From Basidiobolus meristosporus CBS 931.73 (taxonomy: Eukaryota; Fungi; Basidiobolomycota): a stretch of DNA of 64,000 nucleotides. Shown in pieces: positions 1 to 64,000 of the stretch (within the stretch, counting starts at the first letter, position 1; every line of letters starts with the position of its first letter). The stretch spans positions 1 to 64,000 of the forward strand of contig MCFE01000138.1 of NCBI GenBank assembly GCA_002104905.1, read 5' to 3'. The notes beneath the pieces were generated by a model. It was not told where the DNA came from. It saw nothing but the letters and a program-made list of their open reading frames with translations, and did not search any database. Position numbers and translations under genes: made by a program.

Positions 1-387
1 TGCTATCCATAGTAATCTATCCATAGTAGCATAAGAAAACAGATAAAGTGCCTAATTGAAGGTTGCTTCATACGGCTATAAGAGTCGGCGTGTGATTTTG
101 TCAAAAGTAGAAAGAACATTTCGTTCCAGCTCATTGTTACTCTTTACTCATATTCCTCGATCGAATTCTGCATGCATTCAGATAAGAAGAAAGAATCACT
201 AAGGCATTAAATTACGTTTAGAGGCCCTAGCCACGCACACTATTGCGTTAGATTGCACTCCAAGTAGCAAAAATCTATTCATGTGCATAGGCCAGTTATT
301 TTATAAGAGTGAATGCAAGCCTCGAATATGCGTACTCATCGGTTTTATTGTCAAGAATGTTAATGATGAAGTTGAATGGAGTATATT

Positions 388-421
388 GCATCCTCCGTAT
401 CCCCCATAGCGCCCATATCCC
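388..421 (-). pseudogene. Short relic of the Gly/Tyr-rich peptide C-terminus (GYGRYGGYGGC)
   Basis: Reverse complement reads GGA TAT GGG CGC TAT GGG GGA TAC GGA GGA TGC, matching the core end of the intact genes. No signal or pro-region is attached. Confidence 0.45.
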
Positions 422-778
422 AAAAACTATCAGAGCTTCTAGCTTTGTGCTAGCTCTAGTATACTGTTGTTAGTAAGATAAGGACAAGCATACTGATGAA
501 GTAAGCATGTGTGTTTCCACTAACGTGGCCGGTAAAAATGCTGCAAAAAAGAAACACTTCAATTGACTGCCAAACTGTTGATACCCACCTACACATCCAC
601 TACCACAACCTATCTAACTCGTTATCCCTACTGCAGCTTGAGGAACTATGAAAACTGCAGCTTGATGAATTATGCAAACATCACCGAGTGGCTTCTATTA
701 ATTACGATGAGGCTTAGTATGAAGTTTAGCATGAAACATTGACAATGTGATGTTTATTTAAGGTAAGGATGTGGTGAA

Positions 779-838
779 TTAGCAACCCCAGTGGCATCCA
801 CTGTAGCCTCCATAGCCACCATACCCCCAATGTAAGTG
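779..838 (-). pseudogene. 3' fragment of a type-B Gly/Tyr-rich prepropeptide gene (HLHWGYGGYGGYSGCHWGC*)
   Basis: The core end and TAA stop match the 3658 gene, and the downstream flank (~550-778) is homologous to 3490-3657. The 5' part of the gene is deleted. Confidence 0.7.
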
Positions 839-927
839 CTGGTGCATTTTGAAGGAGTTGAGCGGATTGTACATATTAGCCACATATTGAGGATACCGCT
901 ATTGATTGTGTGGACCATATTTTGACT

Positions 928-1010
928 CCAGTTGCAGCCATCTCCATGTCCCAATGTGCCCCAGAAACGTAGCGTCCTAATCTCCTTCCGTTGCTGCCAT
1001 AACTCCCTCC
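928..1010 (-). pseudogene. Ancient degenerate Gly/Tyr-core relic, module C copy 1 (others at ~4352-4432, 6175-6234, 11190-11270)
   Basis: Four homologous ~80-bp blocks. The minus strand gives GSYGSNGR..GRY and GDGCNW across a frameshift, resembling ..YGGCDW of the intact cores. Confidence 0.45.
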
Positions 1011-1449
1011 ACATCTTGAGGAATGGAATGATGATGGAGCTTGATAAACCTATCTAGTTACATCTAACTCCAGTATTTATTCCTAGCTGGTTACTCATGC
1101 CACAGCACGCCCTGAAGTATATATGGAGTCAGTGTATAGCTCAGCTGAACGATGGTATACGGAATATAAAGATTATCGTACTTCTGTACTTATACAATAT
1201 ATTCCCTTGTAGTGCATATAGTTCGTTTGATATTCGTATAAGCTGGTTCAAGTATTGAAGGATTCTTATCAAACAACGTCCATTTATTAAGTGATCATTT
1301 TTAGTTGTATAGTCTCATTTGTGAATATCTCCAATGAGTTGTAGCAAGCGTGTTCAAATATTAGGACATTGTAGAAAACATATACCACAAAGTCCACCAA
1401 CATGCTTTAGGCTACAAAGGTATCTATTGTGCGGACAGGAATAAGTTTA

Positions 1450-2200
1450 CCGACTTTATATTTTACCAGTAGAGCAAAAGCTCTGGAAAGCTCTTATATT
1501 CACTAAGCAATAGTCAACATAGCACCAACATACTGTATGAAGCAGAGTCTTATGTATATCCTATAGCTACCTGAAGTGGGAATACAAAGCAAGTCATGTG
1601 TTGGAATTTACTATGAGTACCAAGAAATAATGCTTGTTGCTTGGCTGATGTCATGTTTATGCTTAGTGAGCTGAATAGTGAAAGCATCTCCGAAAGACTG
1701 CTGGAGTACTGTACAAAGCCTGCCAATCTCTCAGTATATTGAGACTTCAGCCATACCTGTGAAGGAAGAGTTGGGAATAGCAGTAAGTGAGTATTTCTGC
1801 TGAGAATGACTACAATGAACCTTATGGTCTTCTATACACCAGAGATATGATGGTGTAAGTGTCAGTCAGTGATCAGAGTGTAAGTAATGATGTGATAGAT
1901 ACTTCATCATGAGTGTATTTATCTACCATAGCCGTCATGGTTAGATACACTCCACAAAGCTCAGATGGTCACAAGATCTTGTCCTGGTCAAAATCCGTGT
2001 TTTGAGGCAGACGATTTTGAACCAGAATCCTCGTATGAAAGGCTTATCTACGCATCAACGGGGCATCAACGGGGCATCAACGGGGCATCATCTTTCACCA
2101 CCACTATCAGTTATATGCCCAACGGTAAGACTATAGAGATGTCAATGAGTTATTTCACTCTACGAATATATGCATGCATTCAATCAAAGCAACTATGCCA
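1450..2200 (+). pseudogene. Decayed adenylation-domain (NRPS A-domain / AMP-binding) gene relic, module E copy 1
   Basis: Across copies the + frame gives KLLYEVESYAVQL..LPAVGVQSKSRVGIFYEYQEIMLVAWL (A1/A2-like), LNSRSLSER, LLYT..PKDMMV (A3 with the SGSTG loop deleted) and DGHKVLSWSKSVFEADVFE (A4-like). GTAAGT..TAG and GTAAGA..CAG intron-like segments are present, with stops and frameshifts. Confidence 0.5.
2052..2088. repeat. 11-bp tandem repeat GCATCAACGGG x3 plus partial
   Basis: Seen directly. The paralogous modules at ~5206 and ~12148 carry 2 and 1 exact units plus a variant. Confidence 0.85.
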
Positions 2201-2360
2201 TTTGTTTACGTATCGAAACCCAAGCCACACACACTATAACAAGTCATACACACGATAAAGTTGTATATTATTCCCCTTCATTATCTTAGTAACTCTGCAT
2301 ATCCCCTTATGGCTCTACACAATCTTCTTTAATATTCGATTCAACGGTGAAGTACTCACA

Positions 2361-2618
2361 ATACGACTCAATACCGTTCTCTCCTTCTTAAACATGGTAC
2401 TGCCAACCTGCGTATCAACCTTGGCTCCTGGCAACACGTGACTGCCGGGCCATTGGATACCGTAGGCATAACTCCCGGACCACCCGGCACCTCCGCCAAA
2501 GCAATCCTGTACCTTTCTCTGCAAGATTGCAACAAGAAAAGGATCAGGTTTGCTGCGATTACCTCGAAACTACGGAAAAGAAGTGACCGTTGGAGCAGTG
2601 AGAGTCTCTGCTAACTAG
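2361..2618 (+). pseudogene. Small secreted 2-Cys protein pseudogene (family D, copy 1)
   Basis: Homologous to the intact 9367-9777 gene. Start mutated to ATA, shared frameshift after the signal peptide, and a further 23-bp deletion. Confidence 0.75.
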
Positions 2619-2743
2619 CATTCTCAATAAGAGTCATAATCACATGGCCATTCACTATCAATAGATAAAATGCAACGATACTTTATTCAAGCACACAGAC
2701 AAGCTGTGTTGTTGGAGTGAATGAAAGCCTTGATTCTTATTAT

Positions 2744-3193
2744 TCAGCAACCCCAGTCGCATCCACCATACCCTCCATATCCCCCGTAGCGTCCATATCC
2801 CCACCGACCTCCATAACCACCGTAGCGACCGTAACGTCCTCGTCCCCAGTATCTGCCCCTCCGCCGCCCATATCCGCCGTATCTCCCCCATAGCTGGGCC
2901 TCTTCTGGATTGCCCTCCTCTTCCTCGACTCCTTGGTCGACGCCTTGCTTGCTCGAGATAGTCTGATCAAACGTATTCCTCGACATCTGGCCGAGAATGC
3001 CATCGATGTAGTGTCGAATATTCTGCGCATCCTCTTCCCTGTTGGACGAGAACTTCTTCACCGTTTGACCGCTTTGCGGGTTCTTATCGGAGATGGATGC
3101 GCTCGCTACATTTGTGCTTGACACATCTACGGGACTTCCAAAGGCACTGACGACCATTAGTAGAGCACAGGCTGCGGTAAGTTGTTTGTACAT
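2744..3193 (-). CDS. Secreted Gly/Tyr/Arg/Trp-rich prepropeptide type A, 149 aa (signal MYKQLTAACALLMVVSAFG, acidic pro-region, 48-aa core ending CDWGC)
   Basis: Uninterrupted ORF. The true ATG is at 3193 (the track start at 3214 is TTG). TATATAAA lies 40 nt upstream. Hydrophobic signal, then DQGVEEEEGNPEEAQL, then the WGRYGGYG... core. Confidence 0.9.
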   Translation of the reverse strand: MYKQLTAACALLMVVSAFGSPVDVSSTNVASASISDKNPQSGQTVKKFSSNREEDAQNIRHYIDGILGQMSRNTFDQTISSKQGVDQGVEEEEGNPEEAQLWGRYGGYGRRRGRYWGRGRYGRYGGYGGRWGYGRYGGYGGYGGCDWGC

Positions 3194-3232
3194 TGTGAAT
3201 GTTGAATACTCCAATAAAGCTCAGCACCAGCC

Positions 3233-3240
3233 TTTATATA
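3233..3240 (-). promoter_or_regulatory. TATA box (TATATAAA) of the type-A peptide gene
   Basis: 40 nt upstream of the ATG. Conserved at the same offset in paralogs (8313-8320, 13383-13390). Confidence 0.6.
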
Positions 3241-3423
3241 CAGATACAAGATCGAGGTTGATTGATATCGCATCTAGGAAGCTTCGCGGAATCGATGGGT
3301 TTCGGACGAACGATATATTATATTTTGCATCTATTCTACAGGCATTAGGAAGATACAATAAGAGCTTCTAGAGCAGTGTTATCATGCGAAAAAAAATGAC
3401 TACTAACAGTACACCATTAAAAA

Positions 3424-3493
3424 GTAAAAATTGACAGCATTGAAGGTAAAAATTGACCGCATTTAAAGGTAAAAATTGGCACCATTTATGAAG
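3424..3493. repeat. Three imperfect 22-25 bp repeats GTAAAAATTGAC(A/C)GCATT..AAG upstream of the intact type-A gene
   Basis: Seen directly. Only a single related AAAAATTGGC motif lies upstream of the pseudogenised paralogs (~8551, ~13738). Confidence 0.6.
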
Positions 3494-3657
3494 ATAATTG
3501 ACAGCCAAACTGCAATAAGACTTATCTTTACCTAGACATCCACCTTATCCATACACATATCCGACTTTCTCTCCATACTGCAGCTTGGTAAACATCACTG
3601 ATTAATTACGATGAGCATTGTCATTATGATGTTTATTAAACGTAAGGATGTAGTGCA

Positions 3658-4077
3658 TTAGCAACCCCAGTCGCATCCACCATAGCCACCATATCCCCCG
3701 TAGCGCCCATATCCCCATCGGCCTCCGTAGCCACCATAGCGACTGTAACGTCCTCGTCCCCAGTATCTGCTCCCCAACCTTCCATAGCCACCATATCTAC
3801 CCCAAAGCCCGGTCTCTTCAGAGTCAGTGTCTTCACTTGTAGGAGACACTTCTTCATCTGCCAACCCACTGCCTGACATTTGGCCGAATATGTCGTCAAG
3901 AATGGCGCGAGCATCTTCGTCTTTTGCGGATTGGAATTGTGTTATCATTTTGCCGCTTTGTGGGTCCCGGATGGAGATGGAAGCACTTGCTACATTGGTT
4001 ACTTCTGGCTGCACAGGAGTTGCCACTGCATATGAGGCAATTAGGAGAGCAAAGGGGATGGAGAAGTGCTTGTACAT
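3658..4077 (-). CDS. Secreted Gly/Tyr/Arg/Trp-rich prepropeptide type B, 139 aa
   Basis: Open ORF. Likely start is MYKHFSIPFALLIASYAVA (ATG 4077, aligns with the type-A start). Pro-region ends DEEVSPTSEDTDSEETGL, followed by a 48-aa core ending GGCDWGC. Confidence 0.88.
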   Translation of the reverse strand: MYKHFSIPFALLIASYAVATPVQPEVTNVASASISIRDPQSGKMITQFQSAKDEDARAILDDIFGQMSGSGLADEEVSPTSEDTDSEETGLWGRYGGYGRLGSRYWGRGRYSRYGGYGGRWGYGRYGGYGGYGGCDWGC

Positions 4078-4869
4078 TGTGAATCTGAATGAGCTGATTA
4101 TGAGTATATATACCCGCATAGCAGAAGCTGATGATGGAGCTTATTAGAGACACTCAACTTTACCTCTGCCTTCAGTGAGAAGCGCTGCGGGTGATCCATA
4201 CGATCGTTCAATAGAAACTGTTTAGTGGCTCTTCATTCAATCAAACACGCATACCACAACGAAAAGCTTCACAAGATCATTTGTTTAGCAGATATGTTGC
4301 AGGTTAGCAACATCCATATTAACCATATGTTGATATTGATTGTGTGAACTTCCAGTTGCAGCCATCTCCATGTACCAATGTATCCTGTCACTGTAGCGTC
4401 GTTACCCCCTTCCGTTGATGCCATAACTCCCTTTATATCATCATATTTACTAAAGAATGGCATGATTAATGACATCTCTTGAGCCAACTCAGGTATTTCT
4501 TCCCAGTCGGTTACACATACAGTTAACCTACCGCAGTAAATCCTGAAGAATATACTTGGTCGGTGTATGGTAAGCGGAATTAGTAAGCTCCAAGTTAGGC
4601 TGCGATAATATAAAAATTAGTGTACTTATCGAATAGATTCTCAGTGCATATAGCTTGTTGTAAGTTCATGCTAGCTGATATTGGAAGGGGCTGCGGTTCA
4701 AGCACTGAGAACTAGCTGCGATCATTATTACTAAATGACAACCATTGATAGCCTCAAGCATTCCATTTTCATTCTTAGTTGTACAGTATCTGTTGCAAAT
4801 ATCTTCAAATATTGGGATATTGTGGAGAATATAGGGTACTTGATATTGTGGAGAATATAGGGTACTTGA

Positions 4870-5345
4870 TATTTAGTGAAGGAAGAACTGCTCATAGCAG
4901 TGAGTGCTGAGGTCAGAGTATTTCTGCTGAGAATACTGAGGAGATAATGGTTCTGTGAAAATGACTACGACAAACCTTGTGATCTTCTATACACCAAAGA
5001 TATGATGGTGTAGGTGTCAGTCAGTGATCAGAGTGTAAGTAATGATGTGATAGATACTCCAGCATGAGTGTATTTATCTACCATAGCCGTCATGGTTAGA
5101 TACACTCCACAAAGCTCAGATGGTCACAAGGTCTTGTCCTGGTCAAAATCCGTGTTTGAGGCAGACGTATTTGAATCAGAATCCTCGTATGAAAGGCTTA
5201 TCTACGCATCAACGGGGCATCAACGGGGCATCAACTGGGCATCATCTTTCACCACCACTATCAGTCATATGCCCAACGGTAAGACTATAGAGATTTCAAT
5301 GAGTTATTTCACTCTACGATTATATGCATGCATTCAATCAGGTTT
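4870..5345 (+). pseudogene. Adenylation-domain relic, module E copy 2
   Basis: Homologous to 1760-2200. Contains LLYT-PK(D)MMV and VLSWSKSVFEADVFE, and an intron-like segment 5279-5341 (GTAAGA..CAG). Confidence 0.45.
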
Positions 5346-5588
5346 GCGCTTATAGCAACTATGACGTTTTGAAGTCTTTCTATGTTACTAGTAGCAAGGA
5401 ACGGGCTCTCTTGGCTAGAAACTGAAGTAATCATATGCGTACTCCCAAGACTGAAAAAAGTACTCTAATAGAATACTCCCCTTCATTGTCATGGTAATTC
5501 TGCCTGTCTCTCCTTGCCAACAGTGCCTATCTCCTTATAGCTCTATACAATCGTATTTAATATTCGATTTAACGGTAAAACACACACA

Positions 5589-5831
5589 GTGCGATTCAAT
5601 ACCGTTCTCTGCTCCTTAACCGTGGCACTGCTAACCCGCGTATCAAACTCGGCTCATGCCAACACGTGACCTGCAGACCGGTAGATACCGCAAGCATCAC
5701 TTCCGGACCATCCAGCACCTCCGCCAAAGCAATAATGTACCCTTCTCTGTAAGATTGCAACAGGAAAAGGAACAGGATTGTTGCGAGTACCTCCAAATAA
5801 CCGAAAAGAAGTAGGGGTCTCTGCTAACTAG
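5589..5831 (+). pseudogene. Family D secreted-protein pseudogene, copy 2
   Basis: GTG replaces ATG, shared frameshift, in-frame TAA (CAA>TAA) and 3' deletions. Confidence 0.75.
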
Positions 5832-5990
5832 CATTCACGACAAGAGTTATAAAGAATACATCCCATCGAATTATACTCAGGGCCATTCACTATCGATAGA
5901 CAAAATGCGACAGTACTTTATTCAAGCACACAAAAAAGCTGCGTTGCTGGAGTGAACGAAAGCCTTGACTCTTATTAGTAAGGAGTTTAT

Positions 5991-6242
5991 TCAGCAACCC
6001 CAGTCGCATCCACCATAGCCTCCATATTCCCACAGACCTCCATAACCACCGTAACGACCGTAACGTCCTCGTCCCCAGTATCTGCCCCTCCACGGCCCAT
6101 ACCCGCCGTATCTCCCCCATAGCTCGGCCTCTTCAGGATTGCCCTCCTCTTCCTCGACTCCTTGGTCGGCATTCGCCATCTCCATGTACCAATGTATCCT
6201 ATCACCGTATCCCCTTCCGTTGCTGCCACAACTCATATTCAT
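5991..6242 (-). pseudogene. 5'-deleted type-A gene fused in frame to the module C relic (83-aa ATG ORF, no signal peptide)
   Basis: The C-terminal part is ADQGVEEEEGNPEEAELWGRY...CDWGC. The N-terminal MNMSCGSNGRGYGDRIHWYMEM derives from module C. Junction at ~6170-6175. Confidence 0.75.
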
Positions 6243-6949
6243 TAAAGAGTGGCACGGTTGATTAAAACATCTCTTGATCCGATCTAGCTACATCCAACTC
6301 CAGTGTTTATTCCTAGTCGGTTACGCATACAGTCAACCTGCCGCAATACATCCTCAAGTATAGGTCAGCTGAACGAGGAATAAATAAGCTTAAAGTTAGG
6401 ATGCTATAATATAGAAATTAGTATACTTCTGTACTTATCTAACAGTGCTTATAGCTCGCTTGTAAGTAAGTTCATTGTAGGTAATATTGGCAGGGATTGC
6501 GGCTCAAATAATGATAGCTGCCTCAAGTATTCGGGCTACTACTTTTTCATTCTTAGTTATATAGTGCCTGTTGTAAATATCTCAAATATTAAAGCATTGT
6601 GAAGAATGTTTGGCACTTGATATGGTACCTGAAGCTGATAGTGCAATACTGGTTCAGAAGTGTCCAGTAAACCAAGGGTTCTGGTGATATTTAAATGAGG
6701 AAAGCAGAGGCCTATTGCACCTGGGCAGCCTGTAAGTAACTTTCAATCATCAATTACATAAAGAACTGCTCACCAAGGAGTCAATGTAAGTTCAAAATCC
6801 CTACTGCAGGCTAACTCCACTACAAAGTCTGCTCACTCCAATAGCCAACAGTATGGATCAAGGAGCTATCAGCACCATTCTATATGCTACAAGGTTATTT
6901 ATTGCGAAAATATGAGTTGGAATGCTGCCTAGAACAAGTTTACTGAGCT

Positions 6950-7400
6950 TATGTTTTACCAGTAGCTTTAGAGCAATGGAGAGTTCCTACTCTTGCTTAT
7001 CAGTGTTCAAAATAACACCAAATTACTATACGAAGTAGAGTCCTATGCAGTACAATTGTATATCTGGTAGCTACCTGCAGTGGGAGTACAAAGCAAGTCA
7101 CGTGTTGGTATTTTCTACGAGTACCAAGAAATAATGATTAAACATGGCCTATTTATGCTAGTGTGCTGTAATCAGCTAAACAGTAGGAGCCTCTCTGAAA
7201 GACAGCTGGAGCGCCGTACAAAGCCTGCATCACCTATGCCAGCATGCCAATGTCTTAGTATATTGAGACTTTAGCCATACCTGTGAAGGAAACTGTTCAT
7301 AACAGCAAGTGCTGAGGCCGCTGCACTGCTGTTGAGAATACTGAAGAGATAATAATATTTTGGGTATGACTACAATGAACCTTATGATCGTCTATATAAG
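6950..7400 (+). pseudogene. Adenylation-domain relic, module E copy 3 (5' part)
   Basis: + frame ISVQNNTKLLYEVESYAVQLYIW*LPAVGVQSKSRVGIFYEYQEIMI...QLNSRSLSERQLE resembles the A-domain pattern LTYxEL..A.QL..L...GV...SRVGI..E...EMI...PLD...PAER. Confidence 0.5.
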
Positions 7401-7465
7401 TATCAGTCAGTAATAACTTGGCAAGTAGAATGCTGCCAGCTTGATGTGATAAATAAACCCTAGCC

Positions 7466-7733
7466 CCGTTCTCTACTCCTTAACCGTGGCACTGCTAACC
7501 AGCGTGTCAACATCAGCTCATGTCAACACGTGACCTGCAAACCGGTAGATACCACAAGCATCACTTCCGGTCCACCCAGCACCTCCGCCAAAGTAATCCT
7601 GTACCCTTCCCTGCAAGATTGCAACTGTAAAAGGAACAGGACTGCTACAATTACCTCTAAACAATTCGAGATACACATCGCGAAGTACGGAAAAGAAGTG
7701 ACCGTTGGAGCAGTGAGAGTCTCTGCCAACTAG
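7466..7733 (+). pseudogene. Family D secreted-protein pseudogene, copy 3 (5'-truncated)
   Basis: Lacks the first codons and has the shared frameshift. The mature-domain frame is open (TCKPVDTTSITSGPPSTSAKVILYPSLQDC...VRVSAN*). Confidence 0.75.
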
Positions 7734-7858
7734 CATTCTCAATAAGAGTCATAATCACATGGCCATTTACTATCGATAGATACAATGCAACGGTACTTTA
7801 TTCAAGCACATAGGCAAGTTGTGTTGTTGGAGTGGATGAAAGCCTTGATTCTTATTAT

Positions 7859-8273
7859 TTAGCAACCCCAGTCGCATCCACCATACCCTCCATATCCCCA
7901 TCGACCTCCATAACCACCGTAGCGACCGTAGTGTCCTCGTCCCCAGGATCTGCCCCTCCGCCGCCCATATCCACCGTATCTCCCCCATAGCTGGGCCTCT
8001 TCTGGATTGCCCTCCTCTTCCTCGACATCTTGGTCGGCGTCTTGCTTATCCGAGAGGGTCTGATCGAACGTATTTCTTGACATCTGGCCGAGAATGCCAT
8101 CGATGTAGTGTCGAATATTCTGCGCATCCTCCTCCTTGTTGGACGAGAACCTCTTCACCACTTGGCCACTTTGTGGATCCCTATCGGAGATTTGTGCTTG
8201 ACACATCCACGGGACTTCCAAAGGCATTGACGGCCATTAGTAGAGCACAAGCTGCGGTAAGTTGTTTGTACAT
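7859..8273 (-). pseudogene. Type-A prepropeptide pseudogene (17-bp deletion)
   Basis: ATG at 8273. Loss of TGGATGCGCTCGCTACA relative to 3108-3130 shifts the frame (MYKQ...SSTNLR*). The downstream pro-region and a 42-aa core are still recognisable. Confidence 0.85.
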
Positions 8274-8641
8274 TGTGAATGTTGAATACTCAAATAAAGC
8301 TCAGCACCAGTCTTTATATACACATACAAGATGGAGGTTGATTGATATCGCATCTAGGAAGCTTCAGTCAAATGATGTAGTATATTTCGGAGGCAACCAC
8401 CGCAGCCAAAGTACAAACACTCGATTTCTGTTAACAACAACACTAGTCGTGGTATAGAGATTTCTATACTATGTTATATGAAAGTGGCAAGTGTTTATCT
8501 CGTAAACGGAAATGGGTAGATAAACAGCGAGAGCCTCAAAAGAGAGCCTCAAAAATTGGCATTTATTTTGCATGATTTAGAGTTGTGGATGATCGCAATA
8601 TTAGTAGTAAGCTTAACAGCATGATGTATTAAATTAGCAGC

Positions 8642-8824
8642 TCAAGCAAACCCTCCAAGTTCCCAGCGACCATCATAGTCCCCGAAGTGACCATAACGAC
8701 CTCGTCACCTGCCCTCTCTGGTGCGAGCACCTTCTTCCTACACACCGTTTCCCGACTTTGGAGAAGAGATGGACACACTTGTCACATTAAAAAGTATTAG
8801 AGCGATGGAAAAGTACTTGCGCAT
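8642..8824 (-). pseudogene. Highly deleted type-B-like relic (MRKYFSIAL..NVTSVSISSPKSG..RGRYGHFGDYDGRW)
   Basis: Pieces of the signal, pro-region and core are colinear with type B, with two in-frame stops. Confidence 0.6.
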
Positions 8825-9366
8825 GGTGAACACCAAAGAATAAACGGAGCCTCCCCTCGTGTATATTTTACGTTATCAATCCCATACTGGTCATCTTTTT
8901 CTTTGGCCACCACCATTTGCCGTTCTTCACCAGAAGTCATCACCACCATCTGATTCCTTCATCAGGAGATGAATGAGTGGGCTACAAATGGGCAATGCCT
9001 ATATACTAAGCATGCACTCAAAATTTAAAGCCTCAGTGTAACAGAAACTACAACACTTTATTTACGCCTAGATCGCACTCACCATATTCGGCGTTACGAT
9101 ACTAATGGAAGCGAGCAGGCAACGCATCCATGCCACATATGCAGGCTAACACTAGTCATCGAACAATACAAGGATCATCACTTGAGTTCGATGGTTTCTC
9201 CTTTAAAAAAAGTGCTTAGCCCAAAGCGAATTTGGTGAATAATAAAGAATATTCCGCTTCATCATGGTAGCTCAGCCTGTCTCTCCTTACAAGCCGGGCT
9301 AATTTCCTATAAAATCGCTTGTAATGTTCACCTTATTCATCAGGCATACACACAGAGGCACACACA

Positions 9367-9777
9367 ATGCGATTCAGTACCGTTTTCTGCTCCTTGACCA
9401 TGGCACTACTAGCCGGCACGACAACTTCAGCACAATCCTCTAGTGCGTTACTAACTATGTATCAGTATATAACCCAACTAGCCGCAACCAGTGAGCCTTA
9501 CTAACCAAATACTTACAATGTAGAGTTGGTGAATACTCCTGAAGATACTGCACAACAACTACCATTCTCGGCTGGCTCATGCCAACGTGTGACCTACTCC
9601 AGCATCACCCCTGAATCTCCCAGTACCTCTGCTCAAGCCGTCCTGTATCCTTCTCTGCAAGATTGTTACAATCGCAGGAACAGGATAGCTGCTATAACAT
9701 CCAAACAACTCGAGGTGCCTATCGCGAAGAACGGAAAAGAAGTGACTGTTGGAGCAGTAAGAGTATCTGTCAGCTAG
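9367..9777 (+). CDS. Intact spliced small secreted 2-Cys protein (family D), 109 aa
   Basis: Exon 1 9367-9442 (MRFSTVFCSLTMALLAGTTTSAQSS, a signal peptide). Intron 9443-9523 (GTGCGT..TACTAAC..TAG, 81 nt, contains an in-frame stop). Exon 2 9524-9777 is in frame (KLVNTPEDTAQQLPFSAGSCQRVT..AVLYPSLQDCYNRRNR..VTVGAVRVSVS*). TATAAAA at 9308-9314. About 13 synonymous third-position changes versus copy 3. Confidence 0.75.
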
Positions 9778-10112
9778 CATCCTCAATAAACCGCATTGTT
9801 TAGCCAGGAGTGATAAAGAATGCATCCCATTAGATATACACAGCCAGAATGAAAGAGCAACTGTAACAGACTAGTGAACGAAAGCCTAGAATATGCCTAC
9901 ACATCATTCTGAGCAAAAGATCAATGGAGTGTATCCACCGTGGCGATACTAGTAGCAAGGAACGGGCTCTCTTAGCTAGAAACTGAAGTAAGGGTGATGC
10001 TCCCCTTCATTGTTATGGTAGCTCTGCCTGTCTCTCCTTGCCAACCGTGCTTATCTCCTTATAGCTCTATACAGTCCTCTTCAGTATTCGATTCAACGGT
10101 GAAACACACACA

Positions 10113-10385
10113 ATGCGATACAAAACCGTTCTCTGCTCCTTAACCGTGGCACTGCTAACCTGCATACCAGCCTCGGCTCATGCCAACACGTGACCGGTAG
10201 ATACCGCAAGCATCACTTCCGGACCGCCCAACACCTTCGCCAAAGCGATCCCGTACCCTTCTCTGCAAGATTGCAACAGGAAAAGGAACAGGATTGCTAC
10301 GATTACCTCCAAACAACCCGAGACACACATCGCGATGAACGGAAAAGAAGTGACCTTTGGAGCAGTGAGGGTCTCTGCCAGCTAG
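10113..10385 (+). pseudogene. Family D pseudogene, copy 4
   Basis: ATG and signal MRYKTVLCSLTVALLTCIPASA are intact, then the shared frameshift gives HANT*. Confidence 0.75.
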
Positions 10386-10510
10386 CACTCTAAATAAGAG
10401 TCATAATCACATGGCCATTCACTATCGATAGATACAATGCAACGGTACTTTATTCAAGCACACAGACAAGTGGTGTTGTTGGAGTGAATGAAAGCCTTGA
10501 TTCTTATTAT

Positions 10511-10930
10511 TCAGCAACCCCAGTCGCATCCGCCATACCCTCCATATCCCCCGTAGCGTCCATACCCCCACCGACCTCCATAACCACCGTAGCGACCGTA
10601 ACGTCCTCGTCCCCAGTACCTGCCCCTCCGCCGCCCATATCCACCGTATCTCCCCCATAGGTCGGTCTCTTCAGAGTCAGTGTCTTCACTTGTAGGAGAT
10701 AGTTGTTCATCTGCCAACCCACCGCCTGACATTTGGCCGAATATGTCGTCAAGAAGGGCACGAGCATCTTCGTCTTTTGTGGATTGGAATTGTGTTATCA
10801 TTTTGCCGCTTTGTGGGTCCCGGATGGAGATGGAAGCACTTGCTACATTGGTTACTTCTGGATGCACAGGAATTGTCACTGCATATGAGGCAAGTAGGAG
10901 AGCAAAGGTGATGGAGAAGTGCTTGTACAT
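10511..10930 (-). CDS. Chimeric prepropeptide: type-B signal/pro-region plus type-A core, 139 aa
   Basis: Open ORF from ATG 10930. The 5' part is nearly identical to the 4077 gene. The 48-aa core is identical in amino acids to the 2744 gene, and the 3' flank is type A. Confidence 0.88.
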   Translation of the reverse strand: MYKHFSITFALLLASYAVTIPVHPEVTNVASASISIRDPQSGKMITQFQSTKDEDARALLDDIFGQMSGGGLADEQLSPTSEDTDSEETDLWGRYGGYGRRRGRYWGRGRYGRYGGYGGRWGYGRYGGYGGYGGCDWGC

Positions 10931-11759
10931 TGTGAATCTGAATGAAGCACTTGAGCCGATTATGAATATATATACCCGCACAGCAGAAGCTGATTAAAGA
11001 CACTCAACTTCACCTCTGCCTTCAGTGGGAAGCGCTGCGGGTGATCCATATGGTCGTTCAATAGAAGCTGTTTAGTGGCTCTTCATTCAATCAAACACGC
11101 ATAACACAACTCAAAGCTTAAAAAGATCATTTGTTTAGCAGATATGTTGATATTGATTGTGTGAACCGAGTGTTGACGAGTCTGTACCTCCAGTTGCAGC
11201 CATCTCCCTGTACCAATATATCCTGTCACTGTAGCGTCGTTATCCCCTTCCTTTGCTGTCATAACTCCCCTTACATCGTCCTATTTACTAAAGAACGGCA
11301 TGGTTGATGACATCTCTTGAGCCAACTCCATTATTTAATCATAGTCGGTTATGCATACAGTCAACCTGCCGCAGTACATCCTGAAGTATATACTTATTTG
11401 GTGTATAGCTCAGCTTAACGGTGGTTCAGTAAGCTCCAAGTTAGGCTGCGACAATATAATAATTAGTGTACTTATCTAATATATTCTCAGTGCATACAGC
11501 TTGTTGTAAGTTCATGCTAGCTGATATTGGAAGGGGTTGCGGTCCAAGTATTGTCATTGTTACTAAATGACAACCATTTATTGTCTCAAGTATTCCATTT
11601 TCATTCTTAGTTGCAAATATCTCAAATGAGCTCTTCAAATATCGGGATATTGTGGAGAATATACGATAATTGATATGGCACCTGAATGCTACTAGTACGA
11701 CACTGATTTAGAAGCGAGCCAAGGTTCTGGTGGGGTCTAAAATGAAGAAAGTAGAGGCC

Positions 11760-12280
11760 TACCGCACTTAACCATGGAGAACTGTACAAAGCATGCATCA
11801 CCTATACCAGCATGTCAATATCACAGTCTATTGAGACTTTAGTGAAGGAAGAACTGTTCATAGCAGTGAGTGCTGAGGTCAGAGTATTTCTGCTGAGAAT
11901 GACTACAATGAACCTTATGGTCTTCTATACACCACAGATATGATGGTCTAAGTGTCAGTCAGTGATCAGAGTGTAAGTAATAACTTGACTAGTAGCTTGA
12001 TGCGGTAGATACTCTAACATGAGTGTATTTATCTACCATAGCCATCATTGTTATTGAACAAACGCTCAAAAGATACACTCCACAAAGCTGAAAAATCTCA
12101 AAAATCCGTGTTTTGAATCAGAATCCTCGTATGAAAGGCTTATCTACGCATCAACGGGGCATCAACTGGGCATCATCTTTCACCACCACTATCAGTCATA
12201 TGCCTAACGGTAAGACTATAGAGATTCCAATGAGTCATTTCACTCTACGAATATATGCATGCATTTAATCAGCTTTTGCA
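11760..12280 (+). pseudogene. Adenylation-domain relic, module E copy 4
   Basis: Homologous to copies 1 and 2 (AENDYNEPYGLLYT.., ESSYERLIYAS..), with additional indels. Confidence 0.45.
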
Positions 12281-12589
12281 CTTGTAGCAACTATGTCATT
12301 TGTTTACGTATAGAAACCCAAGCCACACACACTATAACAAGTCATACACACGATAAAATTGTAGTGATTCAAGTCTTTTTATGTTACTAGTAGCAAGAAA
12401 TGGGCTCTCTTGGCTAGAAACTGAAGTAAGAATGATGGATTAGCATCATATGCGCACTCCCAAGACTGAAAAAAGTACTCTAATAGAATATTCCCCTTCA
12501 CTGCCTGTCTCTCCTTGCCAACCGGGCTTATCCCCTTATAGCTCTATACAATCGTATTTAATATTCGATTTGACGGTAAAACACACACA

Positions 12590-12824
12590 GTGCGATTCAA
12601 TACCGTTCTCTGCTCCTTAACCGTGGCATTGCTAACCCGCGTATCAACCTCGGCTCATGCTAACACGTGACCGGTAGATACCGCAAGCATCACTTTTGGA
12701 CCATCCAGCACCTCCGCCAAAGCAATCATGTACCCTTCTCTGTAAGACTGCAACAGGAAAAGGAACAGGATTGTTGCGACTGCTTCCAAATAACGGAAAA
12801 GAAGTAGGCGTCTCCGCCAAGTAG
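12590..12824 (+). pseudogene. Family D pseudogene, copy 5
   Basis: GTG start, shared frameshift, CAA>TAA stop and 3' deletion, as in copy 2. Confidence 0.75.
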
Positions 12825-12928
12825 CATTTACAATAAGAGTTATACATATGACCATTCACTATCGATAGATAAAATGCGACAGTACTTTATTCGTTGCTGG
12901 AGTGAATGAAAGCCTTGACTCTTATTAT

Positions 12929-13343
12929 TCAGCAACCCCAGTCGCATCCACCATAGCCTCCATATTCCTACCGACCTCTATAACCACCGTAGCGACCGTA
13001 ACGTCCTCGTCCCCAGTATCTGCCCCTCCACCGCCCATACCCGCCGTATCTCCCCCATAGCTGGGCCTCTTCAGGATTGCCCTCCTCTTCCTCGACTCCT
13101 TGGTCGGCTTCTTGCTTATCCGAGAGTGTCTGATCGAACGTATTCCTTGACATCTGGCCGAGAATGCCATCGATGTAGTGTCGAATATTCTGCGCATCCT
13201 CTTCCCTGTTGGACGAGAACTTCTTCACCACTTGGCCGCTTTGTGGATCCCTATCGGAGATTTGTGCTTGACACATCCACGGGACTTCCAAAGGCACTGA
13301 CGGCCATTAGTAGAGCACGAGCTGCGGTAAGTTGTTTGTACAT
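12929..13343 (-). pseudogene. Type-A prepropeptide pseudogene (17-bp deletion plus TGG>TAG nonsense in the core)
   Basis: Same 17-bp deletion as the 7859 copy. The core reads ...YRGR*EYGGYGGCDWGC*. Confidence 0.85.
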
Positions 13344-14317
13344 TGTGAATGTTGATTACTCGAAGAATGCTCAGCACCAGCATTTATATACAAAACCAGT
13401 TTTCGGCCAAGATGAAGGTTAACAAACATCGTATCTAGGAAGCTTCACGAAATTGATGGGTCTCAGTCGAGTAATGTAGTATATTTCGGAGGCAAGCGCC
13501 GCAGCTAGCATACAACCGTTTTTCCTTCTGTCTTCCACAGCAATAAGCGACTAAACTAGCCATAGCAGAGAGATTCTTATATATATAAATGATACAAGTA
13601 CAAACACGTGATTTCTGTCAACAGCAATGCTAATCGTGGTAGAGAGATTCCTATACTATGTTATAAGAAAGTGGCTAGTATTTTTCTAGTAAACGGAAAT
13701 GGGTAGAAACGCAGCGAGAGCCTCAAAAGAGCGCCTCAAAAATTGGCCTTTATCTTGCATAATTTAGATGATGGCAGTATTAATAGTAAGCTTAACAGCA
13801 TGATATATTAGATTAGCCGCTCAACCAAAAGATGCCTCTTGTGTATCTTTACGTTATCAATCACATACTGGTTATCGTATTCTTTCAATACCACCAAGGG
13901 ATGAACACATGGGCAATACTTATGTAACCGCTCAATATTGTCATCCACCCTTATACCCCGAACAAACTATGTATGCACTTAATACTAATAGCCTCAGTGT
14001 AACAGAAACTACGACACTTTATTTACGCCTAGATCGCGCTCACCAATGCTTATATTCGGAGTGAATACAATATTATGGTATAAATATGTTGAATCAATTG
14101 TGGCTGAGTCGTCATACTATTTAATCACTATATTGTGATACTTAAGTTACACCGGTCACGTGGTGCATCTATCTATACACACTGTGTACACACTATCTAT
14201 ACGTATTACAGATTAAGCAACCTGAGAATGCCTTATACCTCGCTGGGCACGCACCTTTATAGCACTTTGTGAATTCTAAAAAACACAACGCTGTTCCTTC
14301 TGCAACAGGATATTTAT

Positions 14318-14700
14318 TCATTGGCCCAAACCAGCTTGGGATGTGCTAGCTTTAGGTTCAAACACAATGGCTGTCAAGGCTTCACAAGCAGGCAAAGTCT
14401 CCAGAGGTGAGTCTATATTCCTACGCATAGCTGGCTTCCCTTTAAAATTTGCTACTACTTCGCCATTCTCCATCGTTAGCTCCTGCAGCCCATGTGTTGC
14501 TGAGAATACCTCGCACACCACGCGCAGAAGCAGCATGGCTCTTTCTCTATAGATATGGTCCTGGGCTTGCACCATGGTTTGCATAACAGTGTCAAGCCAT
14601 TGTCCCTTTATAGTGAAAACTTCACTCCAATATGATCAGATGACGGCTCGAACAATGGCCCTTTGTAAGTTCAATAGGAACTGGAATTCAACCATTGTTT
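14318..14700 (-). pseudogene. Unidentified coding-like relic or exon
   Basis: The 88-aa ORF extends upstream through one stop (FLLNLQRAIVRAVI*SYWSEVFTIKGQWLDTVMQT...). No recognisable motif. Confidence 0.2.
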
Positions 14701-15000
14701 AGTATTGATAATATGCCAACAACAATATGAGGCAATCCCATTTAAGTTACATGCCAAGTAATGATGATGCTGAATTTTATTTATATAGCTTGAGCCAATT
14801 GGGACGTGGGAGCTGAGTCACCGTTCTGTTGGAGAGGGGCTTGTTGTTGTGAACAGAACGGTGAGTTGACAGTAAATTGAGAATATTGAATGCTTGACAT
14901 TAGCTTATATACACGGCTAATTGATTTGCAGTCAAATGATGTAGTACATTTCGGAAACAACCACCGCACAAACACTCGCTCATGAAAACAAATCACAATG

Positions 15001-15240
15001 CAAGTCAAGCAAAGAGATCCCTATATTGAGTCAAGTCAAGCAAAGAGATCCCTATATTAAATCAAGTCGAGCAAAGAGATCCCTATATTAAATCAAGTCA
15101 AGGAAAGAGATCCCTATATTGAGTCAAGTCAAGCAAAGAGATCCCTATATTAAATCAAGTCGAGCAAAGAGATCCCTATATTAAATCAAGTCAAGGAAAG
15201 AGATCCCTATATTAAATCAAGTCGAGCAAAGAGATTTCTA
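15001..15240. repeat. 31-bp minisatellite, ~7.7 copies (CAAGTC(A/G)AG(C/G)AAAGAGATCCCTATATT(G/A)A(G/A)T)
   Basis: Contiguous near-perfect units with no spacers. Variants recur with a ~3-unit (93 bp) period. Confidence 0.95.
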
Positions 15241-15728
15241 ACGCCTACCATGGCCCTTCATCATACTATGCATTTATTTCTAATTAAGCTTCATATTAAC
15301 TCGAAACATAATCAATCTTATTGATGTTTATTAAATATGGCATTGTATTCTACACTTTCATACAGTTATCTAGTATATCTAGCAGGATATCCATCTTGTG
15401 ATCAATAATTTTGAAGTTAACCTCAGCATGATGCAGAAAGTTCCGATAAACATCCAGTGTGTCACCATGGAGTGCTGGTGCAGTGGGCAGCTTGGGTAGC
15501 TTAGGCATAGATGAACGATTCAGGGAGCTTTGCAAGCGTATTGACTGAACAGGAAGCCTTGAGATACATTTGAGAGAGCTTGGGAGATGTATAGACTTGA
15601 CTTGAAGAAAGGTAAATCCCGGGTGACCAATAATTGCTCTATTACGCTGCATTTGAGATTTAATGTTGAACACTGTGGATGAACCATCTACTTATACTAT
15701 TTATTCAACCCAGATGTACAATATAGAT

Positions 15729-16890
15729 TTAGCGTCCATATCGCATATTTGAAATCACTTCGGCCACTCTTGGATGCGCCCGCAGCTCAGTAATTGATGG
15801 TCTGTGACAAGGCTACAAGGATCTATTAATTGGCTAATCTTGTATTGTCTCTGTGCGGTTGCGTACCTGTTGTTGTAGTAAACAAATAATCAGATCCAAC
15901 GCTTCCTTTCCATAAATGCTGGGAATATTAACGGCTAAATCGCCACATATTGATTGCTCCAGATGGAACTGTGTGGGAAGCTCAAAGAGAGTCTCCAGCG
16001 TGCATAACTCATATAAAAGTAACCCTAGTGCCCATATGTCAACCTTTTCACTATAAGGTTGTTTACGAAGCAGCTCCTAAACAAACTGTGAGTACACAAG
16101 TGATGAGACAGCATAACATCAACTTACGGGCGCCATGTAGTACGGTGACTGTAATATTGCGTTAGTACAATGCCCTAGTCCACACTACACATTCACATAC
16201 CCCAGCAAAGGTTTTGGCTGCTCCACCAGCATCAACTATTCGCTTAATACCAAAGTCACCAAGCTTGATGGATTCTGTACCGGTGATAAATACTTTTACC
16301 ATGCATATTTGTATTAGTCAATGCTATAGTAAAACCCTCACTTTACACTTACTATTCTCTGGTTTGATGTCGCGATGGATGAGGATGGCACCATTCTGCT
16401 GTCCATACTCAACATGACACCAATGAACCGCACAAACAACCTGCGCAAATATGCTCCACACCTGGCTTGGCTGTAGAGAACATCTGGTGTGCTTATTGAG
16501 ATTTGAATTCTGGATGATCATTTAAAGAAAGTACCTGTGTGTTTTGCAAAGCTGTAGTACATTTCGCAAGTCCCCATATGCGCAGTATTCCATTACAATG
16601 AAGACTTTGCCATTGTTTTGAGCGGCCCAGAAGTCTTCAACTGCCACTAGATTAGGATGTTGCACATTGTGAAGTATTTGCGCCTCCTCCATGGCATCTC
16701 GAATCCCAGCCAAACTGTGATACTGCAGCTTTACTTCTTTCATAGCAAACAACTAAACAAACCTTGTTAGTACGGTTACGCCTTCTTACGCTCGCATTAC
16801 CTTCTGGTCACTCAGACGGACAACCTTCCACACAGTGCCAAAACCTCCTTCACCTAGGCACTCCAGTCGTGTGTAATTGTCAATGCTCAT
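15729..16890 (-). CDS. NIMA/NEK-like Ser/Thr protein kinase, 7 exons, 281 aa, kinase domain only
   Basis: Exons 16890-16801, 16752-16535, 16483-16353, 16292-16201, 16148-16128, 16076-15867 and 15812-15729 splice in frame. Introns are 48-60 nt GT..AG, two with TACTAAC. Motifs LGEGGFG, FAMKEV, IVMEYC, HRDIKPEN, KLGDFG, TFAGSPYYMAPE, EKVDIWALG, HRPS..L..HP are intact. Confidence 0.88.
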
Positions 16891-17028
16891 GCAGGAATGC
16901 AACTTTGCATGGGGAGTATTTAACATAATATCACAAAGGCGTGACTGTATATAAAGTGAGATTTATTCTTCATTGTTGAGAATACGGGATGCTACCACCA
17001 ATGTTGTTCTTGATAGCGTATGATCTGA

Positions 17029-18246
17029 TCAGGCATTGCCAATCCAGTACTGGGTATGGTATGGATGGAAGAGCTCATGGCTACTAAACTTGGCATATGC
17101 GTTGGGCTCATTTACCGGCTGAAAGGTGTCACGAAAGCCTGGATTCTTGATCAAAAGTTGGTACAGCATCTGCAAACCACCGGCCTTCATTCTGGCAAGG
17201 CTATTTGCTGTCAAGATGCCAGGAAAGTTCAGAATATTTGCCCCAAGGTAGTTTGTGATCATGAACAATGGTGCTGACCTATCAAGTACCTGTTTGAAGC
17301 GGCTGTAATTAAAGCTGGGATTATGCGCCAGTAGCTTACTATGCAAAGCTTTGAATATTTGGTTTGCTTGTCCTTTAGGTGTTTTTGCACCAGCTGCACC
17401 GCTTTGTAAAACCTGTTGGGCAAAGCATACAAAGCAATGATAGAGGTTGTAGTAGTACGTATTGCTGCGCACTTGCACCTCGTTGTCAATGCTGGCTAGT
17501 TGTTGAAGATTGTTTCCCAGATTCAACATTGCCTGAATGGGATCTTCTGGCCTATCACTGATATGGTACCTTTGTGCTTGTTTGCATTGAGCCATCAAGC
17601 TGATATCCACAATAGGTGTGCGACAATCCTGTTTTTGGCTTCCTTTGTTGATCTCCATACAGAGGTCTTCAATAAATTGAATCACACGATGATACTCATG
17701 GTTGAGTACACTGCCATCTGCCTCTGCTTTGCTGGTAGTCACCCAGTTGCGCAACCACTCTGGTAGGGTATTCATTCCTTTGGTTGTATTGTCACCATCT
17801 TGCACACAAGGCAATATGCTGCTACTAGGGGCCGGGGATACGCTGCTAGGGACTACGCTGCTACTCGGGACTGGGGATATTTGCATTGCGTCAGTCAAGG
17901 CTGGGAGCACTGGTGTAGGTGGCATCTCAGCCTGGGGGGGTTGCTTAGTTCTTGCCTTCTTCTTACGCTTAGCTGCAACTTTATCATTGGTAAAGGCACT
18001 ACGCATTTCCTCCTTTGAAATATCACTTAGAAATCCGGTTTGGCACTTATAACATATATCTCCATGACTCCACACCTCAATGGTGTCATCAATATGCTGA
18101 AAGCCCCGTACTCCCAGGTGCTTGAATACTCCACCTAGTACTGCCAGCACCCGGAATGCAACCTCTCCATTTGAAATCTCTGTTGCCAAAGAAGCCGCTT
18201 TGCCAACAGCACTAGAGGCAACAGACCAAGTGAGTAATGTCTCCAT
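17029..18246 (-). CDS. Intronless 405-aa hypothetical protein (basic KRKKKAR stretch, Pro/Ser linker, helical C-terminal domain)
   Basis: Long open ATG ORF with protein-like composition and retained CpGs. No family recognised. Confidence 0.65.
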   Translation of the reverse strand: METLLTWSVASSAVGKAASLATEISNGEVAFRVLAVLGGVFKHLGVRGFQHIDDTIEVWSHGDICYKCQTGFLSDISKEEMRSAFTNDKVAAKRKKKARTKQPPQAEMPPTPVLPALTDAMQISPVPSSSVVPSSVSPAPSSSILPCVQDGDNTTKGMNTLPEWLRNWVTTSKAEADGSVLNHEYHRVIQFIEDLCMEINKGSQKQDCRTPIVDISLMAQCKQAQRYHISDRPEDPIQAMLNLGNNLQQLASIDNEVQVRSNTYYYNLYHCFVCFAQQVLQSGAAGAKTPKGQANQIFKALHSKLLAHNPSFNYSRFKQVLDRSAPLFMITNYLGANILNFPGILTANSLARMKAGGLQMLYQLLIKNPGFRDTFQPVNEPNAYAKFSSHELFHPYHTQYWIGNA

Positions 18247-18619
18247 AATTTGAGTTATGGAATATGCGCCTTGTCGTCCACGCTTATTTTAGCACTTTGG
18301 AAATAAAGACATGTCACCCAATCAACGCTTCAAGGATGTCCAGATGCAACAAAGAGGCAAATATATAGTGCTGCTTTGATGCATTAGAGTATTGCCCAAT
18401 ATACAATGTCACTCAATGCCCTACTCACTCGGATCCTGATGACAATGAAGGACCTCTAGTAATATACAAAGTATAGATTGGTACAGTGCTACAGGTAAAT
18501 ATACACTGATACAGTGCTTTTTGCAGCAGAATATATATGCACTGGACACCGTGTGTAATGCTTTTCCAATTTGGTAGCCATCATGGTTTGGAACTAAGAG
18601 TTGCTAATTACGCATCAAT

Positions 18620-19300
18620 AAATGTTACTTTGCATAACAGCTAGTATTCCGACTAGACCATTTGATTGGAATCAGGCCGATTCACTCACTTTTCTACATA
18701 CTGGTCCAGTGTCTTTTACTCTGAATTGTTTGTCATGCTCAGACAAACTTCTGATTCCAATTTGTTGTTTGTATCATACACCACAAATCCATCTCAAAAG
18801 CATGCCTTCTGCTGGTGCACATCCTGATGTCAATGAATTTGTGTTGGCATTTAAGCTTTTTAATCAACGTGCTGCACTCAAATATATTTATATTTTGGTT
18901 TTTTGAGCTACAGCGGGTTCAGACATCTTGTGTTATTATTGCACAGCCAATGGCAAAAAGTGCGTGGCTTTGAAGGATTGGATGTTGAGTTCTATACTCA
19001 CATATTCTTTGAGTAGCTTGTAGTGTGCCAAGCCTATCTGCATTGGCCGCTGATACCACTAATAACACTTCCACACAAATTCTTACTGAAATGTTGCATG
19101 CAAAGTAGGGACCATTTGCTCAAAATTCCTCTTGCAGCTGTTGTGGCTTAAGTCACTTGGAGGTACACTTCACCTTTCTCCAGACCAGCATACTTCATGT
19201 GAAATGCTGCCTCCAAGCAAGGGGGAGAGTTTAAGTAGAAATATGTAGTATGGATCTCCAAGCTGCTGCTTTTCTTACAACAGATATGCTCAGTGTTTTA
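18620..19300 (-). pseudogene. Probable hAT-type transposase relic
   Basis: The minus frame gives RLGTLQATQ..HPIL..IITQDV*TRCSS, resembling the hAT motif QDVxTRWNS. Many stops. Confidence 0.35.
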
Positions 19301-22300
19301 TCTGGATTAAGGTGTGCTTCTTTCAGGGTCTCATGATGTCAGGGCATGAAAAACACTGAATGAGCCAAAAATAATCTGCTCATGCTGTATTGAGTCAGTA
19401 ATAATGCTCCTAAATAGTACTCTGAGTAGGAATTCCATGTGACTTACACTTCACTCTTATTTGTTGCTTTCTCAGCACTAAGAAATTTCAGGACTACTGC
19501 CACAGTGGCTCTGAGCCCTATTTAATGGAAACAATGGTAACAAAGTCATCCTGGTGTTTCAGCTGCATATCTGCAGGAAGCTTGATTATGGGTATAGTAT
19601 ATGATCTGAAATTATTGCTCAGAGTGTTATTGATCTGCAACCATTCAACTAGGTCTTCAGTCACTGTTGTGTTTTACAATTCATTGGTAATTGTTACTGC
19701 TATAGAAGGTCCAAATTCAGTTTTCTCTGGCAAAGCAGTTGGGACACAGAGATTACTTAGCATTAGAATACTGACCAAGACTACCTTGAAAAAACTCAGC
19801 CCATGATCTTCCATAGTTCTTGGCATGCTTAAGAATGTATTCACCTAGTAGGATATACTGGTCTCTACTTTACTTATTCCATTCATTTGAGCTGATTAAA
19901 GCATCACAGAGTGCCACAACATGATGTGTTATGCAAGATTAGGATCAAAACCTCATGCATATGACTCTGAAATACAAAATTATTAACAAAGTATACAGCA
20001 CTACCTGAAACTATGAGTCCTGGCACAATAAACAGGTCTATTAGACTTGGTCTATTGTACTGTAGCATGGTGTGTTGGGCATTTAATGGTCTCCAAGTAC
20101 AATTGGGAGTACTATGATAGATACCATTAGACAGTATTGTTCTTGGATGATATTTCTCTGTGTGGGACAATCTTGTTCACTATGGCACAATCTGACACAA
20201 TGTGGTTGGTACCAATGACTACACCAACGTGTAATGTTGGTATCTTGTGCGCAATTAGATTTTACAAGTTCTGGTAGTTTACTTCTGGGAGCCTTGGGAT
20301 CATTTTCTTTCAATCATTCATTTGGTTGTGATGGCTGAGCTATGAGGCACAAAGGACAGCTGGGTGGTGTGGAGAGTTGATGCTATTAAGGATATTGATA
20401 GGACAGAATCTGGCATATTGAGCTTGACAGGTATTCTGAATGATTATATTGATCTTGTAGCATACAAAATTTCATGGACTGATTGTGTACCCATTAGTGG
20501 ACATAGTTGCCAGCCTATAATTGTAACTGGCTACTGATAGTCTCTGAATACTCAGTTGTGCCGCTATACACCTGCTGATTTTAAGAGCTTAAAGTGAGAT
20601 TCCTGACTGGGGTTGCCACCACTTTTGCCTTTCATAACTCTCAGATATTTACAATTTACTTTTTGATAACTAACCAACACATTTCTTCTCTCTGCTTGCT
20701 ACCAGTCCCTGATTTAGGTGTGCTCCAGCTCTTGTGTGTGTTAATTGTATATTGAAAGTGTAGAAACTGGCTTGTACCCAGGAGGTTGTTTGTATACTTT
20801 GTTTCACTTGCTCTGGTAGCAATTTGCTGATTGTTGTGTCTAACTCAGCTTTACCTAGCCCAACTGAATACACATAAAGATAGGCTACTGAGCTTGTTAC
20901 TGCCAAAGGCATAGGCAGCTCCATATGCACACACATGTTCTATATTTTCAAGCTCTTTCTGGTAATCCTCAATATGCCAACTCAACACTTCCATAATGGA
21001 CTTGAAGATCATTTTCTTGATGCCATTGGGATATGGCAGTACTTGAAAATTGACTCATCTTCCTATCTTCACCTATATCCACCCACAGAATACTCCCAAA
21101 AGGCAATGCAAGAATCTATGTTCTTTGTCAACACAGCAAGAATGAATAGTGACTGAATACAGTAGCAGCAGAGGAGATACTTTCTTGCTGGTTACATCTG
21201 CCTATATGAATATATACTGCATTAATACAATCTGAATGCCATACAAATCCTGCAAAAACCCTGTTCAAAGGCTGTCCAGCTTATTATTTTATTTTTCAGA
21301 AAATAGCAAAACATTTTCACAATCCCACCAAAATGCTGTGACAAGGGTCAAGAATTCCAAGGTGCTGTCAAGATTATGTGTTCATTGCAGGATCCCAATG
21401 GCTGATTGTAATGAGATCCACCCACAGGACCAAGCTATTTTGCATTCTGGAACTAAATCCTGAAATCACCACAAAGAATTATGGACAAGACAACAGCTAT
21501 TTTCAAAGAAGGCAGAGGTGCTGCCTATTGAGCCAGAATATGTTGAGGTAGGCAAGTTCATAGAAAAAGGTAATTTTCTCACCTCAGCCTCTACATCCTG
21601 CACCACTTACACAGCAGAGATCCTGATGATGGGCAAAGCAACAACATTAAGAATTAAGCAAACCATTACAATGTCTACAGTAGAATGTTTCAACATTAAC
21701 AGGCACACCAGGAGTTTGCAGCACCTCATCATGAGCAGTATTTGCAAAAATGCATCTGATTTTGTAGGGACTTATTGCAAAGACTGCCAGATGAGGTGCT
21801 GGACCTTGCAATTCCACTGAAGACCAGGATATATGAGAACCAGTAAAAAAATCATGGCACAAAGATATAAAATCTTGCTTAAGTCATGAGTGAAGGGCAT
21901 TATTACAGACACACATACCAAAAGGTCAATTTGAATAGGGCTACCATTTGAGTGTAAGATCAGGCTTAATGTTTATTTTAGTATTGGGACTTGCATAGGC
22001 ATGTACAGCTTCCCCTTGAGTTACAAGCAAGTATTCAACAAAATAAGCCAACTTACATGCTTGAAAGTAAGCATGGTTGAGTTAGAAAGTACAGCATGCA
22101 AAGGAGACAATAGCTAATCAATGTAAACAAATATAGTAGATTATTGAGTGTTTGTGGTACAGAAGTGAAAGATATGGGAAATAACAAATCAATTGCAACT
22201 TGGCAATTGTAAGATGAAAGCTTTGACCAAATATTTTGTGAAATCTGAGGTGCAATATTTCCCAACAACTTCTACATGGTACCCATCTATTCCTCTTGGT

Positions 22301-24039
22301 CATTGGATTTGGACCTAACAACAGCCTTTTCACAGAATTACCACAATTAATTCTTGAAGGGAAACCAATATAAGATTAAAGTGCACCAAGGAAAACAAAT
22401 GTATTGGCTGATAACCAAAAGGTACTCTGTGAATATCTAACTGTTGAAAATGCTAAAGGTGGCCAATATAAGGTATATGTTTGTTAAGTGAATATGTGGC
22501 CAGCAGCACAAAGAGTATGAGAACTTGAAAGCACCCAGTTGAAATTCTGGTGAGTGGAGGTAATGGAAGTTTACCAATTTAGTAATTGTGTGGAGATGCA
22601 GAGACAAATAAAGATGAAGCCAGAGTACTTTTTGCTTGAAGCTCCATTTGCAATTCCTAAGAAGCAGATGTATAATTAAAGAGGTATTATCTTTAACAAA
22701 TGAGCCACTTGCACAATGGTGGTATATGGTAGGAGATAATATAAGTAGCCTGGTAGGTCTATAGTTCATATTGACTATTTGATAGCAAGCTAAGATCAAA
22801 ATCTCACCATAAAAAGGATATGATGTGCCATTGGTGAGCTGTCAATAGACCATTGAATCTATTACCAGGAAAAGAAATTCTAATGGTGTTGGTAATAGAA
22901 AATACCATGATTCTGTGATAATACTGTACCAGTACCCCTCAAATATTCTCAAGAAACCATGCAGATCTTACTTTAAAAAACTGATGGTTTTGCTACAAGG
23001 CCATCAAGACCACATGATGATTTGTGCAAAGTTAAAGTTACTGTGCTTTGTATGGGGCAATTTTAGAATCTGTGCCTAGTGGTTAGAATCCAAATAACAC
23101 AAAAAGTCAAATAATCCCTCTCAGGGTTTTTGTTATATGTTGCTGTTGTATGATAGAGGTTCTGGTATATATCTGCTGGCATCTTTATGTTGTATGGCTA
23201 CCAAAGTAGTCTATTTGTGTCACTCCAGAAATGCTGACTCCTAAAGCAAACAGTTTACTCAACTTGCATAAGTAAAGAACATGTATCCTCCCTATGCTCT
23301 TTTACAGAAACTGCAATCATAACACAAGTCTCTATGCTGGGAAGCATCTTGGAAGCACTGAGAGCATTCTGTGGTATTCAACATATGGGAAGCCATTAAG
23401 TATCAGACTTTTTATCATGATGTTACAGCAATTGCCTAATACTATCATGCCAGAAAGTTTTAGTATGCAGTCCTATGGTCATATATATAGCCAAAAACCA
23501 ATTGGGAATTATTTGAAATTTTTAAGCAAAATAAGTATTAGTAGCAAGCTATTATATTTAGTTTACTAAAGCCATAAGGTGCTTTACTCATATCATCAGA
23601 AGTATAGCTGTTAGCTTATTGCAAACTTGATACTGAAGGCTCAATTAAGATTCAAGTTAATAAAACTGTGCCAAGCTACTATATAGCATATACAACTTAG
23701 CCATTAAAATGTCACACTTGGAGTAGGCTGGGGAAGTGGATACAGAATAATCAAAACTTGCTATTCCCTGGGGTATTTCTCAATAGTATAAGCATCATCA
23801 GCACACTAGAGTCTTCCAGTAAGGACAAGATGCCACAAAAAGAACCAACAAATCTTTAATCAGCTCAGTATCCAGCTCAGTATATTAAATAACTGGCATC
23901 ATCTGATTATGCACAAGATATGCTGCCTTTAAAATAGGTACCCAACAGTACACATGTTATGATGTAGATAAAGAAACCATATCCTAGCTACTCATCAATT
24001 CATATCAAAATCAAGTATAGCATATTTTATAATATTTGC

Positions 24040-24970
24040 TTATTAACCTAGAGATCTTGAACTGGAACTCAGGTTGAAGCCAAGAGTTTTTTGACCTGGG
24101 ACATAGATCCATATCATAGGGTGTTACAACTGAAATTCAGGTTGAAATAATTCATTTGTAAACAACTGTATTGGGTTATTTGATAGATATGTTTACCTGG
24201 AAGTTATATTCATGTGAGGGATTAGATTTCATGGTGCACAGGTTACTATAAAATCTTCTCACAGTTGATGCATAGCATAATCTGAGAAACTTATTAACCT
24301 GAGCCAGAAACAGATATCATAGATTTGTCAGCTCAGAAAGTATCATCCTGTGGATCTCCTAATCAGGGTCTAGACTGATCCAGTGAAGTTGCCAATATTG
24401 TATTAACCTGGAACCCAGGTTCATGTAAAAGAGTTGTTATTCTGTAAACAGCTTTATTCCACAGAGTTATTAGTCTAGGACTCAGCATTAGACCTTATGC
24501 TTGTTTTTCTGGGATTTTGGTTTATACCATAGAGTGCAGACCTTAGACCCAGGTTTGTACCATAGAGTATTCAGCCTGCAATGTAGAATTATGCCATGGT
24601 AAGGTAAACCAGAACCCAGTGTATACCATAAGGTTTTTATTCTGCAACTGGCTGTGTTCTACAGTATTGTTTGCTGTAGTCTTGCTGGCCTGGCCTCCAA
24701 ATTTTTGCTATGGTCTTGTTGACCTGGCCTCCAGGTTTATATTATGGTCTAGTGAACCTGGCCTCCAGGCTTATGCTAAAGTCATGTTAACCTGGCCTCT
24801 GGGCTTATGTTACAGTGTTGCTAACCTGGTCTTGCAACTTAGGCTATAGTCCTGTTAACCTGGGCTCCAGGTGTATAATATGGTTTTGACAATTGGGTCC
24901 CCAGGGTCATGCAATGGTCTTATTGACCTGGGCTCCAGGTTTATGCAATAGTCTTGTTGACCTAGCCTCC
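24040..24970. repeat. 34-bp satellite, block 1 (older, diverged)
   Basis: Recurrent AACCTGG..CCAGG units, clearest from ~24680. Confidence 0.65.
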
Positions 24971-24974
24971 AGGC

Positions 24975-25305
24975 TTACACCTTGTTCTTCCCTGTGAAAA
25001 ATCAGAAACTTGGAATACATAAGATCTTCAGCCAGTATTCTGCTAGTGTCATGATGGTATGTTGCTGATATTCAGCTTGAGTTTTTTGTTCAAATTTTCA
25101 ACTGCAATTTTTGTTGGAAGTAGAGGGCAGCTAATGACCAATATTGGTGTGAATGCTAGTTGACCTATCCATTTGATAAAAGTGTCTGCTTGTCTCCCCA
25201 ACTACTAGAACCTGACCAACTAAAAGTTGTCAGTTTTGAGAAACTTAGAATTCAGCAGATATTATGATGGTATTCTACTGGTCTTTCTTAATTCTATTTC
25301 TTAGG
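24975..25305. repeat. ~330-bp non-satellite module, copy 1 (copy 2 at ~27425-27745)
   Basis: Colinear similarity between the two modules (AAACTTGGAAT..GATCTTCAG..GATGGTAT..GCTGATATTCAGCT..CTAATGACCA..GTGTCTGCTTG..TTCAGCAG). Confidence 0.75.
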
Positions 25306-27420
25306 GCTTGTTAACCTGGCCTCCAGGCTTATGCAATGTACTTATTAGCCTGGCCTCCAGGTTTTTGCTATGGTGATATTCACCTGGCATCTAGGTGCTA
25401 CCTATTGTCTTGTTAGCCTGCCCTCCATGTTTATGCTATGTTCTAATTAACCTGGCCTCTACATTTATGTTGAAATCCAGTTAACCTGGCCTCTGGTCTT
25501 ATGCTAGGTTCTAATTAACCTGGCCTCTGGATTTATACCATATTCCTGTTGACCTGGCCTCTAGGTTTATGCAATAACCTAGTTAGCCTGGCCACCAGGT
25601 TTATGCTATGGTCAAGTTAACCTGGCATCCAGGTTTAGGGCATTGTCTTGTTAACCTAGCCTCTAGGCATATGCCACAGCCTTATTAACCTGGCCTGCAG
25701 GCTAATGCTAAAGTCCTGTTAACCTGGCTTCCAGGCTTATGCTATGGTCTTGAAAACCTGGCCTCCTGGATTATGTTGTGGCCTTGTTAACCTGGCCTCT
25801 TGGTTTATGCTATGGCCCTCCTAACCTGGACTCCAGTTTTCTGCTATTATCCTCCAAATCTGGCCACCAGGTTTATGCTGTAGTCTTGTTACCCTTGCCT
25901 CTAGGTTTATACTATGATCTTGCTAATCTGGCCTCCGGCTTTATGTCATGGTCTTGTTAACCTGGCCGTTAGATTTATGCTATTGCTTTGCAAACCTGGC
26001 CAACATGCTTATGTTAGAGTCTTGTTAACCTGGCCTCCTGGTTTTTGCAACAAGCTAGTTTGCATGGCCTTCAAGTTTTTGCCATGGTCTTGATAACCTG
26101 GCATCCAGGTTTATGTTGAAGTCTTGTTAACTTGATATCCAGGTTTATGTTATAGTGTTGTTAACCAGCCTCCAGGTTTATGCAACAGACTTGTTAGCCT
26201 AGTCTCCAGATTTTTGCCATTGTCTTGTTAACCTGGCCTTTGGGTTCATGTTATAGTCTTATTCACCTGGACTTCTGGTTTATGCAACAATCTGGTTAGC
26301 CTGGCCTCCAGATTTTTGCCATGGTCTTGATAACCTGGCTTCCTGGTTTATGCCAAAGTCTTTTTAACCTGGCCTCTGGGTTAAAGCTATTATCTTGCTA
26401 ACCTGTCTCCAAGGTCTAAGCTATTGTCCAGTTGACCTGGCCTCCAGGTGTACCATATGGTCTGGTAAAACTAATCTCCAGGTTCATGCTAAGGTCATGT
26501 TGACCCATCCTCCAGGTTTATGCCATGGTCCCGTTAGCCTGGCCTCTAGGTTTTTGCCATGGATGTGTTAACCTGACCTCCAGGCTTTTGCTATGAACTT
26601 GTTAACTAGGCCTCCAGGTTTATGCAATAATCTTAGTAGCCAGCCATTCAGGTTTATGCTATGGTTGTATATACCTTGCCTACCAGTTTATGCAGTGGTC
26701 TTGCTAATCTGACCTCCAGGTTTATTCAATGGTCTTGTAAACCTTGACTCTGGGTTTTTGCTGTGGTTGTGTTAACCTGGCCTTCAGCTTTATGCTACAG
26801 TTATGTTAATTTGGCCTCCAGGTCAATGCTATGGCCTTGTTAACTTGACCTCCAGGTTTATGCTATGGTTTTATGAACTTGGGTTACAGGTTTATGTAAT
26901 AATATTGTTAGCATGGCCTCCATGTTTATACAATGGTCTTGTTAACATGACCTCCAGGTTTGTGCTATGGTCTTGCTAACACAGCCTCTAGGTTTATGAT
27001 ATGGCCTTGTTTACCTGGCCTCTGGGCTTATGCTTTGGCTAACTCAACCTGTCCTCCAAGCTTATACCATGGTCTTGTTAAGCTGGCCTCCAAGTTTATG
27101 CCATGGTAGTATTAACCAGGTGTCCAGGTTAATGCTATGACCATTTTTGCTATTGTCTACTTAGTCTGGCCTCCATGCTTATGCTATGGTCATGTTAACC
27201 TGGCTTCCTATATCATTCTATGGTCTAGTTAACCTTGACCCCAGGTTTATGCTATAGTCTTCTTTAGTTGTCCTCTGTGCATATGCTGTATCTTTCCTAA
27301 CCTGGCCTCTGGGCTGATACTATGGTCTTTTTAACCTGTACTCCAGGTTTATGCTATGGCCTTGTTAACCTGGCTGCCAGGTTTATGATGTGGTCATCTT
27401 AACCCAGCCTCACATATATG
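25306..27420. repeat. 34-bp satellite, block 2 (consensus GTTAACCTGGCCTCCAGGTTTATGCTATGGTCTT)
   Basis: The unit counts as 34 nt. Spurious ORF translations repeat every 34 aa (3 units). Confidence 0.92.
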
Positions 27421-27745
27421 TATTGGAATTCCTTAAAAAAATCTTAAACTTGGAATTCATGTGATCTTCAGTGTCTATACTGCTTGTAACCTGATGGTAT
27501 TTTGCTGATATTCAGCTGGTATTTTTGGTTCAGATTCTTGTCTGTAATCTTTGATGGATGTAGTGGGTGGCTAATGACCAAATTTGGTATGAATGATAGT
27601 TGACCTAGTATCCTCCTGGAAAATGTGTCTGCTTGCCTCCCCAGTAATTAGAACTTGCTCTGCTGAGGCTTTTCAGTTTTGAAAACCAGATATTCAGCAG
27701 TAAATATGAATGTATGCTGCTTGTTATTGCTTGATTTTTTGTAAG

Positions 27746-30700
27746 GCTTATAAACCTGACCTCCATGTTTATGCTATAGTCTTATTGACCTAGCCTCTAG
27801 GCTGATGCAACAATCATGTTAGCCTGGCCACCAGGTTCTGACTATGGTCTTTTTAACCTAGTGTCTGGGTGTTTACCATTGCCTTGTTAGCCTGGCCTCC
27901 ATGTTTATGCTATACTTTTGTTGACCTGGCCTCTAGGTTTATGTCGAAGTCTTGTTAACTTGGCCTCTGGACTTACACTATGGTCTAGCTAGCCTGGCCT
28001 TGAGGTTTAGGCTACAGCTCTCTACACCTGGGCTCCAGGTGTGTCCCATGGCCAGGTCAATCTGGCCTATGGGGTTTATGCTCTGGTTTGTCAACATGAT
28101 CTTGCAGATTTTGCTATTGTATTTTCAGCCTGGCCACCATATATAAGTTATGGTATAGTTAACATGGGCTCCAGATTTATGCCATAGTCTTCTTAACCTG
28201 GCCTTTGGTCATATGCTATAATTTTCTTAACCTGGACTTTAGGTTTATACTATGGCTTGGTTAGCCTGGCCTCCAGGTTTATGCTATAGTCCAGTTAACC
28301 TGCCCTCTAATTTTATGCTGTGGTCTTCTAAACCTGCCCTCCAGGCTTGTACTATAATATTTTTAGCCTGGCCTCCATGCTTACAATATGGTCTTGTTAA
28401 CCTGGCCTCTGGACTTATACTGTGGCCTTGCTAACTTGGCCTCCAGGTTTGCACTGTTGTTTTGTTAGCCTGGCCTGCATGTTTATGGTATGGGCTTATT
28501 AAACTGGTCAATAGGTTTTGGATATAGTATTTTTGCTTGGCCTTCAGGTTTATGCTATGGTCTAGTTAAGTCAGCCTTCAGGTTTATGCTATAGTCTTGT
28601 TAACCTAGCCTCCAGGTCTTTGCTATTGTCTTGTTAACCTGGTCTCAAGGCTTATGCTATAATTTTGTTAATCTGATCTCCCGGTTTATGCTGCTTTCTT
28701 GCTAACCTGGCCTCCAGGTTTGTGCTATTGACTTGTTTACCTGGCCTCCAGGTTTAAACTACAGACTTGTTAACCAAGTCCCTAGGTTATGATATGGCCC
28801 TGTGCATAGGTCCTCCCAGTTTTTGCTATAGTCAAGATAGCCTGGCCTCCTGGTTTATTCCACAGTCTTGTCATCCTGACCTCCAGGTTCATTTTGTAAT
28901 CTTGTTGACCAGGCCTCCAGGCTTATGCAATGATCTTGTTACCCTGGTCTCCTGATTTTTGCCATGGCTTTGATAACCTGACCTCCAGGTTTATGCTAAA
29001 GTCTTGCAAACCTGGTCTTGGGCAAAGTTATTGCCTTGCTAACCTGGCCCTGAGGCTTAGGCTATAGTCCGGTTAACCTGGCCATCAGGTTTATACCATG
29101 GTCCTATAAATCTTGCCTCCAGGCTTATGCTATGGTCTTGTTAACCGGCCTCCAGGTTCATGCAAATATCTTGTTAGCCTGGCATCCAGGTTAGTGCTAT
29201 GGTCTTGTAAACCTTGCCTCCAGGCTTATGCTGCAGTCTTGTTAACTGGGCCTCCAGATTTATGCTAAAATCCTGTTAGCCTGGCATCCAGGTTAGTGCT
29301 ATGGGCTAGTAAACCTTGCCTCCAGGTTTATACAGTGGTCTTGTCAACCTTTCCACTAGGTTTTTACTACAGAATTGGTCAATGTGCCGCTTGTTTTTTA
29401 CTGTGGTGTAGTTAACCTAGCCTCCAGGCTTTTGCTATGGTCTTCTGAATCTGGTCTCTGGGCATATGCAATAGTTTTCCTAACCTGGCGTCTAGGTTTA
29501 TACTATGGCCTTGTTAACCAGGCCTCAAGGTTTATATTATAGCTCAGTTGACCAAGTCTCTAGGTTTATGCTATAGTTTCTTAACCTGGCCTCCTGGTTT
29601 TTGCTATCAACTTGTTAGCCAGGCCTCCATGCTTATACAATGGTCTTGTTAACCAGACCTCCAGGCTTAAGCTGTTATCTGGTTAACCCAGCCACCAGGT
29701 TTATGTGATGGCTTGTTAACATGGCCACCAGGTTTGTGCTATTGGCTTGTTATACTGACCTCTTGGTTTATGCTATGGTCATGTTAAGCTTGCCTCTGGG
29801 TTTATGCTAATGTCTTGTTTACCTGGCCTCCAGGTATATGCTATATCCTTGATAACCTAGTCTCTAGGTTATGTTACAGCTTGGCTCACCTGGCCTGCAA
29901 GTTTATGCTATGGTTAAGATAGCCTGGCCTTGGGGTTTATGCAATAGCCTTGTTAACCTGTCCTCTAGGTTTGTGCTATAGTCTTCTTATCCTGACCTCT
30001 AGGTATGCAATATGGTCATGTTAACCTGGCCTCCAGGTTTATGCTAATGACTTGTTAACCTGGCCCTGAGGCTTAGGCTATAGTCCTGTCAACCTGGCCT
30101 TTAGGTTAATACCATGGTCTTGTAAACCCTGCCTCCAGGTTGATGCCATGTTCTTATCAGCCTTTCCTCTAGGTTCTTATACAGTCTTGGTTACCTTGCT
30201 GCTTGGTTTTTACTGTGGTCATGTTAACCCAGCCTCCAGGCTTATGCTATAGTCTTGTTACCTAGGCCTCTATGCTTGTGCTTTAGATCTGTTTATCTGA
30301 CCTCTAGGTTTATGCCAGAGACCTGTCAGCCTGGCCCCAAGGTCCATGCTATAGTCTTGTTAACCTGGCCTCTAAGAACATGATAAAATATGTTACAGGC
30401 CTGTTGGCCAGACCTCCAGGTTTATGCCAGAGACCTGTTAACCTTACAGCCAGGCTTATACAAAAAGTATTTAGCCTGGTTTTTGGGGTTTTACCACAAA
30501 GTTGCTAACCTGGCCACCAGGCTTGTCCCACAGGCAAATAATCCTGGTCTTGTGGCATATGCCACAGACTTGATAACCTGACCTTCAGGTTTATGCCACT
30601 GACCTATCAACCTGGCCTCCAAGCTTATTTCACAGACCAGCTGATCTTGCCTCTGAGATATTGTTTTAGAATAGTCAATCTGGCCTCTAAATATTTGCCT

Positions 30701-31255
30701 TAGGCTTGATGACCAGGCTTCAACATTTATGCCACAGTTTTGTTAACCATTCCTTAAGGCTTGTGCCACAGACCTATCAACATGGTCACCAGGATTATTC
30801 CATTGACCTATCTGCCTGGCCTCTAGGCACATCCCACAGACTTATCAACCTGGCCTCCAGGTTAATGGCACTGACTAGTTACTCTGGCCTCCAAATTTCT
30901 CCTACAGACCTGTTAACCTGGCCTCCAGATGTATTCTATAGTCTTCCTGACCTGGCCGCCTGGTTTTTGTCAGCAACTTCATAGCCTGGACTCCAGGTTT
31001 ATGCTGGAGATGTGTTACCCTGGCCTCCAAATTATGCCCCAGACATGTGAACCTGGTTTCCTAGCTTGTGCAACAAGCCTGGAAACCTGGCCTCCAGATT
31101 AATACCACATACCTGTTAACCTGGACTACAGGGCTATGCTACAGCATTGTAAACATGGCCCCCAAGTTGATACCAGAGACTTTTTAACCTGGTAGCCAGG
31201 CATACACCAAAGACCTGTTAGTTTGGCTTCCAGGGTTTTACAACATACTTGATAA
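27746..31255. repeat. 34-bp satellite, block 3, switching to a ..TATGCCACAGACCT.. variant after ~30380
   Basis: Continuous degenerate 34-mer array. An intact core example is at 30023-30039. Confidence 0.92.
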
Positions 31256-31929
31256 TCTGTGGTAATGGAAAGTACTCCATTACTACAATATCTCAAAACC
31301 AATACTGCACTCATTTCTTTATTTTGCTTTTTGCTATTATAACACACAAGTGAAAGATCAAGAATTTCCAACCTTGAAGGACAAATGCTCCTGACCCTGA
31401 CAAGCAAGCAACCCAAGAATATTATGTCATGTAGAGCATTCAGTTGCCAACACATGTTTCAGATTAAAGTTCATTTGAAGCAGTACTTAAGGAGTTATGA
31501 TCAAAAGAGTCTAATAACCATATTTACTAGGCCTCAATTGCTAAGATAACTATGGTGACTTTGATTGCATATTACTCTCAAACCAGCCAATCAAATCACG
31601 TGAATTCTCACAGGTGCTGTGCCTATGTCCAATCTGCACCACTGCAAAATTTTAGCTTTGTATCATGTGTATTGCTTGTACTATTGCCCAAAAACTTTGA
31701 TCCTTCAGAATTTTCATATTTATGATTTCCCAAGCTGAAAAATAAAGGAGAGCCTCTCTTTCCAGAATCTCCACACTACAATTACAAGTTTACAGGTTTT
31801 AAGACCTCCCCTGCATCACTTGCACTGTTGAGTATTTGACTTTGATCAGTACTACATCAGTAAAGAGACTGTAAAGCAGACAAGAATCCAATTCAAGTTC
31901 TACAAGAAAACTACCACTTGTCTCTTGGA

Positions 31930-32145
31930 AAAGTCCCCTCTAAGAAACCCCTTTACTCTAAAGACACCCCTTTAAAGACCCCTTTAAGAAACCACTTTAC
32001 TCTTAAGAAGCCCCTTAGGCACCCCTTTAGTGTAAAGTCCATTGTAGAGACCACTGTAACAAGCCCCTTTACTTTAAAGACACCCCTTTAGGTTCATAGT
32101 CCCCTTTAGAGACTTCTACAACACACCCCTATAGGTTAAAGGGGA
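31930..32145. repeat. Cluster of ~12 CCCCTTTA-like motifs ending in an inverted TAAAGGGG
   Basis: Seen directly, with irregular 10-25 nt spacing. Confidence 0.7.
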
Positions 32146-32319
32146 GTTCAGAATTTCCAAATAAGGAAATATTTCCTCAGCAAGCAAAGTGACCTACAGA
32201 TTAGGCAAAGTTACTATAAAAGCAAATAAGCCCAATAGCCAACAGAAGGTGTGAAAACTGCTACAAAAGGGAAATAACACCTACTATAGTATATTTTGGG
32301 CCTAAGATTGAGGATATTA

Positions 32320-33047
32320 GACTTGTTCCATTGGATAGTGCCACATTGAGCCAACAGTGCCAAATGATGCCATAGTGTGCCAGGAAGGCCAATTGAGCCT
32401 ATAACTGGCCACAGAGTGTGCAGCATAGCTCTGCATCTTCACGCATAGCAGCCCCTGTGTTTCACCCATTGCATTGGAGAAAATCCTTTTTTTCACCTTT
32501 TTTAGGTCAATGTTGTTCAGGTTGTGTAAGAGCACAAAAGGATTGAAGATATGAATCCAGTACTCAATACCCATGGCACTCTGAATCTAGCTCCTGTGGC
32601 TTGTCACATGTCACAAAGATCCATGGCAATATCTTGGTCCACAGGTACTATCTGGCACTATATTAAATTATTAAACTAGAGTAAGATCTGTACAAAGCAC
32701 TTATAGTGTCTGAGAGTACCAGTGGAACAAGATATTTCCATGGATCTTTGTGACATGTGACAAGCCACAGAAGCTAGACTCAGAGTGCCATGGGTATTGA
32801 GTACCAGATGTATATCTTCAATCCTTTTGTGCCCTTACACATCCTGCACAACATAGATCCACAAAAAAATGTCAAAAGATGGATTATCTCCTGCATCATA
32901 GGTGAAACACAGGGGCTGCTTTGCATGAGGATACAGAGCTATGTTTCACACTCTGTGGCCAAGTATAGCTTTGCTTGGCCTCTCTGGCATACTATGGCAT
33001 CATTTGGCACTCTTGGCTCAATGTGGCACTATCCAACAGAACAAGTC
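32320..33047. mobile_element. Foldback / MITE-like element, 728 bp: ~345-bp inverted arms around a 41-nt loop, flanked by TA
   Basis: Termini TA|GACTTGTTCC...GAACAAGTC|TA. The arms are reverse-complementary along their full length, with repeated GTGCCA/TGGCAC motifs. Confidence 0.8.
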
Positions 33048-33189
33048 TATTAGTGAAAGTTATATCTTCCATTGGTACTTCAAACTCCCAATAATCTATT
33101 TCAGTATGAGCATACTATAAGTTGTTGTATATTGTTGATTAGCCTCTACATTGTAGAACAAGCCCTAAACTAATCATAATACAACACAA

Positions 33190-34880
33190 CAAATCTTGCA
33201 TCCAGATTTATACCACTGGCTACTAACCCTGGCCTTCAGGTTTGTGCCACAGGCTAATATACTGGGCCTCTAGGCTTGTGCTGTAATCTTCATATCCTGG
33301 CCTTCAGGTTTATACCACAGACCTGTCAACCTGGCTTCTTGGTTTATGGTAGAGACTAGTTACCCTGGCCTCCTTTTTTACACCAAAGACGTGTTAATCC
33401 AACCTCCAAGTTTATGCCACACACTTGTTAAGCTGGCCTTGAGGTTAGTACCATGGATCTGCAATCCTGTCCTCAAGCTTAATGCTGCAGACCAGTAAAT
33501 CTTGCATCCAGGTCTATGCTCTAGGCCAGTTATCCTAGCCTCCAAATATTTGCCACAGACCTGCTTACAAGGCCTTGAGGCTTGTGCTGCAGGATTGTTG
33601 ACCATGCTTCAAGGCTTGTTCCATTACCCTTTAACCTCACCTCCAGGTTTATATTGGTCACCTATTAGCCTGTCCTCCAGGTACATTGCACAGACTAATT
33701 GGCCTGCCATCCAGGTTAATGCTGTTGACCAGTTAACATGGACTCCAATTTATGCCATTGATCTGCTAGCCTGGCCTCCAGACTTGTACAACAGACCTCC
33801 AAGACTGGCTTCCAGGTTATATCACAGACATTTTATCTGTCCTCCAGGCTTGCACCATATAGCTGTTAAACAGGTCTCCAGGTTTATGCTACAGAGTTGT
33901 TTATATGACCTTCAGGTAATGGAACAGACTTGCTAACCTGAGATCAGGGTTAAGGTTATAGACTTGTTATTCTGGCATCCTTGCAGATGCCACAGACCTG
34001 TGAATCTGGCCTTCAACTTTATGGTATAGTCCTGCTAGCCAGGCCCCCAGGCTAACAACACATATATGTGTACCTGGCCTCCAGGTTGATGCTACAGACA
34101 TGGTAGTATGGCCCTCTGGAGTATGCTGTGGTCTTGTGAACCTGGCCACCAATATATTTTGCTGTGATAATGTTGATTACAAATCCAGACATATGCTCTA
34201 GTCCTAAGAATATAGCTTCCAGGCTTATGCCATGGGCCTTTTAACCTGGGCTCCAAGATTATAAACAGACATATTAATCTGGCCTCCAGATCAATGCCAT
34301 AGACCAGTTTCCATTGCCTCAAGGTCTACTCATGAGACTGGCTAACACAGCCTTCAGGTTTAGGCCACAGACTTGTCAGCCATGCCTGATGGCTTATCAT
34401 ACTGACCTGTTAACCTGGCCTCTGGGCTTGTTCCAAAGACTTCATGACCTGCCCTCCAGGTTAATTGCATAGACTAGTTAACTGGACCTTCAGGTTATTG
34501 ACATATACCTGTTAACTTGGCTTCTAGGGATTTACTATCAACTTGCTAACCTAGCATCCTGGTTTATACCACATACTAACTAAGCTGGCCTCTAGGCTGA
34601 TGCCATGGACTTGTAAGCTTGGCTTTCAAATTTATCCCACAGACTTGTTGATCTGGCCTCTAGAATTATGCCACAGAAATATTGGCCTGGCCTCCAGCTT
34701 TAATTCATGGTCTTCTTAAACTGACATCCAGGTATTTGCTATGAAGTTGTATTTTGGTAGCCTAGGTTGATTACATCAAATTGTTTACCTGAGACCTATG
34801 CTTATTTGATATAGCTGTTGGCCTGGTTCACAGGTTTATGCCTAACCTGTGCTAACCTGATACACTAGTCTATGCCATAA
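33190..34880. repeat. 34-bp satellite, block 4 (CACAGAC variant), between two foldback elements
   Basis: Degenerate ..ACCTGGCCTCCAGGTTTATGCCACAGAC.. units. Confidence 0.85.
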
Positions 34881-35019
34881 GTTAGTAAAATGGATTTAGG
34901 TTAGTTTCATAAATGAAATAAACAAGGGGATATGGACAACTCATATGTGCATTAAGCCTCAATAAATAGCTGCACTTCATTTGATTTTTAGGATACATTG
35001 TAATAAGCTGAACTGATTA

Positions 35020-35751
35020 GACTTGTTCCATTGGATAGTGCCACATTGAGCCATGAGTGCCAAATGATGCCATAGTGTGCCAGGGAGGCTAAGTGAGCCT
35101 ATACTTGGCCACAGAGTGTGAATCATAGATCAGCATCTTCATGCAAAGCACCCCCTGTGTTTCACCAATTTTGTTAGAGAAAATCCATTTTCTGACCTTT
35201 TTTTTTAGGTCAATGTTGTGCAGGATGTGTAAGAGCACAAAAGGATTGAAAATATGCATTTGGTACTCAATGCCCATGGCACTCTGAATCTAGCTCCTGT
35301 GGCTTGTAACATGTCACAACAATGCATGGCATTATCTTGGTCCACTGGTACTATCTGGCACTATAAGTGCTTTGTATAGATCTTACTTTGGGGTTAATAA
35401 TTAAATATAGTGCTAGATAGTACCAGTGGACCAAGATAGTGCCATGCATTGTTGTGACATGTTACAAGCCACAGGAGCTAGATTCAGAGTGCCATGGGTA
35501 TTGAGTACCAAATGCATGTCTTCAGTTCTTCTGTGCTTTTGCACATCCTGCATTACATTGATCCACAAAAAAACATCAAAAATTGGACTTTCTCCTGCAT
35601 CAGAGGTGAAACACAGGGGCTGCTTTGCATGAAGATGCAGATCCATGTTTCACACACTGTGGCCAAGTATATGCTCACTTGGCCTCTCTGGCACACTATG
35701 GCATCATTTGGCACTCATGGCTCAATGTGGCACTATCCAACGGAACAAGTC
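35020..35751. mobile_element. Foldback element copy 2, 732 bp, loop inverted relative to copy 1
   Basis: Same TA-flanked termini. The loop AAGTGCTTTGTATAGATCTTAC.. is the reverse complement of the copy-1 loop. Confidence 0.8.
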
Positions 35752-36159
35752 TATTAATAGACTTGCACCTTTGCATAGGGACAATAATTGCCTCAGAGCT
35801 TCAGAGAGCTCCATATGTCAAGGAATGTATCACAAACACAAAAAATTACTGTGTATAATTGCACAGAATATCTCTGTGTTTCAATACTATTGTTTGGTAA
35901 GCCCATTTGAAACTTCTTTGTGGAGTCAAAGCAGTTTTTCATGTATCAGCAATCAGATTGCATACTGATCTGGGCAGTGTAGCCTGGACTGGGGGCACTT
36001 CAAGTATTGGTGCAGAGGCCTGCAACATATTGCCAATGTGTATTTTGCTATATTTTGTAGCTCAAACGCTAAGTGCTCTATATTTGACTTCCTTCAAAGC
36101 TAATATCTAATTGAAGTGTCAGATAGTACTAGCTGAGAAAATGATGTATACTCCTTTGT

Positions 36160-36420
36160 GGTATGTTACTGGCCACAGCAGCTAGATCTAGAGTGCTCTG
36201 CATTTTAGCTATGCTACCTGCATTATTAGGCATTCCAATCTCTTTTATATTATGTAAAATTTGGACATTGAAAATAGGTCCAGAAATGTGTTTCTTCCAT
36301 TAATATAAAGGAAACACAAGGGCTTTTTGGCATAGAGGTGTTAAATACTCCTTCTGAAGTTGTCACTTAGCTGAAAGCTTCTAAAATGCACTGGCACCTT
36401 AAGGCACTGTATGGCACAGA
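36160..36420 (+). mobile_element. Highly decayed foldback arm
   Basis: Remnants GCTAGATCTAGAGTGC..GAAACACAAGGGC..GGCAC match the arm consensus. Confidence 0.4.
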
Positions 36421-37499
36421 TAGCTAGTGGTGGGTCTATCCTGCAGAAAAATAGTAATAGGATATTATGAATGGATGATTCAGGTTCAATTTTTATTCAT
36501 CTCAAGGTGCAGACTCACTGTCCCTTGTATTAATGGAATATAAGGAGCTTGCAGCTTTACATACAAGTAGTTGCACTAATGTTACCACTGTGGGAGTGCT
36601 GTGTTCATGTTTGTAAACTGGAATTGAAAGAAGTGACTCACACTACTTATCTTATTATGTAGACAAAGTGACCATGTATTATCCACAAATTGCTTTTCTC
36701 CTTTTACAACCTAGCTATTCTCATTTACATAATAGGTTATTTGATGATTTATTTTGAAAGATCTAAAATATTAATATTCAACCTATCAACTAAGACATAT
36801 TCAACATCCAAGTGGGCTTTGTTATCTTCAATGTATGAGTGATGTGGGGAAAGTGATGGCATCATGCTGCACAATAACTGACTGCACATTGGAACAGAGC
36901 TTTGAAATGATGATTGCATTGCTATGAATTCTTTTTGATATGAAATATCTGTCATCCAAAAATATATATTAATCTTAATGTTTGTGCCCCATAGATACAG
37001 GTCAATAGAATGATTGTTTGTGCTGTTGAATAAACTAAACTGAGCCATTTGTAAGCTGGGACCCTACTTAATCTATATACTAGTCAATGTAGGATTTGGG
37101 TTGCTACATTTGGGTTCTTAAATAGGAACTTGGTGTAATGAAATAAGGTCTTTCACTAGATAGTTAGATCAATGCTGCATCATTTCAAGCCTGGAATGCA
37201 AGTGAAATAACTCATCTGTTATCTACCCTGGCAAAAATAGCCAGCCCAGCAGTGGAACAAGTCCAGTCCAAAAAATCAGAACTCTGGTGAGTTTCATTGT
37301 AAGGCAGTCAACCTGTTCTTTTTAGAAGGATTCAAATGCATTGCACCAATACTTGAATTGGCAATTTACATATATACCCCTATGGTTGTCTAATACCCAG
37401 TGAGCAATATCCTGGCACTGTTCTAATAGTGAATAATTGTAATATGCATTAGACATGTTCTGTAGGATGTTGCCACATAACACTAGCTAGTTTATAGTA

Positions 37500-37905
37500 C
37501 AGGATCAATCCGGCACTATCCTGGTCCTCTGGTACTATCTGGCTCTGTTAGTGTATTTTATAGGATCTACTTTGAAAGTAATATTTAAATAGGGGGCAGA
37601 TAGTACTAGTGGACCAAGATAGAACCATGCAATTTTATTGCATATTATCAGCTTCTAGAGCTAGATACAGAGTGCCATGGTTATTGAATACCCAGTGTTG
37701 TCTTCATGTAATATGTGATCTTACACATCATGCACAACATTGATCCCAAAAAAAAAGGTCAAAAAATGAAAATTTGTCAGCACAGCAAGTGAGACTCAAG
37801 GGCAGCTGCGTATGAAGGTGAAGAGCTAGGTTTCCCATGCTGTGACTGCATATAGTTCTACTTGGCCTCTGTGGCACACTTTAGCACAATCCAACAGAAC
37901 AAGTC
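37500..37905. mobile_element. Foldback element copy 3 (loop plus right arm; left arm decayed)
   Basis: CTATCTGGC..loop..GATAGTAC..GCTAGATACAGAGTGCCATGG..GAACAAGTC. Confidence 0.65.
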
Positions 37906-37981
37906 TTTTATCTATTCTGCTGCTTTCTTCTCTGTATGACCTTTGCCTGCATTTACTTGCTAATATGCTGGAATTCTTTAG

Positions 37982-38252
37982 AATTGTTCTGTTGGAGAGT
38001 GCCAAATTGAACCATGAGTGCCAAATAGTGCCACAATGTGCCTGAGGGGCATAGCAGACCTAAACTTAGCCACTGAGTGTGACATATAGTGCTACATCTT
38101 CATGGAAAGCAGCCCCTGTGTTTCACCTACTGTGCTGGAGAAAATCAAATTTTTAGCCTTTTTCTTGAGATCAAAATTGTGCATGATGTGAAAGAGCAGA
38201 GAAAGACCAAAGATATGCATCTGGTACATAATACCCATGGTACTCTGAATGC
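37982..38252. mobile_element. Foldback left arm, truncated (copy 4)
   Basis: TTGTTCTGTTGGAGAGTGCC..GCAGCCCCTGTGTTTCACC..TACCCATGGTACTCTGAAT. Confidence 0.65.
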
Positions 38253-38279
38253 CAACTAAGTTGGTGATTATAGCTCAAT

Positions 38280-39068
38280 AGTTTTCCCTTGGCAAGCTTG
38301 TGGCTTTATTCCCCTTCACATTAGAGTAGAGACAGAACCCAAGTATTCCTAGCAAGCTCTTGCCAGAGGTTGTTTCACCCACTGAACACCCCATACACAA
38401 ACCACTTGAGAGGTGTTGGACATATCTCTCTCTTGGACCTATACACCACCACAGCAGCTTCACAGATCTTCAGTGTCTTTTGATTTTTAGGCTTTGGTAT
38501 AAACACCACTGTGACTCCCTCCCATGCTGTGATAGGTTCTCTGTGAGCTTTATATTTGGGCACTGTTGTTATGCTTTAAAGACTAAATGGTGTTCCTCTG
38601 CTGTTACATTGGAAAATGGTGCATATCTTGGCTGTGACATTGAGCTACTTGAGTTCCTTCTTTGCAGCAGAGATACTGCTCTCACTACCTGAGAAACAAA
38701 TTGCTCTACACATATTATCCACTCATCCTGTTTCTGGACTATTTCCTGATTTCTCTGCATCATTGCATCTTTTCTATCAGCCTCTGCCCTAATTTCCTCA
38801 TTAATGCTTTGGTATGAGCTGACAGCATACTTGCTAACATGGGTGGTGGTGATGTCATGATAGCCATTTGCTGGTCTTCAACTGAAGGCATTGTGTTTGC
38901 TATGTTCTCATCTGCCTGAGCATTACAGGCAGCTAGCAGCTGTGCAAGATTCCTAATGCCTATTTGACTGAGAGCCTGAGGAGTCCACATTACTACCTTT
39001 AGTGGACATGCTGTCAACATGGCCTCTTTTGGATGTAGCCCTGCCTGTTGCACTGAATGTAAAAGCAA
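38280..39068 (-). pseudogene. Decayed ORF divergent from the CACTA transposase (possible accessory gene)
   Basis: Consecutive same-strand ORF pieces with coiled-coil-like text, interrupted by stops. Family not recognised. Confidence 0.3.
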
Positions 39069-41907
39069 GCTGTTGTCCAGCTGCTCTTTTGCTGCTGTCA
39101 GCAGTGGGGTTTGGTTAGGATCCAGAAATATTTGCTTTACTTTTGAGTGGCAAATATATGGAAGTGAGTCAAGCCAAAGGGGGAATAGTCTTATATATAT
39201 GTATGTATATGATGCCCCAAATTTATTTACAATGCTTACAATGGTGGGTCATCATTGAGTCTTACATTCATGTGGGTGCTATGTCACAAATACAAGAATG
39301 TCTTAAACTCACACAAGTATAGACTAATACGTGATAAATTAGTGTTACACTGATGAGTGTCAAACTGTTTGCCACATTGACAAGACTACATTGATTCAAC
39401 ACCATAAGAAAAGAGAAAAAAGACCCTGTGGTCATTGTAGCAGGCCTCTCAGCTATGATGAACACGGACAGCTTGTGAAGTATAACAAGGATCAAGGCCA
39501 GTTTTTTACCACACAGGTCATATTTGACCATTCATCAGTCACTACAGTACCAACTATACTGTGCTGACCACCCGATACTTTTATAAAAGCACCTGGCAGT
39601 ACTTGTCACCATGCGCAAACTGAGTCAGGAGAGTTTGTGACACCTTTAGGCTCACCTCAGCCTTCTGAATATGGCATACAGAGTGATAGCTCTGAAGAAG
39701 AAGGCTCACTGATTGATTGTGAGCCTATCTCCCCTAACAATGGTACCTAGCATGAGCCAGGCAAAATGCCAATATGCTGTGAGGCAACACCCATTGAGAT
39801 CAAAGCCAAGGAAACTTTATTGAGCCAAGTGAGCCCAGTGATTCATCTACTGGTGAATGATGTGATGTTGTGGCTAGAGAAGTGGCATGTTTCCACTAAT
39901 ATTAGTAATGGGGGCTATGAGCATTTACTTCTACTTCTTGCAAAAATCATTCTGGGTTGCAACTTACCATGTACATGGTACAAATGGATAACTATCACAT
40001 GGGTGGCAACATATGATCCAGAGACCATTCTGATACTATCATGTGCTAATAGTTGCATGGCATGCACATCAGAAAATGCCATCATTACAGGTGTCAAACT
40101 TGTCAGGAATCCACTACCCTTTGGGGAAAGCACAGTTCATGCTCCAGATATACTCTGGTCATACCCTGTCTAAAGAAGCTGATGCAGTCCAACATATATT
40201 TGAAGCTATTAAGTACCACACTCAGTATTGTCAGGTGCAAACATGTCCAATGTATTTAATGGCAAGCACCACATACAACTAAGAAGCAAAGGCTACTTTG
40301 AAGGTATGTAGACTATGCCTTTGCCTTGGCACTTGACAAAATCTCTTCAAACAAGTATTCAACCAATAAATCCTGCAGGCCACTGATTTTCACCAACCTG
40401 AATTTGCCACCTCTCTTACAGTATCAGAGAAGAAATCTGATGGTAATCTCACTAGTGTGTGGACCTAAATCACGATCCAACCTAGATAACTCCCCGTATC
40501 CATTGCTGGAAGAATTTTGTATGCTTTCCAGCAGGATAACAGTCAATAGCCATCATATTAAATCTCATATTATTATCTGCATTGGAGATACCCCAGCCAT
40601 CAGAAGGATAGACAGCTTTTCTGGGAACAATGGACTGTATTGCTGCCCAATATGTGGGATCCAAGGAATTTACTGTTGAAATATTGGACTATTTGGTATC
40701 ATTCAGCAGCTAAAATTTACTTAACAATTCCAGACTAGTCTTGGTCACTGTAGGACTCACTTACTGCCTTAACTTTGCCACTTTCTCCAGATATATGATC
40801 TTATGATTATTCCCCTATTGTCAGGATCAAATTAGCACTATTACCAAACATTATGTACTAACCCTGAAACTGTTACAGAATGCTCCTGAATATTGAGAAA
40901 CCCTCCCTACTTGGTATTACAGCTGTATTACTTCTACAAAGGTATAAATACTGAGCTTCTTTATGAATAAACAGCAGTTCAACTATTATCACTATTTCTT
41001 GATAAGTTTCATATATCCAAATCACTTCTTAAATTGCAATATTCACTCCATAACTCACACATACTACTATTACCCAAATACCAACACTAATAACATCATC
41101 TTCCCATAGAGAGAATGACAGAAATCAGCATGCATTTGCAGCAAAGCTAGCAAGCTCTAAGCTATTGGCTGAATATGTGATACTTGAGATAGTGTGTATC
41201 TGTAGGAGCAAAAGCTTTCCGCTGGGAGTGGTGCATTTGCTTTCAACAATTTCCCTATACTGATGAACAAGTTGTCAATGGGTCATTTGAAGCTAAATGA
41301 GCCCTTTGAGATACCAGAGAAATCAGAAAGAATTGGCAAGATAATGCAGGGTATCTGCTACTCAAAGTGCTTCTCACTGGCTCCAATCAATATTAATATG
41401 CATTTGCAACAAAACAAGTGCAAGGACTGGATGATCTGGATATCTATTTATTCAAGTGGCCTTTTAAAGCCATTTCTACCAAGATTACATTGGAAGCTTT
41501 GGGAATCATATGTTGACATTATAGGGATACTTATCCAGAAGCAGATCACCAATGCTAACTTAATGCATCCACAGCTTTTGTGCCAGGAGTTTGTGATGGG
41601 ACTTGAGTGACTATGCTATAAACATAAAGCTGAACAGATTGATGTCTGCCCATTGTGCTTGGTTTCTGGAGAATATTGGGCCTTACTTCACCTTTGCGGA
41701 GTTTCCTATAGAGCAGATGTATGGCAAGATAGGAAGACAAGTCAGGTTGCAGGTACTACCATATCCCAATCTCTTCAAGAATATTACCATCAAGTCTGTC
41801 ATGGATGTGATGAGTAGGTACATTAAGGACATTCCAGAAGAGTTGGAAAATACTGAGGACAGATGTGCACATGGAGACATCTATGCCTATGGCATTAGGT
41901 AGTTAAG

Positions 41908-44900
41908 TGTTACAAGTCTTGGTATAAGAGTTGTAGAGGAATAGGGAGTTTAGCTAGTATTGTATTCACTAAAACTTGAACTGATTTTTATTGAGGTTCC
42001 AGCAGCTCCTTATATACATTTTGCCAGATCAATTGCTGACTAATTGTATTTCCTAATGTAGGTTGTGGCTGATGACTCATTTGATTGCATCATCATCACC
42101 CAATAAGATCCTACTTAATATATCTATTTCTGTCTGATAAGGATCTGCTGATTCATTTGCTGACTAATGCTACTGATTTCATAGATAATACTGATGTACT
42201 GATAACCTAAACATATACTAACTGATTTGACTAAAAACTGATCTAACTTAAACATTCAAGCGGCAGATCATAACATTCTCCCCTACTAAAGTTGAGAGGG
42301 TTCTCCTGAATCTCTTTTCTTCTGATACCAATATCTTGATGGTTCAGTATTATCAGCAAGTCTTGCAAGCTTGAGTCTGTCCCTATGCACTAAGTCTTCC
42401 CGGATATTGCCTTGTTTGTCCACCAGTTGGTAAGTTGCAAATGGACATTCTCTGATGATCTTGAATGGTCCTGTCCATTGTGGCTCAAACTTCTTCCGAG
42501 TGTTGTTTCTTAGCAATACAAAGTTCCCAACTGTCAATGCTTCTGGTGCTATAGTCTTATCAAATCTCTGCTTCATCTTTTCTGCACTTTGAGATACTTT
42601 GGTCTGTGCCTCTCGACGTCTTTGGTCCAGTTGCTGGTGTCTACTTGGCTGACTGAGTTCATCTTCTAAGGTGTCTGTAAGCTTTGGTTGTGTGAGATCT
42701 CCTGGAATCCTTGGTTCACATCCATAAACTAAGTAAAATGGTGATTGCTGGGTGGTGTTGTGTACTCTGACTCTGCATGCAAAGAGTGCTTGGTCTATAT
42801 ACTCATCCCATCTACTGACAACTCCATTTGCATACTTGGTCAGCATTTTTCCAAATAATCCATTAAACCGCTCAGTGACTCCATTAGTTCTGGGGTGATA
42901 TGCCGAGGTTTTCAAGTGTCTGATCTGCTGCATTTCCAGGTAAGCCTCTAATGTCTTTGCCATAAAGTTTGCACCTCTATCGGATAAGATCTCCACAGGG
43001 CATCCAAACTTCATCAGGATCTCATGGTAAATGAAACTTGCAACTTCTTGTTCACTGGCTATTGGTACAGCTTTAGCAACTGGCCATTTAGTGGCATGGT
43101 CAATTGCTACTAGGATCCAACGGTTGCATTTCCTGGTAGTTGGCAGTCTTCCAATAAAGTCAATTCCCCATCTCTCAAATGGTCTTACAGGCTCCAAAGG
43201 GAAGAGTTCGGCAATTCTTTGTGGCTGGCCTTGATTGATTTGGCAGTTTGGGCATGTTTTTACTAGCTTCTCAATGTCTTGTTTCATTCTGGGCCACCAT
43301 GCTCTGGCTTTTACAAGGCTATAGGTTCCTTCAATCCCAAGATGTCCATATCCATTGTGTAGCTTATGTATTAAATCCAGGCGAGCAACATAAGGACAAT
43401 AGGCAATAGGGCTTCCATCAACAATTCGGTAGAGTGTTTCATTCTGTACAACAAATTTGCTGGCCTCATCACGGATTATCTTCTTGATATCTTCATCCAC
43501 CTCATTAGGAATGGCTTGGTCCTCCAAGTACTTTGGTAATAGGCTAGGCCAATCTGATTCATGCACCAAGTTGAGTTGTGCAACTTGATCTAATCTTGAT
43601 AAGGCATCAGCAACCGTGTTGTTTTTTCCAGGACAGTAGACAATCTCCAGGTCAAATTGTTGAATGTATTCACTCCATCTTGTCATTCTTCTAGAGAGTA
43701 CCTTCTGAGTAAATATATACTTGAGGGAGGCATGATCAGTCTTCACAGTGCATTTGACTCCTTCAATATAGCATCTCCATGTCTTCAAACAGTGTATTAT
43801 AGCAAGCATCTCCTTCTCATGAACTGGATAGTTTTGTTCTGCTGAGTTCAGTTTCTTGGATTCAAAGGCAACAGGGTAGTCCTTTCCCTCGTGTTCTTGG
43901 CTCAGCACTCCACCAATTGCATAATCTGAAGCATCTGTGCACAGAGTGAACTCTTTTCTGAAGTCTGGTATTCTTAAGCTTGGCAGCTTAGCAAGTTCAT
44001 TCTTTAGTGTCTGGAAGGCAGTCTCACAAGCTATGTCCCACTTGTAGGTATTGTCTTTCTTGAGGATATCAGTTAAAGGGGCTGCAATACTTGCAAATGA
44101 CTTGACAAATCTCCGATAATAGGAAACCATTCCAAGGAAGGATCTGAGTTCTGATATGCTATGGGGCTGCTTCAAATTCTTGATTACTTCCACCTTCTTG
44201 GGGTCTAAGGTTACTCCTGTGCTAGTCACTATGTGTCCCAGATATTCTACGTGTTCTTTGAAGAATTCACACTTGGCTAGCTTGCCGTATAGCTTGTTCT
44301 CTCTTAGTTTCTTCAAGACCTTTTCAATGTGCACCATGTGATCCTTTTCTGTCTTGCTGTATATCAATATGTCATCCAGGTAGATTATCACAAACTTGTC
44401 TAAGTACTCCTGAAAGACAGTCTGCATCAGCGTCATGAATGTTGCAGGGGCATTAGTGAGGCCAAAACTCATGACTAAGTACTCGTAATGTCCATATCTG
44501 GTCCTGAATGCTGTCTTAGGGATATCTTCTGGTTTCACCCTAATCTGGTTGTATCCTGACATGAGGTCGATCTTGCTGAAAATAGTGGCTCCATTAAGTT
44601 GGTCCAAAAGCTCATCAATCCAAGGTATGGGGTACTTATTCTTGACGGTAACTGAGTTCAGGGCTCTGTAGTCAATGCACATCCTAAGTGTTCCATCCTT
44701 CTTTTTCACAAAAAGCACTGGTGCTCCCCAAGGTGACTTGCTGGGCCTGATGTATCCTTGCTCCAATAGCTGATCAATTTGTTTCTTCATTTCCTCCAAT
44801 TCCAATGGACTCATTCTGTAAGGTGTCTTGCTCACTGGAGGGCTATCTCCTGTGTCAATGGCATGATCCACATCTCTGACTGGTGGTAGGCTTACAAGCT

Positions 44901-46845
44901 CATCTGGAAACACGTCTGAATATTTCTTCAAGAGAGTCTGGACCTGCTGGGGTGCTGGGATAGAGGAATCCTCCTGTAATACCGCCATGAGGAACATCTG
45001 GGTACCTTTTCTAAGTGCTCTACAGAACTGGGTCTTGCTAAGTTCACTTGTCTCACACACACTGGAATTGACCAAGTTGAAATCCAGCCTGGCAGGTAAT
45101 AGCTCATAGGTCTTGTTGTCTTTTTGGATCTGAGTAGCATGGGTTCTCCAGTTGATTGATGGATTACGACAAAATAGCCAGGTTTTCCCAAGTACAAGGT
45201 CAAACTTGCAGTTCCCAAATATATAAGCCTGTAGGTCTTCTTCATAGTCATTGATCTTCATTCTTACTGGCTGGGTAATACGGTTGATTATGTGGGAGTT
45301 CCCATCAGCTGTGGAGACTGAAGTTGATTTGGTAGGTTCCGAGTTGATTCCAGCTTTCAAAGCAAATTGCTCTGACATGTACTCATGCGATGCTCCTGAG
45401 TCAATCATGATCTTGGCAGGTACTCCATTGATTGCTCCATTCAGGTACAATAACTTCCCTGAGTTTGAAGTCATTTGGGACAAGTACTCTTCTGTCATAT
45501 GGAAGGTGAGTTCCGAGTCTTCTTCAAGCTCATCTTCCTCATTATTGTGTTCATGGGACTCAATATGGTTGAAGGTTCTTGTTGGCTGGTGTCCATTTCT
45601 TCTCTGAGGGCAGTACTTTGCAATATGTCCCTGCTGGTGGCAATTGAAGCAAAGTCCTCTCTTCTTGCATTCTTCTGAGGAGGGGTTCTTCTGCATAGCG
45701 TCTATTTCCATTGGTACTGCTTCTGATTGTCTTCTTTCATAATGATTATAGCCTTTCTGACTAGTCACTGTAGGCTTCCCAACTCCAAACATAGCTGAGT
45801 CATAGTCAATGGCAATCTTGATGGCTTCTTCAATAGTCTGAGGTCTTTGGTAATTGACTTCCTTGCAAGTTCTTTCTTTCAACCCATCAATAAAGTATTC
45901 AACTTGATCCAAGGGGTCCATTCTTTCAATTTGTCCAAGTAGACATCTGTACTCATAGATGTATTCTTGCACCATTCCTTTCTGTCTGAGTGTCTTTAAC
46001 TTCCTTCTTAGTAGTGTCTGCTGGTGTGGAGGTTCAAAAGCATCCTGAATTTCCGACACAAACTCATCCCAGGTAGAGATTGTAGAGCATCCCATCATAG
46101 TAGCTGACCTGATCTTGTTGTGGTACCACTGTAAAGCTGCATCTGCCAGGTAAGAAGCTGCATAATGCAACTTGCTCTCTGGAGCAATTCCTTTAGCTTT
46201 AAAAGCTTCTTCAATCTGAAAGAGCCAAGTTCCCAGGTTTTCATTGACTCTGCCATGGTACCAGTTGACCTTCACACTAAAGTTACTCTTGACAGGGCTT
46301 TGCTGGCTCTGAGCCATGGTAGTCATTCCTTGTTGCTGTTGGCTGAGGATCTGGAGTAGCTGTTGCTGTTGGGCCAGGATTTGCTGCATGGCATTCTTCC
46401 ATTCTTGATTGTCCGACATCTTGAGGGTGGTTTCTTCTTTCTTCAGGAGGGAGGTTTCTGGTTATCGCTGCTACCAATGTTACAAGTCTTGGTATAAGAG
46501 TTGTAGAGGAATAGGGAGTTTAGCTAGTATTGTATTCACTAAAACTTGAACTGATTTTTATTGAGGTTCCAGCAGCTCCTTATATACATTTTGCCAGATC
46601 AATTGCTGACTAATTGTATTTCCTAATGTAGGTTGTGGCTGATGACTCATTTGATTGCATCATCATCACCCAATAAGATCCTACTTAATATATCTATTTC
46701 TGTCTGATAAGGATCTGCTGATTCATTTGCTGACTAATGCTACTGATTTCATAGATAATACTGATGTACTGATAACCTAAACATATACTAACTGATTTGA
46801 CTAAAAACTGATCTAACTTAAACATTCAAGCGGCAGATCATAACA
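41908..46845 (-). mobile_element. Full-length Ty3/gypsy LTR retrotransposon, 4,938 bp, TSD TAAG
   Basis: 368-bp LTRs at 41908-42275 and 46478-46845 (TG..CA, identical by eye). PBS TGGTAGCAGCG at 46466-46476 (initiator-Met-like). PPT at 42276-42287. TAAG on both flanks. Confidence 0.97.
42286..46419 (-). CDS. Gag-Pol polyprotein, 1377 aa (Gag, CCHC knuckle, protease, RT, RNase H, integrase with GPF tail; no env or chromodomain)
   Basis: [66 protein letters not shown]. Confidence 0.97.
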
Positions 46846-49730
46846 TAAGCATCCCTAATGCATGGGTAATCAGTTAGGTAATGCAAAGTTGGGTTGAGTG
46901 CAACAAGCAATTAATTCATATTAGGAAAGATCTACCAAAGTATGCCGGGTTTCTCTTGGTCACAAGCTGGTTTTCTTACAATTTAATACGGATTTCACAT
47001 AAACAAGAGCCAGTGCACACCTATAAGGGAGACTATAATCCAGCATGAAGAAGGAATATATTGGCTAAGTACCAAAAAGTACCATATAAGGCAATTGGAT
47101 GAACTGGCCAGCTAGGTCCATTCAAATAAATGTAGAGTGTATCAAAATTGTTATAACACCATGCCACATTTGTCAAAAGACTCTCAAAACCACAACTAGT
47201 TTTTAACTTTATTTAGCAGAATAATTAGCAAAACACCATTGTGTTCCTGTCATAAGAATGTGTAGAGGATCATTAATTACAAGCTGTTGGTATTATGAGA
47301 GTTTTGTGGTGGGATCCTGATTGCTGATCTGGATTGGATCCACCAGCAGGACCAAAAACTTTTCTTAGGGTGTGATGCATCCTAATTTCCAACAATCCTC
47401 TGATACATGTGTCAAGTCTGCTATATATTACTCACCTTTACTGAGCTCCAGATGGTTCCTTATCAGAGTACAGTGTCATGCCTACATCCTGCAAATGTTT
47501 CAATAAACCAGATGATTTTACCCTCATTGTTTGACAATGCCTGAATTTCACACTTGATGCCTTGTATTCAGCATAATAACTGTGCCTCTGCCCTCTAGAA
47601 GATCTACTGAACCTCACTGTAAGAGTATACAAAATGCTCATGATATAGAGCTTATTGTTGAGCATTCTTAGATGTGGAAGTCTATTGGAGCTTATAGACT
47701 AATTCTCCTAGCTTGCTCTAAGTCATAAATACCTTCTGCAAGGTGGCTTTCCATTGCTGTCAGCTAGGAATGCCTGCCTCACCAGAAACTTTGCCAAGTG
47801 TTACAATTCCAGAATGGCCGCACATGTCAACCCAATCTATGCCAACCTACTTCAAAAGAGTACAGTACACCAAATTAGCATGTGCAAGTAACCTTGGGTG
47901 AATTGACTAATGCAAACCTGCATATAAAAGAATGCATTGGTACACAACACTCCAGGTTGGTATGATGGCATCAACCAGTGCAATTTGGCATAGTCAAGCT
48001 ACAGTTGTGTACTCATCAGCCAATATGCAAAACACTGATCACTAGTACTTAAGTAGCAAAGTTAACAGTCAGCAAGGAAGTAGTTAGGTGTGCATAGTAG
48101 TAGTTTCCAAATGCTTAATTGTTACTTCCAGCAAGAAAAAAAACTAGAGAAGATGATGTAATTAGGTTGAGTAGCAATGCTTTGTCATAATACAAGCAAT
48201 GTAAATTCTTTTAGCAATCAAAATTTAAGTATTGCAAACCCAATATTAACATAATTAATTTAAAGGTAGTTGCGCACTTGAAACTAAACACCTCTAAATA
48301 AACACCCAGTAAAGCTAGTGGATCTATCATGCAGCTACCAAATTGGGTGCATGCCAGCTATGACATCTTGTCCAGTCACTATAATTAAGGCTTATTTGCT
48401 CCATATGCAAAACATGATATTTCATGGCAAATCAGGTAGCTTCTGAATTTGCAACAAAGCCAATTGCAGGTATGCAGCATCATAATACATTTGGATGAAA
48501 TAACCATGGACATATCATCCAATCTGAATGATGGTTGCTAAAACAGTATGTTTCAGTGTAGCTTATAGTGTAATGCACACTTATTCTGACTTACAAGAAA
48601 GAAACATATCAAAATACCTCATTTTACCCACTTCAATTGTGGTATCTAATTGTATATTTGATGCAAACAACTCAAGTGGCATAATCATCCATGACAACCT
48701 CATGATGTCAGATTGTACCTAAGTGTGCAGGATTATCCCACAAAGTGCAGAACTTTAGGAACATTCCTATATACTGATAGCTAAATTGTCATGCCCAATT
48801 ATTATCACTGATTGTAGATTGTGCCATACACCCTGGCATAGTGCAATGGAAAGGGTTTATTTTTTCAGAGTTCGAATGGTCTAATCTTGAAGAATCCAAT
48901 TGCAAATGCAGAACACGTAGCACTGTAAACAAAATAGCTATAACACTACACCATGACAGCTTAGGCATATTCAAACATAATTAGAAAGTATTAGATAGAT
49001 GACTGCAAGCCTTTAGCTACTTCAATGGAGAGAAATGTTGAGTAGTCAGAAGTTAATCAAATTAGAAGTACTTCATATCACTTGAAAGTTAGTGCTTTCT
49101 CTATTACTTAACAGTGCTAGCATGATGTATACATGCACAGACACAAGTTAAATAGCATATATAGGGTGGGAGCTGTCAGCTAAAATCACCAATACCATTG
49201 CTCAGAACATATTGCAGCAGTTAGGCAAGTGCCAAGCTTTTTTACTAGTACTTGTTGATTCCACATAGAGTTTGCATTTAATCAGGCAATGACTTGCTGC
49301 ATACTAATTTTGACATCTGCAAGCACTGAATAAAAGAGTCAATAGTCCCACTGCCAAATCCATTCTGGTTTAACAATTAGCATCCTGCAATGAATATTGC
49401 AAGCTTGTATGGTATTCCAAGGCTTTAATATGGTCACATCTATCTGATTGTACCTAGCAAGTTATTACTTAAAACTGCTTGCACAGAAAAAGCTCAACAA
49501 TGATTTGATAACCATAATGAGGGCATATGTTGACCAAATCCTGGCAGAGTGTCTGTTGTGTGTCAATATTAAAAAACATAAATTTTCAATAAACTTGGGA
49601 ATCTGGTGCCCTAACTGATTTTCCCTAACCCACCCTAACTAGTCCAGCTTTGATTTATTTTATCACATCAGAGAATCTAGTTTCAAAATCAAGCTAAAGC
49701 CATCTATGTGCAAGCCCATATTTTATCACT

Positions 49731-52700
49731 TGTTATGATCTGCCGCTTGAATGTTTAAGTTAGATCAGTTTTTAGTCAAATCAATTAGTATATGTTTAGG
49801 TTATCAGTATATCAGTATTATCTATGAAATCAGTAGCATTAGTCAGCAAATGAATCAGCAGATCCTTATCAGACAGAAAAAGATATATTAAGTAGGATCT
49901 TATTGGGTGATGATGATGCAATCAAATGAGTCATCAGCCACAACCTACATTAGGAAATACAATTAGTCAGCAATTGATCTGGCAAAATGTATATAAGGAG
50001 CTGCTGGAACCTCAATAAAAATCAGTTCAAGTTTTAGTGAATACAATACTAGCTAAACTCCCTATTCCTCTACAACTCTTATACCAAGACTTGTAACATT
50101 GGTAGCAGCGATAACCAGAAACCTCCCTCCTGAAGAAAGAAGAAAACACCCTCAAGATGTCGGACAATCAAGAATGGAAGAATGCCATGCAGCAAATCCT
50201 GGCCCAACAGCAACAGCTACTCCAGATCCTCAGCCAACAGCAACAAGGAATGACTACCATGGCTCAGAGCCAGCAAAGCCCTATCAAGAGCAACTTTAGT
50301 GTGAAGGTCAACCGGTACCATGGCAGAGTCAATGAAAACCTGGGAACTTGGCTCTTTCAGATTGAAGAAGCTTTTAAAGCTAAAGGAATTGCTCCAGAGA
50401 GCAAGTTGCATTATGCAGCTTCTTACCTGGCAGATGCAGCTTTACAGTGGTACCACAACAAGATCAGGTCAGCTACTATGATGGGATGCTCTACAATCTC
50501 TACCTGGGATGAGTTTGTGTCGGAAATTCAGGATGCTTTTGAACCTCCACACCAGCAGACACTACTAAGAAGGAAGTTAAAGACACTCAGACAGAAAGGA
50601 ATGGTGCAAGAATACATCTATGAGTACAGATGTCTACTTGGACAAATTGAAAGAATGGACCCCTTGGATCAAGTTGAATACTTTATTGATGGGTTGAAAG
50701 AAAGAACTCGCAAGGAAGTCAATTACCGAAGACCTCAGACTATTGAAGAAGCCATCAAGATTGCCATTGACTATGACTCAGCTATGTTTGGAGTTGGGAA
50801 GCCTACAGTGACTAGTCAGAAAGGCTATAATCATTATGAAAGAAGACAATCAGAAGCAGTACCAATGGAAATAGACGCTATGCAGAAGAATCCCTCCTCA
50901 GAAGAATGCAAGAAGAGAGGACTTTGCTTTAATTGCCACCAGCAGGGACATATTGCAAAATACTGCCCTCAGAGAAGAAATGGACACCAGCCAACAAGAA
51001 CCTTCAACCATATTGAATCCCATGAACACAATAATGAGGAAGATGAGCTTGAAGAAGACTCGGAACTCACCTTCCATATGACAGAAGAGTACTTGTCCCA
51101 AATGACTTCAAACTCAGGGAAGTTATTGTACCTGAATGGAGCAATCAATGGAGTACCTGCCAAGATCATGATTGACTCAGGAGCATCGCATGAGTACATG
51201 TCAGAGCAATTTGCTTTGAAAGCTGGAATCAACTTGGAACCTACCAAATCAACTTCAGTCTCCACAGCAGATGGGAACTCCCACATAATCAACCGTATTA
51301 CCCAGCCAGTAAGAATGAAGATCAATGACTATGAAGAAGACCTACAGGCTTATATATTTGGGAACTGCAAGTTTGACCTTGTACTTGGGAAAACCTGGCT
51401 ATTTTGTCGTAATCCATCAATCAACTGGAGAACCCATGCTACTCAGATCCAAAAAGACAACAAGACCTATGAGCTATTACCTGCCAGGCTGGATTTCAAC
51501 TTGGTCAATTCCAGTGTGTGTGAGACAAGTGAACTTAGCAAGACCCAGTTCTGTAGAGCACTTAGAAAAGGTACCCAGATGTTCCTCATGGCGGTATTAC
51601 AGGAGGATTCCTCTATCCCAGCACCCCAGCAGGTCCAGACTCTCTTGAAGAAATATTCAGACGTGTTTCCAGATGAGCTTGTAAGCCTACCACCAGTCAG
51701 AGATGTGGATCATGCCATTGACACAGGAGATAGCCCTCCAGTGAGCAAGACACCTTACAGAATGAGTCCATTGGAATTGGAGGAAATGAAGAAACAAATT
51801 GATCAGCTATTGGAGCAAGGATACATCAGGCCCAGCAAGTCACCTTGGGGAGCACCAGTGCTTTTTGTGAAAAAGAAGGATGGAACACTTAGGATGTGCA
51901 TTGACTACAGAGCCCTGAACTCAGTTACCGTCAAGAATAAGTACCCCATACCTTGGATTGATGAGCTTTTGGACCAACTTAATGGAGCCACTATTTTCAG
52001 CAAGATCGACCTCATGTCAGGATACAACCAGATTAGGGTGAAACCAGAAGATATCCCTAAGACAGCATTCAGGACCAGATATGGACATTACGAGTACTTA
52101 GTCATGAGTTTTGGCCTCACTAATGCCCCTGCAACATTCATGACGCTGATGCAGACTGTCTTTCAGGAGTACTTAGACAAGTTTGTGATAATCTACCTGG
52201 ATGACATATTGATATACAGCAAGACAGAAAAGGATCACATGGTGCACATTGAAAAGGTCTTGAAGAAACTAAGAGAGAACAAGCTATACGGCAAGCTAGC
52301 CAAGTGTGAATTCTTCAAGGAACACGTAGAATATCTGGGACACATAGTGACTAGCACAGGAGTAACCTTAGACCCCAAGAAGGTGGAAGTAATCAAGAAT
52401 TTGAAGCAGCCCCATAGCATATCAGAACTCAGATCCTTCCTTGGAATGGTTTCCTATTATCGGAGATTTGTCAAGTCATTTGCAAGTATTGCAGCCCCTT
52501 TAACTGATATCCTCAAGAAAGAGAATACCTACAAGTGGGACATAGCTTGTGAGACTGCCTTCCAGACGCTAAAGAATGAACTTGCTAAGTTACCAAGCTT
52601 AAGAATACCAGACTTCAGAAAAGAGTTCACTCTATGCACAGATGCTTCAGATTATGCAATTGGTGGAGTGCTGAGCCAAGAACACGAGGGAAAGGACTAC

Positions 52701-54668
52701 CCTGTTGCCTTTGAATCCAAGAAACTGAACTCAGCAGAACAAAACTATCCAGTCCATGAGAAGGAGATGCTTGCTATAATACACTGTTTGAAGACATGGA
52801 GATGCTATATTGAAGGAGTCAAATGCACTGTGAAGACTGATCATGCCTCCCTCAAGTATATATTTACTCAGAAGGTACTCTCTAGAAGAATGACAAGATG
52901 GAGTGAATACATTCAGCAATTTGACCTGGAGATTGTCTACTGCCCTGGAAAAAACAACACGGTTGCTGATGCCTTATCAAGATTAGATCAAGTTGCACAA
53001 CTCAACTTGGTGCATGAATCAGATTGGCCTAGCCTATTACCAAAGTACTTGGAGGACCAAGCCATTCCTAATGAGGTGGATGAAGATATCAAGAAGATAA
53101 TCCGGGATGAAGCCAGCAAATTTGTTGTACAGGATGAAACACTCTACCGAATTGTTGATGGAAGCCCTATTGCCTATTGTCCTTATGTTGCTCGCCTGGA
53201 TTTAATACATAAGCTACACAATGGATATGGACATCTTGGGATTGAAGGAACCTATAGCCTTGTAAAAGCCAGAGCATGGTGGCCCAGAATGAAACAAGAC
53301 ATTGAGAAGCTAGTAAAAACATGCCCAAACTGCCAAATCAATCAAGGCCAGCCACAAAGAATTGCCGAACTCTTCCCTTTGGAGCCTGTAAGACCATTTG
53401 AGAGATGGGGAATTGACTTTATTGGAAGACTGCCAACTACCAGGAAATGTAACCGTTGGATCCTAGTAGCTATTGACCATGCCACTAAATGGCCAGTTGC
53501 TAAAGCCGTACCAATAGCCAGTGAACAAGAAGTTGCAAGTTTCATTTACCATGAGATCCTGATGAAGTTTGGATGCCCTGTGGAGATCTTATCCGATAGA
53601 GGTGCAAACTTTATGGCAAAGACATTAGAGGCTTACCTGGAAATGCAGCAGATCAGACACTTGAAAACCTCGGCATATCACCCCAGAACTAATGGAGTCA
53701 CTGAGCGGTTTAATGGATTATTTGGAAAAATGCTGACTAAGTATGCAAATGGAGTTGTCAGTAGATGGGATGAGTATATAGACCAAGCACTCTTTGCATG
53801 CAGAGTCAGAGTACACAACACCACCCAGCAATCACCATTTTACTTAGTTTATGGATGTGAACCTAGGATTCCAGGAGATCTCACACAACCCAAGCTTACA
53901 GATGCCTTAGAAGATGAACTTAGTCAGCCAAGTAGACACCAGCAACTGGAACAAAGACGTCAAGAGGCACAGACCAAAGTATCTCAAAGTGCAGAAAAGA
54001 TGAAGCAGAGATTTGATAAGACTATAGCACCAGAAGCATTGACAGTTGGGAACTTTGTATTGCTAAGAAACAACACTCGGAAGAAGTTTGAGCCACAATG
54101 GACAGGACCATTCAAGATCATCAGAGAATGTCCATTTGCAACTTACCAACTGGTGGACAAGCAAGGTAATATCCGGGAAGACTTAGTGCATAGGGACAGA
54201 CTCAAGCTTGCAAGACTTGCTGATAATACTGAACCATCAAGATATTGGTATCACAAGAAAAGAGATTCAGGAGAACTCTCTCAACTTTAGTAGGGGAGAA
54301 TGTTATGATCTGCCGCTTGAATGTTTAAGTTAGATCAGTTTTTAGTCAAATCAATTAGTATATGTTTAGGTTATCAGTATATCAGTATTATCTATGAAAT
54401 CAGTAGCATTAGTCAGCAAATGAATCAGCAGATCCTTATCAGACAGAAAAAGATATATTAAGTAGGATCTTATTGGGTGATGATGATGCAATCAAATGAG
54501 TCATCAGCCACAACCTACATTAGGAAATACAATTAGTCAGCAATTGATCTGGCAAAATGTATATAAGGAGCTGCTGGAACCTCAATAAAAATCAGTTCAA
54601 GTTTTAGTGAATACAATACTAGCTAAACTCCCTATTCCTCTACAACTCTTATACCAAGACTTGTAACA
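49731..54668 (+). mobile_element. Full-length Ty3/gypsy LTR retrotransposon, same family, 4,938 bp, TSD CACT
   Basis: LTRs at 49731-50098 and 54301-54668, identical by eye. PBS 50100-50110. PPT ~54289-54300. CACT on both flanks. Confidence 0.97.
50157..54290 (+). CDS. Gag-Pol polyprotein, 1377 aa
   Basis: Near-identical to 42286-46419, with the same domain motifs. Confidence 0.97.
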
Positions 54669-54880
54669 CACTAACTTGCTAAATAGTTCTGATTGCGTTG
54701 GTTTAGGTGCCTTCTAGTAGCTTGTAGCTGTAATCAGGGTGTTTACATAAACAACCAGGGGATTACTCTCTTTGAGACTTGCTTTCTATATATATATGTA
54801 GAGTAACTTGTAATACTAGATTTAAGCCCAATATCTTCCAATTCAATGTTGATCAAATTATTCCACACACTGGGTGTCTG

Positions 54881-56900
54881 TGTTGTAAGTCTTTATATAG
54901 AGTAGGGAGACAGGGAGTTTAGCAAACATTGCTTACAACTTGAAGTAATTTTGATAAGGTTCCAGCAGCTGCTTATATAGTGTATGACAGATCATGAGCT
55001 GACTAATTGTGCTTTCTCAAGTTGACAGTGGCTAAAGACTATATTTATAGCATTGTCATCCACAGTAATATCCTACTTTGTGCATTTATTTCTGTCTGAT
55101 AACAATATGCTGATTTAGCTACTGACTATTATTACTAACTTGATAGAAAACACTGATACACCAATATGATATTGACAGATTCATAGCAATATAGCTAGAG
55201 ACTAATCTAACATCAGCATTCAAGTTGTATATCGTAGTATTTTACACTAAAAAAGCCTGGTGACTCTGCTGAATATTTTCTCTTATGATTCCAGAAACTT
55301 AATGGTTCTCCATTATCACTAAGTCTTGTGACTTAAGTCACCCCCTAAGAATCTAATCTTTGCAGATATTCCCTTGCTTGTCCACTGGTTGCTAGGTTGA
55401 AAAGGAGCATTCTTGGCTCATTTTATAGGGTCCTGCCAATTGAGCACCCACTTCTTCTAAGTACTCTTTTGTGTTATACACATATTGCAACTGTCAGTGC
55501 TTCTGATAAAATAGTTTTACCAAATCCCTGCTGAATGCTTACTTGTTGTTTGCACACTTTGGCCTAGATCTTTTGAAACCTTTGCCCCAGTTAATGATGC
55601 TAAGTTAGCTGACTGAGCCAATATTGAAAGGTGTCAGTAAGCATTGGCAAATTCATTTGCATACTGCTCTGCATTATCACAATAGTCCATTAAACAGCTC
55701 AGTGGCTACATTGGATTTAGGGTGAAATGCCAAAGTTTACCATTACTTGTTCTGAGGCATTGCCAGATTCAGATACAATGTCCTTTCCAAAAAGTTAAAT
55801 GTTCTGACTTCATCCTGTCATTCTTCCAAGTAGTTCCCTTTCAGTCAGTATGCACAAGAGTTAGGCATGATCAGTTTTCTCAGTACACTTGATGCCTTCA
55901 ATGTAGCATCCCCATATCCTTAAGCAGGCGTATTACACCAAGCATCTGCTTCTCACGCACAGGTCAGTACTTGTCTGCTGACTTTAGTTTCTTGGATTCA
56001 AATGCATCAGGCAAATCATATCCTTTGCATTCTTGGCTTAGCATTGGACCAATATTCTATCAGGGTGTCTGAGGAAAGAGTGAATATGCTTCTTAAGTTG
56101 GGTATGCTTAGGCCTAGTAGCTTTGCACAATAATCATTGGCGTCTGAGAGGCAGTTTCAAATGCACTATTGCACTTGTGAGTATTGTCCTTTTCACAAAT
56201 ATCAGCTAAAGGGACAGCAGTAGTAGCAAAGAACCAGACATATTGTCAACACTAGGAACTCATTGCAGGAATTATCTGAGCTCTGAGAACACGTTAGGCT
56301 ACTTTTTATTTGTGGTAAACTTAGCTTTCTTTGGGTCTTTGATCACCTCTGTGCAAGTTGCTGTGAGTCTAATTATATAATATGTACCTAGAAGAACTTG
56401 CACTTGGCTGACATGCCTTACAGCTTGCTATCTCCAGGCCTTTGGGTCTTTCTGCATAATCATGATCTTGATACAAACTGGTTCAGTTGTTTGCTTGGTA
56501 CTGAGAGTTCCTGTTAGCTGATGAGACTGAAGTTGGGTTGGGGGGTCTGAGTCAGCTTCTGCATCAAAGGCAGTCCAGCCCAGTAAATTTGATATGATAC
56601 TTTGGAATCAATTACAAACATGGCTGGTACCTGATTGAATGTTCCATTGATGTATTCACTTTTCTTCAAGTTGGAGTCACTTGGCATCTACCTTCATAGG
56701 CACAGCTTGTGATAGCCTTCTTTTATAGTAATTTTTGCCACACTGATTGGTTGTTGCAGTCTTCCCGTATAGACCATGCTGAGTTATAGTGAACAAGTAT
56801 TTTGATGGCTTTGTCAAAAGTGCTAAGGTATTATTTGAAAGATGCTGAATACTTTTATAAGCTTTGATAGTACCATCCACCCAAGCAATCTGCAATAAAT
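54881..56900 (-). mobile_element. Old, deleted relative of the same Ty3 family (diverged LTR ~54881-55239 plus decayed integrase, RNase H, RT and gag pieces)
   Basis: The LTR is colinear with the young LTR (TGTTGTAAGTC..GGGAGTTTAGC..GGTTCCAGCAGC..CATTCAAG). Internal pieces follow the young element order, including gag AVPMKVDA. Confidence 0.7.
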
Positions 56901-58299
56901 GGGGTAATTACAATTTCAAATGGTTGAGTGGCAATACCAACTTCATGATTGGCACTCATAGAGTATCTAATTCACTTATCAGCATCCAAAAATCATATAA
57001 CAAATGTTCCAAGGAGTTTGGCTGATCTAAGATGACATTTAGGCCCTACAGGAGATAACTCTAGTGCGGTATTTACTTGTAGACATATAGCTGCAAAATT
57101 GCCCAATGCATCTCAAAATTGTGCTCCAAAAGCCAATCCACAGTGAATTAAAACCGTTGAACAATATTCCTAACCAAATACATCAATTGGCTTCACAATC
57201 AAAACTTTATTTGGACATTTCTCCTAATATCAATTCAAAAATAGCAGCACATTTTGTGTTCATTTATGGCTATGTAATGCCCAAAATGACAATGCTACAT
57301 ATTTCTATTGCTAATTGGAGTACACAAGTTTGATCTGAAAACTGACAGTATCAAGCACCTATGTCATCACTCTGTATTAGATATAATAAGCTATCTCTTG
57401 AACTCAGTGGGAAGTATGCCCCAGGGCTACAATTCAAGTAATTTTGCCTCTTTTGTAAATACCAAGAATAGCTAATAATAGAATGTTAACTCCACAAATT
57501 CTTGAGGGCAATATTCCCCATCATTTGAGCTTCAAGATACGTCCAGGTTCTATACAGTTTGAGTTTTTGGTGTATATCTCAGGTGTGCAAAGATTGCTAC
57601 ATGTTGAGCTTGAAAAACTTAACTGAATATAGTGACAAAAGTTGAAATATTGTTAGTGCATCAAGAGGCTTGTCAATGTGCCAGAGTGATTACATCAGTC
57701 TTTACAAATAGCTTTTGCCCTTTTCCTTGGTGTATCAAATTGCTGCATATCTAGCTTAACATTGCCTCCTTGTGCCAATATCTTGCACCAACAGCCTGCT
57801 TTGTTGTGCATCCCTTTGCCTTATCTTCTGCATTCATGCACTAGTTATGGAGATAGATTCTGATAAATATAAGATTCTACAGCTGTGCCTTTGAATCAGT
57901 ATCCTTCCCTGAATCTTTGTGCTAACATCTTCTTTCATATGTGTGATTTGACATCTTGACTCTGCTAAGTCTCAGAGTGGGTACACAAATTTAAGCAAAG
58001 ATTATAATTTGATGAATGGTGGGAGAGTATTCACACAAATATAGCTTGCAAGAGGGTGGAAATGATAATGCTGCACTTGGGCCTTGCCAGAATCAATGGT
58101 TAAGCTAAATTGTCATGCAAGCTTTATGATGAAGAATTGCTTTAAAAGCTTAGTATTATGCTTGCTAACAAGCCATTACTAATAATATATTTAACTAGAG
58201 CCCATAAGTAGAAAAGGGGTCTTATTTGAGTATTGTGAAGTGACTAAAGGAGAAACTACAAGCTGAGAACAGATCATCTGCTCAAGGAGATATACTGGT

Positions 58300-58900
58300 A
58301 CAGTAACACACCTAGATAATTATCCAAAACATCTACTGATCAAGAGGAAGCTCATCAAGCTGTTTTGCCCAACATTGTAATCTGGATCAGTCTGAGCAAA
58401 ATAAGGATGTAGCAATGCTGTCAAACGCTTTGCAGTAGATATACTAATCTGTGATAATGGCAACAGCACCTCAGGAAGAGCTTGCTCATAGGTGCTACAA
58501 AAGATTAGTGGCCAAATGTATCCCTGTACCCAAAATCCAGACTTTGGGGAAGTACTTATCTTGGTGGCAAAGCATAGCTCCATCATTGTAGTTCTAGTCA
58601 TAGCAGATTTGCAAAGCCTATATCCACACTAGTTGCATGTAAGAGTGCCCCTCCTCAAGGATACCTTCCAACAATATGTATAATATAGCAACCAGTGTTT
58701 CTTGCTGCTCCTCAAGTGCCCTAGTAGAGGTGCAAGCATATTTTTTCTTACATGAGATGAATCAGGCACCCAAATCTGTGCATAGTAGCAATGGTTAGCA
58801 ACACTGTGAAACTGGTCTTATTTGAGGAACTGTAAATTACAATATATATTTAAGCCAGCAGAAAAGCAGTATTTTCGCTGGTGCTCAACAAAGGCCACCT
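58300..58900 (+). pseudogene. Possible non-LTR (LINE) reverse-transcriptase relic
   Basis: LVAKCIPVPKIQTLGKYLSWWQSIAPSL..QICKAYI resembles the LINE RT pattern IPIPK....nyRPIsLl....Ki. Heavily degraded. Confidence 0.3.
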
Positions 58901-60463
58901 AACAAGAGCCACTTGTGAGCAGGATACACGCAAACAGATATATTATTTCAATTTGGCAGGTTTGAGAATCAGAATTTTGGCAAAATAGGCTGTCAGTAGA
59001 GTCCATGCTAAATCTTACACAATGGTGGAGAAAATCATGACACATCTAGTCCAGAACATCAGAAACATTGTGGGAGACTTCATGTTGGAGGACTGCAGCC
59101 TAATCCAACCTTGTGCTCAACAAGCTGAAGCTGAGCAAACCGGAGTTAATTCTAAACACAGTAGGGTCTACAATATATCCAAAGCTCTATTATCAATTAA
59201 TGGTTAGGAGTCTGAAAATATTTATAGCTGTCACCATGCATGATGTTGCTGTAGCCCAAGTAATGGCCAATTAACACATAAAAAAGTGGTTCCAATAAAT
59301 TGCCATAGTCATCAAGCTTCTGACAATTGCAAGAAGCAACTGTAATGTTACTGGAACAAGCTTATCCCAGAACTTAATGTAGCACTTTTGTCAAGTAGCT
59401 GAAAAGTCCTCATGCTACTGAATTATCTTGAATAATTTTGGTAATAGTCAAGATGAAGCACTGGGAATCTACAAGCACAATAAAGCAGCTCTTTATTGCT
59501 GCATACCCCACCAATAGTTTCACAAGTTTGTATAGGTACATACAGTATGCATATGTACAAAAGCTGTAGAAGTAATACATTAGACAAGTGCTTTGCCATC
59601 CTGGAAGAATAATAGCCAACATTTTAACATAGCCCTTAGTTGAGTAACTATATGATAAGTACCAGCACTGATCTAAAAAGGGAAAAGTTTGGTTGGGGCT
59701 GTGTGTGGCTACAGCAGACCATTGAATTCCTCTTGCAACCAAACAGCATTTTGAAAGTATTAACTAGGTTTTGCCTCATTTTAGTACAGTATGTAGACTA
59801 AACTTTACAGCCTTCCTTACTTATTAGATCCCATGGTAACTCCACTGTACTTGACCCAATTAGTACCTTTATAAGACTTTGCAGAATCTCTGTAAGCACT
59901 TTAGAAGCTGGTTAATATATTAAAATAATGCCTTTGGCTCAAAGCTGTTTTAGTTATGATTGCTGCAAACTTGCTTCTGTTGTAATTCAAGAAGTGATTT
60001 GAATATAAGGAACTTGTCGAGAAATAGTGATAATAGCTGAAATCTTGTTTATTTGTAAAGAAGATCAATATTTATACCTTTGTAGAAGCAATACAGTTGT
60101 AATATCAAGCAAGGAGGGCTTCTCAAGTTTCAGGAGCAGTTTGTATCAGTTTCAGGGTTAGTAGATAATTGTAGTAATAGTGCTTATTTGATCCTGGCTC
60201 TATGGGAATAATCACAAGATCATAGATCTGAAGGAAGTGGAAAAGTTAGGGCTGTAAATTAGTCCCACAGTGATCAAGACTACTCCAGAATTGTTAAGTA
60301 AATATTTAGCTGCTAAATATTACCAAACAGTCAAATACATCATCATATCCCCTCAACTAAATAATTCACTAATGCTAATTCCTCCCTAAGATTCTCATAT
60401 TGTGGCCTAGCTAGTGGTTTTGTCAATTTATCCACCACCATTTTGTCAGTTGGGCAGAACACT

Positions 60464-60831
60464 TGTTATGATCTATTGCTTGAATGTTTAAGTTAGATAA
60501 GTATTTACCTAAGTCAAATAGCTTTATTTTTAGCCTATCAGTACATCAGCGTTATCTAACAAATCAGTAGTATTAGTAGCAGATGAGTCAGCAAATCCCT
60601 ATCAGACAGTAATGGTTATACTAAGTAGGATCTGATTGGGTGATGATGATACAAACAAATGAGCCATCAGCCACAGCCTACCTTAGGAAATACGATTATT
60701 TAGCAACTGATCTGGCAAAATGTATTGAAGGAGCTGCTGGAACCACAATAAAAATCAGTTCAAGTTTTAGTGAATGCAATACTAGCTACACTCCCTATTC
60801 CTCTACAACTTTTATATCAAGACTTATAACA
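60464..60831 (+). mobile_element. Solo LTR (368 bp) of the Ty3 family with CACT TSD, inserted in the copia RNase H
   Basis: TGTTATGATC..TTATAACA is colinear with the young LTR but diverged. CACT at 60460-60463 and 60832-60835. Confidence 0.9.
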
Positions 60832-62697
60832 CACTAAGTCAGTAGGTTATTTTCTACAGCTTCCCTGGCAGAAAGGTGCTCTATATCTGTTTGCTTAGAT
60901 CTGGCATTGTTGATGGGACTTCTAGCGGATGAAATACAACTTTCATTATCCTTGTGAATGCATGTTGGTTCATAAGAATTAAAACCTAGATCTTTGAATA
61001 GTCTTTGTAGCCATAAAGCCTTGTTGGTTGCTTGAAATCTAGCCATAAATTCAGCTTCAGTTGTAGATAGGGCCACAGTTGGTTGCTTCTTGCAATTCCA
61101 AGTAATAGCTGTACCCACTAAAAGGGTTACATATCCAGTGGTAGAGCATCAGGCAATCAGATTGCTACCCCAATCTGAATTACCATAACCATCAAATTCT
61201 TGCTCATCAGCTGCTTCAGAGTGTTTCAGTTCCATATTTATGGTGCCTTGTAGATATCTGAAATCCGCTTAACTGCTGTAACTTGATCTGATCCATAATT
61301 CTGCATGAATAGACCATCTATTCCAGCTGCCACTGCTATATCTAGACATAAAGATACCATCAGGTATGTCAAGCTACCAGCCATTGATTGATGGGGAAAG
61401 GTTTGGCCCATATTTGAGTCATTTTCTTCTAACACTAGCTGAGATTTGCTTAAATTCAGGTTAATGTCCATAGGGGTAGCTGCAGGTCTGCAATTTTCAT
61501 TTTGCAGCATCTAAGATTGTGCCTGCTGTACTCAGACAGATTCAGCACAATTTTCTGCAAAGGTATGTCCAACCAGGCTACATTTTCAAGAAAAAAGCTC
61601 AATTTTCCAAGATCACTCATCTAAAACTTGCTGAAGAGATCTGACTTTGTCTGCTTAAGTGCCTCCTGATCACTTGAAGGTATTATTAGGTTGTCCACAT
61701 AAAGAACTAGGATGATCACACCCTTTTTGAGCTGTTTCACATATATACTGTGATCTCCAGTGCTACAAGTGAACCCAACTTCCTCTAGATATGTGTTAAT
61801 CTTGTCATACCATGCTCTAGGGGCCTGCTAAAGCCCATACAGTGATTTCCTAAGTTTGCACACCTTATAGGGGCATTTTGAATTGGTAAAACCTTCAGGA
61901 TGCTCCATATCTATAGTTTTGTGTAACTTCCCATCTGGAAAGGCTACTTTGACATTCATTTGGTGTAGATCTACACTGTGTACAGCTGCCAGGGCTAGAA
62001 CTCTCCTAATGGGGTTAGACTTGGCAGCCAGAGCAAATGTTTCCTTAATGTCTAGTCCCTGGATCTGGGAATATCCATTGGCCACCAATCCAGCCTTGTG
62101 CGTATCAACAACACCATCTGAGCTTATCTTGAGCTTGAAGACCTATCTACATCCTATTGGCTTTCTCCCATCTGGTAAATATGCCAGTTTTCACGTTTTT
62201 GCCTTGATGATTCATTGGTACTCCTGCTGCATGGCTTGTTGCCACATAGTATCATTTGGACTTTGCATTGCTTGTTCCAGATTCCAAGATTTGGCACATA
62301 AGGCAAGATAAGCTTCTTCATGATCATTGGATGTTTGCCACCAGGATTCAGTGGCATTTCTAACTCTGGTGTATATCCTAACTGGGATAGTTGGCTCTGA
62401 TCTGGAACTAGTAGAATTATCATCTGTATCTGGCTGAACTTGGTATGTATCTTCTTCATTTGTATTGCTTGTATCATCAGGTAGCAGGCCAATGATTTCA
62501 GTATCTTTCTGATATTAATTTTCCTCAAATACAACATCCCAGCTCTTGATCAGCTTCTGAATTCTGCCATCATACACTCTATACCCTTTAGTATTGTCAC
62601 AATACCCAGAGAAGATCCTTTTTCTACTCTTTGGTTCCAACTTGGAGTGTTTCTTGTCAGCGATGTGATAAAAAACAGCACAGCCAAGGATCTTGAG

Positions 62698-62817
62698 ATG
62701 CTGGAGGTCTGGCTTCTTGCCGGTGTATGCTTTCAAAGGGTGTAGAATCATGTAATGCTGGAGGTCTGGCTTCTTGCCTGTGTATGCTTTCAAAGGGTGT
62801 AGAATCATGTAATGCTG
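62698..62817. repeat. 57-bp tandem duplication inside the copia integrase C-terminal region
   Basis: Two units with one mismatch, translating HYMILHPLKAYTGKKPDLQ twice. Confidence 0.9.
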
Positions 62818-63535
62818 TTGTTGGTCATCAGTTTCTGATGGATACCATAGTAGCAATAGATTCAACCCAAAGCTTATAGTCCATTCCCTTATCATGCTGC
62901 ATAGATATTCCCATTTCTACTATTGCTCTATTTGCACTGTCTGCTACTCCATTTTGCTGTGGAATATGAGAACAGTAATCTGTTGAAGTATACCAGTAGA
63001 TGAGCAGTATTCCCCTCCATTGTCACTTTGTAATACCTTCAGTTTACACCCAGTTTGTATTTCTGCCATGTTCTTGAAGTGCCTTACAGATATTCAATTT
63101 GATCAGAATTGAGTAATTTAGGTCCAAAACAAGCTGATTTTCACCAATTGGCTCATTTTTGTTCCCCATTGTGTCCTGGTCTCCTATGCCATGTCTTCCA
63201 GTTGGTTTCAGCAGATTAAGCAGTGTCAACATATGCAGGTACAATGATCTTGCCTTGTAACTTGTATTTGTTGCAATCTCTGATTTCCAAAGCTAATTTT
63301 TGTCCATTTTCACTCAATATTGAGCAGCTCAGCTTAGTAAAAAAATTGCAGTCCTTGAGCAGTTGCATTACTGACTGAGAGTAGGTTCTTAGCTTTTCCA
63401 GATATGTAGAGTATGTCAGTCAGTTTTGCTGTTGTTGCCCCTGAGCTATTGCTCATATTTAGTTGTATAGACCCACTGGCAGTAACCTCCTGTGCAGAGT
63501 TATCTCCCAGATAAACCTTTCTTACAGGAATAGTC

Positions 63536-63939
63536 TGTACTATCTGGTACTATATTTGAATGTTAGCCCTGAAGTAGAGCCTATACAAAGCACATATGAT
63601 GCCAGAAAGTTCCAGTGGACCAAGATAGTGCCATGCATTTTTGTGATATGTTACAAGCCTGTGCGGCTAGATTCAGAGTGCCATGGGTATTGTGTATCAG
63701 ATGCATATTTTCAGTCAGTCTGTGATTGCTCACATCAGGTACAACGCTGATCTCAAAAAAAAGGTTCAAAAATGGATATCCCCAGCCCAGTTGGTGAAAC
63801 ACAAGGGCTGCTTTGCATGAGGATGAGGGACTGTATTTCCCATTCTATGGCTAATTGATGGTCCACCCAGCCTCCCTGACATACTATGGCACTATTTGGC
63901 ACTTATTGCTCAATGTGGCACTATCCAATGGAACAAGTC
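63536..63939. mobile_element. Foldback element copy 5 (loop plus right arm, TA after the terminus)
   Basis: TACTATCTGGTACTAT..loop..GGACCAAGATAGTGCCATG..GTGGCACTATCCAATGGAACAAGTC|TA. Confidence 0.7.
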
Positions 63940-64000
63940 TAATAACCATGTTGATTGAATATTCTGAGGTGTAAAGATTGTGATGTCAAAAACTAGAAGA

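Follow-up and report, generated by a model that had tools for sequence, protein, structure and literature searches.

Gene Array near the Contig Start

The analyzed window comprises the first 64 kb of contig MCFE01000138.1 of the frog-gut fungus Basidiobolus meristosporus CBS 931.73. Its minus strand carries three intact genes, three long broken copies, and three scraps of one gene family (Table 1), in agreement with the three genes and six relics of the original prediction; each intact gene is an open reading frame with a JGI gene model. The product of the type A gene is 99% identical to the protein P0001. The type B gene lies 464 bp upstream of the type A gene on the same strand, and this B-then-A pairing recurs at loci L001, L002, and L007. 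When GYGGCDWGC followed by a stop was searched as a degenerate DNA pattern, six matches were obtained in the window versus none in 100 shuffles. The array is a mosaic of segments with 65–95% identity, in which broken copies were amplified or homogenized alongside intact ones, two of them having a 17-bp deletion in common. One of its scraps lies near the contig start, and the array may extend beyond the assembly. The remainder of the window contains young retrotransposons and a satellite. Alignment of the copies revealed a TATATAAA box that is conserved among those of type A; the equivalent spot in type B reads TATATA. Any function of the box is presumptive.

An unannotated two-exon gene, whose small product with two cysteines looks secreted, is arranged tail-to-tail with the chimeric gene. 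It shares 90% identity with JGI models of 107 aa in loci L006 and L007, and its product has no Pfam match. Decayed copies of this partner gene occur at five further positions (Table 1). Neither a Pfam-bearing enzyme gene nor a tyrosinase or other cross-linking enzyme adjoins the arrays at any of the eight loci read.

Table 1. Features of the gene array and its neighbors in the 64-kb window.
Feature	Position	Strand	Remarks
Core scrap	385–420	−	36 nt; near contig start
Decayed core scrap	782–934	−	GCHWGC-like tail at end; stop inside
Decayed partner-gene copy	2422–2618	+	In 3′ flank of type A gene
Intact type A gene	2744–3193	−	149 aa; agrees with JGI model; signal peptide (codons 1–19) 3137–3193; leader (20–101) 2891–3136; 48-aa core 2747–2890; stop 2744–2746
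TATATAAA box	3233–3240	−	40–47 nt upstream of ATG
Intact type B gene	3658–4077	−	139 aa; agrees with JGI model; signal peptide 4021–4077; leader 3805–4020; core 3661–3804 (+7)
Decayed partner-gene copy	5651–5801		
5′-truncated copy	5991–6242	−	No signal peptide; acidic tail, junction, and 42-aa core (6 aa shorter) kept; JGI model of 62 aa at 5991–6179
Decayed partner-gene copy	7516–7733		
Type A copy, frameshifted	7859–8273	−	17-bp deletion after codon 28; core shortened by 6 aa; 122-aa ORF from internal ATG open, without signal (JGI model)
Short decayed core scrap	8648–8704	−	
Two-exon partner gene	9400–9777	+	Tail-to-tail with gene 10511–10930
Decayed partner-gene copy	10175–10385		
Intact chimeric gene	10511–10930	−	139 aa; signal and leader of type B, followed by core and 3′ flank of type A; agrees with JGI model
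Decayed partner-gene copy	12652–12794		
Type A copy	12929–13343	−	17-bp deletion identical to that of 7859–8273; in-frame TAG in core; 6-aa core deletion

Precursor Architecture and Charge

Every family member consists of an N-terminal hydrophobic signal-like segment, a leader, an EE-x-x-L-W-G-R junction, and a C-terminal tail. The signal peptides were called by eye together with the AlphaFold2 helix. In the leaders, the conserved motif N-x-A-x-A-S-x-S is accompanied by an acidic block and a single predicted helix, while the tails are composed almost solely of Gly, Arg, and aromatic residues, are predicted to be disordered, and carry a charge of +7 to +15. All of these elements are present in the three intact window genes. 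AlphaFold2 gave a pLDDT below 50 for the core and located the sole helix at residues 52–80. Neither a GPI signal nor a wall-anchoring repeat was found in the family proteins.

The 48-aa type A core comprises 21 G, 10 R, 10 Y, 4 W, 2 C, and 1 D (44% Gly and 21% Tyr) with a net charge of +9, and the type B core has a net charge of +7; this recount reproduced the predicted values exactly. The 7–8 D/E residues that had been noted in the acidic tail of the pro-region are located in the last 15–18 residues ahead of the junction, which reads EE(A/T)xL|WGR in the window genes and lacks a dibasic site, as the claim of a junction without a Kex2 site requires. An internal RRR of type A might be cleaved by a kexin, and hence the true product could be shorter. 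An acidic pro-piece had also been proposed to neutralize the core. The core charges of +7 to +15 and the leader charges of −4 to −16 indeed cancel roughly, leaving most secreted proteins with a whole-chain charge of −4 to +2, and the more cationic type C cores described below are accompanied by approximately twice as many acidic residues. However, some type C genes encode a Lys/His-rich insert that brings the whole protein to +8 to +11, indicating that the neutralization is not strict.

Type C Sister Family with a Shared Junction

A sister family, type C, was detected in the same genome through its junction by exhaustive HMMER and was then read from its loci. It shares the N-terminal motif and the EE-x-x-L-W-G-R junction with types A and B, and its tail is a (WGRGR)n repeat of 33–38 aa with a charge of +13 to +15, which contains 24% Trp and 39% Arg but neither Tyr nor Cys. 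Residues E97, E98, L101, G103, and R104 are identical in 31 of the 31 aligned A, B, and C members, despite an overall identity that falls to 29–41%. Profiles of the leaders alone were aligned by hhalign across the signal peptide and the NVASASIS motif (E = 1e-4, probability 57%). The subtypes exchange their aromatic residues, with Y in A/B and W in C, but retain G and R. Since the (WGRGR)n type has no Cys tail, this tail is dispensable in the wider family. Judged from their sequences, all three intact window genes are members of a Basidiobolus EExxLWGR prepropeptide superfamily, which is defined here.

Selection, Recombination, and Copy Number

Comparison of types A and B gave a dN of 0.43 with saturated dS for the leader, versus a dN of 0.029 and a dS of 0.51 for the core (dN/dS = 0.056), so that the reported contrast between diverged pro-regions and nearly identical cores is now quantified. 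Core dN/dS is 0.06 within type A and 0.02 within type C, while leader dN/dS is 0.15–0.27. The tail is the most strongly constrained part and is under purifying selection. The leader of the chimeric gene has a dS of only 0.0–0.075 to the type B gene at 3658, and its core has a dS of 0.12 to the type A gene at 2744 versus 0.76 to gene 3658. A site-by-site map placed the crossover within approximately 2 codons of the EE-T-x-L-W junction. Leader and tail thus act as interchangeable modules, and the near-identity of the cores is ascribed to strong purifying selection and recombination at the junction, and not to recent duplication alone. The genome contains dozens of gene copies of this family; two protein clusters at 90% identity comprise 28 and 11 distinct sequences, and most of the listed ones are full-length.

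Database and Literature Searches

The family has no match in Pfam, NCBIfam, or PDB. At E-values up to 0.1, Pfam returned only DUF6550 and HsbA, both insignificant at 13.6 bits. No relatives outside B. meristosporus were found in sets of 5.8 billion clustered and 1.84 billion representative proteins; exhaustive HMMER against the representatives gave B. meristosporus proteins together with unnamed, compositional metagenome matches (E = 1e-4 to 1e-3). A literature search found no paper on the family. On the evidence of these searches, the family is undescribed and known only from B. meristosporus. The amplified family with a signal peptide, an acidic leader, and a cationic Gly/Tyr/Arg/Trp tail is accordingly genuine, belongs to no named family, and is fungal as had been supposed, its source being Basidiobolus; a match to a described cell-wall glycine-rich family, the outcome that would have spoken against the original prediction, did not occur.

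Several assignments were tried and rejected. Two members (P0035 and P0039) carry the UniRef label "RSAM-associated Gly-rich repeat protein"; in an NCBIfam scan at E up to 1, neither these two nor the window genes matched a model of that name. Precursors of the fungal ustiloxin/dikaritin type contain repeated short cores between Kex2 sites, and DUF3328/UstYa or other tailoring enzymes adjoin them. Membership in this RiPP class was rejected, as each precursor has one tail without KR-flanked repeats and no Pfam-bearing enzyme gene adjoins the arrays at the eight loci. The Pfam model of the plant glycine-rich proteins (PF07172, GRP) was not matched at E up to 0.1. Membership among the nematode NLP/CNC peptides was likewise rejected: no homology appeared among the 1.84 billion representatives, dibasic sites are absent, and the C-terminus is CDWGC with no Gly(-Lys) amidation signal.

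Proposed Function and Alternatives

We consider, with a probability of roughly 45%, that the protein is a prepropeptide that would yield a disordered, cationic antimicrobial peptide when cleaved at the junction. The precursor would enter the secretory pathway, with the acidic leader holding the cationic tail soluble and harmless during transit, and an endoprotease not of the Kex2 type would cut at or beside L|W. We know of no protease for an EExxL|W site, and the junction could therefore have another purpose. The freed peptide (48 aa, or 33–38 aa in the WGRGR type) would work extracellularly as a membrane- or wall-active antimicrobial, the targets of which may be the bacteria and fungi that live in dense communities in amphibian gut and dung. 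The C-terminal C-D-W-G-C of types A and B may form a small disulfide loop that shields the end from carboxypeptidases. We count in favor of this reading the architecture and junction conserved at only 29–41% identity, the selection on the tail, the crossover of the chimera at the junction, the charge pattern, and the predicted disorder. In C. elegans, secreted peptides rich in Gly and Tyr have an established role as antifungal effectors (PMC2453101), Trp/Arg-rich peptides are a recognized antimicrobial class according to the available part of PMC6017362, and the available part of PMC10964425 describes the host niche as bacteria-rich. Counted against it are the internal RRR of type A, the loose charge neutralization, and the high Tyr content and acidic-N/cationic-aromatic-C layout, which suit a coacervating adhesive equally. 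Arms-race peptides are commonly under diversifying selection. Such selection was reported for the nlp-29 cluster (PMC2453101), and the conserved mature part and variable leader observed here are the reverse of that pattern.

The main rival, which we rate as rather unlikely, is a material, adhesive or condensate, that inhibits itself and is secreted cut or uncut. Its Arg/aromatic/Gly tail would drive cation-π and π-π coacervation, which the acidic leader would delay until release; the material might coat hyphae or spores or serve as the glue of the capilliconidial beak, with the Cys tail cross-linking molecules. The core, for which disorder is predicted, is made up entirely of Y, W, and R stickers with G spacers, and the interchange of aromatics with G and R kept suggests a composition-driven function. 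Strong conservation and very high copy number also suit a bulk material. In the tick cement protein GRP77, which has the same layout, the acidic N-terminus delays phase separation and the Arg/aromatic C-terminus drives it (10.1101/2023.03.27.534361), and capilliconidia of the Basidiobolaceae have an adhesive-covered beak (PMC13370150). However, a simple polyampholyte needs no invariant junction motif, the type C tail resembles a polycationic antimicrobial more than a glue, and cross-linking enzymes are absent next to the eight loci. The 21% Tyr and 44% Gly of the core, the putative secretion signal, and the high copy number would also fit a structural protein in the wall of zygospores or conidia that is hardened by dityrosine or DOPA cross-links, for which Gly/Tyr-rich eggshell and cuticle proteins are analogues. 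Resting spores of the Basidiobolaceae do have thick, two-layered walls (PMC13370150), but the leader, junction, and pattern of selection are also those of the Tyr-free type C, GPI signals and wall-anchoring repeats are missing, and neither the Pfam glycine-rich family nor any wall family was matched; this makes a wall protein improbable.

There is also only a slight chance that the products are signal or effector peptides directed to a host or partner, such as amphibian gut epithelium or arthropod carriers. A lineage-specific, amplified family of small secreted proteins in an animal-associated fungus, with a conserved small secreted partner gene tail-to-tail, would suit that role, but diversification of effector families usually affects the mature part, which is nearly invariant here, a low-complexity tail of +9 to +15 is atypical for receptor ligands, and nothing links the family to a host. 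The mosaic array, the amplified broken copies with their common deletion, and the young retrotransposons and satellite elsewhere in the window could even suggest a functionless orphan ORF multiplied as its repeat-rich locus underwent segmental duplication. This appears very improbable against a tail dN/dS of 0.02–0.06 at dS of 0.2–0.5, the two clusters of distinct, mostly full-length sequences among those listed, and a junction kept between otherwise divergent families.

Comparison with Known Systems and Implications

The likeness to NLP/caenacin peptides and mussel Mfp-3 that had been pointed out holds as a compositional analogy and not as membership. C. elegans NLP-29/31 and caenacins (CNC) are similarly small secreted precursors in tandem clusters with cationic, Gly/Tyr-rich products containing YGG-type repeats (PMC2453101), but homology was undetectable, with only borderline compositional matches to unnamed metagenome proteins. 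The Basidiobolus family has a long acidic leader and an EExxL|WGR junction in place of dibasic sites, ends with CDWGC in types A/B in place of a Gly-Lys amidation signal, and is a fungal family whose tail is under purifying selection, whereas positive selection is what has been reported for the animal nlp-29 cluster. Mfp-3 proteins are Gly/Tyr/Arg/Trp-rich, cationic, and disordered, with approximately 45–50 aa and many variants from a gene family. They are alike in size, composition, charge, disorder, and variant number, as compared by description only and with no evidence of homology, but they have no comparable acidic leader and rely on DOPA and hydroxyarginine. Plant class II GRPs (PF07172) likewise have a signal peptide, a body rich in Gly and Tyr, and Cys close to the C-terminus, but not the acidic leader and junction. 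In defensin-type propeptides, an anionic pro-piece offsets the cationic mature peptide within one precursor. The Basidiobolus family shares this layout without a cysteine-stabilized fold, with another processing motif, and with an only approximate balance. Tick GRP77 (UniProt Q4PME3; 10.1101/2023.03.27.534361) also has a signal peptide and a disordered chain with an acidic N-part and an Arg/aromatic/Gly C-part; it is far less extreme (charges of −3.4 and +2.5, 9% aromatic, 26% Gly), is unrelated in sequence, has no conserved junction motif or Cys tail, and acts uncut.

Natural Trp/Arg-rich peptides have 13–25 aa and derive from vertebrate cathelicidin or milk-protein precursors. The type C tail, in contrast, is a 33–38-aa Gly-spaced repeat from a fungal precursor, although its Trp and Arg contents resemble those of indolicidin, tritrpticin, and synthetic (RW)n peptides as covered by the available part of PMC6017362. 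As a tentative extension of the antimicrobial reading, Basidiobolus may have invented its own class of ribosomal cationic peptides, in which one precursor design, with signal, motif, acidic block, and cleavage site, would present interchangeable Gly/Arg/aromatic warheads, and EExxL|WGR would be cut by a hitherto unrecognized protease. One warhead would be the Tyr-rich 48-mer with a disulfide-looped end and the other a natural (WGRGR)n "RW peptide", and the acidic leader would in addition suppress toxicity or condensation from within the precursor. The ribosomal antimicrobial peptides known from fungi mostly have cysteine-stabilized folds (defensin-like or AFP/PAF type). If the antimicrobial reading is true, disordered Gly/Arg/aromatic peptides that have a processing motif of their own would constitute a new fungal antimicrobial class, including the first Gly/Tyr-rich and Trp/Arg-repeat antimicrobial peptides known from a fungus, and a clear convergence with nematode and vertebrate peptides. 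The cores are short enough for direct synthesis and testing, and the Y-for-W swap between the sister families offers a natural experiment on the "sticker" rules of membrane activity and phase separation. For the fungus itself, the family may serve in the competition of a gut inhabitant with bacteria, or in the attachment of its spores to carriers.

Tandem Array of Peptide Genes and Relics

The three intact genes of the original prediction were recovered at the coordinates proposed for them, both in an ORF listing and when the three proteins were searched against the window by tblastn, and a recount of the residues and charges of their cores reproduced the earlier figures exactly. Broken copies and scraps accompany them (Table). 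Matches to a degenerate nucleotide pattern, covering the tail and the stop codon after it, numbered 6 in the window and 0 in 100 shuffles. Similarity of at least 200 bp was confined to the first 14 kb, a mosaic of segments 65–95% identical. The window covers the first 64 kb of contig MCFE01000138.1 from B. meristosporus CBS 931.73, and since the array reaches the start of this contig, the genomic array may be longer. One unit recurs, in which a type A gene lies 464 bp downstream of a type B gene; it is present in the window (4077 to 2744) and at three other B. meristosporus loci (L001, L002, and L007). A further repeated segment with a 95–97-residue plus-strand ORF had no Pfam match and is probably non-coding array filler. 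A scan for bacterial-type promoters and terminators gave no matches; its model is irrelevant to fungal DNA.

The relics at 8273 and 13343 share a 17-bp deletion after codon 28 and a 6-codon deletion in the core; compared with the secreted form, both are defective. The 17-bp deletion explains why many JGI models begin with MCQAQISD. The mutual dN/dS of the two relics was 0.23, not the value of approximately 1 expected if they had simply been copied from a gene that was dead already, and that reading was dropped. This indicates that the two diverged mostly under constraint, or that the lesion was spread by gene conversion.

A small two-exon gene that appears intact, although the contig carries no annotation for it, lies tail-to-tail with a peptide gene. 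Its product has a signal-like start and two cysteines, is 90% identical to the 107-residue JGI models of two comparison loci (L006 and L007), and had no Pfam match. Decayed copies of this partner were located on the opposite strand in the 3′ flank of most peptide genes (in the window, all except 3658–4077).

Past the array, two full-length Ty3/gypsy elements lie in inverted orientation and are 99% identical. At 100% identity, the 369-bp LTRs of the element at 41908–46846 mark it as a very recent insertion.

Features of the window and of the comparison loci
Position	Strand	Feature	Basis or remark
385–420; 782–934; 8648–8704		Scraps of peptide genes	tblastn
2744–3193	-	Type A gene, intact, 149 aa	JGI model, ORF listing, tblastn
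3658–4077	-	Type B gene, intact, 139 aa	JGI model, ORF listing, tblastn
10511–10930	-	Third intact gene, 139 aa	JGI model, ORF listing, tblastn
5991–6242		Long broken copy	tblastn
7859–8273		Long broken copy	tblastn
12929–13343		Long broken copy	tblastn
12925–13276		Coding region of P0012 (protein from database searches)	locus L003 is record 2925–23276, reversed; record and window coordinates coincide
9400–9777	+	Two-exon partner gene	tail-to-tail with peptide gene
1795–2265; 4951–5369; 11809–12363	+ (ORF)	Repeated segment
15001–15235		31-bp tandem repeat	7.6 copies, 92% matches
17029–18246 and 15729–16890	- and -	Intronless 405-aa ORF (JGI model, no Pfam match) and adjoining protein kinase gene	first non-repeat genes past the array
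24672–30372		Diverged 34-bp satellite, about 5.7 kb	about 150 units, 63% matches; strong AT skew; 135-bp higher-order period in places
41908–46846	-	Full-length Ty3/gypsy element	intact 1377-aa gag-pol ORF
49731–54676	+	Full-length Ty3/gypsy element	intact 1377-aa gag-pol ORF
about 55264–56573		Decayed related pol
60464–60832		Solo LTR	87%
L005 8900–20200 (MCFE01000402.1)		Type C tandem array	about 10 copies, about 1.2 kb spacing; 6 with intact full-length ORFs
L004 1–3700 (MCFE01001163.1)		Type C tandem array	three copies
L006 8427–8820	-	Partner-gene copy	JGI 107-aa model
L007 2695–3088	-	Partner-gene copy	JGI 107-aa model
L009 1–3500 (JGI metagenome 3300008122, Ga0114359_1010128)		Adjoining genes for signal peptide, acidic stretch, and Gly/Tyr/Arg repeats	eukaryotic contig

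Distribution and Database Searches

Among 5.8 billion clustered proteins, a word-seeded search returned 13 clusters, every one from B. meristosporus. Exhaustive profile searching of 1.84 billion representative proteins gave 15 proteins at E ≤ 1e-3, of which 11 were from this species. The remaining four (E 1e-4 to 1e-3) are unnamed low-complexity analogues from metagenome, transcriptome, or sequencing-run assemblies. Two of the borderline proteins (P0018 and P0021), encoded on eukaryotic metagenome contigs, are related by analogy only. On one metagenome contig (L009), the repeat proteins contain, for example, YGRPWGYGG units and end with GK; they resemble the Basidiobolus design by convergence. 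Two 90% clusters, one of type A and one of type B, comprised 28 and 11 distinct sequences, respectively, located on at least 11 contigs.

Searches of Pfam, NCBIfam, and PDB sequences found no significant match, two metagenome DNA scans (one with the tail, one with the junction) found none at all, and the literature searched on Basidiobolus glycine-rich proteins, antimicrobial peptides, and the secretome or transcriptome yielded no description of the family. The earlier impression that it matches no recognised fungal family was upheld by the profile searches, the three databases, and the literature searched. A UniRef label, “RSAM-associated Gly-rich repeat protein”, attached to two members (P0035 and P0039), was not reproduced by the NCBIfam scan and was taken as a compositional auto-label.

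Type C Sister Family and the Junction

Two of the B. meristosporus proteins (P0017 and P0019) matched the profile through the stretch around the junction. They led to type C, whose genes were found only in B. meristosporus in the protein searches and form tandem arrays at two loci (L005 and L004), with several copies broken, missed by annotation, or fused into JGI models of 394–436 residues. The type C precursor begins with a signal peptide ending in LAYG, followed by the motif N-x-A-x-A-S-x-S and a helix; next come an acidic block and (D/N)PEEAELWGR, and last a cysteine-free (WGRGR)n tail of 33–38 residues charged +13 to +15. L005-type genes carry an additional Lys/His-rich insert before the acidic block; it is made of KKHH-type units, and its length varies from one copy to the next.

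Across 31 aligned sequences of types A, B, and C, E97, E98, L101, G103, and R104 were invariant at overall identities down to 29–41%. Leader-only profiles aligned across the signal peptide and the motif (hhalign E 1e-4, probability 57%). The L004-type tail start WGRFGGRRRWGRGRW aligned with that of type A, so that the A/B and C tails probably share a common origin, Tyr having been swapped for Trp. We treat the three types as one superfamily, a grouping that is probable though not proven. The junction is invariant across divergent families and falls exactly at the acidic/cationic boundary, for which a processing recognition site is the simplest explanation; this favours the prepropeptide model.

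Selection and Modularity

Substitution rates were estimated by the Nei-Gojobori method for 14 intact A/B genes from six loci. Between A and B, the core gave a dS of 0.51 and a dN of 0.029 (dN/dS 0.056), and the leader a saturated dS with a dN of 0.43 (dN/dS about 0.15). Within A, the corresponding values were dS 0.082, dN 0.005, and dN/dS 0.06 for the core and dS 0.187, dN 0.046, and dN/dS 0.25 for the leader. Six type C genes behaved alike, with a dN/dS of 0.02 for the tail (dS 0.23) and 0.27 for the leader. These low values indicate that the tail is the most constrained part of both families and that its conservation is more than a result of recent duplication.

Between A and B, the core has the lower dS, which also points to exchange. 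In the gene at 10511–10930, the signal peptide and leader are of B type (dS 0–0.075 to the gene at 3658), and the core and 3′ flank are of A type (core dS 0.12 to the gene at 2744 and 0.76 to that at 3658). A site-by-site map placed the switch from B to A within approximately 2 codons of the junction.

Physical Properties

The cores carry +7 to +15 and the leaders −4 to −16, leaving most whole secreted proteins at −4 to +2, and those with a long Lys/His insert at +8 to +11. Signal peptides, called by eye, open with a short stretch of basic or polar residues, continue with a hydrophobic core of 11–13 residues, and carry small residues at positions −3 and −1 (AFG, AVA, AYG). AlphaFold2 predicted for type A (31-sequence alignment; mean pLDDT about 48) a signal helix, one helix at 52–80, and a disordered tail; the type C leader was predicted to be mostly disordered (pLDDT about 48). 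An antifreeze-like Gly-X-X polyproline-II fold was also considered and dropped, since the repeat period is 3 in one subtype and 5 in another and AlphaFold2 gave no such bundle.

Proposed Mechanism and Competing Readings

In the proposed mechanism, the precursor would be imported, the leader would mask the charge of the tail, a putative protease would cut at L|W, and a disordered cationic peptide would be released. That this peptide is antimicrobial, one of the two roles originally proposed, is our leading reading, with a probability of about 0.45. It is favoured by the Trp/Arg composition of the type C tail, which is that of a recognised antimicrobial class (PMC6017362), by the parallel with nematodes, whose secreted Gly/Tyr-rich peptides act as antifungal effectors (PMC2453101), and by the life of the fungus amid dense gut bacteria (PMC10964425). 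Against it, the mature part does not diversify but is conserved, and it is rich in Tyr; both features would suit the other proposed role, an adhesive or condensate material. The layout also resembles that of an experimentally tested tick adhesive protein, in which an Arg/aromatic C-terminus drives coacervation and an acidic N-terminus delays it (10.1101/2023.03.27.534361), and by this analogy the Basidiobolus tail may condense similarly. Basidiobolaceae capilliconidia moreover bear an adhesive beak (PMC13370150). We consider the adhesive role the main rival, somewhat less likely than the antimicrobial one. A protein cross-linked into the wall and a signal or effector directed at the host are each improbable, and a peptide with no function at all we hold to be very improbable.

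Relation to Known Systems

The design is of an already known kind: tandem arrays of genes whose precursors combine a low-complexity cationic peptide with an anionic pro-piece behind a signal peptide. The Basidiobolus family nevertheless falls outside the nematode NLP/CNC peptides, the plant GRPs, and the radical-SAM-associated Gly-rich proteins. A RiPP precursor was ruled out by the lack of repeated Kex2-flanked cores and of adjoining tailoring enzymes at the eight loci read. In the databases and literature searched, no description was found of the family, of its junction motif, of its origin in a fungus, or of the pairing of a Tyr with a Trp version. It is a real and large family under selection; it offers a candidate processing motif that can be tested, and its products can be synthesised directly.
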